Shown: in pieces, positions 1-64,000 of the stretch
Layout of the letters: each line of letters opens with the position of its first letter
Position numbering within the stretch: position 1 is the stretch's first letter
IMG/VR virus record: IMGVR_UViG_2706794662_000007
Source of the DNA: a virus
Lineage: Duplodnaviria > Heunggongvirae > Uroviricota > Caudoviricetes
Reading direction: 5' to 3' (one strand)
Length of the DNA: 64,000 nucleotides
The notes under the pieces: model-generated
The model's input: the letters and a program-made list of their open reading frames with translations, nothing else
Databases searched by the model: none
What the model was told of the DNA's origin: nothing
Program-made: the position numbers and the translations under genes

Positions 1-17
1 GCTGGCTTTGGTTGGGC

Positions 18-365
18 TTACGCGAATATCGCAAGGAAGTCCTGAACGTCCCAATGCTGGACGAGGTGAAGATAGACCTTAGAAATCACGTCATTTTCGC
101 TATCGCATGTGAAGTAGTACTTCTGGCTGCGGTTGTATGTGTCCACACAAAATTCGCTCATATCCATAAAGTCAGCATCTTCACCCATGTCGCAAATCAT
201 CAAAGCAGGTGCGTCATCACGAGTCATCAGCTCCAGCACCCATCTTGAATTAATCAGAGTGGAAGACCAACCTTCCAGCTCATAAAACTGGTCAAACTCT
301 TTTTGAGTCAATTTCTTAATTTGGTTGATGTCGATATTTGCAAACATAAAGCAATCCTTAAACAT
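18..365 (-). CDS. hypothetical acidic protein (start uncertain: ATG at 365 or 347)
   Basis: ORF track 18..413 begins at TTG; in-frame ATGs at 365 and 347, the latter with AAGGA 9 nt upstream; D/E-rich, no recognisable motif. Confidence 0.35.
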   Translation of the reverse strand: MFKDCFMFANIDINQIKKLTQKEFDQFYELEGWSSTLINSRWVLELMTRDDAPALMICDMGEDADFMDMSEFCVDTYNRSQKYYFTCDSENDVISKVYLHLVQHWDVQDFLAIFA

Positions 366-485
366 GTTGTTTTCTGAATTACGTAAACAATACCAGTAAG
401 AAAACGGCCACAAAGTATATCGTTACGGTGCTGCGCTGCCCCGAGGTTAATAGCGACAAAAGCCACCGTGCTGGTGGCCTCACTC

Positions 486-704
486 TTAATCTTGGTCGTC
501 CGGGAACTCGCTGTGTACCGCGCCCACCAGCTCCCGCTTTTCATCTTCACTCAGCAGGTGCCAGATATCCTTCCCTTTGGGCGATTCCCCTTCTGCCGGG
601 ACGAACGACCACAACTTGCGGTACAACTCCGGCCCCACTGCATCCAGACACTCAGCCAGGGAATCCACGCCCCACACCTCAACCGTCACAGGCATCTTAA
701 TCAT
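486..704 (-). CDS. hypothetical small protein
   Basis: 72-aa ORF, ATG start preceded by GAGGA. Confidence 0.35.
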   Translation of the reverse strand: MIKMPVTVEVWGVDSLAECLDAVGPELYRKLWSFVPAEGESPKGKDIWHLLSEDEKRELVGAVHSEFPDDQD

Positions 705-1019
705 CTCTTCATCCTCACTTCGTTTCTATAACGTCTAAATATGCTGTTTACTTGTTGGTGTTATTATCGCAATAAGATAAAGGCGAAAAAGGATTTTATG
801 TCGGGAAAGCCAGGCTGGGCAGTGAATATCCGGGAACGACACGAGAGCCAGTATTTACGATATTCTGCTCTACGCGCGCCGCGGGGCTGGTGGGTAGAAT
901 AATCCTCTCCCCGAAAACCTACTGAAATCGATTGTGACCCGCTGGCTGTCTGGCACAATTACGCTGTATCTGGCATTCAGAGGGAATCCAGCGGTAAGCA
1001 AGTCAGCCTGCACGTGAGC

Positions 1020-2270
1020 GCCTCTCTTCTTCCCGCACATTACAGGTGGGTAGCTGCAACTCTCTCTCTCTCGCTATACCGGTACGCCGCCGTTCCAGAA
1101 CCGGCATCGAGCCTTTTCCCGAAATCCACACAGGCAACTCGACCGTTTCCCTGAAAATCCCCAGCCGTTCCCCCGAAGGCAACCCAGCCGTTTCTGTAGC
1201 TGGATGCAACCTTTTCCCTGTATGGACCGAAGGCTGACCGTAGGGGGTGTTACGGGGGATAAAATCAGGAGTTGAATAAATACGAAAAAGGAGGCGACCC
1301 CCCTCCTTCCCTCTCCACTTATACATACCTGGCTTCTTCGCTATACATGTTGTGTTTTATCTGTCTCAACCTCTCTATAGGCGTTAATGCTCACTCCTTC
1401 CAGAATGTTCTATACGGCGACTATTTCTGTTGGTGAATTGGGTGTGTTGTTTTCTCTGTCGGTGTATGTGGTTTCGTTAGTTTTGCGGTGGTTCTTCTAT
1501 GGGGGTGTTCTCGTCGTTTTGGTGATTGTTCTTCTCCGTGTATGGAGTAATGGCAGGTGGGCGATTGCTTTCGTTATTGTGTTTGAGTTGTTTGTCTGGA
1601 GTGTGTGAAGGCTTTTGTAGTTATTCGTGTATTGGGTAATGGCGTTTCCCGTGATTGTTATGTTTCGTGTCTTTTGGGATTGAGAGAAACCTTGCGGTTA
1701 CAGGCTTCGTTAGGGTTTCAGCGGTTCAGGTGTTTCTTCGCTGTTTGGGTAATGGCGTGTCGTGGGTATCGCGCGTATGAATGTTTTCGGATTGCCTGTG
1801 AAAGTTAGGTTGGTTGTCCGGTAGCCTGGGGAGAAGAGGTGGGTCTTTTCGGTAGCCTGCCATAAAGAGGTTGGTTGTTTTGGGTAATGGCATATGTGTT
1901 ATTTGGTTGTTTTGTTATGCCTGAAAATAAGTTGTTTATATGGTTGTGTAACGCAACGGGAGCGATTTTGAGCGTGTGTTTTTGTTGGTAGTGTGTTGAG
2001 TCGTCTGTGGTGAAATTTGGACGCTGTGGCGCTATCTGCTGCGTAGAATTACGGGTATAAGAAGTGATGTGTGATAACGTCAATTTTTTAGACCAAATCG
2101 GGAGAAAGCGTTGATGTTTCGTTGATCTGTTATTTAGTTGTTTTCTTATTGGTATAAACAACCATAACCTATTGATATTTAATGATGTGATTGCTGGTAT
2201 GGGAGGGTAGTAGTGGCGATCAACGGGTTCTTATAGAAAAGAATCAAATTGTGACCGCCATTATCAACGG
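1020..2270. other. ORF-poor, strand-skewed non-coding region with direct repeats (candidate packaging site, origin or ncRNA locus)
   Basis: no convincing ORF; top strand almost A-free (G+T rich) across ~1380-2100; TGGGTAATGGC-like 11-mer at 1544, 1633, 1746, 1881; CCGTT(T)CC motif at 1088, 1142, 1164, 1186. Confidence 0.5.
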
Positions 2271-2275
2271 TTTGA

Positions 2276-2461
2276 TTAGATGAGATGGTCTAATTCATCA
2301 TCTATCATGGCTTTGACGCTGGAGTCGTTCACTCCATATTTATTTATGAGCTGTTTCAGCTCTGTCGAAAACTGAAGGTAGATATCGTGAGCGTTTTTCA
2401 CTGTAGGTTCAACGCCACTCATTTCAAGCGCCTTTAGTAGATATGAGTCTTCTTTAAGCAT
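2276..2461 (-). CDS. hypothetical small protein
   Basis: 61-aa ORF in phage-like context. Confidence 0.3.
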   Translation of the reverse strand: MLKEDSYLLKALEMSGVEPTVKNAHDIYLQFSTELKQLINKYGVNDSSVKAMIDDELDHLI

Positions 2462-2497
2462 AAATTCTCCGTTATCTAGTATGAAGCGATTGCCGGA

Positions 2498-2797
2498 TTA
2501 CCATTGCCAGCACTCAAGCCCTTCAACGACCGGTGCGCCACAATCAAAATGTACAGAGTTAAAGCCTACATCAAGTACTTTCTGAATGTTCGCAATCGCA
2601 CCCTCGGATATACCATATCGACGCAACTCATCTTTCCAGTCATCGTCCTGTAACCCGGCGTGGACAATGCAACCGTACTCAATTTGTGAAACCCAATCCA
2701 GCTCATTGCTTGCGATCATGAATCGGCGAGCATCTTCCTCTGATGTATGAGATGAACTGATCAATGCCACCTGGTAGGCTTGGGTAATGTTCAACAT
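2498..2797 (-). CDS. hypothetical protein
   Basis: 99-aa ORF, ATG at 2797, palindromic motif AAAACAAGTTGTTTT 13 nt upstream. Confidence 0.45.
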   Translation of the reverse strand: MLNITQAYQVALISSSHTSEEDARRFMIASNELDWVSQIEYGCIVHAGLQDDDWKDELRRYGISEGAIANIQKVLDVGFNSVHFDCGAPVVEGLECWQW

Positions 2798-2809
2798 TTC
2801 AACTACTCC

Positions 2810-2875
2810 AAAACAAGTTGTTTTCTTATGTGGCTTATTATCTCAATCAACAAAAGGTAGAAAACAAATTGTTTT
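2810..2875 (-). promoter_or_regulatory. two copies of palindromic motif AAAACAA-N1-TTGTTTT (2810-2824 and 2861-2875), candidate operator/promoter
   Basis: perfect 7-bp inverted arms; same motif recurs upstream of many minus-strand genes. Confidence 0.5.
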
Positions 2876-2909
2876 AGGGCTTGTGTAAATCAGGAGGGAT
2901 TGTGTCTAT

Positions 2910-2938
2910 ATGAAAATGCCCGGCGTGTTGCCGGGCAT
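2910..2938 (-). terminator. rho-independent terminator downstream of metG
   Basis: GC hairpin ATGCCCGGC/GCCGGGCAT followed by T-run in minus sense. Confidence 0.7.
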
Positions 2939-2958
2939 TGCGAAGAGAGGTTGTTTAA

Positions 2959-4897
2959 TTACTTAACCTGGTGGCCAGGTTTAGCACCAGCATCCGGGCT
3001 TAACAGGAAGATATCTTTCCCGCCAGGACCGGCAGCCATCACCATGCCTTCAGAGATACCGAAGCGCATTTTACGTGGTGCCAGGTTAGCCACCATAATG
3101 GTGTGACGACCAATCAGTGCCTGTGGATCTGGATAAGCGGAACGGATGCCTGAGAAGACATTACGCTTTTCACCACCGAGATCCAGCGTCAGGCGAAGCA
3201 GTTTGTCAGAACCTTCGACAAACTCCGCGTTTTCAATCAGCGCCACACGCAGGTCAACTTTGGCGAAGTCGTCAAAGGTGATGGTTTCCTGAATCGGTTC
3301 GTCAGCCAGTGGGCCAGTTACCGGTGCAGCTGTGGCTTTCACTTCTTCTTTGGATGCTTCCACCAGTGCTTCCACCTGTTTCATATCGATACGGTTATAC
3401 AGTGCCTTGAACGGATTCACTTTATGGCCCAGAAGCGGTTGCTGGATACCATCCCAGGTCAGTTCTGTATTCAGGAATGCTTCTGCACGTTCAGTCAGTT
3501 TCGGCAGTACCGGTTTCAGGTACGTCATCAGCACGCGGAACAGGTTAATGCCCATAGAGCAAATCGCCTGCAGATCTGCATCGCGACCTTCCTGCTTCGC
3601 CACCACCCACGGAGCCTGTTCATCGACATAGCGATTAGCCAGGTCAGCCAATGCCATGATTTCACGGATAGCTTTACCAAATTCGCGGCTTTCCCATGCT
3701 TCGCCAATCACTTCAGCGGCATCAGTAAAGGTTTTGTACAGTTGCGGGTCAGCCAGTTCGCTTGTCAGCACGCCGTCAAAACGCTTGTTGATAAAGCCTG
3801 CATTACGGGAGGCCAGGTTAACCACTTTGTTCACGATATCGGCATTCACGCGCTGAACGAAATCTTCCAGGTTGAGATCGATATCATCAATGCGCGAAGA
3901 GAGTTTCGCAGTGTAGTAGTAACGCAGGCTGTCAGCGTCAAAATGATTCAGCCAGGTGCTGGCTTTAATAAAGGTGCCGCGAGACTTGGACATCTTCGCG
4001 CCGTTCACCGTCACATAGCCGTGAACAAACAGGTTGGTCGGCTTGCGGAAGTTGCTGCCTTCCAGCATGGCAGGCCAGAACAGACTGTGGAAGTAAACGA
4101 TATCTTTGCCGATGAAGTGGTACAGCTCGGCGGTGGAGTCTTTCTTCCAGTATTCGTCGAAGCTTACGCTGTCGCCGCGCTTGTCGCACAGATTCTTGAA
4201 AGAACCCATGTAGCCAATCGGCGCGTCCAGCCAGACGTAGAAATATTTGCCCGGCGCGTTCGNNNNNNNNNNNNNNNNNNNNNNNNNNNNNNNNNNNNNN
4301 NNNNNNNNNNNNNNNNNNNNNNNNNNNNNNNNNNNNNNNNNNNNNNNNNNNNNNNNNNNNNNNNNNNNNNNNNNNNNNNNNNNNNNNNNNNNNNNNNNNN
4401 NNNNNNNNNNNNNNNNNNNNNNNNNNNNNNNNNNNNNNNNNNNNNNNNNNNNNNNNNNNNNNNNNNNNNNNNNNNNNNNNNNNNNNNNNNNNNNNNNNNN
4501 NNNNNNNNNNNNNNNNNNNNNNNNNNNNNNNNNNNNNNNNNNNNNNNNNNNNNNNNNNNNNNNNNNNNNNNNNNNNNNNNNNNNNNNNNNNCTCTTCGCT
4601 GTGCGTCGAGTGATAGTTGTCATAGCTGATGTTAAAGCCTGCGAAATCAGTCTGATGTTCCTGACTCATTTCGCCAATCATCTGTTCCGGTGTGATACCA
4701 AGCTGCTGTGCTTTCAGCATGATTGGCGTACCGTGGGCATCGTCGGCACAGATGAAATTAACCTCGTGGCCGCGCATTCGCTGGTAACGAACCCAGACAT
4801 CAGCCTGGATGTGCTCCAGCATATGGCCGAGGTGGATTGAGCCGTTAGCGTACGGCAGCGCGCACGTCACCAGAATTTTCTTCGCGACTTGGGTCAT
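2959..4897 (-). CDS. metG: methionyl-tRNA synthetase (interrupted by N-run 4263-4591)
   Basis: N-terminus [29 protein letters not shown] (HIGH motif) and C-terminus ...GAKPGHQVK match enterobacterial MetG as recalled; KMSKS present; ~140 residues hidden in the gap. Confidence 0.95.
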
Positions 4898-5054
4898 AGT
4901 AGGCATTACTTCTTTGTAGTGAAAAGGGGCTTGATAGTAACAAAATGGCCTTATGTCTGCCATGTGATAACAGCATTTCTCATAAATGATTAAATGTCGT
5001 AGCTGGAGTACACTACAAGGCGACAATTGCGCAAATTAAAATAAAGGAGACGGG

Positions 5055-6155
5055 ATGAGCGAGTCCAAATCGCCGGATGCCCTGAGAGCAATGGTAGCCG
5101 GTACGCTGGCTAATTTTCAGCACCCAACCCTGAAACACAACTTGACTACGCTTAAAGCGTTACACCATGTTGCGTTGATGGATGACACACTGCATGTCGA
5201 ACTAATCATGCCTTTCGTGTGGAATAAGCCTTTTGAAGACCTGAAAGAGCAATGTAGTGGTGATCTGCTCCGTATCACTGGCGCAAAGGCTATTGACTGG
5301 AAGCTGTCGTACAACATTGCCACGCTTAAGCGCGTCAAAAACCAACCAGGCATTAATGGCGTTAAGAACATTATCGCCGTCAGCTCAGGCAAGGGCGGCG
5401 TGGGTAAATCCTCCACAGCAGTAAACTTGGCACTGGCTTTGGCTGCTGAAGGTGCGAAAGTTGGTATTTTGGATGCCGATATCTATGGTCCATCAATTCC
5501 AACCATGCTGGGCGCGGAAAACCAACGTCCAACCTCACCGGACGGTACTCACATGGCACCTATCATGTCTCATGGCCTGGCAACCAACTCTATTGGTTAT
5601 CTGGTCACCGATGACAATGCAATGGTGTGGCGTGGACCGATGGCGAGCAAGGCGCTGATGCAGATGTTGCAGGAAACACTGTGGCCTGATCTGGACTATC
5701 TCGTTCTCGATATGCCACCGGGCACTGGTGATATTCAATTGACGCTGGCGCAGAACATTCCTGTAACTGGTGCGGTTGTGGTAACTACGCCGCAAGACAT
5801 CGCGCTGATCGATGCGAAGAAAGGCATTGTGATGTTCGAAAAAGTCGAAGTGCCGGTACTGGGTATCGTTGAAAACATGAGTGTGCATATTTGCAGTAAC
5901 TGCGGTCATCACGAGCCAATTTTTGGCACCGGTGGAGCACAGAAACTGGCCGAGAAATACAACACGCAGTTGTTAGGCCAAATGCCACTTCATATCTCTC
6001 TTCGTGAAGATCTGGATAACGGAACACCAACCGTTATTAGTCGTCCAGATAGCGAATTTACGGCTATTTATCGTGACCTCGCAGATCGCGTTGCTGCCCA
6101 AATGTATTGGCAAGGTGAAGTAATACCTGGCGAAATCGCATTCCGCGCAGTGTGA
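5055..6155 (+). CDS. apbC: Fe-S cluster carrier ATPase ApbC/Mrp
   Basis: 366 aa, P-loop GKGGVGKSS, CxxC near C-terminus, near-identical to E. coli Mrp as recalled; divergent from metG as on the chromosome. Confidence 0.95.
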   Translation: MSESKSPDALRAMVAGTLANFQHPTLKHNLTTLKALHHVALMDDTLHVELIMPFVWNKPFEDLKEQCSGDLLRITGAKAIDWKLSYNIATLKRVKNQPGINGVKNIIAVSSGKGGVGKSSTAVNLALALAAEGAKVGILDADIYGPSIPTMLGAENQRPTSPDGTHMAPIMSHGLATNSIGYLVTDDNAMVWRGPMASKALMQMLQETLWPDLDYLVLDMPPGTGDIQLTLAQNIPVTGAVVVTTPQDIALIDAKKGIVMFEKVEVPVLGIVENMSVHICSNCGHHEPIFGTGGAQKLAEKYNTQLLGQMPLHISLREDLDNGTPTVISRPDSEFTAIYRDLADRVAAQMYWQGEVIPGEIAFRAV

Positions 6156-6180
6156 TAAAAAGGCGGTGCATTGCACCGCC
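6156..6180 (-). terminator. terminator of the UmuD'-like gene, abutting the apbC stop codon
   Basis: hairpin GGCGGTGCA/TGCACCGCC followed by T-run in minus sense. Confidence 0.6.
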
Positions 6181-6192
6181 TAATCAGTTCTC

Positions 6193-6582
6193 CTACATCA
6201 CAGGACAATCATCAAACTCGCCACTTCTTGCGTCGTTGATAATGTGAGTGATCACACCAAACACGGCATTGCTGCCCGTGCATCCATCGTCATCCTTTGG
6301 CAATGCTTCCTTCTTACCGGTTCTTAAATCCTCCAGATGCTGACGTGGAGACTTCCGGTATCTTTTTACGCGATATTCCCCATCCAGAGCGCATACAAGC
6401 AGAGAACCATCAACCGGGGTAAGTGAGGAATCAACCACCAGCAATGCACCCTGTAATATTCCCTCACGATGATGACTATCAGCTGCTCTCATGAAGTAGG
6501 TCGCTGAAGGATGTCTAATTATCTGCTGATCAAGAGAAATACGGCTCTCAGCATAATCCGCCGCAGGAGAAGGGAAGCCCAT
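6193..6582 (-). CDS. UmuD'-like S24 peptidase-family protein (P1 HumD-like, natively lacking the UmuD N-terminal arm)
   Basis: starts MGFPSPAADYAESRISLDQQIIRHPSATYF, matching the UmuD region just after its RecA-mediated cleavage site; Ser and Lys positions retained; in-frame stop 4 codons upstream of ATG. Confidence 0.8.
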   Translation of the reverse strand: MGFPSPAADYAESRISLDQQIIRHPSATYFMRAADSHHREGILQGALLVVDSSLTPVDGSLLVCALDGEYRVKRYRKSPRQHLEDLRTGKKEALPKDDDGCTGSNAVFGVITHIINDARSGEFDDCPVM

Positions 6583-6767
6583 AGCGTTTTGCCCTCAATA
6601 CTGTTCATTTACACAGTATACATGAAAGAAGCTCACTCAGTGCAACTGATCGGTACATAGCACCAGACAAAGGAACGTTATTTTCTCGAACAAGAAAAGG
6701 TAGAAAACAAATTGTTTAAGGCCACAACTAGTGGCCTTAATGGAGAAGGGATGCTTATTGGCTATGG

Positions 6768-7286
6768 CTAAAAATCAAANNNNNNNNNNNNNNNNNNNNN
6801 NNNNNNNNNNNNNNNNNNNNNNNNNNNNNNNNNNNNNNNNNNNNNNNNNNNNNNNNNNNNNNNNNNNNNNNNNNNNNNNNNNNNNNNNNNNNNNNNNNNN
6901 NNNNNNNNNNNNNNNNNNNNNNNNNNNNNNNNNNNNNNNNNNNNNNNNNNNNNNNNNNNNNNNNNNNNNNNNNNNNNNNNNNNNNNNNNNNNNNNNNNNN
7001 NNNNNNNNNNNNNNNNNNNNNNNNNNNNNNNNTTTAAAGGAAGATAGGTTCCCCATAGTAGCTGTCTGCCGTGCGCTCGTGTGAAATACCGGGCCATCTT
7101 CGGATTGCTATGCTGCTTAGGAGCGCCTGGTCTGTATGTCTGATACCCGGCCAACATCCCATCAAACCTGTATAGAGGGAATGTAACAACTCCTTCGCTT
7201 TCATCGATCCACTGTCTATATGGATGCACATCATAGCGGTAGTTACGAGTTAGCAAATGAGCTTCCAGCTTTCCAAATTTAGTCAT
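6768..7286 (-). CDS. hypothetical protein, C-terminal part masked by N-run
   Basis: ATG at 7286 with GAGGGA SD; ORF runs into N-run 6780-7032, so the end is unreliable. Confidence 0.3.
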   Translation of the reverse strand: MTKFGKLEAHLLTRNYRYDVHPYRQWIDESEGVVTFPLYRFDGMLAGYQTYRPGAPKQHSNPKMARYFTRAHGRQLLWGTYLPLXXXXXXXXXXXXXXXXXXXXXXXXXXXXXXXXXXXXXXXXXXXXXXXXXXXXXXXXXXXXXXXXXXXXXXXXXXXXXXXXXXXXXFDF

Positions 7287-7299
7287 AACTTCGCATCCC

Positions 7300-8154
7300 T
7301 CATAACACTTCCCATTTATCACCATATTTCTCCATAGCTCTTAGCCAATAAACATGGCCACTAGGCATAGTGATGTGAGGCTCGCCAAACTCTTCTCCAT
7401 GTACATCAAAGATGTCCCCAACAGAAAATTGGGGGATTTCTGTTCCGTTTTCACCTATATGTGTAATTCGTATACGTTTCGGTTGGGATTGTCCACCTTT
7501 GAGCGAGTTGTTCACTGCTCTGGCAATTTTCTCCCGCAATTGCTGCGTTCCGTGATACGTAACCGCAATATCCCGCAACTCATTCACTAGTTCTCGAATT
7601 TGGTGATCTTTAAGCTCATTATTTGGGTGATTGGTAACAACTCTGGTTAATTCCCCATTGTCTTTTGCTCTTACGTATGCAGCTCTTGTGCATTCGCCCC
7701 ATGTATTACCGCCTACATTAACTTCGTAGATTAGGCTGGACTTATCTGTCAATTCGGAACAAATACGGGCCGTGGTCTGGCAACTAGAGCATTCGCAGTT
7801 ATCGCGGAAACCGTGGTCTACTGGCTTCGGTTTAACATCATCAACTTTTTCTACCCTATTGGAATTTAAATACTTCGAAGCCTTGCTATGCCAATCGCTG
7901 GTTTTAGGATCTTGTCCATCCATCAAACGCCAGGCTTCAGCTATTAACTCATAACTAGTGACTGTAGCTTCCTGCGCATCACCAATAAGTCGTGTAATCT
8001 CTCTTTCAAGCCGACCGCCTAACTCCGTTTTAGTGCAATGTTCTGACCAATCGCCAGTCTCAAGAAGCGCGAGAATGCTTAAAATATCGTCCAATAGAAC
8101 GGTAGTATTATCGACTTCCTTCTGAAACTCACCGGCTACTGATTTATGCATCAT
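7300..8154 (-). CDS. hypothetical protein
   Basis: 284-aa ORF, ATG start, Cys cluster CECSSC, no family recognised. Confidence 0.5.
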   Translation of the reverse strand: MMHKSVAGEFQKEVDNTTVLLDDILSILALLETGDWSEHCTKTELGGRLEREITRLIGDAQEATVTSYELIAEAWRLMDGQDPKTSDWHSKASKYLNSNRVEKVDDVKPKPVDHGFRDNCECSSCQTTARICSELTDKSSLIYEVNVGGNTWGECTRAAYVRAKDNGELTRVVTNHPNNELKDHQIRELVNELRDIAVTYHGTQQLREKIARAVNNSLKGGQSQPKRIRITHIGENGTEIPQFSVGDIFDVHGEEFGEPHITMPSGHVYWLRAMEKYGDKWEVL

Positions 8155-8432
8155 TCGTCATCCTCATCCGAGTCATCCTCATCACAGGATGAGAGTAGTG
8201 GGTTAGTCATTCGCCCTACTTGAGTGGCGTAGCAACGCCGACAGAGATTGCGCAGCACACTGTATATTTCGAACATCTCGGTTCGTTCATCGCCAACATC
8301 AAGCTCAGATGCTATAGCGTGGCATTCAGTCGCGAGAGCCGATATTTTCTGAAATAACTCTGCTTTATTCACTCTTCGACTCCTGCGGAGGTTCTGGTAG
8401 CGGCATCCAGTGAGTTGCTTGCTCAATACCAT
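8151..8432 (-). CDS. hypothetical protein
   Basis: 93-aa ORF, ATGA overlap with downstream gene. Confidence 0.4.
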   Translation of the reverse strand: MVLSKQLTGCRYQNLRRSRRVNKAELFQKISALATECHAIASELDVGDERTEMFEIYSVLRNLCRRCYATQVGRMTNPLLSSCDEDDSDEDDE

Positions 8433-8940
8433 TACCCGGCTTAATCGTTACATCTCCGCGCCGAAAGGTGATTCCGGTATAGCGTGCGGAGCATATTAGC
8501 GGTTCAACCAGAGAGCTATCGAAATTCACCGAAATAAGCACGTTCTGGCCCTTTTCAGGCATTCGCTCACTACAGCTTATCCAACCATCCGGAGTTACCG
8601 GATGGGGTCCAGCGAACTCGGGAATGTCAGGACCTTTTCTGATAGCTTTAGCCAGATCCAGCGGGTCATCGTAAAGCCAGTCGCCAGTTTGTGGGTGATT
8701 TGCTTCTGCAAGCTGCGCAGCCCATTCAAGACCATCTTTTTGACCTTGGAGATAATCAAGCGGCAACTCTTCATGATTACTTGCAGGTTCTGCACTATCA
8801 GCTTCGCGCCGCTTCTGTAGCTCTGCTGCCATCGCTCTCACGACTTCAACTGGTGCCCTTGCAGCAAACTCTATGTTGGTGATCAGCTCATTAAGATATT
8901 GCTCGCCTGGATACTGTTTCTTATCGGTTATAGTGGTCAT
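8365..8940 (-). CDS. DUF551-like phage protein
   Basis: start MTTITDKK with AGGAGAG SD; C-terminal ATHWMPLPEPP signature common in enterobacterial prophage proteins. Confidence 0.55.
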   Translation of the reverse strand: MTTITDKKQYPGEQYLNELITNIEFAARAPVEVVRAMAAELQKRREADSAEPASNHEELPLDYLQGQKDGLEWAAQLAEANHPQTGDWLYDDPLDLAKAIRKGPDIPEFAGPHPVTPDGWISCSERMPEKGQNVLISVNFDSSLVEPLICSARYTGITFRRGDVTIKPGNGIEQATHWMPLPEPPQESKSE

Positions 8941-8941
8941 A

Positions 8942-9328
8942 TCACTCTCCTTTTCCCTGAAGCATAGCAGCGCGGCAGGCATTCCAGCCTCTCACCTCTG
9001 CAATAGCGGCAACAGCATCAACCGCGTACATGCTAAGAGGATTAGGCATTGGTTTTTCTTCCGGTACTACTGGAACGGGTGGAGCGGCGTAGACCTCAAT
9101 AATTCCATTATCAATAGGCCATTCTCCATCCTTGAGGTAGTCACTTGTGCCGTCAACTTGCTGTTCTGCAATGTGGAATGCACCTATTGGTTTTGCTTCC
9201 AGCGATGCCAGAGCAATTCGTGCCAGTTCTTCCGCTTCTTCTGCTGGCAGTACAACGTTGCTACCAGGTCCGTATGTTTCGCGCCACTGTTTGATTGTCA
9301 GTAGTCGCTCTTTGGTAATAGTGGTCAT
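8942..9328 (-). CDS. hypothetical phage protein
   Basis: 128 aa, MTTITKERL start with AAGGAG SD. Confidence 0.5.
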   Translation of the reverse strand: MTTITKERLLTIKQWRETYGPGSNVVLPAEEAEELARIALASLEAKPIGAFHIAEQQVDGTSDYLKDGEWPIDNGIIEVYAAPPVPVVPEEKPMPNPLSMYAVDAVAAIAEVRGWNACRAAMLQGKGE

Positions 9329-9338
9329 GTGTTACTCC

Positions 9339-9611
9339 TTAACCCGCAGTGCNNNNNNNNNNNNNNNNNNNNNNNNNNNNNNNNNNNNNNNNNNNNNNNN
9401 NNNNNNNNNNNNNNNNNNNNNNNNNNNNNNNNNNNNNNNNNNNNNNNNNNNNNNNNNNNNNNNNNNNNNNNNNNNNNNNNNNNNNNNNNNNNNNNNNNNN
9501 NNNNNNNNNNNNNNNNNNNNNNNNNNNNNNNNNNNNNNNNNNNNNNNNNNNNNNNNNNNNNNNNNNNNNNNNNNNNNNNNNNNNNNNNNNNNNNNNNNNN
9601 NNAGTTGCCAT
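9339..9611 (-). CDS. hypothetical protein almost fully masked by N-run
   Basis: ATG at 9611 (MAT...) behind conserved junction GGAGAGTGATATG; body is N. Confidence 0.25.
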   Translation of the reverse strand: MATXXXXXXXXXXXXXXXXXXXXXXXXXXXXXXXXXXXXXXXXXXXXXXXXXXXXXXXXXXXXXXXXXXXXXXXXXXXXXXXXXXXXTAG

Positions 9612-9612
9612 A

Positions 9613-10134
9613 TCACTCTCCTTTGATGCGAATGCCTGCTGCAATGCTGTTTATGATGCTGTCAGTGCATGGAGTAGAAAGCTGGGCATCTCCAGCAATT
9701 TTCATGACCTCAACATCCGCATATCGAATACCGAGGTGTATCAGACCGGCTATACCTGACTTAAGTCGAACATTTTCCATAAACAGATCTTTTTCCCGCT
9801 GTTTAGCGGCTTCCAACTCCATCGACAATTTTTCCAACTGCTCTTTATGCTTCTTGTATTCCTGATACGCGTGCCAAGACTGACCTTTGCGCACACTATC
9901 AGTGATATCAGCAACCTGCTCCGGTGTTAGCGTGGTCAGTGGCTGTGCTGGAAAAATCATCACTTTCCCGGCATCCCAATCAAAACCCGCCTGAATTGAC
10001 TGAACCTCAACTGATGGTGTTGAACCGATGCGACCAGGCGAATGAACAACGATCGTTACATCCATATCGCGACGATGGCTGTGGTTGTTGGACAAAATAC
10101 GATTCACCAACTCAGAAAATTTGGAAAATTTCAT
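9613..10134 (-). CDS. hypothetical phage protein
   Basis: [10 protein letters not shown] start; C-terminus AAGIRIKGE shared with gene 10456..10986 because of a repeated junction sequence. Confidence 0.5.
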
Positions 10135-19444: not shown

Positions 19445-19631
19445 GTTGGTTTCCTTAAAGTGGTTCATAAAATCGATTTTAAAGCGTCTGGGAAGGGGGT
19501 CTAGTGGATTCTGTAGTGATGTTCAGGTCTGGAGTCTCTGATACAAAACAGCCTGCTTCCGTATATTAATAATTAATATGTAGTTATTTATATATATACA
19601 GAAGCAGGCTAATTACAGACGCCAGAACAAA

Positions 19632-20225
19632 CTAAGCAGCCTTCTTTGATGGTCTTTTTTTCCTGATCACATTCGCAGGATCATACCCTCCCAGACTTTT
19701 CATGACGTCCAAAGGGATCTTGCTTATAGAGTGCCCAGCGTCCTGACAGAATCCTCGAAAAACAACGAGCATACTGCCACCGGGGTTGATGTTTACTTCT
19801 ACCTGACCCAAATTGACGTCAGGCTCGACAAACGCTACGCGGCCACCAGACAGAATAATCGTCTCATTCGCATACTCTGTTGCACGCTCATACCACTTTG
19901 TATCGAGGGATTGAGGAATTAGCATCACTGTAGTAACTCCGCGAGCCTGCTCACGTATAGCAGCATCAATCCAGGGGGAGATTTTGGAGTAGGGTGGATT
20001 GAGGAAGGCAATTGTACCTGGCTGTCCCCATTCAGATTTCAAAGCATCACGCTCAATGCCTATGAAATTAGGCAGCTTTGCGTTGTCCTTGTTGCAGGCA
20101 ACGTCAACATCAAATGTCACTCCAAGATAACGTTGAATGGCAGAAAACAGCCAATCAGGTGTTCTCCAGAGGTCACGAAGAGAGTTGTCGCGCTTTCGCT
20201 GTTTGATTTTTTCGGCTGCAATCAT
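19632..20225 (-). CDS. dam: phage-type DNA N6-adenine methyltransferase (Dam-like)
   Basis: 197 aa with AFLNPPYS (NPPY catalytic motif). Confidence 0.8.
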   Translation of the reverse strand: MIAAEKIKQRKRDNSLRDLWRTPDWLFSAIQRYLGVTFDVDVACNKDNAKLPNFIGIERDALKSEWGQPGTIAFLNPPYSKISPWIDAAIREQARGVTTVMLIPQSLDTKWYERATEYANETIILSGGRVAFVEPDVNLGQVEVNINPGGSMLVVFRGFCQDAGHSISKIPLDVMKSLGGYDPANVIRKKRPSKKAA

Positions 20226-20283
20226 CTTCTTTCTCGATAGGTAAGTAAATACCTATTTTTGCATTTGATTTTATGTATGGCAA

Positions 20284-20326
20284 TCAAATAAAACGCGCCA
20301 GAAATGCGAACAAGAAGCTCTCTGGC
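20284..20326. terminator. bidirectional hairpin terminator
   Basis: CGCGCCAG...CTGGCGCG stem flanked by A-run and T-run. Confidence 0.5.
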
Positions 20327-20407
20327 GCGTTTTTTTGGTGCTGGGTATGGGTTATCTTACCCAGCACTATAAAGCTCTCTATGGGCTTTATTTTCAGTAG
20401 GGGAACG

Positions 20408-21217
20408 TCATCCAATAGTGTACTCCGCGACAAACTTCTTAACGATCGGTGATTCTTCGTTCAATGTTAGATTTCCACCGTCTCTAACGGCAATTCCTGT
20501 AGCTGGAAATACAGCCATCATTTGCCCAGCCTGAGTTGACGCAGTGTTAAGCGGATACGGTTTTTCTGGATTGCTCATTAAAGCAATCTTAATACTATTA
20601 CTTGTAGCCTTCTTTTCTGTAAGAAGGTGTCTCATGGAAATTACCGTGTAAACACTAATATCTGGACCTCCGCTAAACCAATTAAGAAGGTTTAATATCT
20701 TATCCTTCGCTTTGACAGGCGCGTTTTCGTAAGCGTCTAAGAAAATATCTTTTTCTAAGCCTGCTTTATTGAAAAACGAATCATCTTTATCACTTAAAGT
20801 AAAACTAGGACCTCTTGCAGCACGAGTTTTTTTATTTGTATTGCTATCATTTGACTGTTGAACTTTTAATTCATCATTAACCTCAACACAATCTTCAACC
20901 TCAATGATCCCCAACTGTTCTGGCTCATTTTCGGCAGCTTCACCACTTTCAGCGTTAATTACGTTTATAGGCTCATGCGCTAACTCCAACTCATTTAAAG
21001 CAGAGCTGAAATCACCTGCTTTTTCTTCATTGAACAGTTCTTCGGCAACATCATCAGAACTCATGGCTACGCCAGCATCGAGGCCGAGAAGCAGATCGTC
21101 AATATCATCAGTATTTTCAACCTGTGCAGCTTTTTTTACTGGTTCATCAAGTGATTGCAACATGGCTGTCAGCTCATCCAGATCATCATTTGTCATTACA
21201 TTTTCAACCGAACTCAT
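20408..21217 (-). CDS. hypothetical protein with strongly acidic N-terminal half
   Basis: 269 aa, first ~120 residues D/E-rich. Confidence 0.5.
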   Translation of the reverse strand: MSSVENVMTNDDLDELTAMLQSLDEPVKKAAQVENTDDIDDLLLGLDAGVAMSSDDVAEELFNEEKAGDFSSALNELELAHEPINVINAESGEAAENEPEQLGIIEVEDCVEVNDELKVQQSNDSNTNKKTRAARGPSFTLSDKDDSFFNKAGLEKDIFLDAYENAPVKAKDKILNLLNWFSGGPDISVYTVISMRHLLTEKKATSNSIKIALMSNPEKPYPLNTASTQAGQMMAVFPATGIAVRDGGNLTLNEESPIVKKFVAEYTIG

Positions 21218-21377
21218 GTAAGTCTCCTTCTGTTTAGTTGCATTTGCGTTTCGATGGCTACATTTTGACTAAACCTATCAGGCGGAAAAGTATTAAATAC
21301 AGGCAGGAAATGATTGAAAGGCGACTGTTCTTTAAAAGAAAGCCTGCTTCAAACTCTCTTTAAAGCAGGCTTTTGTT

Positions 21378-21935
21378 TTACACAATTTCAGAGGGTAATT
21401 TAAAAAATCCGTATTTATTACGTGCCTTAAAGAAGCATTGCATCATTAAGTTTGTGTCATATAAGGCACTATGTGCTTTGGCATGATCGTATATAAAGCC
21501 AAGAGAGAAGGCCAATTCTTCAAGGCGAGGACGTTTACCGTCTTCTGTGGCCCACAATCCCGATAACATAGTATCTATAACGGGAACGTCTGGCAGTCTT
21601 ACTCCATACCCTGAAAACTCGTGTCTAATAAATGGTATATCAAACGCTTCGCCGTTATGAGCAACCCACGCACTACATGCCTCCATATAAGCGCCAATTT
21701 CGCTAGCATGATTTGACAACAAAGGTTCAGCTGCGAGCTGTTCTAATGAAATGCCATGAACGGCTTGAGCTTTCGGATCTATGTTTCTGCGAGGGTTAAA
21801 ACGCATCTCCAGACTATCAATATGTCTCTGTGTCTCCAGTTCATAGCGGGTAATTGCGATTTCAATAATTTTATGACCAGCAAGGAAATCCAGTCCCGTA
21901 GACTCGATATCGATGCCTGCAACAATCGTTGTCAT
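21378..21935 (-). CDS. DnaQ-like 3-prime to 5-prime exonuclease (DNA polymerase III epsilon-like)
   Basis: GIDIESTGLD (Exo I), HNGEAFD (Exo II), HSALYD (Exo III). Confidence 0.8.
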   Translation of the reverse strand: MTTIVAGIDIESTGLDFLAGHKIIEIAITRYELETQRHIDSLEMRFNPRRNIDPKAQAVHGISLEQLAAEPLLSNHASEIGAYMEACSAWVAHNGEAFDIPFIRHEFSGYGVRLPDVPVIDTMLSGLWATEDGKRPRLEELAFSLGFIYDHAKAHSALYDTNLMMQCFFKARNKYGFFKLPSEIV

Positions 21936-21944
21936 CAGAACTCC

Positions 21945-22364
21945 TTACAACTTCTTAGCGCCCTTAAGTAGTGCGCTACGTACAAATTGAGCCGCTTTTT
22001 TCAAAGTTTCTTCACTGGTTTCACAGACAATCGGATCTTTCCACTTACCTGACGCAGTGTTGAGAATATTGATTTGGTTGCTATCCAGACAAACAGAGAT
22101 ATAAAGCACCGTGCCACCAGCCAGCATCAAATGCATAGGAAACAGAGGCTTTTTACTGTCTTCACTGAACTGAGACATGGCGATGTTAATGGCTTCACCT
22201 ACTTGTGCGCCAACAAGCCCCTGCGCAGTTTCGAATATGGCACGAATAGCCAGACGAGCCTCTCGATCGCTCATAAGCGACCGGGAATGTTCGTCCGCTA
22301 CACGAATCAAAGCCTCTGTTGTTTTCCGATCCAGTTCATCTTCAAGCAACATTTCACTAAACAT
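21945..22364 (-). CDS. hypothetical protein
   Basis: 139-aa ORF. Confidence 0.4.
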   Translation of the reverse strand: MFSEMLLEDELDRKTTEALIRVADEHSRSLMSDREARLAIRAIFETAQGLVGAQVGEAINIAMSQFSEDSKKPLFPMHLMLAGGTVLYISVCLDSNQINILNTASGKWKDPIVCETSEETLKKAAQFVRSALLKGAKKL

Positions 22365-22425
22365 TTTTTATCCTTAACCCATTTTGAGAGTTTTATTGTC
22401 GCAATGTCGAAGAGGCGAACAATTT

Positions 22426-23070
22426 CTAATGAACGGTCACTCGACCACAGAACCGGTTTTCTATCTTTTCTACAGCGTTATCTAGCATTCTCATCACTGA
22501 TCTGGCTCTTGCTTCAACCGTGCGATATCGGTTGGAAACGACGAAGGTTTGCAGATCCCCCCTTTGCGGATGCAGGTGAATTTTTGTCAGTTCCCCGCAC
22601 ATCAACGCATCAATACGAGCGACATACAGACGGTCTAATGATGCTCGTTGTGATCGCAAGTAATCTCGCTCTGAGAGAGCGACTCCCGGGCGTAGGCCAG
22701 CAATGGCGTTAAAGTTTGAAATAGCAGTTTTGTGGCAAAACTTTTCGATATCGAGGGCTAACTCAATACATCGATCTTCATTGGTATGGCCGACCAAATC
22801 CAACGTGTAGGCCATAACATCAGCAGGTGTGCGATCGATAACAAAGCCTTCAACACCACGCGTAAGTAGCTCTATATGCTTTGCGATTTCCATTTGAATC
22901 TGAAGCCGCTCATATAGAGGCATAGACTCACCTACTCGAACACCGAGTCGGCTCATCAAACTTCCGACACCAGCATCCACGTAAGGGATTCCGTAATGTT
23001 TGTCGATATATTTTGCCAGGGTTGTTTTCCCACTGCCCTGAGCACCAGTGATCCCAATCCGGTAATCCAT
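22426..23070 (-). CDS. P-loop nucleotide kinase (dNMP/thymidylate kinase-like)
   Basis: Walker A GAQGSGKTT near N-terminus, 214 aa, inside nucleotide-metabolism operon. Confidence 0.5.
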   Translation of the reverse strand: MDYRIGITGAQGSGKTTLAKYIDKHYGIPYVDAGVGSLMSRLGVRVGESMPLYERLQIQMEIAKHIELLTRGVEGFVIDRTPADVMAYTLDLVGHTNEDRCIELALDIEKFCHKTAISNFNAIAGLRPGVALSERDYLRSQRASLDRLYVARIDALMCGELTKIHLHPQRGDLQTFVVSNRYRTVEARARSVMRMLDNAVEKIENRFCGRVTVH

Positions 23071-23546
23071 TACGACCTTCTGTATACGATCTGCGAAAAG
23101 CCAGGCTCTTCCTCGCTGGCTCGTTGGGTAAAAACTGTTTCAACAGGCACAAAGCCTAAATTACGCATCATGCTTGCCGGGAAGAATGCATCGGCGTTTG
23201 GCACATCAACGCCGATGTGGGAGAGCCAAATCTCTTCAACATGCGGCATGAATAGCGAGTAAATTTGTTCCCCGCCAATCACCCACACAGGCTCTGGTAA
23301 TCGCAACACATCATCCACACCAGCAGGGTAGAATCCATTTGGTACAAAGCCATGAGAGCGCGTCAAAACGAGGTTATGACGCTCTGGAAGAGGGCGTTTG
23401 AGACTTTCCATCGTTTTACGCCCCATAACGACAGTGGCGTTTTTGGTGAGTCTCTTAAATAGCTTCAGATCGGTAGAACAACGCCAGGGCAGTTCGTTCG
23501 CTATGCCGATCTCATAGTTACGGCCAACAGCAGCTATCATCTTCAT
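23070..23546 (-). CDS. folA: dihydrofolate reductase
   Basis: 158 aa; MIAAVGRNYEIG...LPW...VVMGRKT pattern typical of DHFR. Confidence 0.8.
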   Translation of the reverse strand: MKMIAAVGRNYEIGIANELPWRCSTDLKLFKRLTKNATVVMGRKTMESLKRPLPERHNLVLTRSHGFVPNGFYPAGVDDVLRLPEPVWVIGGEQIYSLFMPHVEEIWLSHIGVDVPNADAFFPASMMRNLGFVPVETVFTQRASEEEPGFSQIVYRRS

Positions 23547-23956
23547 TTGCTCACCTCATAGATGACCGGTCTATGATGAGAGTCAGCTAAAGCGGCACGG
23601 AGTCGAGGATCGTGCACCAGCGCAGCGATAAGCAGATCGCCTTTATGCTCCGCTAATGTGCGCTTAATATGCTTCTCATAACTGGTGCCATTCGGTACGA
23701 GATGAAGCCAGTCGTAATCAACGCCAAAATCTTTCAGCCATCGTTTAGTGGGCGCTTCAAGAGTTTCAGAGCGGCTACTGATAAGCACCACTTCAGCCCC
23801 TGAGCGAGCAAAACCACGCAACATACGGCTGGTGGGGAAAATGAGTTCATCACCGGCAATGAGCTGGCCTGCATCCGTGTCAGGTACAGATTTACGATGG
23901 CTGGTATTTGCCAGCACACCTTCAATTTCGCATAAGACATACATACCTCTTGCCAT
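23543..23956 (-). CDS. hypothetical protein, possible HAD-like phosphatase
   Basis: ORF track 23543..24004 starts at TTG; internal ATG MARGMYVLCEIEGV resembles a degenerate HAD motif I. Confidence 0.3.
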   Translation of the reverse strand: MARGMYVLCEIEGVLANTSHRKSVPDTDAGQLIAGDELIFPTSRMLRGFARSGAEVVLISSRSETLEAPTKRWLKDFGVDYDWLHLVPNGTSYEKHIKRTLAEHKGDLLIAALVHDPRLRAALADSHHRPVIYEVSK

Positions 23957-23957
23957 A

Positions 23958-25061
23958 TCACACCGCCACTGGAACCTTGATCCACGGTAGAGGGTCATAG
24001 CCAAGAATCAGAATATCGTCCCATTTGAAATCATCCAGCTCAGACCATTCATGAGGGAAAATAACGACCGGATCTGAATGCTCTGGAGCCTGTCGTTTCA
24101 TTAGCTCACACACACCTTCCATGTGGTTGTTGTACAAATGCACGTCAAAGCCAAAATGCACAAATGCACCGGCCATGTGACCCGTAATCTTCGCGAGAAA
24201 ATGAGTGAGAATGCCATAGCCAGCAATATTGAATGGCATACCAACAAAAGTGTCTACGCTACGCTGTACGAGGCAGGAGTTGAGGATGCGTTTGGGGATT
24301 CCAAGTTCATCCAGTTCAGTTTCAGTAACACTGCCGTCCATCTCCAGATCGTATAGCATCTTGGTGTAGATAGACTCATAACCGAAGCGACTGTGTTGAA
24401 GACCAATGTCAGTTGCCATCGTTAAACGGGTTTCAAAATCAAGCTCACGACTCCACAAAGAGAAGACAAAGTGGCAAGGTGGCAGTTTCATATCCTCAAG
24501 CTCGCCTACGTTCCATGCGTTAAGCATGATGCGACGATCGGTAGGGTTCGTGCGCAGTGTGTCGACAATACGCTGTAGCTGATCGATTTCACGGGACAGC
24601 ACTACGCGATCTTCACTGATACCCAGGTATCCCTCGACTTTGTACCCGCGTTCACGGAAAGTAGCGATCTTGCTCAGATATTCACTATGGCTCACGATGC
24701 GGGTATCTTCCCATCGACGCCACTGCTTACCGTAAACCGGCCCCAAATCGCCATTCTCATCGGCCCATGCATCCCAAATCTTAACGCCGTTATCCTTAAG
24801 AAATTGGATGTTGCCCGTGCCTTTCAGATACCACTCAAGTTCGACAAGCAGTGGCTTAAGATTTACCGCCTTTCCAGAAATAAGCGGCACAGTCCCACCA
24901 GTAAGCATGTAGTAAGAGGGAACGTAGCAGGTGCTTAAAGTACCAGTGCCTGTGCGATCATCAGTCTGCACGCCGCTTTTAAGCACCGTCTCAATAACTT
25001 TTGCATACGATGCGTTTGTTACCTGACCGTTCGTATGCTCACGATTCAAAAGGAGTGACAT
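23958..25061 (-). CDS. thyA: thymidylate synthase (ThyA family) with two insertions
   Basis: DRTGTGTLS, IWDAWADENGDLGPVYGKQWR, active-site PCH, QRSVDTFVGMPFNIAGY; 367 aa vs ~264 for E. coli ThyA. Confidence 0.85.
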   Translation of the reverse strand: MSLLLNREHTNGQVTNASYAKVIETVLKSGVQTDDRTGTGTLSTCYVPSYYMLTGGTVPLISGKAVNLKPLLVELEWYLKGTGNIQFLKDNGVKIWDAWADENGDLGPVYGKQWRRWEDTRIVSHSEYLSKIATFRERGYKVEGYLGISEDRVVLSREIDQLQRIVDTLRTNPTDRRIMLNAWNVGELEDMKLPPCHFVFSLWSRELDFETRLTMATDIGLQHSRFGYESIYTKMLYDLEMDGSVTETELDELGIPKRILNSCLVQRSVDTFVGMPFNIAGYGILTHFLAKITGHMAGAFVHFGFDVHLYNNHMEGVCELMKRQAPEHSDPVVIFPHEWSELDDFKWDDILILGYDPLPWIKVPVAV

Positions 25062-25144
25062 AAAACCTCACGAAGATAAGTAATCAATTATTTATCACGT
25101 GAGTTTACATTCATTGATAAAACAAGACCAGATAGATAAAAAAT

Positions 25145-25161
25145 GGTGGCCATAGGCCACC
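25145..25161 (-). terminator. hairpin terminator (minus sense)
   Basis: GGTGGCC-ATA-GGCCACC followed by T-run in minus sense. Confidence 0.5.
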
Positions 25162-25228
25162 AAAAAGAATAGTCGTTCCAGAGTTTTATACGCAAATCAA
25201 ATATACATTAGTAGATAATCACCTACAA

Positions 25229-26098
25229 TTATTTTTTGATCATTCCGTACATTGCTGAGGCTTTAGCTTGCTCAACAAAGGAGGATAAATCGACATCACT
25301 ATAGGTTGGAGACTTCAGAATCTTTCCATCGGAAATTCGAAAACCGATCATCTTATCGGTGCCATCAGCATGGCGAAATCCCAGGTCTGAAGAGTCGTAT
25401 TTGCAGTTGGCCACAGCCTGGCGACGTTCCTCTACATCAGCAGGCCATAATTTTGTCATGTTAGACCGATGAATTTCGCCAACCAGCTCGACTACATTGA
25501 TACCGAGGAAATCAGCCAGTCGATAGGTCATCATGCACGCCACATAGATTTTGTTCATGACACGGCGCAGTTCCTGAATCAGCTCAGAATCCTTAACAGT
25601 CTTGTTCTCAAGTTTATCTGCCAGCTCTTCGAGCATACATGACGCCTCACGAGCTTCCTGAAATGGCATTGCCATATCATCGAAAACAGTGTTACCGGGC
25701 ACAAAAATTGTCTGCATAAAGCGATCAATGCTCTGTTCCTGCGTGTAATAGGTCATGCCGGTAGAAATACCACCTTTGATGGCGACCATCGTACCAACAC
25801 CAACGTATAAAAAGTCGGCCATTGCATCCAGCAGTTGCTCAATATCCCCATTCATTGCAGCTGGAATACCTTCCACTACAGCTTCTTCATGAATCAGGCT
25901 TGCACGGAGACGAAGCAGCTCTGGTGTCGGCATAACGCGTCTCGGATGCTGGAAGAGTTCATGAAACTGATCGACCATCTTGTAAATACTTTCAGTAGCT
26001 ACACCATGACCTTCATGCAACTCATATGGTTCTGGCTTAAATCCAATGAGACGATCGGTGGCAAGTTTCAGGTGGTCAGTCAGTTTGGTAAAGTTCAT
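25229..26098 (-). CDS. MazG-like nucleotide pyrophosphohydrolase (putative)
   Basis: ATG at 26098 with AAGGAA SD; two EExxE...D-type MazG-like motifs. Confidence 0.4.
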   Translation of the reverse strand: MNFTKLTDHLKLATDRLIGFKPEPYELHEGHGVATESIYKMVDQFHELFQHPRRVMPTPELLRLRASLIHEEAVVEGIPAAMNGDIEQLLDAMADFLYVGVGTMVAIKGGISTGMTYYTQEQSIDRFMQTIFVPGNTVFDDMAMPFQEAREASCMLEELADKLENKTVKDSELIQELRRVMNKIYVACMMTYRLADFLGINVVELVGEIHRSNMTKLWPADVEERRQAVANCKYDSSDLGFRHADGTDKMIGFRISDGKILKSPTYSDVDLSSFVEQAKASAMYGMIKK

Positions 26099-26175
26099 GC
26101 TAGTTTTGTTCCTTCTTAATTCTTGTGATCCATTGTGGCCCAGCGTTGCCAGGTTACATAATGCTTTGTATCGGT

Positions 26176-27318
26176 TCACAGGTCTGCAAACTGGCTTAGA
26201 GAAGCCTTGTCCACGGTAGAATCGATCTGACCTACCAGATATGTGCTTTGCTCTGCCTCTTGTGGTGCAATTTGCAGTGTGTCGGTTAACAACCACTTGT
26301 TCATCCAGACCAGCGGATCGGTGGTAACCTCTGGAAATAAAGCCTTCAGGCCAAGACGATTCATAGCCAGATTGGTGCGGTATTTTACATAGGTCTTCAA
26401 AATATCCGCGTTTAAACCAATCATCGAACCGTCTTTGAAGAGATACTCGGCCCAGTTCATTTCTTGTTCGGCGACTGATTTCATGGTGTCGTAAATGACG
26501 TTTTCTTCATCAGCAGCAATCTCTTTCCACAATAAACCTTCGCGACCGGTACGCATGAAGCGGATCATGCGTTCAGTTCCTTCGCAATGCAGAGCTTCAT
26601 CACGGGCAATAAAGCGCATAATTTTGGTGTTACCCTCAAGCAACTTCCGTTCGCCAAAGGCAAACGTACATGCAAAACTTACATAGAAACGGATCGCCTC
26701 AAGCGCATTAATGGACACCAACGTGCGGAAAAGCTGACGGTGCAAAGGATATGGCTCCCAGCCATATTCATTTACGTACAGACGCTCAAATTCCTTCTCG
26801 CCTAACGACTGGCGCTCGCAGGTCATCCCATAAAGCCTGTCATATTCAGCAGAGATACTGATCGCTCGGTTGATGATTTCTTCATCCGTAACAATACCGT
26901 CAAAAACAATGCTCGGATCGTCCACCATGCCACGAATAATGTGGGTGTAGCTGCGGCTATGGATAGTCTCAGAGAAAGACCATGTTTCAACCCACGTTTC
27001 CAGTTCAGGAATAGAGATAAGCGGCAGCAGCGTTGCATTTGGGCTACGTCCCTGAACTGAATCGAGTAACGTTTGATAACGGAGATTGCTCAGAAAAATG
27101 TGACGTTCGTGGTCCCGCAGCTTCGTGTTGAAGTCGATACGATCGCTCGAAATATCAACTTCTTCCGGCCGCCAGAAGAAAGACAATTGACGTTCAATCA
27201 ACTTTTCAAAATCACGGTATTTTTGCTGATCGTAACGTGCCACGTTGACAGATTGTCCGAGGAACATAGGCTCTTTGGTTGCATCATTAGCACCCAAACG
27301 GAACGTTGAATATGACAT
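26176..27318 (-). CDS. nrdB: ribonucleotide reductase class Ia beta subunit
   Basis: MSYSTF...[20 protein letters not shown]...[32 protein letters not shown] closely parallels E. coli NrdB. Confidence 0.9.
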
Positions 27319-27346
27319 GTGTTTTTCCTTTTGCTTTTTGATGTGT

Positions 27347-27380
27347 TTAAACAAGTTGTTATCCTATTTGTTTAAACAAG
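27347..27380 (-). promoter_or_regulatory. palindromic motifs (TAAACAAGTTGTTA and TTGTTTAAACAA) upstream of nrdB
   Basis: two inverted-repeat elements within 35-60 nt upstream of nrdB ATG. Confidence 0.45.
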
Positions 27381-27423
27381 GCTTACAAATCAAAGAGAAG
27401 GTGGGGATACACCCCACCATATG

Positions 27424-29739
27424 TCAGATTTTGCAGGCTCCGTCGCACTCATCTTCTGGCTCGACGGCTACAGCTTGCGTCAGTGGATTCTGCGGTTCGT
27501 CGTCATCACGCTTTCCTGCCCCATCTCTGGTGTTGTGGTAGTAAAGCGTTTTAACTCCCATCTTGTAGGCGAGAAGCAAATCTGACAGTAGCGTCATCAT
27601 TGGGACTTTATCGCCTTCAAAGCGAGAAGGGTCATAGTTGGTATTGGCCGAAATAGCCTGGTCAAAGAACTTCTGGATGATCGCCACCTTTGTCAGATAG
27701 CCGCGGTTGTCCGGCATATCCCACAGGTATTCATACTGTTCCTTCAGTTTTTCAATCTCAGGCACGACCATCTTAACGATGCCGTCCTTAGAAGATTTCA
27801 CCGACACCGGTCCACGAGGCGGTTCGATGCCGTTTGTGGAATTAGTGATCTGGCTGGAAGTCTCGCATGGCATTTGTGCCGTCAGTGTGGAGTTGCGAAG
27901 ACCGTATTTTGCAATACGTTCACGCAGTTCTTCCCACGGCATCTTTAACTCAAAGTTGGTTTCGCCACTTTCGTCTAATGAAGAACGGTAATGGTCGATC
28001 GGCAACTGACCAATTGCGTACTTGGTCTGCTCAAACCAGTCACACTCACCTTTTGCTTCAGCAAGTTGGCAGCTGGCATCAAGAAGGTAATACTGGATAG
28101 CTTCGAACGTTTCATGCACCAGTTTATTACCAGCGGTATCAGAATAACGAATGCCATTCTTTGCCAGGTAATAAGCAAAGTTGGTTACACCGATCCCCAG
28201 GCTACGACGAGCTTTGGCAGGCACTTCGGCTGCCTCCATCGGATAGTCTTGATAATCCAGTAACGAATCCAGTGCAGCAACGGCATAGAACGCCACCTCT
28301 TTAAGAGACTCCAGTGAACGGATGGCTCCGAGGTTAAAAGCGGATAAAGTGCATAGCGCGATCTCACCGTTCGGGTCGTCGGTAAATGCCAGTGGACGGG
28401 TAGGTAGGGTGATCTCCATACACAGGTTTGACTGGCGGACAGGTGCAAGAGCAGGAATGAAAGCGCCATGCTCATTAATATGATCGACGTTCGCAATATA
28501 AATTCGGCCCGTGGACGCTCGTTCCTGCATCAGAGATGAGAACAGCTCAATGGCAGGTACTGACTTCTTGCGAATTGAATCATCGGCTTCGTATTTATGG
28601 TACAGCTTTTCAAACAGCTCCTGGTCTGTGAAGAAGGCTTCGTACATATCAGGCACATCATGCGGGCTGAACAGAGTGATGTTCTCGCTTCTGACGAGTC
28701 GACGGTACATTAGACGGTTACTCATGACGCCGTAATCAAGATGGCGAACGCGGTTTTCATCAATACCACGGTTATTTTTCACCACCAGCAGACTTTCAAC
28801 TTCAAGATGCCAGATCGGGTAAAACGCTGTTGCTGCGCCACCACGAACACCACCTTGCGAACAAGATTTAACAGCCGTCTGGAAATGCTTCAGGAATGGA
28901 ATAACTCCGGTATGGGTGGCTTCACCATTGCGGATCTCGCTGCCCAGCGCACGGATACGGCCAAAACCAATACCAATTCCAGCACGACGTGAAACGTAGT
29001 CGATAATTGCGGCTGAAGCTGCACTAATCCCTTTCAGACTATCGCCAGACTCAATCAGCACACAACTGGAGAACTGACGGGTTGGAGTACGGACGCCGGC
29101 CATGATTGGTGTGGGCAGAGACAGTTTGAACGTACTTGTAACGTCATAGAAACCTTTGACCATCTCCATACGTGTTTTGCCAGCGCAGTCGTCTTCCCAA
29201 TTCTGGAACAGACACATGCCTACCAGCATATAGATATGTTGCGGCCCCTCATGAATCTCACCAGTAACACGGTTTTGAACGAGGTATTTGCTTTGCAACT
29301 GCACCGTAGCTGCATAGCCAAAAAGATCGTCACGTTTCGGCTTAATGTAATTACCGAGTTCTTCGATCTCTTCAAACGAATAATGTGTCAGCAAATCCTT
29401 GTCATAAACGCCCTTGTTAACGTTCTTGACAATGTGTTGGTAGAAGTTCGGATAGTCGTAACGACCGAAGGCATCTTTGCGGATTTTAAAAATGTTCAGG
29501 CGGGCAGCCACCTGTGAGTAATTTGGTGCTTCTGGTGAGATCAAATCAGCGGCAGATTTAACCAAAGCCTCATGCAACTGGCTGGTGGTCATCCCATCAA
29601 AAATGCTGGCCGCAGCTCCCATTGCTACAGCGGATGCGCTTACACCACGAATGCCTTCTACGCCATACATTACGACGCGGTTGTATTTTTCTTCGGATAA
29701 CGGCTCTGTTTGGCCGTTACGTTTTACGATGCTTATCAT
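27424..29739 (-). CDS. nrdA: ribonucleotide reductase class Ia alpha subunit
   Basis: 771 aa; LPTPIM, TRQFSSCVLIE, SCSQGGVRGGAAT, RVRHLDYGV, terminal DECDGACKI; divergent from E. coli NrdA as recalled. Confidence 0.95.
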   Translation of the reverse strand: MISIVKRNGQTEPLSEEKYNRVVMYGVEGIRGVSASAVAMGAAASIFDGMTTSQLHEALVKSAADLISPEAPNYSQVAARLNIFKIRKDAFGRYDYPNFYQHIVKNVNKGVYDKDLLTHYSFEEIEELGNYIKPKRDDLFGYAATVQLQSKYLVQNRVTGEIHEGPQHIYMLVGMCLFQNWEDDCAGKTRMEMVKGFYDVTSTFKLSLPTPIMAGVRTPTRQFSSCVLIESGDSLKGISAASAAIIDYVSRRAGIGIGFGRIRALGSEIRNGEATHTGVIPFLKHFQTAVKSCSQGGVRGGAATAFYPIWHLEVESLLVVKNNRGIDENRVRHLDYGVMSNRLMYRRLVRSENITLFSPHDVPDMYEAFFTDQELFEKLYHKYEADDSIRKKSVPAIELFSSLMQERASTGRIYIANVDHINEHGAFIPALAPVRQSNLCMEITLPTRPLAFTDDPNGEIALCTLSAFNLGAIRSLESLKEVAFYAVAALDSLLDYQDYPMEAAEVPAKARRSLGIGVTNFAYYLAKNGIRYSDTAGNKLVHETFEAIQYYLLDASCQLAEAKGECDWFEQTKYAIGQLPIDHYRSSLDESGETNFELKMPWEELRERIAKYGLRNSTLTAQMPCETSSQITNSTNGIEPPRGPVSVKSSKDGIVKMVVPEIEKLKEQYEYLWDMPDNRGYLTKVAIIQKFFDQAISANTNYDPSRFEGDKVPMMTLLSDLLLAYKMGVKTLYYHNTRDGAGKRDDDEPQNPLTQAVAVEPEDECDGACKI

Positions 29740-29755
29740 GTATCACCAAATAAAG

Positions 29756-29778
29756 AGGGCCACTAAATATAGTGGCCC
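29756..29778 (-). terminator. hairpin terminator downstream of RuvC-like gene
   Basis: GGGCCACTA...TAGTGGCCC stem. Confidence 0.5.
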
Positions 29779-29812
29779 ATGTTAATAGATAAGCACTTAC
29801 CTATCAATGAAA

Positions 29813-30382
29813 TCAAATGAGAGACTTAAGAACATCGCGCACCTGGCGGAACTGATCTGTTTGCATACCGGTATGGATGGCAGCCACCGCATCAGCCAAA
29901 TGTTCGTTTTTGTTCACGAGAACATCCTGTCCAGATTGCTTACGACGCAGCCACGGTGCTTTAGAGTGTTTTTTCGTAGCCCACTGGATAATCTCTTCTT
30001 TCGATGTAGTAAGTTTATTGCCGACAAAATGCTTGATTTCGTTTGGAGTAACCTGGATCAATGGCTTATCCACACACGCAAGTACACCGATACAAATACC
30101 GTAAGACGTCTGCGAACGAGAGTTTTGGCTCCCAACCGGTAGCTCACAAAAAACCATATTTGCCTTATCAATGATTGGCTTCGCAACACGCCATATTTCA
30201 CTGGCTCGGCGCAGATCGTCACTGTTCACACGAACGGTCTTTTTGTTACTCCCCGCTTTAGTCTCAACAAGAGTAAGGTCGTGAATCTCAAGTTCGTCCG
30301 TTTCAAGGTCTAAAGTGCCCACAGCAAGCCCAAAGTTGCTCATTGAGGGATCAACACCAACTACGCTGATTTTTTTACTCAT
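29813..30382 (-). CDS. RuvC-like Holliday junction resolvase
   Basis: N-terminal VVGVDPSMSNFGLAVG, FCELPVG and HLADAVAAIH resemble RuvC catalytic motifs. Confidence 0.6.
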   Translation of the reverse strand: MSKKISVVGVDPSMSNFGLAVGTLDLETDELEIHDLTLVETKAGSNKKTVRVNSDDLRRASEIWRVAKPIIDKANMVFCELPVGSQNSRSQTSYGICIGVLACVDKPLIQVTPNEIKHFVGNKLTTSKEEIIQWATKKHSKAPWLRRKQSGQDVLVNKNEHLADAVAAIHTGMQTDQFRQVRDVLKSLI

Positions 30383-30391
30383 ATAGTCTCC

Positions 30392-31135
30392 TTACCATGT
30401 TCCCCATATAGGGTTTTCCAATAATCTCGCCTCCAACGAATTGGTTACTATTGCCGTTTGCAACGTTGGTTGGGGAGAGTTTGCAAAGTCTGAATACTCA
30501 TTTTCCTGCGTGACACGTTTATCTACGGCATGTTTAACGCCACTTGCTATGAAATGACGCATGATGCCCAACAGCCTCCGACTGTCTGCACTATCGTTTG
30601 CTAAAACATGCGGGAGCTGAAGTTCGATTTCTACCATTTCTCCATACTTACCAACAAACTGTAGTTTGTCCGCACTGTACTTTTTATCCCTCCTTTGGAT
30701 AAGGAAACCAGTAAAAGCATCACCTGGCGATGCCAAACTATCCACCCGCTTATTGGCAAGTCGAATAAGGTTGGTGAAAGCCATACAGTGATGCGCACCC
30801 ATTCCCCCAAAGAACCCTTCGCTATTAATGTTAAGATCTTCATTTTCATGGGATGCAATAAACCCAGGCCCGACGTTGGGAAGATATCCCCCCTCAACAA
30901 AAGGATTAATCAGGATCGGCGCAATACATCCAGGTGGTAGTGATTTCAAACTTTGCATCAATGGCGTCTCGGATATTAGACCAAGCAACGCGGCAAATTG
31001 TACTCCGTCAATATTGTTGCTGCCCCACAGAATACGTGGAGCCGCACCATTGGAAGTATGCCCATTGATCAGTTTTATCGACTGCATCACTGCAAATACC
31101 TGCAAAAACTGCGAGCGGCTTAATTTAAACGACAT
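30392..31135 (-). CDS. hypothetical protein
   Basis: 247-aa ORF. Confidence 0.45.
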   Translation of the reverse strand: MSFKLSRSQFLQVFAVMQSIKLINGHTSNGAAPRILWGSNNIDGVQFAALLGLISETPLMQSLKSLPPGCIAPILINPFVEGGYLPNVGPGFIASHENEDLNINSEGFFGGMGAHHCMAFTNLIRLANKRVDSLASPGDAFTGFLIQRRDKKYSADKLQFVGKYGEMVEIELQLPHVLANDSADSRRLLGIMRHFIASGVKHAVDKRVTQENEYSDFANSPQPTLQTAIVTNSLEARLLENPIWGTW

Positions 31136-33058
31136 AGCTGCGCCCCTCTTTAACTTCCAGCGTAATAGTTTCCCGGAACCATGACTTCATCTCTTTATGG
31201 GAGATAATCAGCACAGTACCTCGCTCGCGAGCTTTGGACTCCAGAATACCCATGAGGCGTTCAAGACCGGCTGTATCGAGTGCATCGTCAATTTCGTCGC
31301 CGATAAACAAATCGATGTTTTTACTCGCCCGGTTACTAACCAGATCCTGCAATGCCAAAGAACACGCAATGCGAACCTTCCGCTTCTCACCACCAGAGAG
31401 GGTCTGGAACGACTTACTTGAACCTTTCTTCTGCACACTAATGTTGAATTTGTCGCGATACTCACCTTTTTTGGTGACATCCATCGTCGACCACTCAGCA
31501 GTAATATTCCCGTCAGACAACGTATTGAGATACTCGGCAGTGCGTGTATTCAGGAAAGGCGTAACAGACGTCAAAATATGAGAACGCACCCCGGCAGGAG
31601 AGTAGACCTGACGAGCTTTTTCCAATAGCAACGTTTGTTCCTGAATAGCCTTCAACTCATCTTTTAAGGACTTGAAGGTAGACTTACTGGATACCAGGTT
31701 ATCTTCGTGTCTGGCGATAAGAGCAATAAACGGATTAATCTCTTTTGATATACGATCGACCTCAGTACGAGCACGAGTCACAAGAGACTCAATAGCAACA
31801 ATCTCCTTCTCACGATGACGCAAAGATGAGAGTTGTTTCGTAAGCTCTTCAATCCGGGCAATGATAGCCGTTACATCAGGTGTCGTTTTAACAAGGGCAG
31901 ACTCAATGCTTAACGCTTTCTCAAGATTCGTTTTGTGTTTAGCCATTGCCTCTGCAAGTGTCTTCGCCTGACCAATTTCCTGACGTGCTTGTTCAATGAA
32001 ATTCTCCTTCACCGTTGATAGATCTTCTTCGCAGTAGGCTTTGCCACAAGTAGGGCATGGTGATCCCACTTTAGTACCAACCTCTTCTGCTTTGGTCTTA
32101 AAATTACGCGCGCGGTTCATTGCATCAGCCTGACTATTTTCTGTAGCTTTGATGCTTGCCCGAATATCAGTTATCGCACCACGAACNNNNNNNNNNNNNN
32201 NNNNNNNNNNNNNNNNNNNNNNNNNNNNNNNNNNNNNNNNNNNNNNNNNNNNNNNNNNNNNNNNNNNNNNNNNNNNNNNNNNNNNNNNNNNNNNNNNNNN
32301 NNNNNNNNNNNNNNNNNNNNNNNNNNNNNNNNNNNNNNNNNNNNNNNNNNNNNNNNNNNNNNNNNNNNNNNNNNNNNNNNNNNNNNNNNNNNNNNNNNNN
32401 NNNNNNNNNNNNNNNNNNNNNNNNNNNNNNNNNNNNNNNNNNNNNNNNNGATTGTCGACTCCAATTTGGTTTTAACCACATCCATACGTGCGGCAGCTGC
32501 ATTAGCTCGCTCACGAGCAATAGCGTAGGCGCGTGTCAGTCTGTCAACGCCAGCGGCTTCTTCTACGATGGTTTTGAGGTTTTTGTCGGACATTCCAGGT
32601 AAATCTGGCATAGCTTCTTGGCTCGCATAGATGGAAGCCATGAAAACCTCTTTAGATGCACCGATCAGACGCTCGACGAACTCTTGCGTCAGCGCATCTT
32701 TGCCTTTCGTCATATCGCCGTCTTCACCACGAACGATAAGCCGATTTTTGAACTCTTTGTGTTTACGGTGACGAATGATCGCATATCTCTTGCCTTCATC
32801 CTCGATGGTTACTGCAACACGACAGTTCTTTTCATGGTCGGTAGACAACACATCGTCACCCTTCACACCATGAGCTGTTTCGCCATAAAGACACCACATC
32901 AGGCTATTCATTAGCGTTGACTTTCCAGAGCCATTACTTGATGCGGAACTATCATCACTATTAACACCCTGAATGAGCACTAAACCACGCTGATCTAACT
33001 CGACCTCCGCGCTGGCGATAGCCATAAAATTCTCAACCTGGAGCTTTAAAAACTTCAT
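31125..33058 (-). CDS. sbcC: SbcC/Rad50-like ATPase (interrupted by N-run 32187-32449)
   Basis: N-terminal Walker A GSGKST; C-terminal signature LSGGE and Walker B DEIDDALD; coiled-coil middle. Confidence 0.75.
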
Positions 33059-33333
33059 ATAACACCTTTGATACCGTGTGTTAGCTTTTGACCTTCTTTC
33101 AATCTGAACTCCGTATGCGCCGGGAAGGATCTGCGCCTCAATACGCCTTTTCTGGTTAACCTTCCAAGATAAAACGCTACGGGATTTCCTTGTGGCGGGT
33201 AGGGCTTGTGAAACATCACCGTCTGGCCTCGTTCAAGTCTTTTCATCGTGATGGCAAAGTCTCGAAAGCTCCCATAACGACTTTGTCTCACACAGCCTCC
33301 GAACTCTCCGCTTCGGTGAGGATTTCCTGACAC
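33055..33333 (-). CDS. hypothetical small ORF overlapping SbcD end
   Basis: 92-aa ORF, weak support. Confidence 0.2.
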   Translation of the reverse strand: MSGNPHRSGEFGGCVRQSRYGSFRDFAITMKRLERGQTVMFHKPYPPQGNPVAFYLGRLTRKGVLRRRSFPAHTEFRLKEGQKLTHGIKGVI

Positions 33334-34373
33334 AAAATATCCAACTTGCTCAGATCAAATCCGCCGTCAGTATCGTGGACAATCTTGCAATAAGCAGATA
33401 CCGACTCTCCCAGGCTATCGATTTTGCTGGTTTCAGTTGTGCTGGCTGTCCCTTCCATCATTGATGACTTACGGATGAAGTTGCACACGACACCTTTTGC
33501 GCCCATTGTTTTGAGGATGTTCTGGTACTTAATGCCTTCTTCATCGTTCTCAATTACGGCGCGGAAACGCACGTAGTTGCCGCGAATTTGGTCATCAGCA
33601 ACATCATCTTCCAGGTTAATGAATTTAGGCGCACTGGTTTCGTAGTGACTGAAACTGCCGTCCGGGTTTACGATCATGTAACCAGCCAGAGATCCAACAT
33701 CTCCCCAATTTTGATGGGTCAGTGCACCGACACTGATAACTCCAGGAATGACCTCTTTGTGGTTGTGGTAATGCCCACTAAGCACGAGACGAAAGCCGAT
33801 ATCCTTTAACTCCTGCGCATCGATACCGACGTCAGGCATTGTTGGAATGGCTTTGTTAATGGATGTATGGATAACAACGTCATGATTATCACCTTCTACG
33901 CTCTTACGTAATGCTTTCAGATCGCTGATAAGCTCCGCATGATTGTTACGCCAGCTAATCAGGTGGACAGTCACATCACCAATTTTTATTGAGTGTGGGC
34001 GTTTGCCACATACGATTACCACGCCGATAGAACTCAGCGATGCTGCTGCGTTGGCGCTATATACTGAATCGTTGGTTTCAAGATCGTGATTACCGGCCAG
34101 CATTACTACTGTCAGATCAAGCTCGTTGATAATCCACTTGTACGTTTCAGTTACGTAATGCAAAACAGAAGGGGACACAGTTCCTCGGACGTGAAATGTA
34201 TCACCGGCAACCAACATGTACTTACAACCGGCCTTCTTCATGGCGATGGCTGCTTCTTTCGTTGCTTCCAACTGTATTTCAAGTCTGGAGTTAAGCCCCT
34301 CTGCGTTCGTCGTGGAGAACGCATCCCATTTGTGGTAGTGGCAGTCAGAAATGACGCCGTATGGCAAAGTCAT
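33288..34373 (-). CDS. sbcD: SbcD/Mre11-like metallophosphoesterase nuclease
   Basis: calcineurin-like motifs ISDCHYH, GDTFH, GNHD, GHYH. Confidence 0.8.
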   Translation of the reverse strand: MTLPYGVISDCHYHKWDAFSTTNAEGLNSRLEIQLEATKEAAIAMKKAGCKYMLVAGDTFHVRGTVSPSVLHYVTETYKWIINELDLTVVMLAGNHDLETNDSVYSANAAASLSSIGVVIVCGKRPHSIKIGDVTVHLISWRNNHAELISDLKALRKSVEGDNHDVVIHTSINKAIPTMPDVGIDAQELKDIGFRLVLSGHYHNHKEVIPGVISVGALTHQNWGDVGSLAGYMIVNPDGSFSHYETSAPKFINLEDDVADDQIRGNYVRFRAVIENDEEGIKYQNILKTMGAKGVVCNFIRKSSMMEGTASTTETSKIDSLGESVSAYCKIVHDTDGGFDLSKLDILCQEILTEAESSEAV

Positions 34374-34627
34374 GTGTTTTTCCTTTGTGGTTATTTTGAT
34401 ACAAATTTTAAGAGCAATGAGAAGGTAAACAACTATGCATAACGGTATGTTAGGAATGAAACGAGCGTCTTAATATACAAAATTTATAAGTAAGTATATA
34501 CCTATTTGTTGTGGCGCAACTTTGCTTGTCTGTATGACTAAAAATAAGACAGGATCACTGTAGAACGCTATGAGAGCTATTTTGAGGAGGCGTAGATTCT
34601 ATCTACGCCAATATACGATCTGGAGGG

Positions 34628-35272
34628 TTACAGCGCGTCAGTGGGCTTTTTACGCGCTGCGTTTATGCTTATGACGCCAGCTTTTGGACGTGGGTCAACA
34701 AGGTTAAGCTCTTCTTCGCTGTGGTATTCGAGGTCGAACTCACGTTTTACATGTCTGATGTAGATTGCGGTGAGCAGGCTATCTTTGGTCAGAAAGTGTC
34801 CGTAGGATTTGCGGATCACTTCTTCTACCTTCTCGATTTTCTCACCACCCATACAGAGATGATTAAACCGGCTGTGTTTCCGCAACATTTCGTCTACTGG
34901 GCCTGAGTAAACCTTGTCTACTTTCCCAAAACGGATGATTTTTCCTGTGTCTGCGGATACGAGGCAAATCAGCTTGTCTGGTGATAAACGATCTCGCCAC
35001 GTCACACCTGAACGGAGTGTGTTGAAGTAGGGGGCATCCAATCCGATGATCGGTTTACGAAATGCGAGTAATGGAACGTACCTGATGCAACTGTTTAAAT
35101 GAAAATTCACACCAGCCTTATCAAGTTTAATTCTGGTTTCGTAGATCGGGCACTTCGCCGCTATACCGCAGATGTCACAAAGCAACTTCTGCTTATTCAG
35201 GTTGGAATTTGATTCGATAGTGTAGGAGCCGTCTTCAAGACGACGAACCCAGCGCGTGCGTTTTAGATCCAT
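34628..35272 (-). CDS. hypothetical protein divergent from repA
   Basis: 214-aa ORF. Confidence 0.45.
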   Translation of the reverse strand: MDLKRTRWVRRLEDGSYTIESNSNLNKQKLLCDICGIAAKCPIYETRIKLDKAGVNFHLNSCIRYVPLLAFRKPIIGLDAPYFNTLRSGVTWRDRLSPDKLICLVSADTGKIIRFGKVDKVYSGPVDEMLRKHSRFNHLCMGGEKIEKVEEVIRKSYGHFLTKDSLLTAIYIRHVKREFDLEYHSEEELNLVDPRPKAGVISINAARKKPTDAL

Positions 35273-35350
35273 ATGTCATTTTTCTGTGATTGTTAGCCGA
35301 GGCAACGATAACCCACCAGGTGCGCCGAAGGTAGTAAATGCCTGTTTTAA

Positions 35351-35367
35351 TTATTCACATATCCACA
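35351..35367 (+). promoter_or_regulatory. two tandem DnaA boxes (TTATTCACA, ATATCCACA)
   Basis: match TTWTNCACA consensus immediately left of GATC repeats and iterons. Confidence 0.6.
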
Positions 35368-35371
35368 GGAT

Positions 35372-35431
35372 AGATCCTAATAAAGAGATCCATAGATAGA
35401 TCCTTATATAGATCAAATAAGATCCCCGATC
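35372..35431. repeat. cluster of six GATC sites in five heptamer-like repeats ((T/A/G)AGATC(C/A))
   Basis: GATC at 35373, 35387, 35399, 35411, 35421, 35428; arrangement resembles P1 oriR as recalled. Confidence 0.6.
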
Positions 35432-35472
35432 GCTGTAAGCCGCGCCACGACTGGTCTGAAGTCATGTTCATG

Positions 35473-35573
35473 TATGCTGTCAGCGGTAATTGATAGTCTG
35501 TCAGCGGTTCACCGTATGCTGCCAACTGTTTTTGGTATTCTGTCAGCGGCAAATCAAGTATGCTGTCAGCGGT
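35473..35573. repeat. upstream iteron array: five 15-bp repeats TATGCTGTCAGCGGT at 21-22 bp spacing
   Basis: copies at 35473, 35494, 35515 (degenerate), 35537, 35559; overlaps repA promoter region. Confidence 0.8.
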
Positions 35574-35593
35574 TGAATGACAAAGGTGTCCAC

Positions 35594-36688
35594 ATGTCCA
35601 CAAAAAATAAAAAAGGTAAAAATAACAAAGAAGTAGAAGATAACATCGACAACTTTGAAGAAGGTTCCCTTGAATTGTACACAGGGGAACTTGTCCCTAA
35701 TAGCAACAATACAGTCCAACCAATTGCGTTGATGCGACTGGGGTTGTTCGTCCCCACGCTTAAGGGAACAAAATACAGTAAACGTAACAAGCCAAATGAG
35801 ATCGATGCTTCAAAGGAGCTTGTCCAGCTCGAAGTAGCCCGTTCTGAAGGCTATTCCGATATCAAGATAACCGGTCCTCGTCTCGACATGGATCATGATT
35901 TCAAAACGTGGGTGGGCGTTGTGCGTTCGCTGGCAGAATACGGCGAACCTAACGGTCGTGTCGAGTTAAGCATCACGAAATTTGCTAAGTTTTGTGGCTA
36001 TCCATCGTCACAGATCCGCAAAACACTCCGCGACCGGCTTACAAACAGTCTTTTGAAGATCATGCGTACAACTCTGTCTTTCCAGAGAACGTATGAAGAA
36101 AAGAACGTCGACGGCTCTAACAAGATCTCGCTTCTGATGGTGCACCTCATCAATAGCGTGGACTACAACGAGCAGAAAGATACGGTGGTGTTCTATGCAG
36201 AACCGAAGCTGGCCGAACTATATCGCTTTGACCATAAGGTTCTTTTGCAGTTAAAGGTTATCAATAAGCTACCACGCAAAGAAACAGCACAGGCTCTGTA
36301 CACCTTCATCGAAAGTCTTCCAACCAAGCCTGCGCCGGTATCGCTTGCTCGATTGCGTGCGCGACTCAATTTGAGTAGCAGGAATGTCAGCTCGCAGAAT
36401 CAGACTATACGTAACGGCTTAAAAGCTCTCCAAGATTTGGGCTATCTCGAATACAGCGAGATTAAGCGTGGGCGGTCGATCTATATCCAGATTCACAGCC
36501 GCAATCCAAAACTCAAAGTCGCACCGCCAAAACCTGAAGACATCGAACCCAAAAAACCAGATGAGAAAGCTGGGGAAATTGATGCCAAACAGAACATTAT
36601 CAACAAGATAACCGAACTTTCGCAGAATTTGACGCCTGAAAATATCAAGATGATTGAGATCCTTTCCAATAGTCTCAAACTGCTTTGA
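35594..36688 (+). CDS. repA: plasmid replication initiator RepA (P1 RepA-like)
   Basis: MSTKNKKG start; NSNNTVQPIALMRLGLFVP, DIKITGPRLDMD, ALYTFIESLP, HSRNPKLK resemble P1 RepA as recalled; flanked by iterons on both sides. Confidence 0.8.
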   Translation: MSTKNKKGKNNKEVEDNIDNFEEGSLELYTGELVPNSNNTVQPIALMRLGLFVPTLKGTKYSKRNKPNEIDASKELVQLEVARSEGYSDIKITGPRLDMDHDFKTWVGVVRSLAEYGEPNGRVELSITKFAKFCGYPSSQIRKTLRDRLTNSLLKIMRTTLSFQRTYEEKNVDGSNKISLLMVHLINSVDYNEQKDTVVFYAEPKLAELYRFDHKVLLQLKVINKLPRKETAQALYTFIESLPTKPAPVSLARLRARLNLSSRNVSSQNQTIRNGLKALQDLGYLEYSEIKRGRSIYIQIHSRNPKLKVAPPKPEDIEPKKPDEKAGEIDAKQNIINKITELSQNLTPENIKMIEILSNSLKLL

Positions 36689-37220
36689 TATGCTGTCAGC
36701 GGTGAAATGTATGCTATCAGCGGCTATTTTTCTGAAAAGTATGCTGTGAACGGTTAAAGATATGCTACCAGCGGTATAGTGAGATGAACGTATGCTGTGA
36801 GCGGTAAATCATCTATCACCACTCAATGCTCTGTCATACCTCCCCAGTGGTTACTAACCTCGAAGAGTGCATTCCATATAGGTTTGCGCTCACTAACATT
36901 CTATTGCTATTGCGCTGATTGCTTGTAGTGAAAGGCATTTATTGCCTGCTACTCCCTGATAGAACGTATGCTGTCAGCGGTGTTTTATTGAGGAATTTTT
37001 GTTTGGATATGCTATCAGCGGTAATTAATGGCATATGTCAGACATTCGTATGCTGCCAGCGGTAATTTTGTTCTGGTTATACCCATACCGGTACACATTA
37101 TTCATGCAATGTCTTAAGTATGCTGTCAGCGGTAAAAAATCGAGTAAAGTATGCTGTGAGCGGTGAGATAGACTCTCGATATGCTATCAGCGGTAGTTGA
37201 TTGTGTATGCTGTCAGCGGT
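36689..37220. repeat. downstream iteron arrays: 12 copies of TATGCT(G/A)(T/C)(C/G)AGCGG(T/C) in two clusters (incA-like)
   Basis: copies at 36689, 36710, 36740, 36761, 36791, 36967, 37008, 37049, 37119, 37150, 37180, 37206. Confidence 0.8.
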
Positions 37221-37267
37221 GACGACTATGAAATATGACTGCGGAACGTGCCGCAGTCAGTTTGCAT

Positions 37268-37480
37268 TTAGTGTATTTTCTTTAACAGACCCCAAAGTGT
37301 ACCGGCTTTTGTAGTCAGTTTTCCTGTTTCTGGATCGTACATACGCCATTCACGCCGCTGGTGGACGATATACCCATCTTCACGTTCCAGACGCTCAAGA
37401 ATGCCAGGCTGCTTGAAACCCTTAGCACGCCAGTAGCCGCTTGTTTTCTCGATTTCCAGACCTGCCAGTGTTAATGCCAT
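37268..37480 (-). CDS. hypothetical small protein
   Basis: 70-aa ORF. Confidence 0.35.
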   Translation of the reverse strand: MALTLAGLEIEKTSGYWRAKGFKQPGILERLEREDGYIVHQRREWRMYDPETGKLTTKAGTLWGLLKKIH

Positions 37481-37815
37481 TACCCAACCTCCTTGCAGTC
37501 ATCGAAAAGGTAGCTTTGCTGAGAAGCGTGAACGCCATAGAAGCCCTTGTATTTGTTGTATACGAAGTGGTCTTCTCCGACGCCGGTTAATTTGCCATTA
37601 CGATTTGTGAGATATGGGGATGACAACACTCGATCGTCACGCACAACATAGAACTGGTCGCCGCTGTCTACGACCATCGCTCCATATGGTGCTTTTATGA
37701 CGTCGGTAAGAGCGCCATTCTTAACGTCGGCTACAGACATTTCACACTGATAAACAGTGGTGTCGGCCACAACGATCGAAGAAAGAAACAACAGCGCGAA
37801 TGGGATGGTCTTCAT
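37480..37815 (-). CDS. hypothetical secreted protein
   Basis: 111 aa with N-terminal signal-like segment MKTIPFALLFLSSIVVA. Confidence 0.4.
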   Translation of the reverse strand: MKTIPFALLFLSSIVVADTTVYQCEMSVADVKNGALTDVIKAPYGAMVVDSGDQFYVVRDDRVLSSPYLTNRNGKLTGVGEDHFVYNKYKGFYGVHASQQSYLFDDCKEVG

Positions 37816-37991
37816 GCTGCCACCTCTTTGATTACATCAAATGCTGAATTAAATACGAGCACGATAGCCAAAGCGTTTATGACTACGTCGTGCACCGGGG
37901 AAAAGACTTTACGAATGACACCAGTGAAAATGCAGTCGATGACAAAAGCTATTGAAACGATGAGTAACAAGTATTCAATAAAAATCTTCAT
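37812..37991 (-). CDS. small membrane protein (59 aa), translationally coupled
   Basis: below ORF-track cutoff; ATGA overlap with downstream gene; hydrophobic. Confidence 0.3.
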   Translation of the reverse strand: MKIFIEYLLLIVSIAFVIDCIFTGVIRKVFSPVHDVVINALAIVLVFNSAFDVIKEVAA

Positions 37992-38030
37992 GATAGGTAG
38001 ATACTAACTTATATAAACTTTACTGTAAAC

Positions 38031-38306
38031 TCACTCAAAAGTGCTGATGCTTAAAATACGCTCAAGATGTTCAGCATCTTCATTACTGATTTGTTGAGTC
38101 TCTTCTACGTACCAACAGTTGCCGTTATGCCAACAAACACCATCATCATCAACCATCACTGAATCAGCGTCATGACCTGTATATTCAACAAGAGTACGCT
38201 GGATCAGCGCGTCAGTTTCTTCATCGTTAAGGCCATCGACTTTGACCATAAAAAGCGGAAACACGTCATAGACAGTGCTGGTAACGATTCGAACTAAAAC
38301 TCTCAT
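38031..38306 (-). CDS. hypothetical protein
   Basis: 91-aa ORF with conserved start region. Confidence 0.4.
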   Translation of the reverse strand: MRVLVRIVTSTVYDVFPLFMVKVDGLNDEETDALIQRTLVEYTGHDADSVMVDDDGVCWHNGNCWYVEETQQISNEDAEHLERILSISTFE

Positions 38307-38361
38307 GTGTTTTTCCTTTTGTGGTTAGTGTTTACTTATTTTGTTAGTTATGAATAGGCGA

Positions 38362-38787
38362 TCAATCTTCTTGGTTAGGGAAAAACTGTTCAATAACTCT
38401 GTCAACGGCTGTGTCTATATGGAGTAGATGCCACACAACCATATCTTTGCTTCCCATGCCTTGTGTGAATATCACGTCATACTTACGCCATGCGCAGTGG
38501 AACCAATATGCTGAGTCATCAATTGGTAAATCCTCTCCCGCCTCTTTGAAGTATTTCAGCAGCATTGCCTGCTCTGCCGTTGGCGTTGGACCTATTTCCT
38601 GAGCGTACATACGGATGAATCGCTGCCAGTCTGTCTCGTCGGGGGTTGGATCTGGTGGGGTCATTTCTGCGATAGCGTTTCGTAGCTGATGCGCCCAATC
38701 AGGTTCAGGAAAGCCTTTTGCTACTTCATCATCAATAACATCCAGAGCCACGTTTGCGGCATCGTAGAGTTTCTTAATTGCTGCCAT
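38362..38787 (-). CDS. hypothetical protein
   Basis: 141-aa ORF. Confidence 0.45.
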   Translation of the reverse strand: MAAIKKLYDAANVALDVIDDEVAKGFPEPDWAHQLRNAIAEMTPPDPTPDETDWQRFIRMYAQEIGPTPTAEQAMLLKYFKEAGEDLPIDDSAYWFHCAWRKYDVIFTQGMGSKDMVVWHLLHIDTAVDRVIEQFFPNQED

Positions 38788-38848
38788 GTTTACTTCTCCT
38801 TATAAATAGGAAAATAATCACCTTTGAAAAAATAAAGCAAAGATATAT

Positions 38849-39238
38849 TCACTCCGATACAAGACGTTTATATGCTTCGATGTCTCGACGTGCTTCACCG
38901 AGTTTTCTTCTTAGGTCCATATTTTCTGATTCAAGTTTTTCAATGTTTTTTTGGTATCGGCCACGATGTTCTTCCCAGGCATCCTGATATGCCTTCATAT
39001 ATGTCGTATTAGCCTTTCTTTTTGCCTGACGAACCGCGTGGTGATTTTCTACAAACCAGTCAGGGTCGTTAAATGCTGCTCTTGCGCATTTATACCAATA
39101 ATCGGTTGACTCTCTGTTTAACCAATGAATGGTGATAAATGGTAATCGAATAGACAGAATTTTTCGTTTGGAATCTCGCTCACCAAACATATGCCCTTTT
39201 TTTATCTTTAAACCGAACCCAGGTTGAATTAAAAGCAT
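38849..39238 (-). CDS. hypothetical protein (low-GC block)
   Basis: 129-aa ORF. Confidence 0.4.
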   Translation of the reverse strand: MLLIQPGFGLKIKKGHMFGERDSKRKILSIRLPFITIHWLNRESTDYWYKCARAAFNDPDWFVENHHAVRQAKRKANTTYMKAYQDAWEEHRGRYQKNIEKLESENMDLRRKLGEARRDIEAYKRLVSE

Positions 39239-39258
39239 TGTCAGTACCTCAGATGCAT

Positions 39259-39999
39259 TTATGGCAGTAATTCTTTACCGCTTTCCATTTTGGTGATAGA
39301 GACAGTAGGATCATCGTTAATGCATGATTCTGTGCCTAATGCTGCTAACCCTTTACGCATAACCGTGCCCGCAACATACGCCTCAATCTCCGCCTTTCCA
39401 GATGAGACAATTTCATCCATTTGTTCCTGCATTAATTCGGTAGCAAAGCACAGATTTTCAGGAAGGTTAGCTACAGCAGATGCTAGTTTTCTATATAGTT
39501 CTTCAAGGTCACGTTTTCCAGCTCTTCCTTTTTTCACAAGTTCACCTAGCTCTGAAACTTGCTGATTAAGTCGATCAATCTCACTATTCGTAGCGGCCTT
39601 TATTTGATCGTTGAATTTTTGCCGAATACTTTTTTGCTCGGCAATATCATGAACTCTAATTGAGTCTCCAATGGTTTTATATGAAATAGTGCATGGCACA
39701 CCTTCGCCCACTCCAAAACTGCTAACCATAGCAGCCCATTGTGCCTGGCTAAGTCTAATTTCAACTAAAGGCCGTCTATTGCAACTTCTTTGTGGGCGGG
39801 TTCGTTCATTGTCTAAGGACAGTTCCGCCTCGTAAACGCCTATTTCAATATAGTCTCTATGTTCCAGTTCTGAATCAAATAGGCGAATGCCAGTTGTGCT
39901 AACACGGCTTGTTTTCACAAGACCGAACGCTGGATGTGTTTGAATTTTTTCCCCATGTTTATTAAGGGTCGTTTTTGGTTCTTCAATTTTTCTTTTCAT
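39259..39999 (-). CDS. hypothetical protein (low-GC block)
   Basis: 246-aa ORF. Confidence 0.45.
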   Translation of the reverse strand: MKRKIEEPKTTLNKHGEKIQTHPAFGLVKTSRVSTTGIRLFDSELEHRDYIEIGVYEAELSLDNERTRPQRSCNRRPLVEIRLSQAQWAAMVSSFGVGEGVPCTISYKTIGDSIRVHDIAEQKSIRQKFNDQIKAATNSEIDRLNQQVSELGELVKKGRAGKRDLEELYRKLASAVANLPENLCFATELMQEQMDEIVSSGKAEIEAYVAGTVMRKGLAALGTESCINDDPTVSITKMESGKELLP

Positions 40000-40046
40000 C
40001 TTATTAACCTCTATGCTTCATGCGTAAAGCTAAATGACAATTTTTT

Positions 40047-40871
40047 TTAATATCCGGCGTATTCGTATTCTTCATTTAGACCGTATTCTTGTGGAGTGAT
40101 ACCAGGACAACATAACTCAAAGGCGAACTTGCGCCATTTGATTTTTTCTTCTGACGATTGTTTGTTATTCGCCGGTGCAATGTAGTCATATTCCCATTTG
40201 CCGTTGCGAAGTAAAATGAATCCGCAGTTATTGCCGAAGTCTTCGTCTGCATAACGTATTACAAACTCAAGGTGCGGGAACTTTCTAGCCATCGCTTGAT
40301 AAATTGGTTTTGGCATAGACCAGGCTGTTTCAAAGCGAATCACCAACTCACCACCAGTTGCGGCATGTCTTGCAAGACGTTTTTTATAGATTCGTTTTGC
40401 ATATGCTCGAACGTGTGTATGGCGGAAATTATGGCCGTACTTAATACGTGTAGGGATACGTTTTACGGGCATTTCGATGTTGTAGGCATTCCATTTTGTT
40501 CCCCAATTAGCTCGCGACCAGTCAAACCATGAGTAATAGCCATAGCGACGATAATTCTCAAGCCGCATAAGAGCCTGCTCTTTGATTTTGCGAATTTCCT
40601 TGCGTGTCATTCCTGATTCACGCATAGCTAATTCGACCTGTTCTGGAGTCTTTAATTCACCGAACATGTGGTCGTAAACTGTTTCGCCCGCCATTGCAGA
40701 GGCCATGCGCCTGATATGATTGTTTTCTTCCATTTCTATACTTTTCGGACGTCTGCAAATGGTATTAAAGTCAATTAGACCTTTTTTGTTAGTTATGGCA
40801 CGTATGAAATCTAAGCGTTGTTTATTTGTACCACCTATGACTCGGATTTCGTTTGTAATGTGGTTGGGCAT
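40047..40871 (-). CDS. hypothetical protein (low-GC block)
   Basis: 274 aa; contains His-hydrophobic-His (HTHV) and nearby YAKRIY, weak and non-canonical resemblance to HUH-type nucleases. Confidence 0.45.
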   Translation of the reverse strand: MPNHITNEIRVIGGTNKQRLDFIRAITNKKGLIDFNTICRRPKSIEMEENNHIRRMASAMAGETVYDHMFGELKTPEQVELAMRESGMTRKEIRKIKEQALMRLENYRRYGYYSWFDWSRANWGTKWNAYNIEMPVKRIPTRIKYGHNFRHTHVRAYAKRIYKKRLARHAATGGELVIRFETAWSMPKPIYQAMARKFPHLEFVIRYADEDFGNNCGFILLRNGKWEYDYIAPANNKQSSEEKIKWRKFAFELCCPGITPQEYGLNEEYEYAGY

Positions 40872-40878
40872 AATTAAC

Positions 40879-40892
40879 TTAACCTTTTAACA
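40879..40892 (-). promoter_or_regulatory. palindromic motif AACAAATTGTTTT upstream of gene 40047..40871
   Basis: same motif family as at 2810, 16403, 17131. Confidence 0.45.
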
Positions 40893-40966
40893 AATTGTTT
40901 TCTTGTGTGTGATAATAACGAGAATAAAACGGCGTCCAACTGGACGCCTGATCTTCTTAATGAGAG

Positions 40967-41797
40967 TTATTTCACTGTAATGAAAGGAGTGTTAGCCCCT
41001 TGAGTCATGTACTGCGGTAACTGGCCATTCCATTTATTGATGGCTTCCAGTTCCATAACGTTCGGGTTTTGACGCAGAGCTTCACCGCGCAGACGAATGG
41101 CGTCTGCTTCTGCTTGCGCACGAGCACGGATAGCATCAGCTTCACCATTAGCCTGTTCACGTAGCATATTCGCCTCAGCTTTACGTTGTTCAACTTCCTG
41201 CTGACGTTGCAGAGTACGCTGGTTAGCCGTTACTTTGGCGTTGATAGATTCAATGACGGTTTTTGGGTAATCAGGCTTTCCAACCCATGACAGGCTCAGT
41301 ACCTCAATACCAACCGGAGACATCTCTTTCTGAATATCTTTCAGTGCGTTGTCCAGCAATTGCGCCTTACCACCGTCGATAAATGAGTCAGTGGTCATAC
41401 GGCTGGCCAAACGGTTTAGAGAGTCGGCAATTTTCTGACGCAGATCTGATTCGGTGATATCGTCTACGCCTTTGCGATAGGTCTGGAACACCGTCGTTAC
41501 CTTGTCACGATTAACCAGATACGCAACGCCAATTTTGTGACCAATAGCAGTACCGTCACTCATCTGGAATGTGAACGGTTCGTCGTAGGTCTTCATTTGT
41601 TTGAAGGTCGGGAATACGTAAAGTTCGGTGTTAAGACCTGTCCATTGGCGACCAACGCCAACCACTTCACCGATCCCTTTGTCTTCACCTAATTTGTTTA
41701 CTTTGATGCCAACGTATCCAGGCTCCACGCGATCACAGCCAGTAAGACCCATTGTGCAAATAGCCGCCAGAGCAACTGCAAGTAAACCTTTCTTCAT
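40967..41797 (-). CDS. SPFH/band-7 family lipoprotein
   Basis: 276 aa, lipobox LTGC after signal peptide, prohibitin-like core and C-terminal coiled coil. Confidence 0.65.
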   Translation of the reverse strand: MKKGLLAVALAAICTMGLTGCDRVEPGYVGIKVNKLGEDKGIGEVVGVGRQWTGLNTELYVFPTFKQMKTYDEPFTFQMSDGTAIGHKIGVAYLVNRDKVTTVFQTYRKGVDDITESDLRQKIADSLNRLASRMTTDSFIDGGKAQLLDNALKDIQKEMSPVGIEVLSLSWVGKPDYPKTVIESINAKVTANQRTLQRQQEVEQRKAEANMLREQANGEADAIRARAQAEADAIRLRGEALRQNPNVMELEAINKWNGQLPQYMTQGANTPFITVK

Positions 41798-41800
41798 TAC

Positions 41801-42001
41801 TTATTTCCCCTTTGCTTTGATTAATGAGTTGATAAACTTACGACCAGCAATAAGACCGATTACAGGAGCACCAAAACCAACGATAACTCCAAACATGACG
41901 GCTAAATCACTCTTGGTAGAAATCAGCGACGGAACCAGTAAACCGTAGATGAGAGCCACTGAAACGCCTGTGGCTACTGCCAATAGATAGATTTTGATCA
42001 T
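41801..42001 (-). CDS. small membrane protein, likely partner of SPFH protein
   Basis: 66 aa, two hydrophobic segments, immediately upstream of the SPFH gene. Confidence 0.4.
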   Translation of the reverse strand: MIKIYLLAVATGVSVALIYGLLVPSLISTKSDLAVMFGVIVGFGAPVIGLIAGRKFINSLIKAKGK

Positions 42002-42093
42002 GTGTTTTCCTATGTGGTTGTTATGCGAAAATAATAAGTAAGTACTTATATATTTTCAAGAGATAAAAAAGGCGTCCTGTGGACGCCTTGTGT

Positions 42094-43184
42094 TTACTCT
42101 TCTACTGACTCGGTGGGGTTGTCTTTTGCTCTTCGGTCGTCGATTGCCTGCAAAGCCGCAATGATTTCAGCCAGTGGCTTCTCCCGATACATCTCGACGA
42201 TCTGCGATTTGGTGTATTTCTTGTCACCAATTTCAACTCGCCCGCTGGCGTTCTTTGGCAGGTATCCTTCTTCCAGCATGTACTCGACGAGCGATTCGAT
42301 AACGTCGAGGCCACGAGTAGGATCGAAGTAGAATTTCCAGGTGCATTTGCCATACGGTGGTGCAACTTTGTTTTTGATGCATTCTGCGCCTACGTCCTGG
42401 CCGATCTTCTCTTTACCATCCTTCATCACCGATGCACCAAGACGGATACGTACAGAAGCGTAGAACTTCGGTGAATCTCCACCTGGAGACGTAGTAGGGT
42501 CGCCAAACATTACACCGATTTTTGTGCGAACCTGATTCAAGAAGATGATGCAGGCGTTGTATTTGCGTGCCCACAAAGCCAGAGTAGGGAAGTTCGCACT
42601 TGTCGCACGAGCCAGTGCCGTATTGTCGTTCATGTTTAGCTGATCTTTGTCTTTGGCAGTGCCTTCAGCCATCTTTTCGAACTTCTCGGCTTTGGAGTTC
42701 GGAACCATAGACGCAAGTGAGTCAGCCACGATACAGATAGGTGCTGATTCAGGAATAAGCTCTTCATCACGTACCAATTTAAGAATTGTGCCGATCAACT
42801 CTACAGAGTCTTCGAAGGTATCAGGCTGCTTGTATACCCACTGACCGTCATCCTCATCTGCATTCAAACCATTGGCTACAGCCAGGCCAACGTCAAAACT
42901 GTTCTCATGATCGAGGANNNNNNNNNNNNNNNNNNNNNNNNNNNNNNNNNNNNNNNNNNNNNNNNNNNNNNNNNNNNNNNNNNNNNNNNNNNNNNNNNNN
43001 NNNNNNNNNNNNNNNNNNNNNNNNNNNNNNNNNNNNNNNNNNNNNNNNNNNNNNNNNNNNNNNNNNNNNNNNNNNNNNNNNNNNNNNNNNNNNNNNNNNN
43101 NNNNNNNNNNNNNNNNNNNNNNNNNNNNNNNNNNNNNNNNNNNNNNNNNNNNNNNNNNNNNNNNNNNNNNNNNNNTTTTGCCAT
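42094..43184 (-). CDS. RecA-like recombinase (interrupted by N-run 42918-43175)
   Basis: IIFLNQVRTKIGVMFGDPTTSPGG...FYASVRIRL matches the RecA core; ATG at 43184 with AAGGAG SD. Confidence 0.75.
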
Positions 43185-43186
43185 GA

Positions 43187-43459
43187 TCAGGCTCCTTTTG
43201 TTTCGTTGATTCGTTTTAAAGCGGCGGATTCGTCGAATACAATCGCATCGTGGTTAAGGAGTCTGGATACACGAGCGAGGATTTTTACGACCTGCTCGCT
43301 GACTAATCCAAACTCGCGATCTGTCGCTTTCATTCCGGCAGCGCCTAGAATTGACGGCAGTGCGATGACAGCGTACTCACCGTGATAAAAGACAATCTCT
43401 TTTGCCAGTTGGGTAGGGGTGGTTGTAGCGCCATTAATAATCGATTTAAGCATTAGCAA
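43187..43459 (-). CDS. hypothetical protein
   Basis: 90-aa ORF upstream of RecA-like gene. Confidence 0.35.
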   Translation of the reverse strand: MLMLKSIINGATTTPTQLAKEIVFYHGEYAVIALPSILGAAGMKATDREFGLVSEQVVKILARVSRLLNHDAIVFDESAALKRINETKGA

Positions 43460-44448
43460 TACCTTTCGAATGGAAGAACAAACACTTCAAGGTCTTCAAG
43501 GAACGAACGGAAATTCAGCTCGTAGCACAGTTGCTCGAATGCTTTCACGTCACGATTGCCTTTGATTGTTTCGATTTCGGTAGGCGGAAACTTCGTCTCA
43601 ATCAGGTTCATTAGCGTGATGTTTCTCTTGAACGCTTCGAGCATTCGACAGCCTGTTTTCTCGTTGAAGGCATTCTTCGCTAGTTTGTTGAAGGCGGTCT
43701 TATGGCGTCCTTTGTCAACCACGATTGAGCCGTCGTTGATGCCGCGTACCATCGTTGCGACACTTCCCCATTCATGCAGCAGCTCTTTCGCACCGCCAGC
43801 ACCAATGCCACCAACACCGCTAATGTTGTCCGATTTATCGCCTTGTAATGCTTTTGCTTCCAAAAATGCGCGAGGAGTAGCGAATCCTGTCAGCTCCGCA
43901 AATTGCTCAAAATTAACCTGCTTGTTTTTGGCGTCTTCGCGCAGGCTTACCCAGCTTACGTTTTCGCGAACTAACTGAAGCCAGTCGCTATCGCCTGTTA
44001 ACAGATAGATGTGTTCAACAATTGGCTGCGGTGCAATGCTGGCTACCAGCAGCCCGGCCAGATCATCCGCTTCTGCATCTTTTGCAATGAGTTGGGTAAC
44101 TCCAAGCGCGGTCATCATTTTGAGGATGTATGGCTTCTGGATAGCAAAGCCTTCCTTCATCTTTTTCATATCAGGATCGTCGTCGCGATTTGCTTTGTAG
44201 TCCGGGTAAAAGTCGCGACGCTTGTCACTAAATCCATCCCAAAGAATCATAGGTCGGGCATGGAGGATGGAGGCATAACGACGGACGTTCTTAACAAAGC
44301 CGAAAGCAGCCTGTACTTCCATTTCGCCGTTGTGCAATTTGTCAGATTGTTGGTGGTAATAACCCAGGCTATTGCCATCTACGAAGAGATAATTCACCGG
44401 TACATTCCTTCCAAAAAGTAAGGCGTCCGTAGACGCCTTACTGGTCAC
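43453..44448 (-). CDS. 5-prime to 3-prime exonuclease / flap endonuclease
   Basis: DGNSL, AKDAEADDLAG, LLTGDSDWLQL, GDKSDNISGVGGIG motifs of Pol I-type 5-prime nuclease domain. Confidence 0.8.
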   Translation of the reverse strand: MTSKASTDALLFGRNVPVNYLFVDGNSLGYYHQQSDKLHNGEMEVQAAFGFVKNVRRYASILHARPMILWDGFSDKRRDFYPDYKANRDDDPDMKKMKEGFAIQKPYILKMMTALGVTQLIAKDAEADDLAGLLVASIAPQPIVEHIYLLTGDSDWLQLVRENVSWVSLREDAKNKQVNFEQFAELTGFATPRAFLEAKALQGDKSDNISGVGGIGAGGAKELLHEWGSVATMVRGINDGSIVVDKGRHKTAFNKLAKNAFNEKTGCRMLEAFKRNITLMNLIETKFPPTEIETIKGNRDVKAFEQLCYELNFRSFLEDLEVFVLPFERYC

Positions 44449-44457
44449 GTAATGGGA

Positions 44458-45486
44458 TTACAGAGAGTCCAGCTCTCTCAGTAGGTCATCCAGACCTTCA
44501 TCTTCCGTCGCAGATGCGGCTGCTACAGATGTCGCTGCGACTGCTTCAGACTCTTTGACTGATACGGCAACGGCAGCGGAACTTGCCTCTGGTTTAAATT
44601 CAGTTTCAACGGCACGGAGGATTTCTTCATCAACCAGACTGGTTGGTTCAGAAGCCGGTGTGTGCGCGGTTGCTACAGCCGTCGCTCCTTCTGTATGACC
44701 AGTGACAGAGCCAAATCCAGGTAGTGCCGCAGCCGATGTTTTCGCGGTTGAGGAAATTGCTGGTGCAGATGCTGCGGCAGTTGGTGCAGCGATGCCAATC
44801 AGACGACCCATAGTGCGAACTGTCGACAGAAGACGAGTTTCATCAGCCTGATTTGCGTATGCGATCAGATCATGCTGGGTGTTCCAGAATTTATCTTCGA
44901 TATCGCCTTTGTAGACTTTACGCTTAGGCGAGACGTCATATTTGGTATCGCGACCAGAGCCAGTACGTTTAATCAGGAATGCGTAGCCTTCCTCTTTGCT
45001 CAGTGGATTGCCGATATCATCAGCGATGTCTTCGGTGATTGCTTTGCAGATATCATCGAATACAGTAGACGGCAGCTCGATTAATTGGCATTTCTCAGCA
45101 TCTGCGAAATCCTCACGAGCAGAAAGAATGCCGTTGACCAGGTAGCGAGGAGTGGCACGCATTTGACCGATGCGTTCTTCCATTGCTTTGTTACCCTTGT
45201 GACGAGCGCGACCTTCCATCACCATTTCGCATAGCTGACAAGCGCGACCGTGAGTATGTTGCTCACAAATATAAGCGTTGGTTGCTTCTTTACCTTCCTC
45301 GTTCTGATACTTAACGTAGTGCATACCGAAAGTCTGGAAGAACTTACCGTTTGGGTCGTCTTTATTCGGGAAGATGCGGATATAGTTGACGCCGTCTTTT
45401 AAGCGAGTCAGATCAACGTTGTTGCCACGTTTGGCGGCAATGTCTTCACGAGTTTTGTTAAGCAAATCAAGTAATGTCTTAGACAT
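44458..45486 (-). CDS. single-stranded DNA-binding protein, T4 gp32-like
   Basis: IRIFPNKDDPNG and Zn-site-like YICEQHTHGRACQLC resemble gp32 as recalled; acidic C-terminal tail. Confidence 0.6.
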   Translation of the reverse strand: MSKTLLDLLNKTREDIAAKRGNNVDLTRLKDGVNYIRIFPNKDDPNGKFFQTFGMHYVKYQNEEGKEATNAYICEQHTHGRACQLCEMVMEGRARHKGNKAMEERIGQMRATPRYLVNGILSAREDFADAEKCQLIELPSTVFDDICKAITEDIADDIGNPLSKEEGYAFLIKRTGSGRDTKYDVSPKRKVYKGDIEDKFWNTQHDLIAYANQADETRLLSTVRTMGRLIGIAAPTAAASAPAISSTAKTSAAALPGFGSVTGHTEGATAVATAHTPASEPTSLVDEEILRAVETEFKPEASSAAVAVSVKESEAVAATSVAAASATEDEGLDDLLRELDSL

Positions 45487-45603
45487 GTGTTTCTCCTTGT
45501 TGTGATTTGGCCGATGGCGCTATGCGCGTTGGGCTTTCGTTCATTCGTGGCTCTTTCGAGCTGTTAAATGATAGATCAGTACTTACTTATTATCTATCAA
45601 AAA

Positions 45604-46035
45604 TCAACGGGGAGTAATAAAGCGTTCAGAGCCTAATCGCTCTAATTCAACGATGGCCATCTTTGACGCCTGAACGATCATGTCTCGGCGATGCGAAAAG
45701 GCGGCGACAGCATGTTTGTATATGTCTGCTATGTGCCGTGCGTCATCCAACTTCTGACGTTTAGATAGATACTGTGGGTTCGTTTTAACCTTAGCGTCCA
45801 GTACAGACTCGTTGAACTTAATGCCGTTCATACTCAAGTTCTTACGCTCTGTGTCGTATAGCTTTGCTTCAACAGCTTCAAGGTTAAGTTTTGCCTCTGC
45901 GACACTTCTTTCTGCATGAGCGAGTTTTGAGCCATACTCCATTAAAAGGCGGGGTTGTCTACGCCAGACTTCCTCCAGATTGTCTCGGTCAAACTCGAGA
46001 TCAGACATTATTTTCTCGTAAATATCGGTGATCAT
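45604..46035 (-). CDS. hypothetical protein (possible recombination mediator)
   Basis: 143-aa ORF between SSB and polymerase; weak resemblance to UvsY-like proteins. Confidence 0.3.
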   Translation of the reverse strand: MITDIYEKIMSDLEFDRDNLEEVWRRQPRLLMEYGSKLAHAERSVAEAKLNLEAVEAKLYDTERKNLSMNGIKFNESVLDAKVKTNPQYLSKRQKLDDARHIADIYKHAVAAFSHRRDMIVQASKMAIVELERLGSERFITPR

Positions 46036-46132
46036 GTGCTTTCCTTTTTACTTATCATCTTATATTGATTATATCATTGTGATGATAAGGCAAGGAGTTC
46101 GAGGATAGGGGATATGAGGGGATAAGAGAAAA

Positions 46133-46151
46133 CATGGCCATAGAGGCCATG
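46133..46151 (-). terminator. hairpin terminator downstream of polymerase gene
   Basis: CATGGCC-ATAGA-GGCCATG followed by T-rich tract in minus sense. Confidence 0.5.
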
Positions 46152-46160
46152 TTTATTGGA

Positions 46161-49100
46161 TCACGACTTAATAGTTTCTGCTACGTCGGCTAATATCGCT
46201 TCTAGTCGTTCTCCCTCTTCAGGTCTGAAGTAAAGAATGTTGGGGTTAAACCCGTAAAAGACTGTAACGTCAAGGTCTGGAAGATACTCCTTCCTACCGA
46301 CTAAATCGGATGGCTTGTTTTTGTTGTTAAACAATGCCGTTGCCCGACTGCCACACGTCAGCACATAGGTCGGACGTACCAGATTGATCTCTTCACGCAT
46401 AAAGTCGGTGAACTGGCCGATCTCGTCTTTGGTGTAGTCCTTTTCTTTGTCTTTCACCTTTTTGCAAACGCCTGTGACATAGAGATCGCCCATGCGCAAA
46501 TCTCCAGCCGTCAACAGCTTGGCCTTAAAATCGTCGTATCCGTTCTCCATGAAGTAACCGGTTCGAGCATCATTGCCGTTTGCATTGTCCAGAATGATCA
46601 TGATTTTCGGCTTAATACCAATGCTGGGGCGGATTAGTTCATCACCTAAGCCCATTTCAGCCGCCATCCGCGTCATAAGTACGTTAATTTCAGCCGAACG
46701 TTTGGAGTTCATCTCAAACGGACGTGAGGCTTTAACTGCGTCTATGACAAGATTTCCCATCAATTCCGCTTGGTCGCGGAGACGTTCTGGATCAGTTGCT
46801 GGCAGACTGCCTGGCTCGATGGATGCAAACGCCCCTACTTTTTGCAGTGATTCGCGCACTCGACTATTACAGGCACGTTTCTCGACAGCTTCTTCGAATT
46901 GCGCCAGTGACTCGAATTTGCCGCCAACTTTTTCTCGCGCTCTCATGATGGCCTGGCAGCCATTCTCAGAACAACCTTTCACAGCAGAGAAGGGCGCATA
47001 CAGCACCTGGCTGCCATCTTCAAGCGTGCGGATCTCAATTCGGTTAGATGACACGTTAACGTCTGGTGGCAATACGCGAATACCATAGGTCAGCGCATCT
47101 TTAACCAGCCCCTGGTGTTTATCTTCGCCAAGAATAGTGAGAGCAGCAGCGAAAAACTCTGCGGGATAATGAGTTTTCAACCACATAGATTGATAACTGA
47201 TTAAGGAGTAAGCAACAGAGTGTGATTTGTTGAACTGGTAGGCACCATTCTTTTCGAATGCGGTCCAGATCTCCTTCGCTTTCATCTCTGATAGCCCTGG
47301 ATGTGACGCTGTAACGCGTACTGCGTTTATAGGTAGTTTTGCGCCGTACTCAAGTGCCTCTTCGACAGTTTTCATAGTTCCGTCTTCGCATTTAAAATGT
47401 TCCGCACGGTGAATGCGCTGTGTAGTGCCATCTTCCAGCTCAACGTCTATCCAGCCAGCTTGAGCCTGAACGATGAACTTCTCGCCCATGCTCTTCATTT
47501 TTTCCATGTCTTTTTTGCCTATCGCTTTACGAACGCCGTCAGCTTCAGCCATTGTGAAGCCAGCAAGCAATCGAGTCGCGTTCATCGTCTGTTCCTGATA
47601 GAGAATCACGCCATTTGTTTCTGCGGTAAGTTCATCAAGAACGGGGTGTAATGATTCCGGCGTCATAAAGCCTTTGGCGACAGAAACATAATCATCCAAC
47701 ATGCCTGACTGAATTGGTCCCGGCCGGAAGAGCGCAGTCGTGGCGACAACGGTTTTAAAGCTCATTGGCTCAATGCCACCGCCCAGATCTTTAAGCAGCT
47801 TGCGCATTGGGCCTGATTCAAGCTGGAAAACACCTTGAGTGTACCCAGCAGCAAAACCATCCAGCACCTTGCGATCTTCAAGAGAAATGGTATCAAGATT
47901 GATATCTTCACCTGTGTTCTCTTTAATGTAGCGTTTTGCACTATCGAGCAAATCGAGAGTTGCCAGGCCAAGCACGTCCAGCTTAATTAGGCCCATAGCC
48001 TCGCAGTAACGCTTGTCAAATGCGATACAACGCGCGTCACCACGGCGCTCAACCGGTGTACGTTCTGTCAGAGGAACACCTGCTACGATCATCCCTGCCG
48101 CATGTCTACCAAAGCCACGCATAAGGCTTTGTAACTTGCAGGCTGCATTGAATGCATCAGGATATTTTGTTGCGTATTTGTCGAGACTTGCCAGTTGTTC
48201 GCGCAGCTCTTCCAATGGAAGGCTATCATCCTCGACGTTCTTCAGTTCTTTTGATACCGCCATATCTGCGGACTCCACACCATAAATACGAGCGGTATCA
48301 CGTAGTGCAGAGGCTGCGCCCAGGTAGGTGAAGTTCGGAATGCCTGCAACGTAATCTTCGCCGTAGCGTTCATTCAGATACTCGATCACTTCATGGCGAC
48401 GTGCCTGGCTGAAGTCCAAATCCGCATCCGGCAAGTCGAGACGCTCAGGGTTGATGAAACGTTCAAACAGAAGACCGTGACGGATTGGGTCGACGTTGGT
48501 TATGCCTATGCACCATGCCACCAGAGATCCAGCGGAGGAACCACGACCAGGCCCGACAGGAATGCCAGTTTCACGACTATGATTCATCAGATCGCGCACC
48601 ATCAGGAAGTAACCACAGAATCCCAGGCGAGTCAGCGTGTCCATTTCGTACTTTAGCCGCTCAACATAAACCCTGTTCTCAGAAGCAGGTGGTGTGTATC
48701 CAAACTCTTTTGTGGTAAGACGTTTACGCAGCCCTGCAACAGCCAGTTTCATCAGCGTTGCAGGTTCGTCGTCTGCCATCTTGGGCAGTGCTGGTGGCAA
48801 TTCATGCCAGCGCCATGTGCAGGCATCGATAATGGTATCCTGCGTTGTTGAGGCCATTGCAGCTGTTACCGGCACATCCATGCGAACGGAGAAGGCTTTA
48901 AGCGCCTCAAGGAGATGGCGGCGACCATTGACGGCGTTATCTCGCTGGTGGGGGATACGCAGACGATGCGGCTGGTCGATTTTTATGTTGTTCGTAACCA
49001 TGTGCGCAATGTCTTTAATGTCTGCATCGTCGATCGATTCGTAATAAGCGGGATAGAACGCCACTGGCTCTATTTTCAATGCGCTGGCGACTTTCATCGC

Positions 49101-49679
49101 CCGGACGTTAATCTGGTCGTAGAATGGGGTAGGGTGCGGATAAACCACACTATAGAAGTTGTCTTTTCCACCCGGTGTAATCAGTGTGCTTATGATTTTT
49201 GCAAAATCGTTGCGTTGGAACACGCTACCGATGTCGGAAGTGAGCAGGATGATGTTGCCTTTGGCATATGTAGAAACCAACTGTTCGAGCGAGAGACGCG
49301 GTACAAAGTAGAACTGTTCTCGTGTGTTGGCCACCGTCATTAGTTCGCAGATGTCGCGATATCCTTGCTCATTTTTAATTAGAGCGGTAAACGAGTAGTT
49401 ACGTCCTCGCTCTAATGATTCCATACATCCCTTAGATTCTTTAGCAAGTTTATCCCGGTGCTCGTATGTGGGATCATCAACGATGTTTAGTTTCACACCA
49501 CAAATAACCGCCATGTCGTCACCAGCGGCACGTTGTAGTGGAATAACACTCGCAATATTCATGCTATCTGCTGAAATTACAGCGGTGTAGCCAGCTTCTC
49601 TGGCAATCTTCACCGCGTTTTCTGCTTTTAGAGCCGACTCCCCAAGTGAGAAGTCAGTTCGAACCATCAGTGCCTTCAT
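46161..49679 (-). CDS. dnaE: DNA polymerase III alpha-like (DnaE-family) replicative polymerase
   Basis: 1172 aa; N-terminal PHP domain; GFCGYFLMVRDLMNHSRETGIPVGPGRGSSAGSLVAWCIGITNVDPIRHGLLFERFINPER matches the DnaE palm region. Confidence 0.9.
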   Translation of the reverse strand: MKALMVRTDFSLGESALKAENAVKIAREAGYTAVISADSMNIASVIPLQRAAGDDMAVICGVKLNIVDDPTYEHRDKLAKESKGCMESLERGRNYSFTALIKNEQGYRDICELMTVANTREQFYFVPRLSLEQLVSTYAKGNIILLTSDIGSVFQRNDFAKIISTLITPGGKDNFYSVVYPHPTPFYDQINVRAMKVASALKIEPVAFYPAYYESIDDADIKDIAHMVTNNIKIDQPHRLRIPHQRDNAVNGRRHLLEALKAFSVRMDVPVTAAMASTTQDTIIDACTWRWHELPPALPKMADDEPATLMKLAVAGLRKRLTTKEFGYTPPASENRVYVERLKYEMDTLTRLGFCGYFLMVRDLMNHSRETGIPVGPGRGSSAGSLVAWCIGITNVDPIRHGLLFERFINPERLDLPDADLDFSQARRHEVIEYLNERYGEDYVAGIPNFTYLGAASALRDTARIYGVESADMAVSKELKNVEDDSLPLEELREQLASLDKYATKYPDAFNAACKLQSLMRGFGRHAAGMIVAGVPLTERTPVERRGDARCIAFDKRYCEAMGLIKLDVLGLATLDLLDSAKRYIKENTGEDINLDTISLEDRKVLDGFAAGYTQGVFQLESGPMRKLLKDLGGGIEPMSFKTVVATTALFRPGPIQSGMLDDYVSVAKGFMTPESLHPVLDELTAETNGVILYQEQTMNATRLLAGFTMAEADGVRKAIGKKDMEKMKSMGEKFIVQAQAGWIDVELEDGTTQRIHRAEHFKCEDGTMKTVEEALEYGAKLPINAVRVTASHPGLSEMKAKEIWTAFEKNGAYQFNKSHSVAYSLISYQSMWLKTHYPAEFFAAALTILGEDKHQGLVKDALTYGIRVLPPDVNVSSNRIEIRTLEDGSQVLYAPFSAVKGCSENGCQAIMRAREKVGGKFESLAQFEEAVEKRACNSRVRESLQKVGAFASIEPGSLPATDPERLRDQAELMGNLVIDAVKASRPFEMNSKRSAEINVLMTRMAAEMGLGDELIRPSIGIKPKIMIILDNANGNDARTGYFMENGYDDFKAKLLTAGDLRMGDLYVTGVCKKVKDKEKDYTKDEIGQFTDFMREEINLVRPTYVLTCGSRATALFNNKNKPSDLVGRKEYLPDLDVTVFYGFNPNILYFRPEEGERLEAILADVAETIKS

Positions 49680-49863
49680 GTGTTTTTACCTTTCTGGTTT
49701 TTTTGATTTTGTCATTTGGGAAGCCTACGAACTTCCCATGCATCGAAATCGCAACTTCTTTTGCTGATTGGTGACAATAAGGCTTGTCTGGACACTCCAG
49801 ACAAGCCTTACCAGTTTCAGAAGCAGCGATAAGAGAGCCGAAACATCCTTTACGCACGATCAA
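49654..49863 (-). CDS. hypothetical small Cys-rich protein
   Basis: 69-aa ORF overlapping the polymerase start. Confidence 0.25.
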   Translation of the reverse strand: MIVRKGCFGSLIAASETGKACLECPDKPYCHQSAKEVAISMHGKFVGFPNDKIKKTRKVKTHEGTDGSN

Positions 49864-51095
49864 CCAAATATTTTTTGAACAACTTCACGAGCCGCTTGTG
49901 CAGAAGCTGAAGGGAGTTTGTTAATGAAAGAACGCTCAATACCTGTCACAAAATCGCCTCGCATCATTCCAATCTTGGCCGACAACAAAAGCTCACGAGG
50001 CCCAATCGGTTGGCTGATATTGTGTTCTTCGTATCCATCGCGAACGATACCGGCAAACTTAACCATCTTTTCAGCGTATTCATCCACGATGCCTGCATTT
50101 GTCAACATGTTGATCTCTGCGTCTTTGCTCATGTATTTCACATTCGAAACGATGCCAAAACGCGAAAAGTTCGCGGCGTTCTGGATGTTTGTACCCTGGT
50201 ACAAGCCGGTTTCATCACCAGATCCGTTCGTGTTGCCAGTGCCAATGAAAGCAAACCGTTCATGCGGAGTAATGCGACGCCATTCTGGAGTTGCCTCTTT
50301 GATGACCAACGCTTCACCTTCCAGCACTGGCTGATACACGCCAAGAATTTGTGGAAACGCAAAGTCGTATTCATCCGCGAGGTAAACCCAGCCATGCTTC
50401 ATTGCGAGCGCAAGCAAGCCAGGTTCGAAATACGTAGAGCCATCACGCGCCAGAATTTGCCCCGTAACATGTGCCTCTTCCATTGATGCTGTATGTTGGG
50501 CACGGATCAACGGACGATTGAGCAAAGCACATAGCTGTGTAGGCAATGACGATTTGCCTGTTCCTGCATGACCCCACAAATAGCCAGGTATGCCAAGTTC
50601 AAGCATCATGAAAATATCTTTGATCAGTTCGAAGTCGCCATATACGTAGCCTTTCTTCACTTCGGGAACGAACTCTGGATACGGCGTATTGACGTTGACG
50701 CTAACCATGAGCGGCGTCCCACGTTTTGTTCCGAGTTCTTCCACCGTTACGTTTAGCAGTTCGTGAGCTGCGACCAGATCTGTCTTGTACTCAACTGTGC
50801 CTGTGTAGCCAGGGCTACTGGTCAAGCCAGAAGATTTGGCCATTTCGCTTTTTTGCTCGGCACGTTTAGCTTGAATTGCATCAAGTGCCTTTTTCGATAG
50901 CGTTGGCTCATCTGGAAACTGTGTTGTGTACATTTTCAGTACGGTGTCAGGATCGGCATCTTTTACTGACTCAGGAATGCCCTCGCAATTACCATTGGCT
51001 ACATGGGACTTAAAATAGTGAAATGATTTTCCGCACCACTTGCAAACAAGGTAATCAGAAGGATTTTTTTCATTTTGCAGTGCAGTAGTAGTCAT
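49860..51095 (-). CDS. cobS: CobS-like (MoxR-type) AAA+ ATPase
   Basis: Walker A GHAGTGKS, Walker B-like YLADEYD; N-terminal Zn-ribbon-like CKWCGK. Confidence 0.65.
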   Translation of the reverse strand: MTTTALQNEKNPSDYLVCKWCGKSFHYFKSHVANGNCEGIPESVKDADPDTVLKMYTTQFPDEPTLSKKALDAIQAKRAEQKSEMAKSSGLTSSPGYTGTVEYKTDLVAAHELLNVTVEELGTKRGTPLMVSVNVNTPYPEFVPEVKKGYVYGDFELIKDIFMMLELGIPGYLWGHAGTGKSSLPTQLCALLNRPLIRAQHTASMEEAHVTGQILARDGSTYFEPGLLALAMKHGWVYLADEYDFAFPQILGVYQPVLEGEALVIKEATPEWRRITPHERFAFIGTGNTNGSGDETGLYQGTNIQNAANFSRFGIVSNVKYMSKDAEINMLTNAGIVDEYAEKMVKFAGIVRDGYEEHNISQPIGPRELLLSAKIGMMRGDFVTGIERSFINKLPSASAQAAREVVQKIFG

Positions 51096-51190
51096 GCGTT
51101 TTTCCTTTGTTTTCTAATGAGCTTTCAACTTCTTATATAAATATACCATCAAATATCGTAAGTGATTACTTATCATTAAGGCTATTCTAA

Positions 51191-53299
51191 TCACTTCAAA
51201 ATGATACGAGATAGTTCAGTAACTACAGATGAACCAAGACTATCAACGCTCGTTACCAGGGCATGATTTGAGTAAAATCTCTCCGGTGCGTCAGTCATGA
51301 TGCCAATTGCCATCAAATCAATGTCAGTCTGCGTTTCAATTTGCTTCGCAACCGAACGCAAATGAGCGTCAAAACCTCTCCCAACAGCCCACGGCGCGCC
51401 ATCACTCAGAACAAGCATGATCTTCCTGTCCTCCATGCGACCGGAAAATAACGATGCAAGGCTGGCTATGCTTTCACCATCCACGTTATTAAGAAGTGGG
51501 AATGTGTAGCCTACGCACCCCATACGTGAGCGAACTTCGCGAGAACTTACCTTTTCATTCCAATTTTTGATGATAGGTAGCATTAAAGATTCAAAGCGAG
51601 AGAACTCATACTTGACAGCCTTAAGTTCTCCTGCCGCCATATGACTACCAAATGTAGTGAAGCCGGTGATAATGTTGGGAACATTTATTCGATCAAGGGC
51701 ATCGGCGATGGTATATGAACTTGCAAGAGCCAATTGTATCGTTATACCACTCATTGAACCTGATAAATCAATCACTTGTTGAACACAGGCGTTAACGGCT
51801 TTAGATTCTTCTTTTTTACGAAACACGCGATCATCATTCATTGCTAATCTGTAGATACTAGAACCATGAATGCGCCCCCGACGCTGGCCCGGTATAAACT
51901 GAACTCTGTTTCTGCTTGCTATTGCTCGCTCCAGGTCTTTTGCCAGCGTCGACGAAACACCTGACGAAAGATGCTTTTCAATATATTTGTCGAAGAGCTG
52001 GTTGCCTTCAGGAACGATGCGATAGCGGCTGATTGGATATCCTCCTAAATCAATATCGGAGAATGTTTTAATAAGCCGTTTGATATGGGCTTCTGCCTGA
52101 TCAATCGAGCCGATGAAGTCGTATGAGCGATTGTATGGCCTGTATTCGCTTTTCGAGCTTTCTGTTAACTCGCTTTTAATCGTTTCGGATAGAGCATCTT
52201 CTGTCATGCCTCCGACTTCATCTTCTATGCTATCCAGCTCCTCTAAAGCCTCTTCCAGACTCATTTTTGACGGAGTTGGAATATCTGAAGAGCCGTCTTC
52301 TGTCGTTTTTCTTTTTTCGTGGTCAGCGGTTAATGATTCTGACGCCGCGTTATCAGAAGCATCAGAATCTGATACCTCTTTATCATTTTCTGTATCATCG
52401 AATATTGTTTCTGATGATTCAGAATTATCTGAATCATCACTGTCGTTATTATCATGTTTGTGCTTACTGTGTGATTCTGATTCGATAGATTTGTGATTAT
52501 CTAACGCTGAGGGTGTCTCATGATCTTCGTTGTCTTCATTGTTTTCTCCAGAGGCATCCGTCTGGTCAGCGTCTGAAGGATCGGAAGTTTTTCCCGGAGC
52601 TGACTCCTTACCTTTGCTTTCACTTTCAGTGTCTTTGAGGATCTTAGCTATGGTCGCAGCCACCTTTACACAATCCTCGGTGCAAGACATGTTACGCACG
52701 GCCACATCGATACCATGTTCTTTTAATAATGAAATTGGTTTCTCAATGACAGGCCAGTATTCATCCATGAAATCTACGAACGGTGCTTGGCCATCCCAGG
52801 CTCTTACAACCGGACAGAGAAAGAAGTTTAGAAAAAGCGCGCGCTGATCTTTGCCACAATAAGCAATAGCCTCTGAAGCCTTTGGTTTAAAGACTTTTTC
52901 GATTATAAGGCGCTGAGTTGCCATCAGATTACGTCTCGTTCCGTTAAAGACCTGCCCCATTTTTCGCTCGATGAACACGTCTTCTAATGCATTCCATAGT
53001 GACCGGGAAGGAACGCGTCCTTTTTCTCTCATTTTGTTGGAGACACGAATATCGGTAAACAAAATGTGAGCAACCTCATGATCGAGAAATCCGCGCACAG
53101 CATTCATCAATGCCGGTGTTGCGTTATCCGGAATTGATGGGATGTTTACGAGAATTGGCTCTCCATCATCGTTATAGCGTACATAAGCGTCGTCTCCTCG
53201 TTCTGCAACAGGGATGTTTTTACCTGAAAGGAGAGCGACTACTCGTTTTACACTGTCACGGAAGTCCTGAACCTCTTTGATGGAACGTTTTTTAGACAT
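51191..53299 (-). CDS. cobT: CobT-like von Willebrand factor A domain protein
   Basis: 702 aa; MIDAS motif DLSGSMSG; long acidic D/S/E-rich linker; adjacent to AAA+ partner. Confidence 0.6.
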   Translation of the reverse strand: MSKKRSIKEVQDFRDSVKRVVALLSGKNIPVAERGDDAYVRYNDDGEPILVNIPSIPDNATPALMNAVRGFLDHEVAHILFTDIRVSNKMREKGRVPSRSLWNALEDVFIERKMGQVFNGTRRNLMATQRLIIEKVFKPKASEAIAYCGKDQRALFLNFFLCPVVRAWDGQAPFVDFMDEYWPVIEKPISLLKEHGIDVAVRNMSCTEDCVKVAATIAKILKDTESESKGKESAPGKTSDPSDADQTDASGENNEDNEDHETPSALDNHKSIESESHSKHKHDNNDSDDSDNSESSETIFDDTENDKEVSDSDASDNAASESLTADHEKRKTTEDGSSDIPTPSKMSLEEALEELDSIEDEVGGMTEDALSETIKSELTESSKSEYRPYNRSYDFIGSIDQAEAHIKRLIKTFSDIDLGGYPISRYRIVPEGNQLFDKYIEKHLSSGVSSTLAKDLERAIASRNRVQFIPGQRRGRIHGSSIYRLAMNDDRVFRKKEESKAVNACVQQVIDLSGSMSGITIQLALASSYTIADALDRINVPNIITGFTTFGSHMAAGELKAVKYEFSRFESLMLPIIKNWNEKVSSREVRSRMGCVGYTFPLLNNVDGESIASLASLFSGRMEDRKIMLVLSDGAPWAVGRGFDAHLRSVAKQIETQTDIDLMAIGIMTDAPERFYSNHALVTSVDSLGSSVVTELSRIILK

Positions 53300-53397
53300 G
53301 GCTAATCCTTTGTTATGAAAACAAATTATTTACTAGTGTGTTTAATGTAGCACTGCGCGAACAGGGAACTAAGCCATTCGCGCAGGTAGCAGAGGGG

Positions 53398-53610
53398 TTA
53401 ACAGGTTCTGACGGCTAAAGAGCCAGAGCCGGTATTGATAAGCGTGAAGCGTTTGTTATTAAGTAGGAATATAAAGGCTGTTGCGTCATGCATACCAACC
53501 TGAATCTGCTCATTTGGTAATTCGGTGAGAATGTCAGCTACACATTCATCAGCTAATTTTTCAACGTGTCCGATCTCAAGAGTGATTAGGCTGGAAATAG
53601 TTGTTTTCAT
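53398..53610 (-). CDS. hypothetical small protein
   Basis: 70-aa ORF divergent from XRE regulator across an AT-rich 250-bp region. Confidence 0.35.
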   Translation of the reverse strand: MKTTISSLITLEIGHVEKLADECVADILTELPNEQIQVGMHDATAFIFLLNNKRFTLINTGSGSLAVRTC

Positions 53611-53857
53611 TCAATCAATCCATTCTAACTTAAAATATGGTAGGGAGTACTATTAAATCTTATATCATAATTGAACTTATCTATATCATATCTGAGTTAG
53701 TTTTGTTACATGTTATTAGTCGTTTTTCTCCATTAATGAATGCTGATTGGTTAATATTTGTGCCTGTAGAAAAAATGATTATATCTTTACAACCCTAACC
53801 TTTGATGTAATATCGGTAAGCACTTACCAGAGAGTTTAACGCGCAAAGGTCGCAATA

Positions 53858-54244
53858 ATGTCTGACAAAAACATTGAATTTATAGAAAGTCGCTATGCTG
53901 CTTTTATCGCAGGGCTGATTGAATCCTCACCTATGAGTCAGGCCCAAATAGCCAGACTTATTGGTTATAAAAATGCCAACAACCTTTCTTTAATTAAAAG
54001 TGGTAAAATTCCTTTGCCTATCGATAAGGTTCGTCCGCTGGCGTTGGCGCTGGGTATTGAGCCAAGTCGTCTTATGATGATGGTGCTGGAAGAACGCCAA
54101 CCTGAACTCGCAGCATTTTTATACAAAGAAGGTACCGCTCCTCTTAACGAGGACGAAAAACAGGTTCTTGCTGCATATAACGAGCGATTCGGTAAAGAGA
54201 AAGGCGCATCACAAAAGGTTGTTGAGGCCATAAAGTCTCTATGA
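53858..54244 (+). CDS. XRE-family helix-turn-helix transcriptional regulator
   Basis: MSQAQIARLIGYKNANNLSLIKSGKIPLP resembles HTH_XRE; only clear plus-strand gene in this region. Confidence 0.6.
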   Translation: MSDKNIEFIESRYAAFIAGLIESSPMSQAQIARLIGYKNANNLSLIKSGKIPLPIDKVRPLALALGIEPSRLMMMVLEERQPELAAFLYKEGTAPLNEDEKQVLAAYNERFGKEKGASQKVVEAIKSL

Positions 54245-55342
54245 AAAATTTAGACGAATAAGCTCTGTTGATAGACGATCTCCCTTGAATTTGTGGTCAA
54301 TTTCGTCTAAATCCGGTTGCTCTACGATTGATGCGATGTACGTTGAGAAACTTTCTAAGGCGTCTCGCATCTCGTCCATATAATCGTGCCGGTCGTAGAC
54401 CCGATCTATCCCCTCAAGACTGTGGTTCATTATTTTGCGTGATACCTCCTGGCTTATGCCTAATGCTGGGAAGTAACTACGCGCAGTACGGCGCAAATCT
54501 CGGGGTGTAAATGGCGCAAGCTCCATCAGTTCTGGTCGTTCCAGAATACGACGTAATGCCTGGGCTATTGCCACTTTAGACATAGGAAGGTCTTTCCCGA
54601 TTTTTTTATTCGAAGGCACGAGCCACTGGCTGTCTTTACCGTATTCGAACAACTCTTCAATGCATGTGCGCATTAATGTGCTTAAAGGTAGCGAATGCTC
54701 ACGTGCTGACTTGTTTCTCTTGCCTTGATTCCAAACTCCACGCTTAAGATTGAACTCACTTTTTTTAGCCCTCAGTACTTCGTCAGGTCGTCTTGCTGAT
54801 ACAAGACATAGCCTGGCCGCCCATTTTGTACCAGCGCACACATTGAAGTAGTCCCATATATTCCAGAACACCCATACCTCTGCGTCGGTCAGCTTCCGCT
54901 CGCGAGGTGTGGGCTTTGCGCCACCGGCAACTTTGTTTAGTGACATATCGTTTAACGGTGACACGTCTATCATCCCCTGGAAGGCGCACCAGCTAAGGAA
55001 CTGCTTCATCAGAGAGAAAACGCGGCGGCCCATAACAATTTTGCCATCCAATATTAGAGGGTTGACCAGTTGGTTAACCATGAACCTATTAATGTCACTT
55101 ACTTTTACATCAGCAATGTGCGGCAAAACATGTATCAAAATACAATGAACAGCGATCTCTGGCCGACGTCTGGTTATCAGCAGAGATAAGCGAGTGAATA
55201 ACATGAATGCGTCCGAGAATATCATGTTATTGTTGATCTGTGAGATCATAATGGCCTGCATTTGAGATGCTCTTTCGAGATACTCAATTGCCTCTTTTGA
55301 GGTGTTTTCTGCTGCGCGTGCTCTGTCAAAGCTATTTTTCAT
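54239..55342 (-). CDS. tyrosine recombinase (integrase or dimer-resolution recombinase)
   Basis: C-terminal RDLRRTARSY...MNHS...RVYDRHDY consistent with R-H-R-Y catalytic arrangement; box-I-like SARRPDEV. Confidence 0.6.
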   Translation of the reverse strand: MKNSFDRARAAENTSKEAIEYLERASQMQAIMISQINNNMIFSDAFMLFTRLSLLITRRRPEIAVHCILIHVLPHIADVKVSDINRFMVNQLVNPLILDGKIVMGRRVFSLMKQFLSWCAFQGMIDVSPLNDMSLNKVAGGAKPTPRERKLTDAEVWVFWNIWDYFNVCAGTKWAARLCLVSARRPDEVLRAKKSEFNLKRGVWNQGKRNKSAREHSLPLSTLMRTCIEELFEYGKDSQWLVPSNKKIGKDLPMSKVAIAQALRRILERPELMELAPFTPRDLRRTARSYFPALGISQEVSRKIMNHSLEGIDRVYDRHDYMDEMRDALESFSTYIASIVEQPDLDEIDHKFKGDRLSTELIRLNFS

Positions 55343-55549
55343 TTATTGGCATTCACCTAGTTACGCTGATCACCTGTATAAGTAACCAGTATATTAGGCA
55401 TTGATTCTTTTGGAATCAAGCTAAAATCTTTCATGCGGAAAATGATTCCATACCTAAAGAGTATGGAATCATTTTTTTCTGTAGAGCTAGTTTTAAATAT
55501 TTGATTCGATATGAAGCCAGGCAATTTCATGCCTGGCTGTTACTTTGTG

Positions 55550-57463
55550 TTAGGTTGGGTTGTTGATGCTAATGGTAAGTGTTTCGATAGCAAGATCATG
55601 AGTTTGGTTGTTTGTTATATCTGTTAAAACAAAAGCCTCATCACCAAGAGCAATATTGTCTTTAACCAGCTTGAATTTACTCCCCGCCTTGCCATCGAGA
55701 ACGGGAATTACAGTTCCTGTGCCTTTCTCATATTGCAACTCAAGAGTGTGCCAATTGTTGTCGTAGTCACCATATGAGTCTATCTGAACATTTCGATTAT
55801 TGCCTGTCCTGTGCATCATAATGTTCAACTTGCCTCCAATTGTTTGAAGGAAGAAGTTAGCCAGAAACAGGCTCCCAGTACCGTCGAATGATATATCGTC
55901 AGCAACAGGTTTACTGGTTTTGTAATATATACCAAAGCCAAACTTAGCTTTTTTTGGATCAGGGTTTCCAGATAATTTAAACTTACAAAGTAATTTACCT
56001 CCATTCTCAAGAAGAGCCTGTGCTATGTCAGTAGCTTTACTGATCGTCCAAGTTTCGTTGGAAACCGCTTTAGTTAAAGCAATTGCTTTTCCGTTTTCAA
56101 CTGACTGAATATTTGCACCAGTTACAGTCCATCCTTGTTCAGTAGCGACATCACCACCAGCTCCAGTTAAGGAAATAACCGTTCGCGGGGTTGGAGTTGT
56201 GACAATGTTGTCATTTTTAGGTTGAGTAGGTTGTTCTTGTTTAATAATCTCACCTGTAACGCCATTCACAAAAGCAGATGATTTCGCTGAATGTGCAAGC
56301 AGCGCAGTTGCGAGACGATCAGATATTATTCCGCGTCGCTGCCATGAACCAAAATGACTCTCTCTACTCTCGGAAGTCCATGTTTTATTATCCTTGCGAT
56401 GACCGGAACCATAATAGCCAATAGATGTGATGTCTGGATCATCTGTAGGGCTATTGGTTAATACGTTATTATCATTCTCATCTTTCATGAATGGAACGAA
56501 ATAAATTGCTTGTGAGGTTTTTCCCTTATAACCACCATAAACAATTTCGTACTGTTTTGGATATTTGTTTTTCCACCAGTGGGTCGTATCGCCACAAATC
56601 CAGGGTACATTTGCAGCACTTCCGAAAACACATTGTGCGTCGTATTGAGATAGCTCTTTTCTGAAACCTTCGACCATCTTGAGGAACAGTTCGTTATGCT
56701 GCGAGTACTTGCCAGTTGCCAAATCAGCTTCGCCTTGCATCCAGACAACACCAAGAAATACATTCTTTTTGTTTTTACTTAAGGCCGCTTTTGTTCTGGC
56801 TACAATATCCTTATACAAAGGAGTATTTAATCCCCATTTTAAAGATGATTCGATTGCACCTGACTCTTCATAATATTGGCCTTCAGAGCCTGTAACAGTG
56901 AAACCAGAACCACCTCTTCCGCAAGGAACGAGCAAAATACCTGCGTTTGCTGGAATGAATGGTAATAGTTTTTTGCCAATGTGTAGTCCCTGACCAACAC
57001 ATCCATATTCAGAGTCGTTTGCTTTTGGATGCTTGAATTTAGTCATGTCTTGTACATCATGAAGACAGTGATCAGCGGGAATTATTTCATTGTACTTACA
57101 GGCAAAACCACCTGGTTTAATATTGCTGCGTCGAGCTAACTGTTTTACGCGAGGATGTGGCCGATCAAAAGTTTTTGGCATAGGCAGTCCTTCGCCGTAT
57201 GACATTGAGTTGGATTGACCTGCGATAGTAACTACATAATAATAGTCAGGCTCTTCATCTTCATTTGATACCGGTGTGGGCAATTGTGATAAATCACCAG
57301 ATCGCACAATTGCTTGATTGTACGCATTTGGTCCGCCCTTACTTGGTTCAACAATGTTTGGTGACTCGAAAGGTTGCCAACCCTCTGCGATTTTCTCCGC
57401 AAGTTTTTCTCTAAGCTCTTTGCTTGATGATGCTGACAAAATATCATAGTCAATGAATGACAT
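55550..57463 (-). CDS. NanS-p-like sialate O-acetylesterase (DUF1737 N-terminus, SGNH esterase, C-terminal beta-rich domain)
   Basis: YYYVVTIAGQSNSMSYGEG (GQSN block); N-terminus MSFIDYDILSASSSKELREKL resembles prophage NanS-p family as recalled. Confidence 0.6.
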   Translation of the reverse strand: MSFIDYDILSASSSKELREKLAEKIAEGWQPFESPNIVEPSKGGPNAYNQAIVRSGDLSQLPTPVSNEDEEPDYYYVVTIAGQSNSMSYGEGLPMPKTFDRPHPRVKQLARRSNIKPGGFACKYNEIIPADHCLHDVQDMTKFKHPKANDSEYGCVGQGLHIGKKLLPFIPANAGILLVPCGRGGSGFTVTGSEGQYYEESGAIESSLKWGLNTPLYKDIVARTKAALSKNKKNVFLGVVWMQGEADLATGKYSQHNELFLKMVEGFRKELSQYDAQCVFGSAANVPWICGDTTHWWKNKYPKQYEIVYGGYKGKTSQAIYFVPFMKDENDNNVLTNSPTDDPDITSIGYYGSGHRKDNKTWTSESRESHFGSWQRRGIISDRLATALLAHSAKSSAFVNGVTGEIIKQEQPTQPKNDNIVTTPTPRTVISLTGAGGDVATEQGWTVTGANIQSVENGKAIALTKAVSNETWTISKATDIAQALLENGGKLLCKFKLSGNPDPKKAKFGFGIYYKTSKPVADDISFDGTGSLFLANFFLQTIGGKLNIMMHRTGNNRNVQIDSYGDYDNNWHTLELQYEKGTGTVIPVLDGKAGSKFKLVKDNIALGDEAFVLTDITNNQTHDLAIETLTISINNPT

Positions 57464-57607
57464 AATCGTTACTCCTTTAACGATAAACTTTAGCTAAAAT
57501 CGTATCGATTTTAGCAGTTAAAAAACGACAATAAAATATAAGAGTAATGTATGAAAGAACAATAAAAATTGCGTAAATGGATATGTGTAAAATATGTGGA
57601 ATTTCAC

Positions 57608-57687
57608 ACACAGCGTTGAGCGGTCTGGTTTATGTTAGCGGAGTCTTAATCGAGTTGATTAAAAGGCCAAACCGCTCAACGCTGTGT
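57608..57687. repeat. 17-bp perfect inverted repeat (ACACAGCGTTGAGCGGT) with 46-bp spacer, abutting tRNA-Ser
   Basis: arms 57608-57624 and 57671-57687. Confidence 0.8.
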
Positions 57688-57688
57688 C

Positions 57689-57775
57689 TGGCGGAGAGTA
57701 ATGGAATCGAACCATCATCGCTTGCGCAATGGGACGGTTTTCAAGACCGCTTGAGCACCATGCTCCCTACTCTCC
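57689..57775 (-). tRNA. tRNA-Ser (anticodon UGA), type II with long variable arm
   Basis: 7-bp acceptor stem GGAGAGT/ACTCTCC, anticodon loop CTTGAAA, T-loop TTCGATT, encoded CCA; short D-loop. Confidence 0.65.
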
Positions 57776-57939
57776 AGTCGTTGTGGTTACCGGTACTGAT
57801 CTCCGGCTTAGCGACCCCGGCTACTGACTGCATTGCAGTGTGTGAACTCGCCTCGTGTGTCGCTGGGGCATTTCTTTCCGCGCATCAGTCTGCGCATCAA
57901 CCACAACGGAAAGAGCATTCACGTCTCGCGTGCCACCAC

Positions 57940-58035
57940 GAATGGCAACTCAGAGAGTCGAACTCTGAAAATGTTCTTACCTGTTGTGCGCTCCGTTTCG
58001 TGGAGCTAACGGCGGGTGAACAGGCCGCACCAGGT
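57940..58035 (-). pseudogene. tRNA-like remnant (T-arm intact, no pairing acceptor stem)
   Basis: perfect T-arm CAGAG-TTCGACT-CTCTG but no complementary acceptor stem found. Confidence 0.3.
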
Positions 58036-58265
58036 TGGACATATTTCAGCGTTATGCTGTTGCAAGAGAGCCAAATTGTGATGGTCGGCGCTGATCTCCG
58101 ACACAGGGTTGTAGCAAGCCCCGCAAAGCGCGCACTACTGTAGTTGCGGCACATCAGCCTGTGCATTCACCACAATGTTGAGAACACTGGTTGTCACGCG
58201 GCAACGCAACATTTATTCATAGATTGGGATATGACCCCGTTACGCCAATGTTCTCAATATTATGT

Positions 58266-58341
58266 TGGTGCCGATTAACGGGATCGAACCGATGACCATT
58301 CGCTTACAAAGCGACTGCTCTACCAACTGAGCTAAATCGGC
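58266..58341 (-). tRNA. tRNA-Thr (anticodon UGU)
   Basis: acceptor GCCGATT/AATCGGC, D-arm TAGCTCAGTTGGTAGAGCA, anticodon loop TTTGTAA, T-loop TTCGATC, encoded CCA. Confidence 0.8.
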
Positions 58342-58345
58342 AATT

Positions 58346-58432
58346 TGGTGGGGAGTGATAGAGTCGAACCACCCGAGTCGCAATGACAGTAGATTTACAG
58401 TCTACCCCGCTACCTCTACGGACTAACTCCCC
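58346..58432 (-). tRNA. tRNA-Tyr (anticodon GUA), type II
   Basis: acceptor GGGGAGT/ACTCCCC, anticodon arm GTAGA-CTGTAAA-TCTAC, long variable arm, encoded CCA. Confidence 0.8.
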
Positions 58433-58437
58433 TAAAT

Positions 58438-58512
58438 TGGCGATGGTGGGTGGATTCGAACCACCGACCAATTGGTTAACAGCCAACTGCTCTACCGCTG
58501 AGCTACACCATC
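58438..58512 (-). tRNA. tRNA-Asn (anticodon GUU)
   Basis: perfect 7-bp acceptor GATGGTG/CACCATC, anticodon loop CTGTTAA, T-arm GGTGG-TTCGAAT-CCACC, encoded CCA; differs from E. coli tRNA-Asn as recalled. Confidence 0.85.
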
Positions 58513-58760
58513 AATTCGGCACTGCCAGTATTTATTACTCAACAGTGCCAATCGCGGCGGTGTTAGTTTCTGCCAGGAAACGCACCGCTACTTGCACTTT
58601 TCGTTAGTGTCAGACGCTTTCGACTTCTCTCAATAGAAGGCAAAATCTTTAAGTAGATGATGTTTCTGAGGACAGCACCTACTTTGTAATTTATACAATG
58701 TGATGTATGGAATCATTTGTTGTGGAAAAGTGGTTAAACCTACACAACAATCCTGTCTTC

Positions 58761-58880
58761 ACAACGTTGAGGCCACTACTCCGATTGAATGTTTGCCCAA
58801 CATGTTACATATCAACGCTCGCCGGTATCTCTGTGAATAGAACCTTAGAATTGATAAAAATGTAATGGCCTCAACGTTGT
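58761..58880. repeat. 15-bp perfect inverted repeat (ACAACGTTGAGGCCA) with ~90-bp spacer, related to the repeat at 57608
   Basis: arms 58761-58775 and 58866-58880; shares core CACARCGTTGAG with 57608-57687. Confidence 0.8.
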
Positions 58881-58958
58881 GTGCTGGCTAACCATACCAG
58901 CCGGGCTACGTCGCCGCTTTTTAACCCAGTATAAACGACATAATTGAACAAAATGACG

Positions 58959-59066
58959 TAACAGAATGGGCGGTCAGTGGCTAAGAATCCGGGAGTCATA
59001 TGGAGTTGAAAATATACCGACCGCCCATTCTGTTACTTCATCGGAGGGAACATGAGTGTTCCCTCC
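58959..59066. repeat. two further perfect inverted repeats (17-bp arms with 43-bp spacer; 10-bp arms with 4-nt loop)
   Basis: arms 58959-58975/59019-59035 and 59043-59052/59057-59066. Confidence 0.8.
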
Positions 59067-59271
59067 TGCGTTCTGCAATCACACTCGCTCAGTGTGTCCC
59101 ATTTCGGTAACGAGGCTGGAAACTGACCTCGCTGGTGTTTGGCTTATTAGGCTACTGCCAGATAGACTTCTTCGTTTGCACTTGTATTTAAGTTCAAACA
59201 GTCGCATCTCAACGAAAACAAAGTCATCTTATACACAAAGGATAAGTAAGTAAATACTTATCGATATGTTT

Positions 59272-59562
59272 TTATTCGGTTGTGACTTTTTTGATCAAGG
59301 CCACTCTACGACTAGGTGTTCTTGTGATGGTGGCAGTGAATCGTTTCGCTTGGATAGTAATGGTTTCGTTCTCCTTAAGTTGCCCGTAGCGAGTTTCCAC
59401 CAGGGTGCCAAGACGCCACAGACCATCATCGATACGTTTATGACTAGCAAATTTAATCAGCAACAGTTTTACGACTAACTGACCTACGTAAAAGGCGAAT
59501 GCGACTCCGACCGCTAAGAAATAGGTGGCCAACCACCAGTCCCAAGAAGTTAAATTGCTCAT
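59272..59562 (-). CDS. hypothetical membrane protein
   Basis: 96 aa with N-terminal hydrophobic segment. Confidence 0.4.
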   Translation of the reverse strand: MSNLTSWDWWLATYFLAVGVAFAFYVGQLVVKLLLIKFASHKRIDDGLWRLGTLVETRYGQLKENETITIQAKRFTATITRTPSRRVALIKKVTTE

Positions 59563-59712
59563 TTTCTAACCTTTGTTTCATGAACTACCCGATACACACG
59601 CTTTCCGATGCACAGTGTTTTGGTTTTAAGTTCCTGCTTAATTAAATCACGACAGATGCCGAAGCCGATAAGGAAGCCACCAATAAAAGCTAATGAGATG
59701 TATGGAATCATT
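59560..59712 (-). CDS. small membrane protein (50 aa), translationally coupled
   Basis: below ORF-track cutoff; ATGA overlap with downstream gene. Confidence 0.3.
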
Positions 59713-59923
59713 TTAACACTCCTGATTCTACTAATTGCTGTAGCAATACTTTCCCTTTATCAGTTAACTGGTAGTTGGCTGAGCACCACGTTTCCGAAAT
59801 GTTTGCAACCAACCCTAAACGCTCTAAATTAGCTCGCGTTTTAGGCTTCCAGTACTGAGGGAACTCCGGCCACTTACTTATTTCATGAAGCGTTTCTTTC
59901 TCCCGTTTACTTAATACGATCAT
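59708..59923 (-). CDS. hypothetical small protein
   Basis: 71-aa ORF overlapping neighbours by 4 nt. Confidence 0.4.
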   Translation of the reverse strand: MIVLSKREKETLHEISKWPEFPQYWKPKTRANLERLGLVANISETWCSANYQLTDKGKVLLQQLVESGVLK

Positions 59924-61242
59924 TCTTTATCTCCGATTCGATCTTCGGTATCGCGTAAGCAACGCGGCCATTTCAGTCGTGGGTGGCGTAAGCTGCCATC
60001 AGGTGTTTTCTCGTGACAATGAACCTCGACAATACGACCACGGTACTTCTCTTTGTTGTTCCAGATCTCGTCCAGATATTTATGCTTAATGCCGCTCGCA
60101 CGAACGATGACGCCGTTTTCAAGACGAATAACTATTTTTCCAAGCGTGTTGGCAAAACCAGAGTCCGGGTCGCCCGGCTCAAAATCGATAATTTCACCAT
60201 CTTCTGAATCTTCGTCTTTTAACTTCCACCAGCTGCGGGTACGTTTAAACTCGTAAACAGAGTTCGGATCTTTGCCCATCTCCCCTTCTTCGTTATCGTC
60301 CAGGCGTTTCATGAAGCGTTCGATGAAGTCTTCGTGGCTATGGATGATATAGAACGGATGCAGGTGAATGTCTTGTGTGTAGCCTTCACTGCGATCGTTT
60401 TTAAACAACGCCACCAGCATAGCCAGGCGCTCTTTCAGCTTCATACCTGTCTTTGCATACTCTTTGGATTTAGCCTGTGCTCGCCATTCCGGTAGGAAGA
60501 AGTCGAAAACATGATAAATAGCGCCAATTGCCTGCACGTTCTTTTTGCGCAATGCAGATACGGACTGGTTAAATGAACCGGCAGTTCCTTCACCATCGAA
60601 GAAGATGTGTTTGTGGCCTGAAAGTTTGCCTAATTCTAGCATTGCTGGCTTTAGGTGATCGAGAGACGTGATTGGATTACCAGTACGAGAAAGGAAGTTA
60701 ACCTCTTCCTCGTCAACAATAACCTCGCAAATTACTCGCAAACCATCGAGCTTAAGACTGCCAATCATCGGCCATTTTGCTTTAGGATTTGGCTTGAAGG
60801 GGTATTTGTCGCCTTTTTCTTTATACGGTGACGCCAGCTGCACCTCGAATTTCGGAATGGGATTTTCAAAAACCTTGTTGCATAGGCTAATCCCAACACC
60901 TGCTTTCGGGTCTTTTAAGAGGAAACGACGGAACACGTCCTGCCCATCGGCGCACATTGACGCCACGATAGACTCAACAGCTGCTATTGCTGCGTTCCCC
61001 GTTAGCTCGCGAGAGGCCAGCTTATTCAGTACATCAATGGCTTTTTCGTCACTTGGGATGGACTCACTAAGCGGCTCTGCCACTTTGTATTTCTTTACCC
61101 CAAAACGGATGAAAGGGTTGAGCATCAATGAAACCATGCTTTGCTCGAAGTCATCCATGTTGGCCAATGCCTCTTTTTTTGCATTGGTTCCCATAGCTTT
61201 CATTTCGTCCAGCTTATGCTTAAGTGCGATCAACTTTTTCAT
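59920..61242 (-). CDS. ATP-dependent DNA ligase
   Basis: nucleotidyltransferase motif I KLDGLR (K-x-D-G-x-R), motif III-like FFDGEG, 440 aa. Confidence 0.8.
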   Translation of the reverse strand: MKKLIALKHKLDEMKAMGTNAKKEALANMDDFEQSMVSLMLNPFIRFGVKKYKVAEPLSESIPSDEKAIDVLNKLASRELTGNAAIAAVESIVASMCADGQDVFRRFLLKDPKAGVGISLCNKVFENPIPKFEVQLASPYKEKGDKYPFKPNPKAKWPMIGSLKLDGLRVICEVIVDEEEVNFLSRTGNPITSLDHLKPAMLELGKLSGHKHIFFDGEGTAGSFNQSVSALRKKNVQAIGAIYHVFDFFLPEWRAQAKSKEYAKTGMKLKERLAMLVALFKNDRSEGYTQDIHLHPFYIIHSHEDFIERFMKRLDDNEEGEMGKDPNSVYEFKRTRSWWKLKDEDSEDGEIIDFEPGDPDSGFANTLGKIVIRLENGVIVRASGIKHKYLDEIWNNKEKYRGRIVEVHCHEKTPDGSLRHPRLKWPRCLRDTEDRIGDKE

Positions 61243-62539
61243 TGTTGTTTTACCTCCATATGTTGATCGATTTGCTCATGTGTTTCTTTTGTTGTTTCTT
61301 CAAGCAACGCCGCATACACGTCAGTGATCGCTGTTTGTGATGTGGTGCTCTTCTTAACCATGCTATTAATCGTTACACTGTCACGTTTTCGTTTTAAAGT
61401 TCTGGCTTGTTTATTCCGTTCTTCAACCTCCTTAATGAGCGCGGTCATATCTTCGAAATACAGAGATTCTCCTTTACGAATCTCTTCAACCATCATTTTT
61501 AACGCCTTGCATTTGCCTGCTTTGATAGCGGTTGCGCACGACTGGAATGAAGTTCGAGGAAGACGGTTTTCTTTGAAGGCAAGAATGGTGTGCTGGCAAA
61601 CGGAGTAGCTGCAATATGCCGACTCACCGTTTATNNNNNNNNNNNNNNNNNNNNNNNNNNNNNNNNNNNNNNNNNNNNNNNNNNNNNNNNNNNNNNNNNN
61701 NNNNNNNNNNNNNNNNNNNNNNNNNNNNNNNNNNNNNNNNNNNNNNNNNNNNNNNNNNNNNNNNNNNNNNNNNNNNNNNNNNNNNNNNNNNNNNNNNNNN
61801 NNNNNNNNNNNNNNNNNNNNNNNNNNNNNNNNNNNNNNNNNNNNNNNNNNNNNNNNNNNNNNNNNNNNNNNNNNNNNNNNNNNNTAGCAATCCTGACCAC
61901 CTTCCAAGCAAATTCCGCCATTACGCCATCACATGCCTTCCCAGCATCAATAACGATATGCACCAGATCCAACTGGCTTTTGCACATGTCGCAAAGAGAC
62001 GCATACTCACTCTCTCTGATTACATTTACGGCATCATTAGCCCCTTTATTAAGCAAGACTTCCAACAGATTTTTCGGGGTAACGAAATCTGCTTTCAGAG
62101 ATAATGTCTTTTCACCACTTATCGAACGCAAGTACTCTTCGTAGTTATTCTTCATCAAACCGCTGCTGCGCATTGCTAGAACTGCTTCTTGAATGGCCGC
62201 TTCAATAGTTTCGTCGTTTGAAAGACAAAAAACGGTATTTGTGTAGATCACTCTGCCATCAAGCCATGCTCCAACCTGCACTTTAAGACTGAGCGGGTTT
62301 TCTTTGCTAATAAAAACAACTAATGCAGAACGTCGTGCACAAGAAGGTTCACCCCATACGTGTAACTTAACCTTCAGATAAGGTAGCCCCGGTAGCGGGA
62401 TCTCGACCAAACGAGTGGCGATATGATCCATTGCTGTTTTTACCGCTTTTTCAATGATGTCTAGTCGATTGCTCTCGCTGATTTCTAAACCAGTTTTATC
62501 AATGATGTCGCAGGCTAATTTCTGAATTTCGTCTTTCAT
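61239..62539 (-). CDS. hypothetical replication-associated protein (interrupted by N-run 61635-61884)
   Basis: two ORF pieces either side of the gap, between primase and ligase; frame continuity cannot be verified. Confidence 0.35.
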
Positions 62540-62614
62540 ACCAACTCCTAGCTAACAGATGAAAGTATTCTCACAGAAAGATAAGTAATCATCTACTTAT
62601 TTTAAAGGTGATTG

Positions 62615-63796
62615 TTATGATAGAGCCTTAATGCCCAAAACCTTGCTTTGCAACTCCAACTGTTTGGTATACGGTTTTGCCCGATAATAGGCTTTGATAA
62701 TTTGTTCTGGCGTTGCACCGCCCGGGTCGAGTCCTTCCTCACCCAAACACGCAACTTTGACATTAAGACCGATACTGGTCAGTCGCCTGGCTGCGGCCAT
62801 CGTGTTGCGTATAGCTTGCTTTTCACTATCCCACATCATGATCACATTACGTAATCCACGCGCCTTGAGCGTCAGGAACGCGCCCAACTGATCTTCTGCA
62901 TCCTGAGTGGTGTTGCCAGATAGATGCATCCCGAACGTTCCTATTGGCTCCACGTAATCACGTAATGTTTCTTCGTCGAAAATAGCTCGTTTGACCCCCA
63001 TAACATCGAACGCACCCTCACAGACAACTACAGTCTGTTTGCCGACTGCATTATGGCCGTTGTAGAGAAATTTACCTGAAGCTGGAAGCTGCATAGGAAA
63101 GAGGTAGCGGCGTTCTGCTGTACCGGTAATGTCTCGTCCCTGAAATGTCTTCATTACCCCATCCAGATCGTAAACCGGTATCAGTATTCGCATATCGAAT
63201 ATCTGCCCTTTTACCTGATCTGTATACGGATCTACATAAGCGTGCTTGCCTTCGACGCAGTATCGTAGGTCAAAATACTTTGCCATTTCAGGTGATATGT
63301 TTCGTTCAACCAGATAATCTGGAAGACGGCCATCTATAGGAAGCTCGTAATGACGAGGGAGTGCAACTGGCCCCTCTAACTCGACTGTGCTTGCAAGCAC
63401 TAGCTCTTCTTTCTTTGGTGCCCACCCCTGGGAAAGAAGAGCGTTCTGCACATATTCCTCGAACTGTCGTCGTGATTTACCGCTGTAGTGCTTGAGGAAG
63501 ACCAGCTTATTGAACTGAATCTCTTCGGGATGATCACCAGCGAAGCATTTGCCGACGCCACTGGTCAGATTGAAATATACCTTCCAGTTGGAGCTGCCGC
63601 ATACCGGACACTCCTTGATATTCACTTCACGACCGCGAGTACTCACGCCTCCACGTCGATAAACGATACCTTCAGTATCCAACCATTGTTCAAAATCTAA
63701 TTCGGCAATTAGCTCTTTCAGCTCGCTCACGATAATTCCACTTTTAACAGGCAATATTGTGACCAATCTAAATGTTGATATAACATAAAGGCTCAT
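62615..63796 (-). CDS. DnaG-type DNA primase (zinc-binding plus TOPRIM)
   Basis: zinc ribbon CPVCGSSNWKVYFNLTSGVGKCF, TOPRIM VVVCEGAFD and DxD-like MMWDSE; ATG at 63796 with conserved start region. Confidence 0.75.
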   Translation of the reverse strand: MSLYVISTFRLVTILPVKSGIIVSELKELIAELDFEQWLDTEGIVYRRGGVSTRGREVNIKECPVCGSSNWKVYFNLTSGVGKCFAGDHPEEIQFNKLVFLKHYSGKSRRQFEEYVQNALLSQGWAPKKEELVLASTVELEGPVALPRHYELPIDGRLPDYLVERNISPEMAKYFDLRYCVEGKHAYVDPYTDQVKGQIFDMRILIPVYDLDGVMKTFQGRDITGTAERRYLFPMQLPASGKFLYNGHNAVGKQTVVVCEGAFDVMGVKRAIFDEETLRDYVEPIGTFGMHLSGNTTQDAEDQLGAFLTLKARGLRNVIMMWDSEKQAIRNTMAAARRLTSIGLNVKVACLGEEGLDPGGATPEQIIKAYYRAKPYTKQLELQSKVLGIKALS

Positions 63797-64000
63797 GTGT
63801 TTTTCTTTTGTGGTTTGGCAAAAGAAAAGTTGTTTCACCAATGAATCAAGCGTGGAGGTGTTCTCCACGCTTATTTTTTAGGTAACGTCTAAGATTCGCT
63901 CAATGAAGCGCATTTGTTCGAGGTTTTGTTTAACGCGAATGCTGATCCCTCCCTGCTGGTTACGTGAACCAGCAAAGTAGAGACGAGCCTCTCCTTTCGC

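Follow-up and report, generated by a model that had tools for sequence, protein, structure and literature searches.

Two ordered, probably peripheral insertions in the thymidylate synthase of an SSU5-like phage-plasmid

Does a thymidylate synthase (TS) that carries about a hundred more residues than E. coli ThyA still perform the ordinary methylation of dUMP, or do the extra residues alter its choice of substrate or equip it with a surface for regulation or interaction? The question is raised by a gene on a viral stretch of 64,000 nucleotides (IMGVR_UViG_2706794662_000007; the whole stretch analysed is called the window below), for which a reading made from the sequence alone had proposed both of the latter possibilities. 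Ordinary TS chemistry combined with peripheral, ordered insertions is the best explanation overall, and we consider it very probably the right one. The insertions were correctly observed, and they are an ordinary feature of a mostly phage-borne ThyA subfamily.

The thyA gene and its transcription unit

The window belongs to an SSU5-like phage-plasmid. Its thyA gene (1104 nt) shares 100% identity with that of Escherichia phage CMS-2020a, 99.8% with PhiR41_1 and 77.7% with Salmonella phage SSU5, and the identical protein is already in GenBank, where it is named thymidylate synthase. A Rep3-type plasmid initiator lies ~10 kb from thyA, and the gene order of the thyA region is also kept in SSU5 and in Klebsiella phage pJN2-26. 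The features of the region are as follows:

25144-25162, minus strand: terminator-like hairpin and T run between the MazG-like gene and thyA (consensus scan)
25066-25069, minus strand: GAGG ribosome-binding site, 4 nt upstream of the thyA ATG (direct sequence reading)
23958-25061, minus strand: thyA coding sequence, 367 aa plus stop (PF00303, TIGR03284, phrog_160)
25011-25061, minus strand: N-terminal extension, residues 1-17, not in E. coli ThyA (alignment)
24594-24710, minus strand: insertion 1, residues 118-156, a beta/alpha subdomain (phmmer/MAFFT boundaries, AF2)
24474-24476, minus strand: codon of the catalytic C196 (E. coli C146) in the PPCH motif (alignment mapping)
24285-24452, minus strand: insertion 2, residues 204-259, a three-helix unit (phmmer/MAFFT boundaries, AF2)
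23543-23956, minus strand: HAD/PNKP-phosphatase-like gene, 137 aa (phrog_5387, weak PF25109 match, annotated homologues)
23070-23546, minus strand: dihydrofolate reductase gene, dfr (PF00186, E 2.9e-34; NCBIfam DfrA51)
22426-23070, minus strand: P-loop nucleotide-kinase-like gene (PF13521 AAA_28, E 2e-9; phrog_2107)

The thyA product matches the Pfam family PF00303 (Thymidylat_synt) with an E of 2.4e-79 and 266.7 bits against a cutoff of 24.3, scores 222.7 bits against the TIGR03284 equivalog (cutoff 108.35), and finds phrog_160, thymidylate synthase, at an E of 6.8e-96; the TS fold is present. The gene encodes a genuine classical ThyA-type thymidylate synthase and can safely be annotated thyA.

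Downstream, the ATG of the HAD-like gene lies 1 nt past the thyA stop, the HAD-like gene and dfr share an ATGA overlap, and a TAATG overlap joins dfr to the P-loop kinase-like gene, which itself matches phrog_2107 (“thymidylate kinase”) at an E of 2.9e-10. These junctions indicate that thyA, the HAD-like gene, dfr and the P-loop kinase gene are a translationally coupled operon with thyA in first position. The upstream neighbour of thyA is the MazG-like gene, beyond the terminator-like hairpin, whose 8-bp stem has 6 G-C pairs and is followed by TTTTTTAT, a match to consensus only; ribonucleotide reductase genes lie just upstream of the thyA region.

Several details of gene annotation emerged alongside. 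The start codon at 25059-25061 is ATG here, versus TTG at the same codon position in the SSU5 and pJN2-26 orthologues. The mechanical list of ORFs over-extends both the HAD-like and the MazG-like neighbour of thyA: the former is listed as 23543-24004, while its true start is the ATG at 23956, giving 137 aa (profile positions 1-137 of the 137 in phrog_5387 align to residues 17-153 of the longer ORF), and the latter (25229-26296, minus strand) is listed as 355 aa from a GTG, versus 234-291 aa as annotated in PhiR41_1, SSU5 and pJN2-26. The dfr product matches the NCBIfam model NF047324, “trimethoprim-resistant dihydrofolate reductase DfrA51”, over its full length with 334.1 bits (cutoff 322), and scores 297 bits against DfrA50, below the cutoff of 355. 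Since the phage gene lies above the DfrA51 cutoff, the NCBI pipeline would assign a conserved gene of the phage to antimicrobial resistance. SSU5 figures in a 2025 paper on trimethoprim-resistant dfrA genes of phages, where it is named solely as a temperate phage that was reclassified (PMC12466917).

Elsewhere in the window, seven masked runs of N occur, of 250-329 bases each (4263-4591, 6780-7032, 9353-9602, 13174-13428, 32187-32449, 42918-43175 and 61635-61884); thyA is touched by none of them. The run at 32187-32449 falls inside an SbcC/AAA-ATPase-like gene, which appears as two ORFs (31125-32120 and 32171-33058) because the run interrupts it; the PhiR41_1 counterpart is a single CDS of 638 aa. 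The run at 13174-13428 likewise interrupts the ORF of a 537-aa DUF4942-domain protein (13142-14755, minus strand). This gene and that of a Dam-type N6-adenine DNA methyltransferase (19632-20225, minus strand) lie about 4-10 kb from thyA, and adenine methylation is the sole DNA modification function seen in that part of the window.

Catalytic residues and choice of substrate

When the protein is mapped by alignment to E. coli ThyA, all 18 of the catalytic and ligand-binding residues checked are conserved, which bears out the sequence-only reading on the presence and high conservation of the ThyA catalytic blocks. In E. coli numbering these residues are R21, E58, W80, W83, Y94, R126, R127, C146, H147, Q165, R166, S167, D169, N177, H207, Y209 and the C-terminal Ala-Val, and they are retained in 46-47 of 47 insertion-bearing homologues. 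The phosphate-binding and catalytic equivalents in the phage protein (R36, R176, R177, C196, H197, R267 and S268) form invariant columns in an alignment of 98 sequences (A1), and the folate and hydride-transfer equivalents are E74, W96, W99, Y110, D270, H308 and Y310, together with a C-terminus that reads PVAV. E. coli ThyA (264 aa; e.g., PDB 1TYS, 2TSC) thus far resembles the phage enzyme closely, having the same fold (Foldseek TM 0.94 normalised to target), the same catalytic and ligand-binding residues and the same P-V-A-V/I terminus; the core of the phage protein is ~46-48% identical to sampled ordinary 264-aa ThyAs.

We propose that the enzyme converts dUMP to dTMP, using methylene-tetrahydrofolate for the methylation, and that the dihydrofolate set free is recycled by DHFR, whose gene is the second after thyA in the coupled operon. 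The ~100 additional residues would leave this chemistry unchanged, forming two ordered subdomains at the periphery, of a kind characteristic of a ThyA subfamily carried mostly by phages. A search of the literature found no enzyme assay of any ThyA bearing insertion 2.

It has to be weighed whether the protein is instead a dUMP/dCMP hydroxymethylase or another pyrimidine-modifying paralogue of ThyA, the insertions reshaping the active site of an enzyme that serves a phage with a modified base. ThyA homologues do act as hydroxymethylases in several phages (PMC8989533, PMC7824862), and the MazG-like pyrophosphohydrolase, HAD-like phosphatase and nucleotide kinase that flank thyA resemble in outline the enzymes of hydroxymethyluracil phages (PMC8989533), although the same set is also common in phages with ordinary DNA. 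We nevertheless regard this possibility as highly improbable, first on account of the residues themselves. Positions 177 and 147 (N177 and H147 in E. coli) track the use of dUMP versus dCMP in the superfamily (PMC8670742); here position 177 is Asn (N278, Asn in 47/47 insertion-bearing homologues) and not the Asp of dCMP enzymes, and position 147 is His. The complete folate and hydride-transfer set and the terminal PVAV are kept, the core has the identity to ordinary ThyAs given above, and neither in sequence nor in fold is the protein closer to hydroxymethylases of the T4 gp42 and SPO1 gp29 type than to TS.

The genes around thyA speak in the same direction. DHFR is needed by TS and not by hydroxymethylases (PMC4528723), because only true TS oxidises its folate whereas dUMP hydroxymethylase does not, and dfr is translationally coupled downstream of thyA. 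Among 20 ORFs of at least 110 aa between 12.3 and 40 kb of the window, no Pfam match was found to aGPT-Pplase, 5-hmU DNA kinase, glycosyltransferase or thymidine-hypermodification families. The conserved residues, including Asn177 and PVAV, together with the coupled dfr operon argue for normal dTMP synthesis and not for a modified pyrimidine, and the need of TS for DHFR along with the lack of modification genes among these 20 ORFs makes an altered substrate unlikely. Furthermore, insertion 2 leaves its strand ~9 residues from the catalytic Cys, and insertion 1 also occurs in a housekeeping TS. The earlier proposal that the insertions change substrate specificity, for instance toward a modified pyrimidine, hence found no support.

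Position, structure and known relatives of the insertions

With 367 aa the phage protein is 103 residues longer than E. coli ThyA, in agreement with the excess of about 100 residues first noticed. As mapped to E. coli ThyA with MAFFT, insertion 1 (q118-156, in residues of the query) stands in place of the P102-G106 loop, with a net gain of about 34 residues, and insertion 2 (q204-259) in place of the V154-K158 hairpin turn, with a net gain of about 51; the first site holds 5 residues in E. coli versus 39 in the phage enzyme, the second 7 versus 58. Searched against the PDB with phmmer, the protein always matches in three pieces (q18-119, q156-203 and q261-367). The description of the extra residues as two blocks is right as far as it goes, but there are also an N-terminal extension of 15-17 aa, which E. 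coli ThyA lacks, and ~2 residues near the C-terminus. This extension is the least conserved part (53% aa identity to SSU5) and is modelled with lower confidence (mean pLDDT 73, residues 1-10). Both insertions lie at the sites first indicated, yet not directly beside the motifs named: insertion 1 begins 3 residues past GKQWR, i.e., after GKQWRRW, and insertion 2, which had been placed immediately after PCH, begins in the alignment 7 residues past it, where the strand that starts with the catalytic Cys reaches its far end.

The AF2 model of the protein has a mean pLDDT of 95.1 and a pTM of 0.93, and both insertions are ordered in it (block pLDDT 93-98). Insertion 1 is predicted to form a strand (117-124), two helices (125-130 and 132-137) and two further strands (141-146 and 152-159) at pLDDT 95-98, and would elaborate the surface loop that precedes the helix beginning at E. 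coli D110. Insertion 2 is predicted to consist of three helices (209-225, 231-242 and 247-253; pLDDT 94-98), and its sequence is net acidic by count. In the model, a 10-residue strand (197-206) leads into it from the catalytic Cys, and a 13-residue strand (258-270) leads back, terminating in Q-R-S-x-D, from which it follows that insertion 2 would stand out from the hairpin at the end farther from the active site of its own subunit; it departs from its strand about nine residues from the catalytic Cys. In E. coli terms it would grow from the tip of the hairpin made by the Cys146 strand and the Q165-R166-S167 strand.

The locations of both insertions, as given here, derive from predicted secondary structure and from the literature. 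W203, the residue just before insertion 2, corresponds in the alignment to E. coli Y153 and human Y202. The human residue is located at the perimeter of the monomer-monomer interface, where it stacks against F59' of the partner subunit and has R175 (E. coli R126) as a neighbour (PMC9831607). Given this correspondence, the most likely point of departure for insertion 2 is the rim of the dimer interface, which would place it close to the arginines extending into the active site of the partner subunit. We infer that, instead of altering the choice of substrate, the insertions may reinforce or extend the dimer rim or provide a surface for docking.

Group I introns and homing endonucleases are frequent in phage td and thyA genes, and one of the database hits is annotated as a split thymidylate synthase with a homing endonuclease; the insertions might then be relics of an intein, intron or homing endonuclease, or else artefacts of sequencing or ORF calling. 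Such an origin is effectively refuted. The two segments are in frame, 39 and 56 residues long, and occupy the same position across genomes at 77-100% nucleotide identity; they are under purifying selection, modelled with pLDDT above 93 and present in divergent lineages; insertion 1 has been seen folded in a crystal structure (3V8H); and the masked N runs all lie outside thyA. An intein, specifically, needs at least ~130 aa with a Cys or Ser at its start and His-Asn at its end, whereas the insertions measure 39 and 56 aa and are without such termini. A derivation from introns was likewise rejected, the segments being in frame, conserved as protein and modelled as integral folded parts.

Insertion 1 is the same element as that in the crystal structure of a Burkholderia housekeeping ThyA. 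The B. thailandensis enzyme (PDB 3V8H, 323 aa, Burkholderiales type) aligns unbroken through q104-203, insertion 1 superposes on it, and the two share the motifs RG[FY] and [DK][KR]V[VL]L..IDQL; as in the long ThyAs of the Burkholderiales, a beta/alpha subdomain lies between QWR.W and IDQL. In other respects this enzyme differs from the phage protein. It has only ~3 extra residues at the site of insertion 2, as have the other bacterial enzymes with insertion 1, and further insertions of its own, before GDLG and near the C-terminus; its core is more divergent (28% identity); and the position of E. coli W83 is substituted, being Asn in the sequences compared (PMC3561365). At 137.8 bits against a cutoff of 576 for NF010393 (PRK13821), the phage protein is not a member of that family.

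The same site is also occupied in human and other eukaryotic TS, whose “eukaryotic insert 1” follows QWRHF; this insert has only ~8-12 residues, shows no detectable sequence similarity to insertion 1, and is accompanied by an empty second site. That the TS fold tolerates such additions is illustrated by Lactobacillus casei TS, an otherwise canonical active enzyme with a 50-residue insert in its small domain. In the alignment, this insert lies between WDEWA and GDLG, upstream of GKQWR. An equation of insertion 1 with the L. casei insert was rejected, the latter lying before GDLG and not after GKQWR.

For insertion 2, a search against the sequences of the PDB gave no match at E<=10, and no solved structure contains it. 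In jumbo-phage ThyAs (e.g., SPN3US_0229, 338 aa; B3FJL1 of 201phi2-1, 457 aa), both insertion sites are filled. SPN3US-like, Erwinia, CR5 and phiKZ-like ThyAs share the anchors TRELxxxER ... MDxLxIPRRxL and W.D.K.V ... GY, and no solved TS reaches the coverage of the query that is attained by predicted jumbo-phage structures (TMq 0.82-0.85 versus 0.68 for E. coli TS). The jumbo-phage enzymes are only 38-41% identical to the query, differ from it in the length and sequence of the middles of both insertions, and some are much longer (457-471 aa). Their gene neighbourhoods differ as well: thyA of SPN3US is flanked by unrelated hypothetical genes, and dfr is not adjacent.

Distribution and possible roles of the insertions

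No SSU5-like ThyA in the sample lacks either insertion; the sampled genes lie on contigs of ~100-120 kb from Escherichia, Salmonella, Klebsiella, Raoultella, Enterobacter, Providencia, Morganella and Xenorhabdus. The next-best phage matches after this group are SPN3US-like, Erwinia and Cronobacter CR5 phages and related jumbo phages, at 38-41% identity, and the three metagenomic carriers that were looked up all lie on phage-like contigs (104-356 kb). Insertion 2 occurs almost only on phage or phage-plasmid DNA, and all of its 51 carriers (51/51) also have insertion 1; insertion 1 occurs alone in five sequences and insertion 2 alone in none. In a scan of species-representative genomes, insertion 1 was found in the chromosomal thyA of Burkholderia, Paraburkholderia, Duganella, Rugamonas, other Oxalobacteraceae and Usitatibacter. 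The possibility that the insertions are simply common in ordinary ThyA is therefore half true: insertion 1 is found in the housekeeping ThyA of the Burkholderiales and in a crystal structure, and the two insertions together are widespread in phage ThyAs. Our literature search found no description of these insertions in phage ThyA.

The ends of insertion 2 are conserved, as S/T-x-E-L/M-xxx-E-R and L/M-D-xxx-I/V-P-R/K-R-x-L, and are shared with jumbo-phage ThyAs, while its middle varies from 35 to 71 residues across carriers and differs in sequence too. Among this phage, SSU5 and the Klebsiella relative, dN is 0.09-0.22 in the insertions versus 0.06-0.13 in the core; as dS is saturated and dN/dS not computable for most regions, dN values alone were compared. 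The insertion dN being only modestly above that of the core at saturated dS, both insertions are under purifying selection. A crude NJ tree built from the core columns does not unite the insertion-bearing ThyAs in one clade; 264-aa sequences are nested among them.

A profile of insertion 2 (A2, 20 sequences) returned five matches among 1.84 billion representatives, a count that does not gauge the spread of insertion 2, the profile being too short for so divergent a subfamily. Four of the five are ThyA or frameshifted fragments of ThyA. Two metagenomic sequences, P0121 and P0123, are frameshifted or truncated copies of SSU5-type thyA, the reading frame of one breaking off after QRSVD and that of the other in the PCH region, which suggests occasional decay of thyA or assembly errors in related elements. 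P0124, a 263-aa metagenomic HTH-repeat protein (E 2e-4, four stretches), was considered as a relative of insertion 2 and set aside as probably a chance motif match; its HTH-like units end in “W.xEYKIPKRS”, and the shared “YKIPKRS” aligns to the C-terminal anchor of insertion 2.

That insertion 2 never occurs without insertion 1 is a hint of joint function that a reading of the insertions as mere decoration leaves unexplained. An interaction or regulatory surface, the second proposal made from the sequence, is possible and mildly favoured by the position of insertion 2 on the dimer rim. More ambitiously, the two insertions could be one dedicated module of an enzyme that is still a TS, either docking a partner enzyme or gating or regulating the active site of the partner subunit. 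Candidate docking partners would be the co-encoded DHFR, kinase or ribonucleotide reductase, between which folate and nucleotides would be channelled, on the model of phage dNTP-synthesising complexes or of bifunctional DHFR-TS. We hold such a module to be unlikely on balance, though with an appreciable chance of being right. The strict co-occurrence of insertion 2 with insertion 1 (51/51) is consistent with it, as are the anchor motifs, whose invariant Arg and Pro are kept across very divergent members, the confident order of both insertions in the AF2 model and their purifying selection. The place of insertion 2 also fits, starting right after the equivalent of human Y202 at the interface perimeter, next to R175, i.e., E. 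coli R126 (PMC9831607), and so does its near-exclusive occurrence on phage and phage-plasmid DNA, where nucleotide-metabolism genes cluster. However, nothing direct points to any partner of the insertions, a housekeeping bacterial ThyA works with insertion 1 alone, the middle of insertion 2, variable in length (35-71 residues) and sequence, is more in keeping with a structural spacer than with a specific binding site, and the genes beside thyA in SPN3US are unrelated hypothetical ones and not dfr.

A more specific joint function of the two insertions appears unlikely. Its fullest form strikes us as quite improbable, namely that the insertions together make up a phage-specific functional subdomain on the dimer rim, beside the arginines that complete the partner active site, which would dock DHFR, kinase or ribonucleotide reductase for the channelling of dihydrofolate and dTMP while the phage replicates, or confer insensitivity to a host control or defence aimed at ordinary ThyA. 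The preferred reading remains that of an ordinary TS with peripheral, ordered insertions.

For SSU5-like phage-plasmids, the ~100 extra residues of ThyA should consequently not be taken as a sign of a modified base. An insertion-bearing ThyA subfamily can now be defined by its conserved anchors, by an ordered three-helix unit without solved precedent and by the strict co-occurrence described above, and it ranges from phage-plasmids of the Enterobacterales to jumbo phages of the nucleus-forming type. If the insertions mediate assembly with enzymes of nucleotide metabolism, this would bear on how phages organise dNTP synthesis, and such a role, if true, would provide a handle to tell phage TS from that of the host.

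Follow-up and report, generated by a model that had tools for sequence, protein, structure and literature searches.

A predicted P1-type basic replicon in an SSU5-type phage-plasmid of the p09EL50/pECOH89 lineage

Origin, initiator gene and iteron arrays

The DNA analysed here, referred to as the window in the following, is a 64,000-nucleotide stretch from a virus of the class Caudoviricetes (IMG/VR record IMGVR_UViG_2706794662_000007). Within an array of phage genes, it harbors a compact 2-kb region with tandem DnaA boxes, a cluster of GATC sites, a set of short direct repeats (iterons), a predicted initiator gene, repA, and two further iteron clusters. None of the seven N-runs in the window touches this region.

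The outer edge of the origin is formed by two tandem DnaA boxes on the plus strand, TTATTCACA (35351-35359) and ATATCCACA (35359-35367), each with one mismatch. Lone DnaA boxes are not enriched across the window (18 against 14.9 expected); the pair, however, falls on the DnaA binding site annotated in the oriR of phage P1 (AF234172) when the origins are aligned, and is also matched in the aligned origins of Cronobacter, Klebsiella, SSU5 and RepFIB. It is followed by a Dam-methylation core (35372-35431, plus strand), which is built of five AGATC(C/A)N heptamers (AGATCCT, AGATCCA, AGATCCT, AGATCAA and AGATCCC) and a sixth GATC within CCCCGATCG. The six GATC sites (35373, 35387, 35399, 35411, 35421 and 35428) lie within 70 bp, compared with a background of 4.1 per kb, and constitute the densest such cluster in the window; their columns are invariant in six aligned origins, including that of P1. 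By analogy, this core is the probable site of strand opening and SeqA sequestration. Between the heptamers and the iterons lies a G+C-rich spacer, GCCGCGCCACGACTGG (35439-35454, plus strand), in which the 11-mer GCCGCGCCACG, followed by one variable base and CTGG, is identical in P1, Cronobacter and Klebsiella.

At 16 places between 35474 and 37219, all on the plus strand, the window matches the iteron ATGCTGTCAGCGG with at most two mismatches, while 1.3 matches per 64 kb are expected by chance and none of 100 shuffled sequences reached 20. A degenerate copy at 35516 (ATGCTGCCAACTG) adds a fifth upstream iteron, for a total of five upstream and twelve downstream iterons. All 17 are direct, and the unit extends over about 17 bp when its conserved flanks are included, (G/A)TATGCTGTCAGCGGT(A/G). 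When the whole 109-kb plasmid p09EL50 was scanned, every copy with at most one mismatch fell inside the replicon. The five origin iterons (35472-35574, plus strand), which resemble P1 incC, start at 35474, 35495, 35516, 35537 and 35560, that is, with a spacing of 21/21/21/23 bp and with the degenerate copy in third place. The downstream iterons, which resemble the copy-control array incA of P1, form two plus-strand clusters. The first (36688-36806) begins at the repA stop codon and comprises five copies, starting at 36690, 36711, 36741, 36762 and 36792 (spacing 21/30/21/30), and the second (36966-37221) comprises seven, starting at 36968, 37009, 37050, 37120, 37151, 37181 and 37207 (spacing 41/41/70/31/30/26). 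An inverted iteron-like 13-mer within repA (35929-35941) was not counted, as about 0.3 matches per gene with its three mismatches are expected by chance.

The two downstream clusters are separated by a 163-bp spacer free of iterons, in which we found a conserved motif of a different kind, CAGTGGTTACTAACC (36845-36859, plus strand), holding the palindrome GGTTAcTAACC. The motif recurs in Cronobacter, in Klebsiella (twice) and, with one mismatch, in SSU5, even though the flanking sequences have diverged, but neither the P1 nor the RepFIB locus contains it. We also considered that the spacer might consist of relic iterons of the SSU5 or P1 type, but found none of the former with up to three mismatches and none of the latter with up to five.

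The repA gene (35594-36688, plus strand) encodes a predicted iteron-binding initiator of 364 amino acids, which belongs to the P1 RepA/RepFIB family. In profile searches, residues 118-239 match the Rep_3 WH1 domain (Pfam PF01051, Rep3_N) with an E-value of 3.9e-9 and a score of 37.5 bits (cut-off 22.4), and the protein matches PHROG 775 at 5e-133, while a scan against NCBIfam gave no match. In tblastn, residues 32-309 are 43.5% identical to P1/P7 RepA (E 2e-64). As to the two tandem winged-helix domains expected of this family, neither the single sequence nor a five-sequence profile retrieved more than chance matches to glyoxalases from the PDB (E about 1), and a single-sequence AlphaFold model (mean pLDDT 40) was too poor for a fold search. 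Compared with the orthologs from Klebsiella and Cronobacter, the gene has a pN/pS ratio of 0.04-0.15 (pN 0.03-0.10, pS 0.70-0.80), which indicates strong purifying selection. Its synonymous sites are saturated, and despite this the iteron 13-mer and the origin core are unchanged in these orthologs. In RefSeq, the corresponding coding sequence is annotated with 404 amino acids and starts inside iteron 1; the start yielding 364 amino acids is the better supported one.

Two copies of TGTCCACA (35586-35602, plus strand) overlie the start codon of repA and its ribosome-binding site. They were read from the sequence as candidate weak right-hand DnaA boxes, with low confidence: the corresponding position is occupied by ATCCACA in P1 and by TATCCACA in Klebsiella, whereas the second copy belongs to the coding sequence and lacks conservation in Cronobacter. 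In a scan for sigma-70 consensus sequences, no plus-strand promoter was found within the iterons. By eye, weak candidates can be made out in TTGGTA-18-AAGTAT, or in an extended -10 element, TGgTATTCT, at 35533-35541.

Relationship to P1, RepFIB and SSU5-type replicons

A preliminary description of this DNA had proposed a P1-type layout, oriR/incC-repA-incA, from two tandem DnaA boxes, six GATC sites in five heptamer-like repeats, five iterons ahead of a RepA-like protein of 364 amino acids and twelve more iterons in two clusters behind it. All of these parts are present at the positions given above, and the layout itself is borne out by the homology of RepA and by the alignment of the origin core with the annotated P1 oriR. 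In P1 (AF234172, 61487-62929), the parts follow the same order from the DnaA boxes through the downstream iterons: five heptamers and a G+C-rich spacer precede five direct iterons with a spacing of about 21 bp (22/21/21/21 in P1 incC), and incA likewise starts at the repA stop codon. Moreover, the origin cores can be aligned column by column at the nucleotide level. On this comparison of sequences, the replicon is a homolog of the P1 replicon, and the homology is demonstrable beyond mere resemblance.

The two replicons nonetheless differ in several respects. The P1 iteron reads GATGTGTGCTGGAGGGAAA, that of the present replicon gTATGCTGTCAGCGGTa; GATC is found in four of the P1 heptamers but in all five here; and P1 RepA, with 286 amino acids, lacks both a Lys-rich N-terminal extension of 31 residues and a C-terminal tail of 55 residues. 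Downstream of repA, P1 has nine iterons, three direct and six inverted, compared with twelve in two clusters here. Since the latter are all direct, the geometry of downstream pairing may differ from that in P1. The phage backbones, too, are unrelated, the present one being that of a siphovirus. Finally, in P1, the parA-parB-parS operon lies directly downstream of incA, whereas no parAB-parS is adjacent here; such an adjacent operon characterizes the P1 genome and not the basic replicon as such.

Outside its own lineage, the closest initiator is that of RepFIB, a replicon of IncFI/F-type plasmids (for instance, E. coli D5 plasmid B, NZ_CP010147.1). In global alignments, RepA is 52% identical to RepFIB RepA and 45% to P1 RepA, with the block N(S/N/T)NNTVQP(V/I)ALMRLG(L/V)FVP invariant, and the RepFIB protein has a comparable C-terminal tail. 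RepFIB also has the same core of DnaA boxes and GATC heptamers, but its iterons differ and its G+C-rich spacer is less conserved. It resides on conjugative plasmids, usually together with other replicons. Relatives of RepA at about 50% identity are encoded on more than 5000 plasmids in PLSDB.

The RepA proteins of SSU5, pLF82 (Cyrano) and pHCM2 are 47-48% identical to the one described here. Their replicons occupy the same genomic slot, with SbcCD-like and 214-aa genes on one side and 70-aa and 111-aa genes on the other, and have the origin core and a CAGTGGTTAC-type spacer motif in common with ours. By contrast, their iterons belong to another family, CCACTGTAGAGAG, which occurs downstream in both orientations, and in SSU5 the origin core is duplicated, with decayed GATC sites in one of the copies. 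Given this different iteron family in an otherwise syntenic phage backbone, we infer that the replicon module has been exchanged among SSU5-type phage-plasmids.

The element and its plasmid lifestyle

Over its 2 kb, the replicon shows 100% identity with its counterpart on p09EL50 from E. coli O104:H4 (NC_018651.1, 60392-62392), a 109-kb circular plasmid that has been sized at about 110 kb by PFGE (PMC3486847). The window as a whole is collinear with p09EL50, at 96.5-99.97% identity over all non-masked segments, and its gene content (dnaE, nrdAB, thyA, dfrA, dam, rnhA, ligase and primase) agrees with the published description of this phage-plasmid type (PMC3999498). The RepA proteins of pECOH89 and p09EL50 are reported to be identical (PMC3999498), and the phage-plasmids of the SSU5 supercommunity type as IncFIB (PMC7969092). 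The replicon is of the PlasmidFinder type IncFIB(H89-PhagePlasmid) within this supercommunity, and as such it is already known (PMC3999498, PMC7969092, PMC12838234). The present analysis leaves current understanding unchanged: published work and typing databases already covered the element, its life as a plasmid and its initiator of the RepFIB/P1 type.

The preliminary description had further suggested that the element can persist as a low-copy plasmid prophage, and the distribution of the replicon bears this out. Besides p09EL50, it is found at 99.2% identity, without the last three downstream iterons, in Escherichia phage PhiR41_1 (host MG1655). Among 5426 complete E. coli genomes, 120 contain the replicon, at 185 places on plasmids and at none on chromosomes, and in PLSDB it is present on 143 plasmids, mostly of about 100-115 kb and non-mobilizable. 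The related phage-plasmid Cyrano/pLF82 is maintained at about 5.5 copies per chromosome and produces virions (PMC9928086). By analogy with these virions, and in view of the near-identical PhiR41_1 phage record, the lineage described here probably forms virions as well. As a natural mini-replicon, we considered the 72-kb record NZ_CP024264.1, but it is linear and incomplete, retains all phage replication genes and is therefore uninformative.

Partition genes and an addiction module, which the same description had proposed to look for outside the window, are indeed encoded elsewhere on the element. In p09EL50, a ParA-like ATPase (93565-94233) and ParB_N genes (15049-16397) lie about 32 kb or more from the replicon, and a TacA/GNAT toxin-antitoxin pair is likewise found beyond the window. 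The window itself encodes a Dam-family N6-adenine methyltransferase (19632-20225, minus strand), whose p09EL50 ortholog matches Pfam Dam (PF05869) at 5.4e-38; judged from this similarity, the enzyme is a possible supplier of methylation at the GATC core. The annotation of p09EL50 lists no plasmid-type initiator other than RepA. DnaE, a DnaB-like helicase and a primase are encoded on the element as well, which therefore has a second, lytic mode of replication.

Proposed mode of replication and alternative explanations

Taken together, the region is very probably a functional basic replicon, homologous to P1 oriR/incC-repA-incA and to RepFIB, by which, during lysogeny, an SSU5-type siphovirus phage-plasmid of the p09EL50/pECOH89 lineage is maintained as a circular plasmid at low copy number. 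No experiments on exactly this origin were found in the literature searched, and every mechanistic step is therefore modelled on P1. RepA monomers would bind the five in-phase origin iterons, while host DnaA would bind the tandem pair of boxes at the left-hand edge, and together they would open the adjacent A+T-rich region of GATC heptamers. This region would require Dam methylation, and its hemimethylated form would be sequestered by SeqA. Loading of the DnaB/Pol III machinery, be it that of the host or the element's own, would then lead to theta replication. RepA on the origin iterons may also repress the repA promoter, although the scan found no consensus plus-strand sigma-70 promoter within these iterons. 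Finally, the twelve downstream iterons would titrate RepA and pair with the origin iterons ('handcuffing'), resulting in a low copy number and incompatibility. Specificity would be set by the sequence of the iterons, not by the architecture of the origin, and such iteron-set specificity would permit coexistence with P1, SSU5/pLF82-type and F-type RepFIB replicons.

Such a replicon accounts for the inheritance of a common family of phage-plasmids in E. coli, Shigella, Klebsiella and Cronobacter, some of which carry blaCTX-M-15, and for their typing as IncFIB. Furthermore, the base-level map of DnaA boxes, Dam heptamers, 17 iterons and a corrected repA start is useful for annotation and for the design of mini-replicons and incompatibility experiments.

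The downstream array might serve not, or not only, in P1-incA-like negative control, but as a second origin, as a partition or pairing site, or as a pad that links RepA to a phage regulator via CAGTGGTTACTAACC. Its copies, unlike those of P1 incA, all point in the same direction; the spacer between its clusters holds a motif that is shared with SSU5-family relatives and missing from P1 and RepFIB; its copy number is variable (12 here, 9 in PhiR41_1, 11 in Cronobacter and 8 in Klebsiella); and the duplicated origin core of SSU5 would also fit such a role. Yet the downstream repeats have the sequence of the origin iterons, and RepA is therefore their expected ligand. The array starts at the repA stop codon as in P1, it is accompanied by neither DnaA boxes nor a GATC cluster, and about 32 kb separate it from the ParA-like genes. 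On balance, we regard a role other than incA-like control as unlikely. A related and decidedly improbable idea is that SSU5-lineage replicons possess an additional control layer without counterpart in P1, in which CAGTGGTTACTAACC between the all-direct clusters and the C-terminal helical tail of RepA would dock a phage or host factor, and thereby couple copy control to the decision between lysogeny and lysis, or pass replication on to the element's DnaE, DnaB-like helicase and primase.

It is very improbable that the replicon is an inactive relic and that the element is kept by its own DnaE, DnaB-like helicase and primase at another origin. While the element's set of phage replication genes is complete, while oriR shows no GC-skew switch (the skew tracks gene orientation) and while the promoter scan found none, a relic is difficult to reconcile with an intact RepA that is under strong purifying selection while synonymous sites are saturated, with the conservation of iterons, DnaA boxes and GATC heptamers across genera, with RepA as the sole plasmid-type initiator annotated on p09EL50 and with a family that is always extrachromosomal. 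Control by an antisense RNA instead of iterons, either IncFII-like or like CopA/CopT of the p-p47 phage-plasmids, is hardly credible and was rejected because an Rfam search of 35000-37600 returned no family even at E<=1; both architecture and initiator are of the iteron type, and the E. coli phage-plasmids for which a heteroresistance preprint describes CopA/CopT form a different, unrelated family of 49 kb (bioRxiv 10.64898/2026.08.19.745698).

On its right-hand side, the replicon we propose is closed by a G+C-rich hairpin with a 9-bp stem (37236-37259; RNA fold -19.3 kcal/mol, z = -3.9). The hairpin is terminator-like on both strands and faces a convergent gene (37268-37480); the immediate downstream neighbors are small minus-strand genes without assigned function.

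Anatomy of the replicon

The interval 35351-37260 had been described preliminarily as a P1-type plasmid replicon. All features named in that description (DnaA boxes, GATC sites, iterons, a repA ORF and downstream iterons) are present in the sequence of 35000-37700, so that the observation is confirmed. The replicon opens with two abutting DnaA boxes (35351-35367, one mismatch each). Because single DnaA boxes are no more frequent in the window than expected by chance, the weight of this pair derives from the comparison with other origins. It is followed by six GATC sites within 35373-35431, the densest GATC cluster of the window, five of which lie in AGATC(C/A)N heptamers.

The iterons are marked by the 13-mer ATGCTGTCAGCGG, found on the + strand only in 16 copies with up to two mismatches within 35474-37219; the chance level at this threshold is 1.3 in total per shuffled 64-kb window. 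With conserved flanks, the unit extends to about 17 bp, (G/A)TATGCTGTCAGCGGT(A/G). Five iterons, including a degenerate copy at 35516, precede repA on the + strand at spacings of 21/21/21/23 bp. Beyond the gene are twelve more, also on the + strand, five in a first cluster (36690-36804) and seven in a second (36968-37219), giving 17 iterons overall. In a scan of a full, near-identical 109-kb plasmid sequence, copies with up to one mismatch were confined to the replicon. Weak candidate right-hand DnaA boxes are located at 35586-35602, and a 9-bp G+C-rich hairpin (37236-37259) closes the region. A consensus scan yielded no repA promoter, no antisense-RNA family matched the replicon region, and GC skew gave no origin signal.

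A divergent gene on the - strand (34628-35272), whose start is 79 bp away from the DnaA boxes, encodes a 214-aa Cys-rich protein assigned to phrog_2105, with no Pfam match. By position and length, the measures compared, it has a counterpart of 645 bp in the origin-adjacent slot of SSU5 and of the Klebsiella and Cronobacter relatives. The window also contains seven masked N-runs of about 250-330 bp each (4263-4591, 6780-7032, 9353-9602, 13174-13428, 32187-32449, 42918-43175 and 61635-61884), none of them in the replicon; one breaks an SbcC-like ATPase gene, and another breaks metG.

Relationship to P1 and related replicons

The repA ORF (35594-36688) encodes a 364-aa protein that matches Pfam Rep3_N above threshold and PHROG 775 at 5e-133. 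In tblastn searches, residues 32-309 share 43.5% identity with RepA of both P1 and P7 (E 2e-64). A multiple alignment gives identities of 45% to P1, 47% to SSU5, 52% to F-type RepFIB and 85% to a Klebsiella phage-plasmid, with long invariant blocks such as NNTVQP-ALMRLG-FVP. Against the Klebsiella and Cronobacter orthologs, pN is 0.03-0.10 and pS 0.70-0.80, i.e. at saturation. A ribosome-binding site (AAAGGTG) accompanies the start at 35594, which yields an N-terminus that agrees with the P1, SSU5 and RepFIB proteins and is also used in the PhiR41_1 record. The RefSeq model is 404 aa long and starts at an ATG inside iteron 1, its additional 40 codons being the iteron array (35474-35593). RefSeq already annotates this initiator as a plasmid replication protein. 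The label ‘replication helicase’, attached to P1-family RepA in PHROG 775 and in the RefSeq phage records NC_005856, NC_018843 and NC_050152, misnames what is an iteron-binding initiator.

We compared the replicon with P1 directly, using the fully annotated record AF234172, in which a DnaA site, five Dam sites, five incC iterons containing PrepA, repA, nine incA iterons and parA-parB-parS follow one another. The origin cores of the window, P1, Cronobacter, Klebsiella, SSU5 and one F-type RepFIB plasmid can be aligned column by column, with conserved DnaA boxes, GATC positions, a CCC(C/T)GATCG element and a GCCGCGCCACG-CTGG spacer. Judged by this conservation, the layout is a homolog of P1 oriR and goes beyond mere similarity. 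Together with the RepA homology, the alignment bears out the P1-type reading, and the interpretation first given to the region is supported.

The two replicons nevertheless differ in several respects. The iteron is GATGTGTGCTGGAGGGAAA in P1 and CCACTGTAGAGAG in SSU5, both unlike that of the window. All 17 iterons of the window are direct, whereas P1 incA comprises three direct and six inverted copies, and the 12 downstream iterons are split by a 163-bp spacer, compared with nine in incA. Relative to P1 RepA, the window's protein is longer at both ends, by a basic N-terminal extension of 31 aa and a C-terminal tail of 55 aa, the latter comparable in RepFIB and SSU5 RepA but missing in P1. The leader is shorter, and the par genes lie far from the replicon instead of next to it. 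SSU5 itself has two tandem origin cores upstream of repA (3259-3490 and 3640-3900 of its locus), and separate iterons follow each core. One of the cores is intact, with six GATC sites; in its counterpart these sites have decayed to GAACC/GACCC.

Among closer relatives, the iteron 13-mer is identical in Klebsiella and Cronobacter despite divergence of the RepA gene, and the five upstream copies are kept. Together with the low pN of RepA and the plasmid-only distribution described below, this conservation speaks for a functional replicon. The number of downstream iterons varies between 8 (Klebsiella), 9, 11 (Cronobacter) and 12. Even near-identical elements differ in the length of this array: an 87-bp block with the last three of the 12 copies is missing from PhiR41_1 (4062-4130 of its locus versus 37120-37221). 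In the more distant lineages, P1 and SSU5, the origin core is retained and the iteron sequence has changed, the pattern that would be expected if iterons co-evolve with the initiator and define incompatibility. The spacer downstream of repA, free of iterons, harbors the motif CAGTGGTTACTAACC (36845-36859; palindrome GGTTAcTAACC). It recurs in the SSU5-family loci of Cronobacter (L007, 2774-2786), Klebsiella (L008, 2909-2921 and 2948-2960) and SSU5 (L004, 5149-5161); the examined loci of P1 and RepFIB do not contain it.

A replication model by analogy with P1

The P1 replication model was established by the Chattoraj, Austin and Wickner laboratories, and all steps proposed here are drawn from it. 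RepA monomers would occupy the five in-phase origin iterons and DnaA the tandem boxes, upon which the methylated GATC-heptamer region would melt and admit the replisome. SeqA would sequester the hemimethylated heptamers, and RepA would repress its own gene. The downstream iterons may cap copy number by titrating RepA and by pairing with the origin (on handcuffing, see the part of PMC6312765 citing Das & Chattoraj, 2004).

The phage-plasmid and its gene content

The 2-kb replicon is 100% identical to that of p09EL50 from E. coli O104:H4 2009EL-2050 (NC_018651.1, 60392-62392) and to those of several Shigella sonnei and E. coli plasmids of about 109 kb; the match to the deposited Escherichia phage PhiR41_1 is 99.2%. 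Collinearity with p09EL50 extends over the whole window, at 96.5-99.97% identity. Among 5426 complete E. coli genomes, the replicon occurs in 120, at 185 places, all on plasmids and none on a chromosome; many of the records were rotated so that they open precisely at the repA ATG (35594). PLSDB holds 143 matching plasmids, 136 of them non-mobilizable. In the literature, p09EL50 is visible by PFGE as a plasmid of about 110 kb (PMC3486847), and the SSU5-related pECOH89, whose RepA is identical to that of p09EL50, is described as a ‘phage-like plasmid’ (PMC3999498). Such elements are typed as IncFIB(H89-PhagePlasmid) by PlasmidFinder (PMC12838234) and belong to the mostly IncFIB-typed SSU5 supercommunity of phage-plasmids (Pfeifer et al., PMC7969092). 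The relative Cyrano/pLF82, with a RepA 48% identical to that of the window, is maintained at about 5.5 copies per chromosome and makes virions (PMC9928086). The feature is already known: it is the replicon catalogued as IncFIB(H89-PhagePlasmid), from a phage-plasmid family that is itself well known. Among the papers searched, none describes this family's iterons, and the word ‘iterons’ appears in no SSU5 or phage-plasmid paper; the base-level map therefore adds modestly to the annotation.

On p09EL50, the annotated replicon neighbors are nrdAB, thyA, dfrA, dam, rnhA, an SbcCD-like pair, dnaE, ligase, primase and a tyrosine recombinase, and the genes for head, tail, portal and terminase are located in other parts of the circular map. 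A Dam-family methylase is encoded in the window (19632-20225). Partition and addiction genes, anticipated outside the window, are found on p09EL50: a 222-aa ATPase of the ParA/MipZ type and its 117-aa partner (93206-94233), two ParB_N proteins (15049-16397), and a GNAT toxin paired with a TacA antitoxin (94552-95350). Also present on the element are a second metG (methionyl-tRNA synthetase) and its neighbor apbC/mrp (about 2930-4900 and 5055-6155; p09EL50 28005-31296). Its metG segment is only about 93% identical to the chromosomal gene, which every one of the 5426 complete E. coli genomes contains; plasmid-borne copies were found at 220 places. This looks like a housekeeping pair captured from a related species and now widespread in the phage-plasmid family.

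Follow-up and report, generated by a model that had tools for sequence, protein, structure and literature searches.

Phage Cyrano, which has been described as an SSU5-like phage-plasmid (PMC9928086), is a close relative of the element analysed here. The window, that is, the whole 64,000-nt stretch of DNA that was analysed, belongs to an SSU5-like phage-plasmid of E. coli and Shigella, as indicated by its high identity to described elements, its iteron-type Rep, and its phage replication genes; elements of this type measure ∼100 to 110 kb. Positions 38300 to 41900 are 100% identical to the E. coli O104:H4 plasmid p09EL50 and, likewise, to Shigella sonnei plasmids of ∼108 kb. Most of the genes flanking the locus discussed below share 96 to 100% protein identity with Cyrano; the diverged ones are Rep (48%) and a small membrane protein (71%). 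The element and its sequence are already present in public databases, where the identical copies are annotated as hypothetical or DUF1281-family proteins.

A sequence-only reading of this DNA had singled out three consecutive genes of low GC content, downstream of the replicon, as a horizontally acquired accessory or defence cassette that might encode a rolling-circle initiator. The arrangement itself was confirmed: minus-strand ORFs, here g1, g2, and g3, occupy exactly positions 38849 to 40871 (the block), downstream of a Rep3-type initiator gene with its iterons. The features of the region are the following.

35474 to 36688: Rep3-type initiator gene
35468 to 35573 and 36684 to 37220: iterons (GTATGCTGTCAGCGGT), about 15 copies flanking the Rep3 gene
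38362 to 38787, minus strand: flanking DUF7238 gene, backbone (Pfam PF23885, E = 5e-38; 94% identical in Cyrano)
38788 to 38848, minus strand: left junction, an intergenic spacer that separates g1 from the DUF7238 gene, at whose start codon the similarity to Cyrano sets in again
38849 to 39238, minus strand: g1, 129 aa, C-terminal coiled coil; homologous to a gene of the lambdoid nin region
39259 to 39999, minus strand: g2, a 246-aa phage protein
40047 to 40871, minus strand: g3, 274 aa, DUF1281_C/Api92-like; first of the three in transcriptional order
40872 to 40966, minus strand: right junction, the g3 leader; its counterpart in Cyrano, where the block is lacking, is the DUF7238 leader, to which it can be aligned
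40931 to 40948: conserved GC-rich hairpin in the g3 leader, downstream of the SPFH gene, terminator-like in the scan
40967 to 41797, minus strand: flanking SPFH/Band-7 lipoprotein gene, backbone (Pfam PF01145, E = 2.6e-30; 100% identical in Cyrano)

Each of the three genes is preceded by a Shine-Dalgarno-like sequence and strongly matches a PHROG family (E = 1e-76 to 1e-106). Comparison with a 96%-identical variant plasmid yields dN/dS values of 0.10 for g1, 0.04 for g2, and 0.13 for g3. All three are real genes under purifying selection. The GC content of the block is indeed lower than that of the replication module, but the dip is modest: 41.1%, compared to 45.7% for the whole window and 45 to 49% for the flanking genes and rep, which places the block among the lowest ∼6% of windows (5.8% of the N-free 2,023-bp windows are equal or lower). 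Similar dips begin near 14.05, 20.0, and 54.85 kb.

The block is absent from Cyrano, and the junctions are clean and coincide with gene boundaries. In other plasmids, the left spacer holds an inserted NinX gene, and the DUF7238 gene occurs in elements both with and without the block. A transposon-like insertion was considered and rejected, given that neither direct nor inverted repeats were found at the flanks of the block. The stem of the hairpin in the right junction recurs at 42071 to 42087, with a chance expectation of 0, and a scan against Rfam detected no RNA family for the block or its surroundings.

The block is present in 25 of the ∼190 matching Escherichia and Shigella plasmids and in 16 of 5,426 complete E. 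coli genomes. Together with its absence from Cyrano, this distribution bears out the description of the block as accessory; it is dispensable and not part of the core. The layout around it varies. Some sister plasmids carry the block together with NinX, Salmonella elements carry the order g3-g2-NinX, Klebsiella elements carry g2 without g3, and in Pectobacterium and Moellerella elements, the pair lies across the SPFH gene, in the order g2-g3. Comparison of the neighbourhoods across related elements thus reveals a variable slot but no single cassette.

A clear signal of exchange comes from g1. Between otherwise near-identical plasmids, dS of g1 is 0.56, compared to 0.02 to 0.10 for its neighbours, which indicates that the g1 allele has been replaced and that this gene is clearly exchanged. 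The g1 protein matches phrog_1511 (E = 2.7e-76, residues 1 to 128 of 133) and belongs to a narrow, enterobacterial family of 77 clusters. At the nucleotide level, g1 is 82% identical (∼80% at the amino acid level) to the gene located between ninE and ninF in the lambdoid phages HK630 (HK630_055, which sits between NinE and NinF), HK629, and mEpX2 and in Stx phages, including VT1-Sakai (H0039/H0040). In P22-like phages, the ninE-ninF slot holds NinX, and in the sister plasmids, a NinX-family gene is found beside g1 or in its place, although g1 itself does not match the NinX model PF10765. Unlike its lambdoid homologues, g1 sits in the replication region of a phage-plasmid rather than in a nin operon. 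By these comparisons, g1 is a swappable gene common to SSU5-like elements and the lambdoid ninE-ninF slot.

The histories of g2 and g3 look different, as both occupy a corresponding region in the SSU5-like elements of Salmonella, Pectobacterium, and Moellerella. In Salmonella, g2 and g3 are 62 to 66% identical to those in the window, similar to the neighbouring small accessory genes (64 to 74%) and below the core genes (83 to 93%). In Pectobacterium and Moellerella, g3 (44%) is close to the backbone (46 to 54%), and g2 is lower (29%). Both g2 and g3 are thus long established in the SSU5-like elements of Escherichia, Salmonella, Pectobacterium, and Moellerella, and many E. coli lineages have lost them. 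The horizontal acquisition supposed for the block is supported only in part, through g1. Because each of the three occurs without the others, they do not form a fixed unit, and the block is not one freshly imported cassette. An obligate g2-g3 pair was rejected as well: a g3-family gene lies within 4 kb in only 6 of the 69 viral loci with g2 homologues, and Klebsiella elements carry g2 alone. Relatives of g3 also turn up by themselves in the early regions of prophages, where integrase, DNA methylase, and HNH genes are close by. Still, in four genera, g2 and g3 remain neighbours although their order can be flipped, which could reflect a functional link, contrary to full independence.

The block shares its orientation with the replication and recombination genes. 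A run of minus-strand genes extends from those for DNA polymerase, a gp32-like SSB, a flap exonuclease, and RecA down to a P1 Cra-like gene, and the final stretch of this run, from the hairpin at 40931 to 40948 to a bidirectional terminator at 37236 to 37259, holds the block. In a sigma-70-like scan, the sole 10/12 promoter-like match on the minus strand precedes the SPFH operon, and g2 contains an internal 9/12 match; the coding strand has no such match from the hairpin to g3. Orientation and consensus scans together suggest that the block is transcribed with the early replication and recombination genes, either through read-through or with the help of a promoter that escaped recognition. Poor expression or separate regulation would be an equally good reading of the hairpin ahead of g3.

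As a whole, the locus is best explained by three independently exchangeable accessory genes that occupy a variable slot of SSU5-like elements and act as early helpers, a reading to which we assign a probability of roughly 0.6. Under this explanation, g1, g2, and g3 would not be parts of one machine, nor replication initiators, nor genes that protect the host, but dispensable functions used early, in host entry or takeover, for example, in counter-defence or host modulation. The slot around the SPFH gene, between RecA and rep, is a recombination-prone accessory site that trades genes with lambdoid nin regions and matters for the diversification of clinically common elements of E. coli, Shigella, Salmonella, and Klebsiella.

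The explanation in terms of exchangeable early helpers has to be weighed against one in which g2, possibly with g3, is an auxiliary factor of DNA replication or recombination, for instance, a DNA-binding accessory of the RecA/gp32/FEN/SbcCD module. The g2 protein matches phrog_6452 (E = 2e-87) but no Pfam family. Its AF2 model (pLDDT 82.7) comprises an N-terminal beta-rich domain, approximately aa 9 to 115, and a long helical hairpin or coiled coil, approximately aa 125 to 224, and the conserved residues include H22-P-A-F-G, S43, H47, Q87-W-A, and G100-x-P-C-T104. The sequence profile of g2 retrieves only coiled coils from the PDB, and a Foldseek search of the PDB with the model found nothing below an E value of 0.3. 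The g2 protein is phage-restricted and combines a beta domain with a coiled coil. An auxiliary role in replication is suggested by the position of g2 between the RecA/SPFH genes and rep in Escherichia, Salmonella, Klebsiella, Enterobacter, and Citrobacter, by the persistent g2-g3 adjacency, by the basic helix of g3 in this clade (seven Lys or Arg, no Asp or Glu), and by weak Foldseek matches of the g2 N-terminal domain to OB-fold SSB and PriB (E = 1.7 to 3). These matches, however, are not significant (probability 0.01 to 0.06), no nucleic-acid-binding Pfam domain was found, and g2 lacks a recurrent replication-gene partner in the wider virosphere. Furthermore, most of the E. coli members, including the viable Cyrano (PMC9928086), do without both g2 and g3. 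We therefore consider an auxiliary replication factor unlikely. Among the neighbours of g2 at the 69 viral loci, the gene clusters consisted only of antisense artefacts and SSU5-specific genes, and a small ORF that overlaps the g2 start in distant phages was discarded as a conserved partner, given that these ORFs are mutually unrelated.

The g3 protein belongs to a very large family. It matches PF18406 (DUF1281_C, “YubB ferredoxin-like domain”) over aa 171 to 242 with 57.8 bits, against a gathering threshold of 22.8 (E = 1.1e-15), as do all 25 aligned relatives; neither g3 nor any of these 25 matches PF06924, the N-terminal DUF1281 family, at E ≤ 0.01. Because PF06924 is unmatched, g3 is placed in the wider DUF1281_C superfamily, outside the subfamily of DUF1281 proper. 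Pfam, NCBIfam, and PADLOC, run on the three proteins together with their neighbours, yielded nothing for g3 beyond DUF1281_C and, for g1 and g2, no more than coiled-coil noise. A profile search at E ≤ 1e-3 recovered 13,333 clusters, and nearly all matches start at residue 1 of the protein; at 50% identity, the family numbers at least 13,000 clusters, from Proteobacteria, Bacteroidota, Firmicutes, and others. It is among the larger families of mobile elements that lack a function, even though a crystal structure was released in 2006, and literature searches on DUF1281, Api92, YubB, PF18406, PF06924, and yubB in the “leading region” returned no functional study. The YubB gene presumably lies in the leading region of the F plasmid, but a tblastn search of 72,556 plasmids with g3 recovered no F-type plasmid among its 47 records, of which 43 are non-mobilizable and, for the most part, of phage-plasmid size. 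The sequence features of g3 are the following.

40851 to 40871, minus strand: N terminus Met-Pro-Asn-His-Ile-Thr-Asn; alignments A1 and A4 show no variation at M1, P2, or N3
40482 to 40505, minus strand: motif W-G-T-K-W-N-A-Y, aa 123 to 130; T125, K126, and W127 are invariant
40347 to 40469, minus strand: lineage-specific insert, approximately aa 135 to 175, with the basic helix Y-x-K-R-x-x-K-K-x-L-x-R
40386 to 40421, minus strand: “HUH-like” stretch H151-T-H153-VRA-Y157-AKRI-Y162
40221 to 40250, minus strand: motif A-D-E-D-x-G-x-N-x-G, aa 208 to 217; its columns are invariant in alignments A1 and A4

Among 252 family members, the N-terminal MPN is found in 241 and MPNH in 223, TKWN in 238, and DEDxGxN in 233; W123, N128, A129, and Y130 are conserved at ≥90%, and TAW is a further, invariant signature motif. 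In the model, g3 is an alpha/beta protein, DUF1281_C/Api92-like, that starts with a strand (4 to 12) and a helix (16 to 26) followed by short strands. Because all the signature motifs map to strand ends or loops of the model, the invariant residues point to a single candidate pocket for catalysis or ligand binding.

The named protein that g3 resembles in structure is Api92 of Yersinia pseudotuberculosis (PDB 2ijr), but the similarity is distant. The sequence identity is 12 to 15%, PDB sequence searches with g3 and two g3 profiles gave no match, such that the g3-subfamily profiles do not retrieve 2ijr, and the global superposition is poor (TM 0.37), so the arrangement of the domains is different; the g3 clade also adds the ∼45-aa basic helix. 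Another likeness concerns the N terminus. In the tautomerases 4-OT and MIF and in Fpg/Nei glycosylases, an N-terminal Pro is catalytic, and in g3, the invariant P2 would be exposed after removal of Met, directly ahead of a beta-alpha-beta unit, the position of Pro-1 in the tautomerases. This is no more than a resemblance, as g3 shows no fold similarity to 4-OT, MIF, or CHMI.

The genomic surroundings of g3 relatives recall polyvalent proteins, whose LPD domains have been proposed to facilitate the early phase of invasion (PMC5512222). Like solo domains of these proteins, the relatives are small accessory genes in early regions, near methylases, LPD11, and SSB. Among the 138 genes adjoining g3 relatives at 73 loci of species-representative genomes, there are 31 DNA methyltransferases, 5 LPD11, and 1 LPD28, along with SSB, ERF, antirepressor, and HNH genes, and one small protein cluster consists of DUF1281_C-LPD28 fusions. 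On the other hand, DUF1281_C is not named in the description of polyvalent proteins (PMC5512222), and the association amounts to the one fusion and to lineage-restricted neighbourhoods. Methylase adjacency was discarded as a strong signal for g3: the raw 31 of 138 neighbours shrink, after clustering at 50% identity, to 2 to 3 of 20 lineages, mostly Clostridia. Within the window, no polyvalent protein adjoins the block. It is conceivable, although rather unlikely, that the g3 family is an unrecognised family of enzymes of phages, plasmids, and integrative elements, with an active site formed by the N-terminal Pro and the TKWN, TAW, and ADEDxGxN motifs, that would act soon after entry, its substrate being of the host or associated with DNA, for example, in counter-defence beside orphan DNA methylases, and that the basic helix would tether the enterobacterial clade to nucleic acid. 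The strictly conserved Pro-Asn-His and the acidic motif offer a concrete, testable handle on the function.

The proposal that the block protects the host, as a cassette for anti-phage defence or superinfection exclusion that the resident plasmid prophage would express, fits several features of the locus. In temperate phages, such variable slots are a common place for defence genes, the block combines a variable hotspot with low GC content and a patchy distribution, and the adjoining SPFH lipoprotein and small membrane protein are of kinds sometimes linked to exclusion. However, a search of PADLOC-DB v2 produced no significant match: there was none for g2 and g3, and the similarity between g1 and LmuB (E = 0.007, 12.8 bits) involves the coiled coil only. 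The genes point in the same direction as those for lytic replication, the scan of the coding strand gave no sigma-70-like promoter of their own between the hairpin and g3, and the three occur separately elsewhere; relatives of g3, moreover, have phage early genes and methylases as neighbours and do not sit in chromosomal defence islands. Defence is thus distinctly improbable, and the role of exchangeable early helpers is preferred. The outcome of the analysis is mostly negative in this respect, with no recognisable defence system at the block and no hidden rolling-circle replicon.

The latter possibility arose from the His-hydrophobic-His motif reported in g3 ahead of YAKRIY. H151-T-H153 and YAKRIY both exist, but the central residue, Thr, is not a hydrophobic one, and the spacing is non-canonical, as the sequence-only reading had itself noted, with Tyr157 following His153 after three residues. 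In HUH Rep enzymes, the catalytic Tyr is typically tens of residues away from the HUH motif, and in the relaxase order, the Tyr is N-terminal to it. The frequency of such patterns in shuffled g3 sequences (HxH in 19%, and HxH followed by Tyr within 10 residues in 10%) implies that the motif is no more than expected by chance. Furthermore, it lies in an insert that is missing from most relatives: TKWN and TAW are a median of 16 aa apart, and the distance is at least 40 aa in only 56 of 235 members. Among these 56 insert-bearing homologues, Y157 is retained in 53, R160 in 55, and K164 in 54, whereas both histidines are found in 2, H151 being mostly replaced by Lys, Glu, or Pro and Y162 by Phe; across the family, just 8 of 252 members contain a His-hydrophobic-His at any position. 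In the model, a helix spans residues 155 to 172, and confidence is reduced across the motif region (pLDDT 68 to 70 for the blocks at 141 to 160). Hence, despite the local motif, the ferredoxin-like beta-sheet domain of g3, which recalls the ferredoxin-like core of HUH enzymes, and the adjacent replicon, a divergent HUH endonuclease (Rep or relaxase) in which H-T-H would bind metal and Tyr157 or Tyr162 would nick DNA for a second mode of replication or mobilisation has a very nearly negligible chance of being correct, as neither Pfam, at E ≤ 0.1 for Rep, relaxase, and Y1-transposase families, nor fold searches detected any similarity of g3 to Rep, relaxase, or TnpA. The H-T-H...YAKRIY stretch is instead a chance by-product of the basic helix of this clade and not a rolling-circle signature.

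The block consists of three consecutive genes, located exactly where the sequence-only reading had placed them, of which g3 is transcribed first:

38849-39238, minus strand, ORF g1
39259-39999, minus strand, ORF g2
40047-40871, minus strand, ORF g3

Each is preceded by a ribosome-binding site and has strong PHROG matches, and a comparison with the variant plasmid p009_B (96% identical) gives dN/dS values of 0.10 for g1, 0.04 for g2 and 0.13 for g3; these are functional genes. The low GC content that drew attention to the block is genuine yet modest (41.1%, versus a window value of 45.7% and 45-49% in the neighbors): about 6% of 2-kb windows are equally low, and further dips occur elsewhere in the window.

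Positions 38300-41900 match plasmid p09EL50 of E. coli O104:H4 (NC_018651) and several ~108-kb Shigella sonnei plasmids at 100% identity, and "Escherichia phage CMS-2020a" at 99.9%. Around the block lie a Rep3-type initiator gene with its iterons and genes for an SbcD-like nuclease, a RecA/UvsX-like recombinase, a flap exonuclease, a gp32-like SSB and DnaE. The close relative Cyrano (pLF82) has been described as an SSU5-like phage-plasmid producing siphovirus particles (PMC9928086). Thus, the block sits in a known, much-sequenced type of element, and as a finding, it is ordinary and already in public data. It is carried by 25 of ~190 related plasmids and by 16 of 5,426 complete E. coli genomes, plasmid borne every time, and is dispensable. 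In Cyrano, the gene for an SPFH/Band-7 lipoprotein (40967-41797 in the window) is followed directly by the DUF7238 gene (38362-38787), and the leader of the latter is the one found upstream of g3 in the window; therefore, the junctions of the block fall exactly on gene boundaries. No repeats flanking the block were found. The content of the slot varies as follows:

Window (p09EL50 type): SPFH, g3, g2, g1, DUF7238
Cyrano and the majority of E. coli relatives: SPFH, DUF7238 (block absent)
A subset of E. coli and E. albertii plasmids: g3, g2, g1, NinX
Salmonella relatives: g3, g2, NinX; SPFH gene deleted
Klebsiella relatives: g2 present, g3 absent
Pectobacterium and Moellerella relatives: g2 followed by g3, on the opposite side of SPFH

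Given its deletion in the Salmonella element, the SPFH gene is also dispensable in this slot. What is left there (locus L004, 4663-4905, compared with 40967-42001 of the window) is an 80-aa fusion that joins the small membrane protein to the final 24 residues of SPFH, which are 100% identical. In one E. coli plasmid (H85, NZ_JBYMEV010000003.1, 69476-71862), an IS1 transposase insertion splits the g3-g2 region.

The initial suggestion of a horizontally acquired accessory cassette holds as far as the accessory status and the exchange of g1 are concerned, but not for g2 and g3, nor for the three genes as a unit. Between two otherwise near-identical plasmids, dS is 0.56 for g1 versus 0.02-0.10 for g2, g3 and the flanks, so g1 has clearly been swapped; its family is narrow and enterobacterial, and it is 82% identical at the nucleotide level to the gene between ninE and ninF of HK630, HK629, mEpX2 and many Stx phages. 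Identity of the Salmonella relatives to the window is 62% for g2 and 66% for g3, similar to adjoining small accessory genes (64-74%) and lower than core genes (83-93%); for Pectobacterium and Moellerella, g3 (44%) comes near the backbone (46-54%), and g2 (29%) falls below it. This divergence marks g2 and g3 as long established in the SSU5-like lineage, with loss from many E. coli members. Among SSU5-like elements, those of Escherichia, Salmonella, Klebsiella, Enterobacter and Citrobacter have g2 homologs, and more distant ones occur in 69 IMG/VR viral contigs; a g3-type gene lies within 4 kb in only 6 of these 69 viral loci, and g3 relatives stand alone in prophage early regions. Outside the SSU5-like lineage, the three genes are unlinked. 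No Pfam family was found for g2, and its sequence matches are coiled coils only; the structural model (pLDDT, 82.7) combines a beta-rich N-terminal domain with a long helical hairpin and has no significant structural neighbors.

Reading along the minus strand, the RecA gene is followed by a terminator-like hairpin, and a promoter-like site lies upstream of the genes for the small membrane protein and SPFH. Two hairpins (40931-40948 and 42071-42087) share the stem GGCGTCC...GGACGCC (chance expectation, 0); both are intergenic, just after a minus-strand gene (SPFH and RecA, respectively), and are followed by a T-rich tail. They resemble a terminator or attenuator module that has been reused. The former precedes g3 and is kept in Cyrano, and no sigma-70-like site was found between it and g3. 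A promoter-like 9/12 match is located inside g2 (39874-39847), and a bidirectional terminator (37236-37259) closes the unit after the Cra-like gene. Expression of the block probably depends on read-through.

The protein encoded by g3 belongs to Pfam DUF1281_C (57.8 bits; cutoff, 22.8), and its newer RefSeq label is "DUF1281 family ferredoxin-like fold protein." It is only distant kin of Api92: a PDB sequence search with g3 gave no match, and the PF06924 N-terminal domain was not found in it. When 1.84 billion representatives were searched with a profile, 13,333 clusters matched at E values of ≤1e-3 and 7,320 at ≤1e-10, nearly all aligning from residue 1, with relatives in Proteobacteria, Bacteroidota, Firmicutes, Chloroflexota and others. 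We found no paper assigning a function to this family, and DUF1281_C, uncharacterized and very large, is the only lead here worth following. When g3 was aligned first with 24 relatives and later with 45, at identities as low as 27%, the invariant positions were M1-P2-N3 (H4 being at least 90% conserved), T125-K126-W127 within WGTKWNAY, T182-A183 within TAW, and A208-D-E-D-x-G-x-N-x-G217; among 252 family members, 241 start with MPN, 238 have TKWN and 233 have DEDxGxN. A defined site is suggested by the invariant Pro near the N terminus and by the acidic loop. With Pro in second position, Met can be removed, and tautomerases as well as Fpg/Nei use a free N-terminal Pro in catalysis. Because no fold match places g3 in either of these families, an enzyme of that kind is considered only as a hypothesis.

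The genes directly adjacent to g3 relatives were surveyed at 73 loci in species-representative genomes (138 genes). DNA methyltransferases account for 31 of the 138, and the others include LPD11 and LPD28 domains, SSB, ERF, antirepressors and HNH; in one protein, DUF1281_C is fused to LPD28. The LPD domains have been proposed to aid phages and conjugative elements in the early phase of invasion (PMC5512222). Methylase adjacency is limited to 2 or 3 of 20 lineages (collapsed at 50% identity) and therefore supports only the general statement that g3 relatives belong to the early or establishment regions of mobile elements. The block, whose anatomy and family assignments are shown, consists of three separate, dispensable accessory genes in a recombination-prone slot; we infer that they are expressed early and that they most probably help the element to establish itself or to take over the host. 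An auxiliary role of the block in replication or recombination is conceivable, if unlikely. Somewhat less likely still is the host-protective defense cassette proposed from the sequence, PADLOC having detected no defense component in the block.

That g3 is an HUH enzyme is highly improbable. The string on which this idea was based exists (residues 151-162, H-T-H...YAKRIY), but its central residue is Thr, not hydrophobic, and shuffled g3 sequences contain HxH in 19% of cases and HxH followed by Tyr within 10 residues in 10%. The string is part of a ~45-residue insert separating TKWN from TAW that most relatives lack (median gap, 16 aa; long form in 56 of 235 members); position 151 in the 56 is mostly K, E or P, both His residues are kept in only 2, and His-hydrophobic-His occurs anywhere in only 8 of 252 family members. 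The conserved part of the insert is a basic helix, Y157-x-K-R-x-x-K-K-x-L-x-R. Overall, g3 likely possesses a defined catalytic or ligand-binding site plus this clade-specific helix.

Many mobile elements of Clostridia have a DUF1281_C-family gene that starts within 0-16 nt of the end of a C5 cytosine DNA methylase gene, or overlaps it, often with a D12-class adenine methylase directly behind (Clostridia genomes L108, L131, L133, L143, L145, L149, L151, L152 and L162, around position 4000); this tight sandwich suggests translational coupling. The Rep3-type initiator gene of the window has a 16-nt iteron (GTATGCTGTCAGCGGT) on either side, in about 15 copies overall (35468-35573 and 36684-37220), as in P1/F-type replicons. 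The mechanically called Rep start, 35474, falls within the iterons on the upstream side, and the real start probably lies farther downstream; RepA of Cyrano is annotated at 351 aa. The RecA/UvsX-like gene (42094-43170) encodes ~357 aa in the window and p09EL50 versus 779 aa in Cyrano (loci compared, L002 5708-8047 and L026 157-2544), and the protein of an IMG/VR relative reads GPPSAGK-CVTADTMLL... right behind the P-loop; it looks as though some relatives carry an intein in the ATPase motif that is absent from the window. Seven masked N runs of 250-329 nt (1,858 N in total), one of which breaks the RecA-like gene a short way upstream of the block, lower the apparent GC in the composition table (4263-4591, 6780-7032, 9353-9602, 13174-13428, 32187-32449, 42918-43175 and 61635-61884). 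Elsewhere in the window, Rfam at the gathering threshold identifies the following:

58269-58512, minus strand, three clustered tRNA genes

What the first reader, a model, noticed from the sequence alone, without database searches (positions are those of the whole stretch)
40967..42001. SPFH/band-7 lipoprotein with a small membrane partner
A lipoprotein with an SPFH (stomatin/prohibitin-like) core sits directly downstream of a 66-aa double-hydrophobic protein, mirroring the bacterial SPFH plus NfeD-like membrane partner arrangement. In a phage-plasmid this pair could organise membrane microdomains for exclusion or lysis control.
Basis: partly seen in the sequence, partly recalled or inferred. 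Interest (0 to 1): 0.45.

Follow-up and report, generated by a model that had tools for sequence, protein, structure and literature searches.

The report
Phage SPFH lipoprotein with hairpin partner
This phage-plasmid carries a self-contained two-gene unit for a prohibitin/HflK-like membrane-scaffold lipoprotein and a tiny two-helix membrane protein; the pair travels together, and is sometimes fused, in hundreds of phages and many bacteria, yet its function has never been tested.

Summary
On the minus strand, a 66-aa two-helix membrane ORF (41801..42001) lies 3 nt upstream of a 276-aa lipoprotein (40967..41797). The lipoprotein has a strong SPFH/Band-7 match (Pfam E=2.6e-30) and a full-length prohibitin/HflK-type predicted fold. 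The window is an SSU5-like phage-plasmid, 100% identical here to p09EL50.

The small protein is not NfeD. It has no OB-fold and no Pfam hit. It is nevertheless a dedicated partner:
- It precedes the SPFH gene in 66 of 80 species-level loci, against 0-2 of 80 in control windows.
- It keeps a P-x-L-I-S-A-x-S-D turn between its two helices.
- It is fused in frame to the SPFH protein in many lineages.

The pair moves as a cassette between SSU5-like, P1-like, P2-like, lambdoid and virulent (N4-like, rV5-like) phages. SPFH homologues occur in 373 phage records.

In the window the pair has its own terminator, promoter and terminator. The promoter contains a palindrome that recurs about 10 times in the element.

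Best reading: a periplasm-facing, inner-membrane SPFH ring or cage built 1:1 with the hairpin and expressed early. The client (FtsH, a DNA-entry channel, or general membrane protection) is unknown. Moderately interesting; a new variant of a known kind.

The parts
42069..42089 (-). Intrinsic-terminator-like hairpin (AAGGCGTCCACAGGACGCCTT followed by TTTTAT). It ends the upstream RecA-like gene and insulates the cassette.
   Evidence: scan; sequence; conserved in Cyrano, SSU5 and a Y. pestis plasmid contig.
42031..42059 (-). Sigma-70-type promoter of the cassette: TTGAAA, 17 nt spacer, TATTAT (10 of 12 consensus positions).
   Evidence: The hexamers and the spacer are conserved in four SSU5-like elements whose flanks diverge. 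Cyrano RNA-seq shows the pair expressed independently of its flanking genes.
42034..42049 (.). Perfect palindrome ATAAGTA-NN-TACTTAT between the -35 and -10 hexamers; candidate operator shared with about 9 other intergenic sites of the element.
   Evidence: 10 matches with up to 2 mismatches, against 0.2 expected; 8 of the 10 lie 15-120 nt upstream of minus-strand ORFs.
41801..42001 (-). Gene for the 66-aa two-helix hairpin partner. Predicted topology: N-terminus and basic C-terminal tail in the cytoplasm, short turn in the periplasm.
   Evidence: (PHROG 1130, E=9e-26). The same family lies upstream of the SPFH gene in 66 of 80 loci, against 0-2 of 80 in controls.
41906..41932 (-). Codons for the conserved inter-helix turn P24-S-L-I-S28-T-K-S-D32 of the partner. 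Ser28 is invariant and Pro24 nearly invariant.
   Evidence: Alignment A2 of free and fused partners; motif census.
40967..41797 (-). Gene for the 276-aa SPFH/Band-7 lipoprotein (prohibitin/HflK-like).
41735..41797 (-). Signal peptide and lipobox L18-T-G-C21. The next codon (41732..41734) encodes Asp22, the +2 residue and the inner-membrane retention signal in E. coli.
   Evidence: Sequence; Cys21 invariant or nearly invariant in the family.
41171..41731 (-). SPFH domain proper (residues 23-209 by Pfam; beta/alpha core at 21-176 in the model).
41069..41263 (-). Long coiled-coil helix (CC1, residues 179-243), the wall element of SPFH cages.
   Evidence: AlphaFold2 model with pLDDT 87-97 over most of the helix; full-length superposition on prohibitin, HflK/C and erlin.
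41015..41035 (-). Family-specific C-terminal motif K-W-N-G-x-L-P. Trp256 and Gly258 are invariant; the motif is the likely cap-forming region.
   Evidence: Alignments A1, A3 and A5.
40931..40948 (-). Intrinsic-terminator-like hairpin GGCGTCCAGTTGGACGCC followed by GTTTTATT, which closes the cassette.

Best explanation
The two genes form one transcription unit (terminator, promoter with operator-like palindrome, partner gene, SPFH gene, terminator) that encodes a two-component membrane scaffold.

Shown:
- The large protein is an SPFH-superfamily lipoprotein with the full anchor, SPFH domain, CC1, CC2 and C-terminal layout of the cage-forming SPFH proteins.
- The small protein is a conserved two-helix hairpin that is genetically locked to it: adjacent across phyla, often fused, and co-mobilised between unrelated phages.

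Inferred:
- After lipidation at Cys21 the SPFH protein stays on the periplasmic face of the inner membrane. This rests on Asp at +2 and on fused homologues that tether the same domain behind transmembrane helices with a basic cytoplasmic linker.
- The SPFH protein oligomerises into a ring or dome of roughly 20-24 subunits. This is an extrapolation from its 65-residue CC1 helix using the published CC1-length rule.
- Each subunit pairs 1:1 with a hairpin whose conserved P-x-L-I-S-A-x-S-D turn sits at the periplasmic membrane surface under the SPFH domain. The hairpins would supply the transmembrane palisade that a lipid anchor alone cannot, fencing off an inner-membrane patch.
- In phages the unit sits in repressor-controlled early transcription units. 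It most likely acts early in infection or under envelope stress, isolating or stabilising inner-membrane components. By analogy with HflK/C and prohibitins, the leading candidate client is the FtsH-type quality-control machinery. Blocking DNA entry by a superinfecting phage is the main alternative outcome.
For: SPFH identity:
- Pfam Band_7 E=2.6e-30.
- AlphaFold2 model with mean pLDDT 85.8 and the layout beta/alpha core, 65-residue helix, short helix, tail.
- Foldseek full-length hits with probability 1.0 to prohibitin, HflK/C, erlin, stomatin, flotillin and QmcA cages.
- Profile hits to HflK, QmcA, HflC and prohibitin.

Lipoprotein: lipobox LTGC, with the Cys invariant in the family.

Partner linkage:
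- The same hairpin family sits directly upstream in SSU5, Cyrano, P2-like P88, P1-like elements, phiP27, N4-like S6 and rV5-like KB57.
- 66 of 80 species-level loci pass a strict automatic detector, against 0, 0, 0 and 2 of 80 in control windows.
- Most of the remaining loci have fused or variant forms by eye. Two have an IS1 inserted between the genes.
- Natural fusions have the order hairpin, basic linker, signal-like helix with lipobox, SPFH.
- The fused homologue P0314 is modelled with three confident transmembrane helices before the SPFH domain.

Topology: the partner has a +5 C-terminal tail and a neutral turn.

Autonomous unit: promoter and both terminators, conserved in relatives.

Expression, from the 94%-identical Cyrano element:
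- CYRAN_56/57 are at background in LB and rise to log2 7.3-7.7 at 6 h in macrophages.
- The flanking RecA gene and CYRAN_58 stay near log2 4 (PMC9928086 S1 Table).

Early-gene context:
- P88: early operon between cox and A.
- P1-like elements: the tciABC slot of the C1-controlled ban operon.
- Window: a promoter palindrome shared with about 9 other intergenic sites.

Subunit estimate: y = 0.1782x + 10.22 from PMC12624060 gives 21.8 for x = 65.

Purifying selection on both genes.
Against: - Nothing here shows oligomerisation, contact between the two proteins, or localisation. Only monomer models were made.
- Asp+2 is followed by Arg+3. The strength of that retention signal was not tested, and non-enterobacterial homologues have Ser, Thr or Glu at +2.
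- A prophage SPFH protein of similar size in Pasteurella (PM0222) was found in outer-membrane vesicles (PMC9872710). Its membership of this family was not checked.
- Some phages seem to lack this partner: LUZ24-like TL has a different small gene and phiCbK-like Karma is ambiguous. The SPFH protein may therefore work alone.
- No evidence links the pair to FtsH or to any other client.
- The Cyrano data come from a relative, not from this element. Other scattered Cyrano genes also rise in macrophages, so partial derepression cannot be separated from a specific stress response.
Confidence: 0.6

Rival explanations
1. Superinfection-exclusion or anti-phage module. The inner-membrane hairpin and the periplasmic lipoprotein would block genome entry of incoming phages, or the action of colicins, in the manner of T4 Imm/Sp, T5 Llp or HK97 gp15. 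The SPFH ring would act only as the platform.
For: - A small inner-membrane protein plus a lipoprotein is the usual make-up of exclusion systems (established knowledge).
- In P1-like elements the cassette occupies the slot where P1 has tciA-C, annotated as tellurite or colicin resistance.
- It moves as a cassette among temperate phages and is expressed from early units.
- The partner evolves 6-8 times faster than the SPFH protein, and its allele has been exchanged by recombination, as expected of a specificity subunit.
- PHROG places the partner in 'moron, auxiliary metabolic gene and host takeover'.
Against: - No PADLOC model matches either protein.
- The SPFH protein is under very strong purifying selection (dN/dS about 0.03), unlike typical conflict genes.
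- The same pair sits in ordinary chromosomal neighbourhoods in Dyella, Leptospira, Xenorhabdus and Sphingomonas.
- In Cyrano lysogens grown in LB the pair is at background, so it would not protect a resting lysogen.
Confidence: 0.15
2. Lysogenic-conversion surface factor. The lipoprotein would be sorted to the outer membrane or to vesicles and act on the animal host as a TLR1/2 agonist, affecting adhesion or capsule, as reported for the prophage SPFH protein PM0222 of Pasteurella multocida.
For: - PM0222 is a 25-35 kDa prophage 'HflK/C-like' protein found in vesicles. It signals through TLR1/2, and its deletion attenuates virulence (PMC9872710).
- The Cyrano homologues are induced inside macrophages.
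Against: - Asp at +2 predicts inner-membrane retention in E. coli.
- The obligate partner, and the fused forms, are alpha-helical transmembrane proteins that can only sit in the inner membrane.
- The family is common in strictly virulent phages and in environmental bacteria.
- Whether PM0222 belongs to this subfamily was not tested.
Confidence: 0.07
3. Lysis-timing device. The 66-aa protein would be a class II holin or antiholin-like protein (two helices, basic tail), and the SPFH lipoprotein would corral it to delay or sharpen hole formation.
For: The size, two transmembrane helices and charged C-terminus fit the holin architecture. SPFH cages can enclose membrane proteins (structures listed).
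Against: - The pair is never next to endolysin or spanin genes in the elements examined. Cyrano has a separate holin-endolysin-Rz/Rz1 block.
- The neighbours are replication, recombination and nucleotide-metabolism genes.
- The pair is present and fused in non-phage chromosomal loci.
- A covalent fusion of a holin to a periplasmic scaffold is hard to reconcile with hole formation.
Confidence: 0.05
4. A canonical SPFH-NfeD operon, with the small protein being a truncated NfeD.
For: The operon order matches: a membrane partner upstream of the SPFH gene, as in ybbJ-qmcA and yqiJ-yqiK. A QmcA-YbbJ complex has been solved (8z5g).
Against: - No NfeD (PF01957) or any other Pfam hit at E<=0.1.
- No OB-fold is possible in 66 residues that are almost entirely two transmembrane helices.
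- Hinderhofer et al. 2009 (PMC2636767) found NfeD homologues only for SPFH subfamilies 1, 2 and 5. They found none for the HflK/C (SPFH3), prohibitin-like (SPFH4) or remaining subfamilies (6-12).
- The protein faces the periplasm, whereas QmcA faces the cytoplasm (orientation stated in PMC2636767).
Confidence: 0.03

Closest known systems
HflK/HflC (E. coli FtsH modulators; SPFH3)
   Same: - Best sequence-level match among solved structures (HflK, profile E=1.2e-6).
- Full-length fold match.
- SPFH domain on the periplasmic side of the inner membrane. For the window protein this is inferred; for HflK/C it is established.
- Historic link to the phage lysis-lysogeny decision through FtsH and lambda CII.
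   Different: - One SPFH gene, not a K/C heterodimer pair.
- A lipid anchor instead of an N-terminal transmembrane helix.
- A separate two-helix partner.
- NCBIfam HflC and HflK scores are far below the cut-offs (30 against 134 bits; 19 against 159 bits).
- No evidence of FtsH binding.
Prohibitins / bacterial p-prohibitins (SPFH4 of Hinderhofer et al. 2009)
   Same: - Top Foldseek hits are human PHB1/2.
- Similar size (about 275 aa) and CC1 length, so a similar predicted ring size of about 22.
- Some homologues are annotated 'prohibitin family protein'.
- SPFH4 was predicted to face the periplasm and to lack an NfeD partner.
   Different: - Only 15-18% identity to the solved cage proteins in the Foldseek alignments, about 15-17% for the prohibitin chains.
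- Lipoprotein anchor.
- A dedicated hairpin partner, which that survey does not report for SPFH4.
- Assignment of this family to SPFH4 was not tested against that paper's models.
QmcA-YbbJ and other SPFH-NfeD operons
   Same: A two-gene operon with a membrane partner encoded upstream, and an SPFH cage plus accessory membrane protein (8z5g).
   Different: The partner has no NfeD OB-fold domain. The orientation is opposite, because QmcA is cytoplasmic. The partner is fused N-terminally in some lineages, with a retained lipobox.
P1 TciA-TciB-TciC (TerB-like, ban operon)
   Same: It occupies the identical slot between upl and the tRNA/ban genes in P1-like phage-plasmids, inside a C1-controlled early operon. 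It also includes small membrane-associated proteins.
   Different: No sequence relationship. The Tci function itself is inferred only by homology in the P1 annotation.
T4 Imm/Sp, T5 Llp, HK97 gp15 (superinfection exclusion proteins)
   Same: A small inner-membrane protein and/or lipoprotein, made early by phages and acting at the envelope (established knowledge).
   Different: No homology was detected: no Pfam hit for the partner and no PADLOC hit. None of those systems uses an SPFH scaffold.

Membership tests
SPFH / Band 7 superfamily (PF01145) | Profile match above the curated threshold | tested here: met
   106.2 bits against a cut-off of 23.6, E=2.6e-30, residues 23-209.
SPFH / Band 7 superfamily (PF01145) | Membrane anchor, alpha/beta SPFH core, long CC1 helix, CC2 and C-terminal cap segment | tested here: met
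   AlphaFold2 model with pLDDT 85.8. Full-length Foldseek matches to prohibitin, HflK/C, erlin, stomatin, flotillin and QmcA.
SPFH / Band 7 superfamily (PF01145) | Assembly into a large ring or cage on a membrane | not testable with these tools
   Only monomers were modelled. About 22 subunits is extrapolated from CC1 length using the regression in PMC12624060.
HflK / HflC | Equivalog HMM score above the NCBIfam cut-off | tested here: not met
   HflC 30.2 bits against 134.4; HflK 18.7 bits against 159.4.
HflK / HflC | Two paralogous SPFH genes in one operon, each with an N-terminal transmembrane helix | tested here: not met
   There is a single SPFH gene with a lipobox. The neighbouring gene is a 66-aa hairpin.
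HflK / HflC | Binds and encloses FtsH | not testable with these tools
   No data.
SPFH-NfeD operon | Partner carries the NfeD C-terminal OB-fold domain (PF01957) | tested here: not met
   No Pfam family at E<=0.1. The 66 residues are almost all two transmembrane helices.
SPFH-NfeD operon | Membrane partner encoded immediately upstream in the same operon | tested here: met
   3-nt gap, single promoter and single terminator. Conserved in 66 of 80 loci.
Bacterial lipoprotein | Signal peptide ending in the lipobox [LVI][ASTVI][GAS]C | tested here: met
   L18-T-G-C21. The Cys is invariant or nearly invariant in family alignments.
Bacterial lipoprotein | Inner-membrane retention (Asp at +2 in Enterobacteriaceae) | tested here: inconclusive
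   Asp22 is present and fused homologues are transmembrane-tethered. Sorting itself was not measured, and residue +3 is Arg.
PHROG 200 / PHROG 1130 (phage protein families) | Profile match | tested here: met
   E=3e-108 and E=9.3e-26. The window protein matches positions 80-359 of the 379-position PHROG 200 profile. Profile positions 1-79 have no counterpart in it, which may correspond to the fused partner-SPFH forms; this was not checked.
Known anti-phage defence systems (PADLOC-DB 2.0) | Match to any component model | tested here: not met
   No family at E<=0.1 for either protein.
Moron (autonomous promoter-gene-terminator insert) | Own promoter and terminator between phage genes | tested here: met
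   Consensus scans, conserved in relatives. Expression is uncoupled from the flanks in Cyrano.
Moron (autonomous promoter-gene-terminator insert) | Expressed in the lysogen, independent of the lytic programme | tested here: inconclusive
   At background in LB lysogens of the relative Cyrano, and induced in macrophages. The promoter carries a palindrome shared with other promoter regions of the element.
Class II holin | Two transmembrane helices and a charged C-terminus, encoded in a lysis cassette | tested here: not met
   The architecture fits, but the gene is not near lysis genes in the elements examined, and it is fused to an SPFH protein elsewhere.

The most novel reading that the evidence does not exclude
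The pair defines an unrecognised, very widespread two-component SPFH system: a lipid-anchored, periplasm-facing prohibitin-like cage whose transmembrane wall is supplied by an obligate 1:1 hairpin subunit. Phages of many unrelated families would deploy it early in infection to capture a specific host inner-membrane machine. Capturing FtsH would stabilise phage regulators or membrane proteins. Capturing a DNA-entry channel would exclude competing phages.
Probability: 0.25. Interest if true: 0.7.

Novelty: new variant of a known kind. Interest (0 to 1): 0.5.

Why it matters
What bacterial SPFH proteins other than HflK/C do is a long-standing open question. This subfamily is compact (two genes, one of them 66 codons). 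It is carried by at least 373 sequenced phages, including model-friendly coliphages and phage-plasmids, and it comes with a built-in clue to its architecture, a partner that is fused in some lineages.

If the pair forms a periplasmic cage with a hairpin palisade, it would be a new way of building an SPFH microdomain. If its client is FtsH or a DNA-entry channel, it would be a new phage strategy for host takeover or exclusion. It would also be directly testable by expressing one small cassette in E. coli.

If it is only a general membrane stabiliser, it remains an ordinary accessory gene whose annotation ('SPFH domain-containing protein', sometimes wrongly 'serine protease' or 'transposase') can be improved. 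The usually unannotated partner gene can then also be called.

Tried and rejected
- NfeD identity of the partner: rejected. There is no Pfam hit and no room for an OB-fold.
- Known defence system: PADLOC found nothing.
- HflK/HflC orthology: rejected on NCBIfam scores.
- The first attempt to scan genomes with the 58-sequence alignment failed because it was too diverse. A 13-sequence subset worked.
- The profile search with the partner alignment reached only enterobacterial small proteins. Short, often uncalled ORFs and the word index limit it. Partner conservation was therefore measured on DNA loci instead.
- Literature searches found no functional study of this phage family. 'Band 7' in the phiCbK paper refers to gel bands. 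The AH14b paper only speculates about HflKC-like control of lysogeny.
- The 'superinfection exclusion protein' next to the SPFH gene of PhiSH19 is a soluble acidic protein, not a relative of the partner. That SPFH protein also belongs to a different subfamily.
- Pseudomonas phage TL gp11 and Caulobacter phage Karma gp183 could not be assigned to the partner family.
- Whether Pasteurella PM0222 belongs to this subfamily could not be checked, because no sequence was held.
Full report
**1. What is there**

The window is an SSU5-like phage-plasmid. Region 40000-43000 is 100% identical to plasmid p09EL50 of E. coli O104:H4, to Shigella sonnei plasmids and to 'Escherichia phage CMS-2020a'. It is syntenic with Salmonella phage SSU5 and with Escherichia phage Cyrano.

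Two ORFs lie on the minus strand, between a RecA/UvsX-like recombinase gene and a DUF1281/Api92-like gene:
- a 66-aa ORF at 41801..42001;
- a 276-aa ORF at 40967..41797, 3 nt further downstream.

The large protein matches Pfam Band_7 at E=2.6e-30, well above the curated cut-off. It also matches PHROG 200 'lipoprotein' at E=3e-108. Its N-terminus ends in the lipobox L-T-G-C followed by Asp. The Cys is invariant in an alignment of 58 family members that are only 30-60% identical.

The small protein has two hydrophobic helices, a neutral turn and a +5 C-terminal tail. It matches PHROG 1130 'membrane protein' but no Pfam, NCBIfam or PADLOC model.

Both genes are under purifying selection. Against SSU5-type relatives whose synonymous sites are saturated, dN/dS is about 0.03 for the SPFH gene and about 0.1-0.2 for the small gene.

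**2. The pair is its own transcription unit**

On the coding strand the order is as follows:
- a terminator-like hairpin just after the recombinase gene (42089..42069);
- a sigma-70-type promoter, TTGAAA-17-TATTAT (42059..42031);
- a Shine-Dalgarno sequence and the small gene;
- a second Shine-Dalgarno sequence and the SPFH gene;
- a second terminator-like hairpin (40948..40931).

The hairpin, both hexamers and the whole spacer are conserved in Cyrano, SSU5 and a Yersinia pestis plasmid contig, although the flanks differ.

The spacer holds a perfect palindrome, ATAAGTA-CT-TACTTAT. Allowing two mismatches, this motif occurs 10 times in the window, against 0.2 expected. Eight of the ten sites lie 15-120 nt upstream of minus-strand ORFs. 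The cassette promoter therefore looks like one member of an element-wide family of regulated promoters.

Public RNA-seq exists for E. coli LF82 carrying Cyrano, which is 94% identical here. The two genes (CYRAN_56 and CYRAN_57) are at background in LB. They rise to log2 7.3-7.7 after 6 h in macrophages, while the flanking recombinase gene and CYRAN_58 stay near log2 4 (PMC9928086, S1 Table). This agrees with an independent, conditionally expressed unit. It comes from a relative, and other scattered Cyrano genes rise in the same sample.

**3. The small protein is a dedicated partner, but not NfeD**

The same two-gene arrangement is found in unrelated phages:
- P2-like phage P88, inside the early operon between cox and the replication gene A;
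- P1-like phage-plasmids such as RCS47;
- the lambdoid Stx phage phiP27, where the partner is not annotated;
- the virulent N4-like Erwinia phage S6;
- the virulent rV5-like Klebsiella phage KB57, with one small gene in between;
- probably a crAss-like phage.

A scan of one genome per species returned 80 loci. They come from Enterobacterales, Xenorhabdus, Morganella, Sutterella, many Dyella, Cupriavidus, Leptospira, Sphingomonas, Bacteroidota and others.

A strict automatic detector was applied to these loci. It required a hydrophobic stretch, then P/S-x-[LMFIVW]-[LIVMF]-[STN], then a second hydrophobic stretch.
- It found the partner in the 480 nt upstream on the same strand in 66 of 80 loci.
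- It found it in 0, 0, 0 and 2 of 80 control windows.

Most of the remaining 14 loci have a fused or slightly variant form by eye. In two E. coli and Shigella prophage copies an IS1 sits between the two genes.

An alignment of free partners and fused N-terminal domains has an invariant Ser28 and nearly invariant Pro24 and Gly38. The turn reads P-x-L-I-S-A-x-S-D.

Among the 150 best 50%-identity cluster representatives, more than a dozen are longer proteins. In these the hairpin, a basic linker and a signal-peptide-like helix with a retained lipobox precede the SPFH domain. One such fusion arose within the P1-like lineage itself (P0021). Gene fusion, conserved adjacency and co-mobility together are strong evidence for a 1:1 physical partnership.

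The partner has none of the defining features of NfeD. Hinderhofer et al. 2009 found NfeD homologues only for SPFH subfamilies 1, 2 and 5. They found none for the HflK/C, prohibitin-like or remaining subfamilies (PMC2636767).

**4. Structure and topology**

With a 63-sequence alignment, AlphaFold2 gives a confident model (mean pLDDT 85.8). Its elements, in order, are:
- a signal helix;
- a beta/alpha SPFH core (residues 21-176);
- a 65-residue helix (179-243);
- a short helix (245-255);
- a flexible tail carrying the family motif K-W-N-G-x-L-P.

Foldseek aligns the whole chain, at probability 1.0, with subunits of the solved prohibitin, HflK/C, erlin, stomatin, flotillin and QmcA cages, at 13-19% identity. 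At the sequence-profile level the nearest solved relatives are HflK, QmcA, HflC and prohibitin, with E from 1e-6 to 4e-4. It is a distinct subfamily, not an HflK or HflC orthologue.

A fused homologue from Rhodopseudomonas (P0314) is modelled with three confident helices before the SPFH domain. The positive-inside rule puts both ends of the hairpin and the basic linker in the cytoplasm. The conserved turn and the SPFH domain then lie in the periplasm.

For the unfused window protein, Asp at +2 is the classical inner-membrane retention signal in E. coli. The Arg at +3 was not evaluated.

A published regression of subunit number on CC1 length (PMC12624060) gives about 22 subunits for a 65-residue CC1. 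This is an extrapolation only.

**5. Distribution and what it implies for function**

Translated BLAST finds homologues in 373 phage records.
- Temperate elements: SSU5-like, P1-like, P2-like, Stx/phiP27 and Burkholderia phages.
- Strictly virulent phages: N4-like, LUZ24-like, rV5-like, phiCbK-like, crAss-like, Lak and jumbo phages.

In the phages examined the gene sits among early or DNA-metabolism genes, never in a lysis cassette. In P1-like elements it replaces tciA-C inside the C1-controlled ban operon.

Many bacterial copies lie in ordinary chromosomal neighbourhoods. The module is therefore a general bacterial membrane device that phages have repeatedly acquired.

These facts favour a role in organising or protecting the inner membrane during early infection or envelope stress. 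The HflK/C-prohibitin precedent makes FtsH-type quality control the leading candidate client. Superinfection exclusion stays open, for three reasons: the make-up of a small inner-membrane protein plus a lipoprotein, the tci slot, and the faster-evolving, recombining partner. Against it stand the extreme conservation of the SPFH protein, the chromosomal copies, the absence of PADLOC matches and the low expression in resting lysogens.

**6. Verdict**

The gene is already annotated in databases as 'SPFH domain-containing protein', and sometimes misleadingly as 'serine protease'. I found no description of the dedicated hairpin partner, its fusions, the cassette behaviour or the breadth across phages in the searched literature. 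I rate it a new variant of a known kind, of moderate interest.

Noticed in passing
window 13036, 19576, 20241, 25076, 29789, 34490, 42034, 45575, 51158, 59246 (16-nt sites): A palindromic motif, ATAAGTA-NN-TACTTAT, with up to 2 mismatches, recurs 10 times against 0.2 expected. Eight of the ten sites lie in intergenic DNA 15-120 nt upstream of minus-strand genes, including DNA-metabolism genes. It looks like an element-wide operator or early-promoter element whose regulator is unknown.
   Followed up: partly
window 40047..40871 (-): The DUF1281_C / Api92-like gene just downstream of the cassette is missing at this position in SSU5, Cyrano and several relatives (their matches start at query base 879-889). 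It is a variable insertion next to the cassette terminator.
   Followed up: no
L084 (RCS47) 5006-5833 and L173 (P1) 2090-2786: P1-like phage-plasmids carry the hairpin + SPFH cassette exactly where P1 itself has tciA-tciB-tciC (TerB-like), between upl and the tRNA/ban genes of the C1-controlled ban operon. The two are alternative cargoes in one slot.
   Followed up: partly
L091 (E. coli chromosome) 2018-3828; L090 (Shigella flexneri): An IS1 (insA/insB) is inserted between the partner gene and the SPFH gene in chromosomal prophage copies. This probably uncouples the two genes.
   Followed up: partly
P0021 (347 aa, 8 member sequences; the P1-like partner and SPFH sequences seen in L049): A recent in-frame fusion of the partner to the SPFH lipoprotein within the enterobacterial P1-like lineage. 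It mirrors the ancient fusions seen in alpha-proteobacteria and others.
   Followed up: partly
L172 (Salmonella phage PhiSH19) about 1430-1640 (-): The Vi01-like phage has a different SPFH lipoprotein (lipobox LSGC), preceded by an unannotated 68-aa two-helix ORF. Its inter-helix loop is strongly basic, so the topology is opposite. A small membrane ORF ahead of a phage SPFH lipoprotein may be a recurrent theme with non-homologous partners.
   Followed up: partly
window 41801..42001 compared with L027 3797-3997: Between these two elements the SPFH genes differ by dS 0.11, but the adjacent partner genes differ by dS 0.63. The partner allele has therefore been swapped by recombination independently of the SPFH gene.
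   Followed up: partly
L089 (Yersinia pestis NCTC5923, 108-kb contig): A Y. pestis plasmid-sized contig carries the same cassette (SPFH 94% identical) with the same promoter and terminator. SSU5-like backbones therefore extend to Yersinia plasmids.
   Followed up: no
window 42918-43175 and six other stretches (4263-4591, 6780-7032, 9353-9602, 13174-13428, 32187-32449, 61635-61884): Runs of about 250-330 N are present. One interrupts the RecA-like gene just upstream of the cassette, so that gene cannot be read in full in the window.
   Followed up: no
database annotations of homologues: Family members are variously named 'serine protease', 'transposase', 'outer membrane lipoprotein' or 'regulator of protease activity HflC'. 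The 66-aa partner is often not annotated at all, for example in RCS47 and phiP27.
   Followed up: no

Follow-up and report, generated by a model that had tools for sequence, protein, structure and literature searches.

The window, that is, the whole 64,000-nucleotide stretch analysed here, comes from an SSU5-type phage-plasmid, a tailed-phage genome that persists as a low-copy plasmid in Shigella and E. coli, and covers its replication and early genes; the DnaE-type polymerase and separate exonuclease that it encodes are real, ordinary and already known. We consider it likely that this element combines a RepA/iteron plasmid origin with a phage replisome, in which a DnaE polymerase fused to a uracil-DNA glycosylase (UDG)-like domain works with an exonuclease in trans and with the host clamp. 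Plasmids of the SSU5 phage-plasmid group from S. sonnei match the window at 100% identity (e.g. NZ_CP053753.1, which has an IS2 copy that is missing from the window), and phage SSU5 matches it at 84.8%. The complete element is 109 kb long and encodes terminase, portal, capsid and tail proteins, ParB and RepB. Its dnaE matches 688 PLSDB plasmids, among them 63 records from Yersinia and 49 from Salmonella, and 244 of the 5426 complete E. coli genomes searched carry it. SSU5-like phage-plasmids include pHCM2 of S. Typhi, pMT1 of Y. pestis and the E. coli phage Cyrano. The polymerase gene and the parts of its product are as follows.

46161..49679, minus strand: DnaE-type (C-family) DNA polymerase catalytic subunit, uninterrupted ORF of 1172 aa
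48780..49679, minus strand: PHP domain, aa 1-300, with a degenerate metal-binding site (ligand-column alignment)
47460..48779, minus strand: polymerase core, palm/thumb/fingers, aa 301-740 (alignments to Taq and E. coli alpha)
47301..47459, minus strand: lineage-specific insert of ~50 aa in the fingers, aa 741-793 (gap versus E. coli and Taq)
46800..47300, minus strand: end of fingers and (HhH)2 beta-binding domain, aa 794-960 (HHH_6 match)
46758..46772, minus strand: QAELM, aa 970-974, candidate beta-clamp-binding pentapeptide directly after (HhH)2
46164..46619, minus strand: UDG-fold domain, aa 1021-1172, replacing the OB fold and the tau-binding C-terminal domain (CTD) (TIGR00758, Foldseek)

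The first-pass annotation described a full-length PHP-domain DnaE. The C-family ORF is there with its catalytic triad intact, but the OB fold and CTD are absent and the PHP ligands are lost; similarly, the coordinates given for the polymerase and exonuclease ORFs hold, but the strand has to be corrected to minus. Pfam models match PHP (aa 6-154, E 1e-12), DNA_pol3_alpha (aa 309-571, E 1e-73), DNA_pol3_finger (aa 574-740, E 1e-44) and HHH_6 (aa 866-955, E 2e-16); TIGR00594 scores the protein at 632 bits, exceeding the model cut-off, and phrog_405 matches it over the full length. D418, D420 and D568 line up with the catalytic aspartates of Taq and E. coli alpha and are invariant across 116 aligned sequences. 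This palm triad is intact, and the protein is read as the catalytic subunit. In the PHP domain, M-R-E-D-S-K is found where the metal ligands are canonically H-H-D-D-H-E, with LMVRTDFS at the N-terminus in place of HxHxH and SADS in place of TDH. All polymerase domains are under strong purifying selection: measured against the SSU5 orthologue, dN/dS is 0.039 for the polymerase, 0.02-0.07 across every measurable domain and 0.071 for PHP. The fingers insert is predicted to form a small beta subdomain (AF2 strands 743-793, pLDDT ~78-87), and its site also hosts a homing endonuclease gene that divides dnaE in some relatives, as in CP101896.1, where an HNH/NUMOD4 ORF lies between two dnaE pieces. 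Interruption of dnaE by an HNH endonuclease or by IS100 was seen in some relatives.

The PHP-degenerate, UDG-bearing polymerases constitute a phage clade (NJ bootstrap 169/200), outside which E. coli DnaE falls in every bootstrap replicate. The phylogenetic check proposed in the first-pass annotation hence puts the polymerase in a phage clade and not in a host chromosomal one. The same annotation called such polymerases unusual in phages, which is overstated, with a DnaE homologue in 1213 of 50,697 phage records and in at least 598 IMG/VR contigs. Next to no weight can be given to a host origin, in which a plasmid would recently have picked up a chromosomal dnaE as cargo, devoid of a dedicated replication role. 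It is true that the RefSeq name is simply 'dnaE, DNA polymerase III subunit alpha' and that the domain order is that of bacterial DnaE up to (HhH)2. However, the alignment to E. coli alpha has 30% identity and stops at aa 956, and the DnaE1 equivalog NF004226 gives 678 bits, under its cut-off of 1002. Moreover, all 250 copies in the 5426 complete E. coli genomes searched are plasmid-borne and none is chromosomal, the clade members in phage and viral-contig collections are phage-borne, the E. coli group excepted, and the gene order is shared with Pseudomonas, Rhizobium and Stenotrophomonas phages. Divergence, phage clade, plasmid-only occurrence and phage synteny refute the cargo reading as far as sequence evidence goes.

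The genes around dnaE, together with the origin and RNase HI, are these.

45604..46035, minus strand: 143-aa protein, weakly UvsY-like, immediately downstream of dnaE (phrog_2058)
44458..45486, minus strand: gp32-like single-stranded DNA-binding protein (SSB; PF08804, E 1.7e-66; phrog_1192)
43453..44448, minus strand: 5'-3' exonuclease/flap endonuclease (FEN), primer removal (PF02739, PF01367)
42111..43184, minus strand: RecA/UvsX-like recombinase (intact copy in NZ_CP053753.1: PF00154, E 2e-42; phrog_97, UvsX-like)
49860..51095, minus strand: CobS-like AAA+ (MoxR-type) ATPase, directly upstream of dnaE (PF07728; TIGR01650, far under cut-off)
51191..53299, minus strand: CobT-like VWA-domain protein, partner of the CobS-like ATPase (PF11775, E 3e-81; PF06213)
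59920..61242, minus strand: ATP-dependent DNA ligase (PF01068; annotated DNA ligase)
62615..63868, minus strand: DnaG-like primase (DNAG_N and Toprim_2, both weak; annotated DNA primase)
18039..18716, minus strand: RNase HI (PF00075, E 1e-44; annotated rnhA, CDS 18039-18632)
35474..36688, plus strand: RepA, Rep3/RepB-family plasmid initiator (PF01051; annotated RepB family initiator)
35468-35573 and 36684-37220, no strand: 15 iterons, consensus GTATGCTGTCAGCGGT, in two blocks flanking repA (repeat search)

Primase, ligase, gp32-like SSB and RNase H, all listed in the first-pass annotation, are thus present by Pfam and annotation, and the polymerase does coexist, as was claimed, with a plasmid-type origin made of a Rep3-family RepA and iterons. 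Judging from other iteron plasmids, this origin would recruit the host replisome during plasmid carriage, and the phage-encoded replisome would serve vegetative growth; the gene content suggests such a split between plasmid-mode and lytic-mode replication. The phage replisome would consist of a DnaB-like helicase (annotated beside the primase, just past the window end), the DnaG-like primase, the DnaE-type polymerase, the gp32-like SSB and the ATP-dependent ligase, with FEN and RNase HI removing primers, and would further include the RecA/UvsX-type recombinase with SbcCD, RuvC and enzymes of dNTP supply. The recombinase ORF is broken in the window by a masked N run (42918-43175). The 143-aa protein matches the UvsY-like phrog_231 at E 2.6e-4 and T4 UvsY in hhalign at E 0.053 (probability 1%), and its homologue directly follows DnaE in ~28 viral loci.

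It is improbable that the polymerase is an error-prone or repair enzyme (DnaE2-like or a translesion helper) instead of the element's replicase. Such a role would fit the lack of a CTD and of an active PHP site, the former shared by all and the latter by most DnaE2 according to the part of Timinskas et al. 2014 (NAR 42:1393, PMC3919608) drawn on here, and also its presence as an 'additional' polymerase beside the DnaE1 of the cell. The replicative DnaE model, however, scores it at 678 bits versus 399 bits for the error-prone model, imuA/imuB-type partners do not appear in the element's annotation, and the genes for helicase, primase, SSB, FEN and ligase form one co-oriented block with dnaE. 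Its phyletic coupling to a proofreading exonuclease is the opposite of a mutator design, and its Q-initiated motif is unlike the proline-rich clamp motifs of DnaE2.

The C-terminal domain, missed by the first-pass annotation, matches TIGR00758 (E 2.6e-7) and PF03167 (E 0.0018), and its AF2 model (pLDDT 81.9) has family-4 UDG and UdgX as best Foldseek matches (E ~2e-10, TM 0.6-0.77). With substitutions at the canonical catalytic residues of family 4, the domain is not expected to be an efficient glycosylase; it sits where the OB fold would be and is most likely a module for template-strand (ssDNA) binding or uracil sensing. An active uracil-DNA glycosylase that excises template uracil ahead of the fork is unlikely, although the family-4/UdgX fold is clear, motif A retains an acidic residue, D1031, that may leave some residual activity (most clade members have D-x-P there), and the element's FEN and ligase could process abasic sites. 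A precedent from A-family polymerases exists in the PolA-UDG fusions of SP15-like phages, in which replication is coupled to template-uracil excision ahead of the fork (bioRxiv 10.1101/2025.03.26.645540). Against activity, motif A reads LDNAN for canonical GE[AG]PG, motif B is NPN with the catalytic His changed to Asn, the position of the uracil-recognising Asn is Gly, the four Fe-S cysteines of family-4 UDG are absent from the domain sequence, and TIGR00758 gives 30 bits versus a cut-off of 125. In addition, N4-like PolA keeps its fused UDG domain despite lost catalysis.

Proofreading would be done in trans by the product of a gene 24 kb from dnaE.

21378..21935, minus strand: stand-alone DEDDh (DnaQ/epsilon-like) 3'-5' exonuclease, 185 aa (RNase_T PF00929)

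The separate DnaQ-like exonuclease of the first-pass annotation is borne out by an RNase_T match above cut-off (E 2.5e-21) and by conservation of the DEDDh residues D9, E11, D99, H155 and D160; it also matches phrog_192, 'DNA polymerase exonuclease subunit' (E 6e-51), and is 29% identical to residues 11-176 of E. coli epsilon. The polymerase PHP cannot proofread because its metal ligands are lost, and proofreading by the exonuclease in trans is supported by the near-perfect co-occurrence of both genes across distant phages: it is present in 31 of the 32 phage records with a UDG-type DnaE (39-100% identity) and matches only 7 other records. The exonuclease is without the C-terminal tail with which epsilon binds PHP in E. 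coli, and a conserved C-terminal YGFFKL peptide, sitting at the position of epsilon's clamp motif, may tether it to the complex.

The search for clamp and clamp-loader genes beyond the window, also raised in the first-pass annotation, found none in the complete 109-kb record by sequence methods (annotation, Pfam, PHROGs, and phmmer with E. coli DnaN/DnaX and T4 gp45/44/62); ~25 of its proteins are hypothetical. None was found either within 10 kb of UDG-type DnaE at 32 viral loci. With neither clamp nor loader detected in the element, the polymerase most likely uses the host beta clamp, on which the candidate QAELM motif would dock it, and as it also lacks the tau-binding CTD, it is not expected to enter a host-type holoenzyme through tau. 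The site is kept throughout the clade as [KR]DQxEL[ML]PG, with Q970 and M974 invariant in the SSU5 group; the final residue is M where F is usual, and AF2 places the pentapeptide inside a helix with moderate confidence. Position and consensus of clamp motifs in C-family polymerases follow the rule given in the part of PMC3919608 used here.

It is quite unlikely that the polymerase is clamp-free, with DNA tethered or loaded by the UDG-like domain or by the CobS-like AAA+/CobT-like VWA pair. Poxvirus UDG D4, which is part of a processivity factor, provides an analogue for this possibility, as does the PolA-fused UDG of phages, which binds the template strand in the position of Mpox D4 (bioRxiv 10.1101/2025.03.26.645540). 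The lack of clamp and loader genes in the element and at the 32 loci agrees with it, as do the strong purifying selection on the UDG-like domain despite its missing canonical catalytic residues and the location of CobT-CobS directly upstream of DnaE in 30 of these 32 module-carrying loci and in 0 of 48 other DnaE loci, the CobS-like gene adjoining no other DnaE type. However, a Q-x-x-L-[ML] kept exactly at the C-family clamp-motif site is unexplained without a clamp. CobS/CobT homologues are also widespread in DnaE-less phages, where they are usually labelled auxiliary metabolic genes (phrog_249), and adjacency of genes alone is no proof of a role in the replisome.

The system has in common with E. 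coli Pol III a C-family catalytic subunit in which PHP, palm/thumb/fingers and (HhH)2 precede a Q-initiated motif, a degenerate PHP site and a separate DEDDh exonuclease, at 30% and 29% identity to alpha and epsilon, respectively. Unlike alpha, the polymerase lacks the OB fold and the tau-binding CTD and has the extra UDG-like domain and the 50-aa beta insert; the exonuclease, without the alpha-binding tail, is 185 aa long versus 243 aa for epsilon; and the element encodes none of theta, tau/gamma, delta, delta' and beta. PolA-UDG of SPO1-, SP15- and N4-like phages and poxvirus PolB E9 with UDG D4 also couple a replicative polymerase to a UDG-fold module, and in the solved polymerase-UDG structures UDG binds the 5' template strand (bioRxiv 10.1101/2025.03.26.645540). 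The UDG of N4-like PolA has lost its catalytic residues, seemingly as here. In contrast to these family A or B enzymes, the present polymerase belongs to family C, and its UDG-like domain is C-terminal and replaces the OB fold, whereas that of phage PolA is N-terminal; the fusion in the element is known from sequence and predicted fold.

The replacement of OB fold and CTD by a UDG domain was already noted by Timinskas et al. [quoted passage not shown] Beyond that part of the paper, the links to phages and phage-plasmids, the trans exonuclease, the degenerate PHP and the clamp motif are made here. The phage SSU5 system shows no difference of substance: its DnaE (SSU5_052) has the same 1172 aa with 93.9% amino-acid identity, its exonuclease is 84% identical, and its neighbouring genes are alike (CobT, CobS, small ORF, DnaE, 143-aa ORF, gp32, FEN, RecA-like). 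More distantly, phages of ~105-122 kb, namely Pseudomonas phage nickie (Nickievirus), the Rhizobium phage RHEph10 group, Stenotrophomonas phages BUCTxx99 and ANB28 and Xanthomonas phage JGB6, have DnaE-UDG polymerases with the same full-length architecture at ~36-38% identity, a degenerate PHP, an RDQKELLPG motif and a stand-alone dnaQ of ~188 aa. In nickie, the only one of these genomes to be compared at the level of single genes, dnaQ encodes 188 aa and the gene order from helicase to thymidylate synthase is the same as in the element, but DnaE is 1130 aa long without the 50-aa insert, and the ORF downstream of DnaE has 426 aa versus 143 aa in the element.

The window carries on its minus strand an ORF of 1172 aa which, as judged from its sequence, encodes a C-family DNA polymerase of the DnaE type (Pol III alpha superfamily), that is, a polymerase with a Pol-beta-like palm bearing three Asp and with the order PHP, palm/thumb/fingers and (HhH)2. 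It is accompanied by a separate exonuclease, several other replication proteins and a plasmid-type origin, as follows.

Replication genes and origin sequences in the window
46161-49679, minus strand: DnaE-type polymerase, 1172 aa (ORF and Pfam)
21378-21935, minus strand: exonuclease, 185 aa (RNase_T/PF00929)
62615-63868: DnaG-like primase
59920-61242: ATP-dependent ligase
44458-45486: gp32-like SSB
43453-44448: FEN-type 5'-3' exonuclease
18039-18716: RNase HI
35474-36688: Rep3-family initiator, RepA (Rep3 domain match)
35468-35573 and 36684-37220: 15 iterons, GTATGCTGTCAGCGGT, flanking repA (repeat search)

Four Pfam domains, all above gathering scores, lie in the polymerase; PHP (PF02811, aa 6-154), DNA_pol3_alpha (PF07733, aa 309-571), DNA_pol3_finger (PF17657, aa 574-740) and HHH_6 (PF14579, aa 866-955). 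With the superfamily model TIGR00594 the protein reaches 632 bits (cut-off 434), and phrog_405 of PHROGs spans the full length of the protein. The counterparts of the catalytic residues of Taq and E. coli alpha in the alignment are D418 and D420 (in DADLD) and D568 (in KLDVLGL), and this triad is invariant across an alignment of 116 relatives. With these domains and an intact Asp triad, the DnaE-type polymerase reported by the first-pass annotation is real, and it is encoded on the minus strand. Its description as a full-length DnaE has to be abandoned, as homology to E. coli DnaE (30% identity over aa 4-956) ends at aa 956, no similarity to E. coli alpha being found past this residue by pairwise alignment, and the score with the DnaE1 equivalog NF004226 is 678 bits, under the cut-off of 1002. 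The protein, without OB fold and tau-binding C-terminal domain (CTD) and with this sub-threshold score, falls outside the DnaE1 class. That the enzyme is an error-prone polymerase is very improbable; the score with the corresponding model, NF004225, is 399 bits (cut-off 939), lower than with the DnaE1 models, and neither imuA nor imuB is annotated in the complete record of the element, so that membership of DnaE2 (imuA-imuB-dnaE2) was rejected. At the six PHP ligand columns compared, out of nine conserved metal-binding residues, most bacterial representatives have H-H-D-D-H-E whereas this polymerase has M-R-E-D-S-K. By this comparison the PHP domain is devoid of metal ligands, with a dead metal site, and does not belong to the PHP-proofreading DnaE1/PolC type.

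All polymerase domains are under strong purifying selection. The dN/dS against Salmonella phage SSU5 is 0.039 overall, 0.071 for PHP, 0.049 for an insert of ~50 aa (aa 741-793) and 0.042 for the C-terminal domain, and all domains in which it was measurable gave values of 0.02-0.07. Therefore, no domain is in decay and the reading as a pseudogene or decaying gene is ruled out; the gene encodes an intact, selected C-family catalytic subunit. The insert is lineage-specific, being missing in the DnaE of E. coli, Taq and phage nickie, and AF2 predicts that it forms a small beta subdomain (pLDDT ~78-87). The full-length AF2 model had a pTM of 0.49 with low confidence near the palm, and was for this reason kept out of domain placement and docking. 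In many Klebsiella phage-plasmids and some of E. coli, dnaE is cut at ~aa 787 into two ORFs by a gene for a 233-aa HNH/NUMOD4 homing endonuclease, exactly within the beta insert of the fingers (e.g., locus L008, CP101896.1, 494-4746; protein P0255, 787 aa with 1105 member sequences; E. coli NZ_CP080257.1), and IS100 interrupts other copies. Chimeric ORFs joining the N-terminal part of this DnaE to a RecA (PF00154) domain also occur in some assemblies (proteins P0252, P0258 and P0272), probably through deletions that fused dnaE to the nearby UvsX-like gene.

The last ~150 aa of the polymerase resemble family-4 uracil-DNA glycosylase (UDG) weakly in sequence (TIGR00758, E 2.6e-7, 30.5 bits against a cut-off of 125; PF03167, E 0.0018). 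An AlphaFold model of aa 950-1172 (pLDDT 81.9), compared with the PDB by Foldseek, matched the family-4 UDG and UdgX entries 1L9G, 1UI0, 4ZBX and 8IIQ at E ~2e-10, probability 1.0 and TM 0.6-0.77. The modelled domain has the alpha/beta UDG fold, and the sequence and the Foldseek matches together lead to the conclusion that a UDG fold replaces the OB fold and tau-binding CTD of bacterial DnaE. A homologous-protein search with this domain alone returned six fragments only. Family-4 UDG is characterized by motif A GE[AG]PG, motif B HPS, a uracil-recognising Asn and four Cys of a [4Fe-4S] cluster. The corresponding motifs here are LDNAN (1030-1034) and NPN (1145-1147), Gly occupies the position of the uracil-recognising Asn, and just two Cys, both non-conserved, are present in the domain against the four expected. 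Comparison with these residues, which were taken partly from the literature (bioRxiv 10.1101/2025.03.26.645540), indicates that the canonical residues of family-4 UDG are not retained; D1031 keeps an acidic residue at the motif-A position. An active glycosylase is, on these residues, unlikely.

Replacement of the OB fold and CTD by UDG has been on record since 2014 (Timinskas et al.; PMC3919608). In A-family phage polymerases, the 5' template strand is bound by a fused UDG that detects uracil in front of the fork, N4-like PolA has a fused UDG without catalytic residues, and D4 is similarly placed in the Mpox replicase (bioRxiv 10.1101/2025.03.26.645540). By analogy, the UDG-like domain of this DnaE may bind or scan the template strand.

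Relatives of the polymerase number 32,553 in 1.84 billion representative proteins; the closest share 65% identity with it, a broad set of 1080-1140 aa comes next at ~35-41% identity, and the same C-terminal domain is found in ~60 of the best 150. In a neighbour-joining tree of 570 core columns, the UDG-bearing proteins are separate from the group containing E. coli DnaE, which lies outside in every bootstrap replicate. A subclade of 44 taxa with degenerate PHP, including the polymerase of the window, is supported by 169/200 bootstraps, and a second UDG-bearing group, in which HHDDHE is intact, by 195/200; a single clade of all UDG-bearing sequences has poor support (22/100) owing to several basal taxa. 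The clade is phage-borne in all cases with a checkable source. At least 598 IMG/VR contigs encode DnaE relatives, and the best 80 of them include ~32 full-length matches, frequently on contigs of 95-118 kb. A DnaE homologue is present in 1213 of 50,697 phage records, so the remark that such polymerases are unusual in phages stands as far as it means a minority feature but not if it means rarity. The UDG-type C-terminus occurs in 32 of the phage records, covering the SSU5 group, Pseudomonas phage nickie and its relatives, the Rhizobium RHEph10 group, Stenotrophomonas BUCTxx99 and ANB28, and Xanthomonas JGB6.

The same dnaE is carried by 688 PLSDB plasmids from Escherichia, Klebsiella, Enterobacter, Yersinia, Salmonella and others. 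In 5426 complete E. coli genomes, this dnaE was found in 244 (~4.5%), and all 250 copies are plasmid-borne, none chromosomal. From tree and distribution, therefore, the gene does not fall in a host chromosomal clade with chromosomal synteny, which the first-pass annotation had named as the outcome that would speak against its view, and the idea that dnaE is cargo derived from the host has almost no probability left.

The element itself is a typical SSU5-type phage-plasmid, a type marked by a tailed-phage structural module together with plasmid replication/partition genes, an extrachromosomal replicon of ~100-115 kb and nucleotide similarity to SSU5. The dnaE region is 100% identical in four Shigella sonnei plasmids of ~107-109 kb (e.g., NZ_CP053753.1 and LR213459.1), and dnaE of SSU5 is 84.8% identical at the nucleotide level. 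The window is 99.995-100% identical to NZ_CP053753.1 (pMHMC-002), save for an IS2 in that record only and seven stretches of the window that are masked as N. This complete circular plasmid of 109,437 bp has genes for terminase, portal, capsid, tape measure and tail fibre as well as two ParB-domain genes and a RepB-family initiator. The RepA origin reported alongside the phage polymerase was confirmed as a Rep3-family initiator with 15 iterons. The iteron block at 35468-35573 overlaps the predicted start of the 404-aa RepA ORF, in which the Rep3 domain begins only at aa 158, and hence the real start codon may be further downstream. This is a known gene of a known and very common phage-plasmid family, with an architecture noted in 2014; functional work on the enzyme did not turn up in a literature search on SSU5 and its DnaE or polymerase.

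The separate DnaQ-like exonuclease pointed out in the first-pass annotation is present as well. It matches PF00929 with 77 bits against a cut-off of 24 and is 29% identical to E. coli epsilon over residues 11-176 of the latter. Its D9, E11, D99, H155 and D160 correspond to D12, E14, D103, H162 and D167 of epsilon; all five DEDDh residues are conserved, and from this alignment it can be classed as an intact DEDDh exonuclease with Exo I, II and III-epsilon motifs. The protein ends at aa 185 in comparison with 243 in E. coli epsilon, and the alignment stops at epsilon residue 176, so that unlike epsilon it consists of the catalytic domain only, without the ~55-aa tail that binds the PHP domain of alpha. 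Scores with the epsilon equivalogs are below their cut-offs (NF004316, 72 against 196 bits; TIGR00573, 53 against 71.5), and the exonuclease is thus not of the epsilon type in tail or in equivalog score. In a tblastn search of the phage collection it was found in 38 records at E <= 1e-8, 31 of which carry the DnaE-UDG polymerase; that is, 31 of the 32 DnaE-UDG records have it, and the sole exception is a 13-kb fragment. This phyletic coupling is tight, and makes the exonuclease a putative partner of the polymerase. In phage nickie, where DnaE is ~37% identical, a dnaQ of 188 aa that is 40% identical to the exonuclease occupies a matching place, after thyA, DHFR and a kinase. Searches of IMG/VR for distant relatives, with a single sequence and then with an alignment as query, returned SSU5-group loci only. 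The C-terminus, KYGFFKLP, is conserved. Extrapolated from the BLAST alignment by its offset, YGFFKL (residues 175-180) coincides in position with QTSMAF, the clamp-binding hexapeptide of E. coli epsilon. The tail-less exonuclease might accordingly be pictured as tethered via the clamp. Adjoining it is a 269-aa protein (20408-21217, phrog_5235) with an extremely acidic and probably disordered N-terminal half, whose homologue in nickie is likewise near dnaQ.

In the polymerase, QAELM (aa 970-974) directly follows (HhH)2, and its positions 1, 4 and 5 are Q, L and M. It is conserved across the clade as [KR]DQxEL[ML]PG, and within the SSU5 group Q970 and M974 do not vary. The clamp motif of C-family polymerases, as given in PMC3919608, lies directly after (HhH)2 with the consensus QL[SD]LF, positions 1, 4 and 5 being key. 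QAELM is a candidate beta-clamp-binding pentapeptide. The clamp and clamp-loader genes for which the first-pass annotation had proposed a search beyond the window were not found in the complete 109-kb record, either in its annotation or among ~35 hypothetical proteins examined with PHROGs and Pfam. With E. coli DnaN and DnaX and T4 gp45/44/62 as phmmer queries, 80 viral loci and phage nickie gave no match within 10 kb of any UDG-type DnaE, and the same search found DnaX-like genes adjoining other types of phage DnaE. As far as these sequence methods can tell, the element has no recognisable clamp or loader. Two proteins picked as clamp candidates by size and position were dismissed by eye; the 269-aa protein beside the exonuclease looks acidic/disordered and a 258-aa protein beside the primase mostly helical, neither clamp-like. 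A clamp-independent enzyme, which would use the UDG or CobS/CobT instead, appears quite unlikely, and docking on the host beta clamp through QAELM is preferred here.

Profile matches bear out the primase, ligase, gp32-like SSB and RNase H that had been listed with the polymerase. In 32 viral loci with UDG-type DnaE, the order on the same strand is CobT-like, CobS-like, DnaE, 143-aa ORF, gp32, FEN and RecA/UvsX-like. In the window, the CobT-like VWA protein and CobS-like AAA+ ATPase (49860-53299) are encoded directly upstream of dnaE on the same strand, as in phage nickie, where synteny reaches from DnaB helicase to thymidylate synthase. A CobS-like gene is upstream of DnaE in 30 of the 32 UDG-type loci, three closely related SSU5-group loci among them, against none of 48 viral loci with other DnaE types. 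This linkage suggests a role of CobS/CobT in replication. The usual annotation of these genes is 'porphyrin/cobalamin biosynthesis'. The element also encodes a RecA/UvsX-like recombinase, SbcCD and a RuvC-like resolvase, which makes recombination-dependent replication of the T4 kind plausible. The 143-aa ORF (45604-46035) is directly downstream of dnaE, in relatives often just 4-60 nt away, and is kept in ~28 viral loci; elsewhere it forms the C-terminal domain of proteins of up to ~430 aa (426 aa in nickie). A PDB profile search for its identity with UvsY found nothing, and hhalign against T4 UvsY gave E 0.053 and probability 1%; the protein is weakly UvsY-like, and could instead be an accessory subunit of the polymerase.

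The first-pass annotation thus placed the finding correctly and interpreted it largely right. In the mechanism we propose, plasmid maintenance would rest on RepA and the iterons together with host enzymes, and vegetative replication on the replisome encoded by the phage. The polymerase, presumably docked on the host beta clamp, would have no connection via tau to the host clamp loader, and the exonuclease would proofread in trans. It is rather doubtful, though worth stating, that DnaE-UDG, the tail-less DnaQ and the always-adjacent CobS/CobT constitute a distinct, uncharacterised type of C-family replisome in a broad clade of ~100-120-kb phages and phage-plasmids. There, a catalytically altered UDG fold may have taken the place of the OB fold as reader of the template strand, QAELM and YGFFKL may assemble polymerase and proofreader on the host beta clamp with no epsilon-PHP contact, and CobS/CobT may be a replication accessory, not a metabolic gene. 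If true, this would be a third, independent coupling of polymerase and UDG, after the PolA fusions and poxvirus PolB-D4. The finding re-identifies the replication module of common sequenced phage-plasmids of Enterobacterales, including SSU5-like elements that carry AMR, and indicates that a C-family replicase can do without OB fold, tau-binding domain and PHP activity, a UDG fold being recruited instead. The residual interest lies in the enzyme mechanism, namely clamp use, tethering of the exonuclease, the function of the UDG-like domain and the linkage to CobS/CobT; the element would offer a natural system for asking how the polymerase and proofreader of a mobile element plug into the host sliding clamp, with relevance to copy-number switching in phage-plasmids and possibly to orthogonal replication tools.

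Some minor features of the window deserve mention. The seven runs of N (4263-4591, 6780-7032, 9353-9602, 13174-13428, 32187-32449, 42918-43175 and 61635-61884), of ~250-330 nt each, mask real sequence found in the otherwise identical NZ_CP053753.1 and disrupt several ORFs, including the RecA/UvsX-like and SbcC-like genes; in the single run compared base by base, 258 nt replace 241 nt, and the remaining runs likewise do not match the gaps against that record. The IS2 of pMHMC-002 (102202-103430 of NZ_CP053753.1) is missing from the window at 10421-10428, and the source of the window is therefore a related sister plasmid, for example LR213459.1 (108.1 kb) or NZ_CP045933.1. A tyrosine integrase is encoded at 54239-55342 even though the element is extrachromosomal, and is possibly a dimer resolvase. 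Beside it is a 637-aa protein (55550-57463) with DUF1737, a SASA sialate-O-acetylesterase domain and DUF6645, and both are located between the replication genes and a cluster of tRNA genes for Ser-TGA, Thr-TGT, Tyr-GTA and Asn-GTT, which occupies an ORF-poor stretch of the minus strand (57689-58512).
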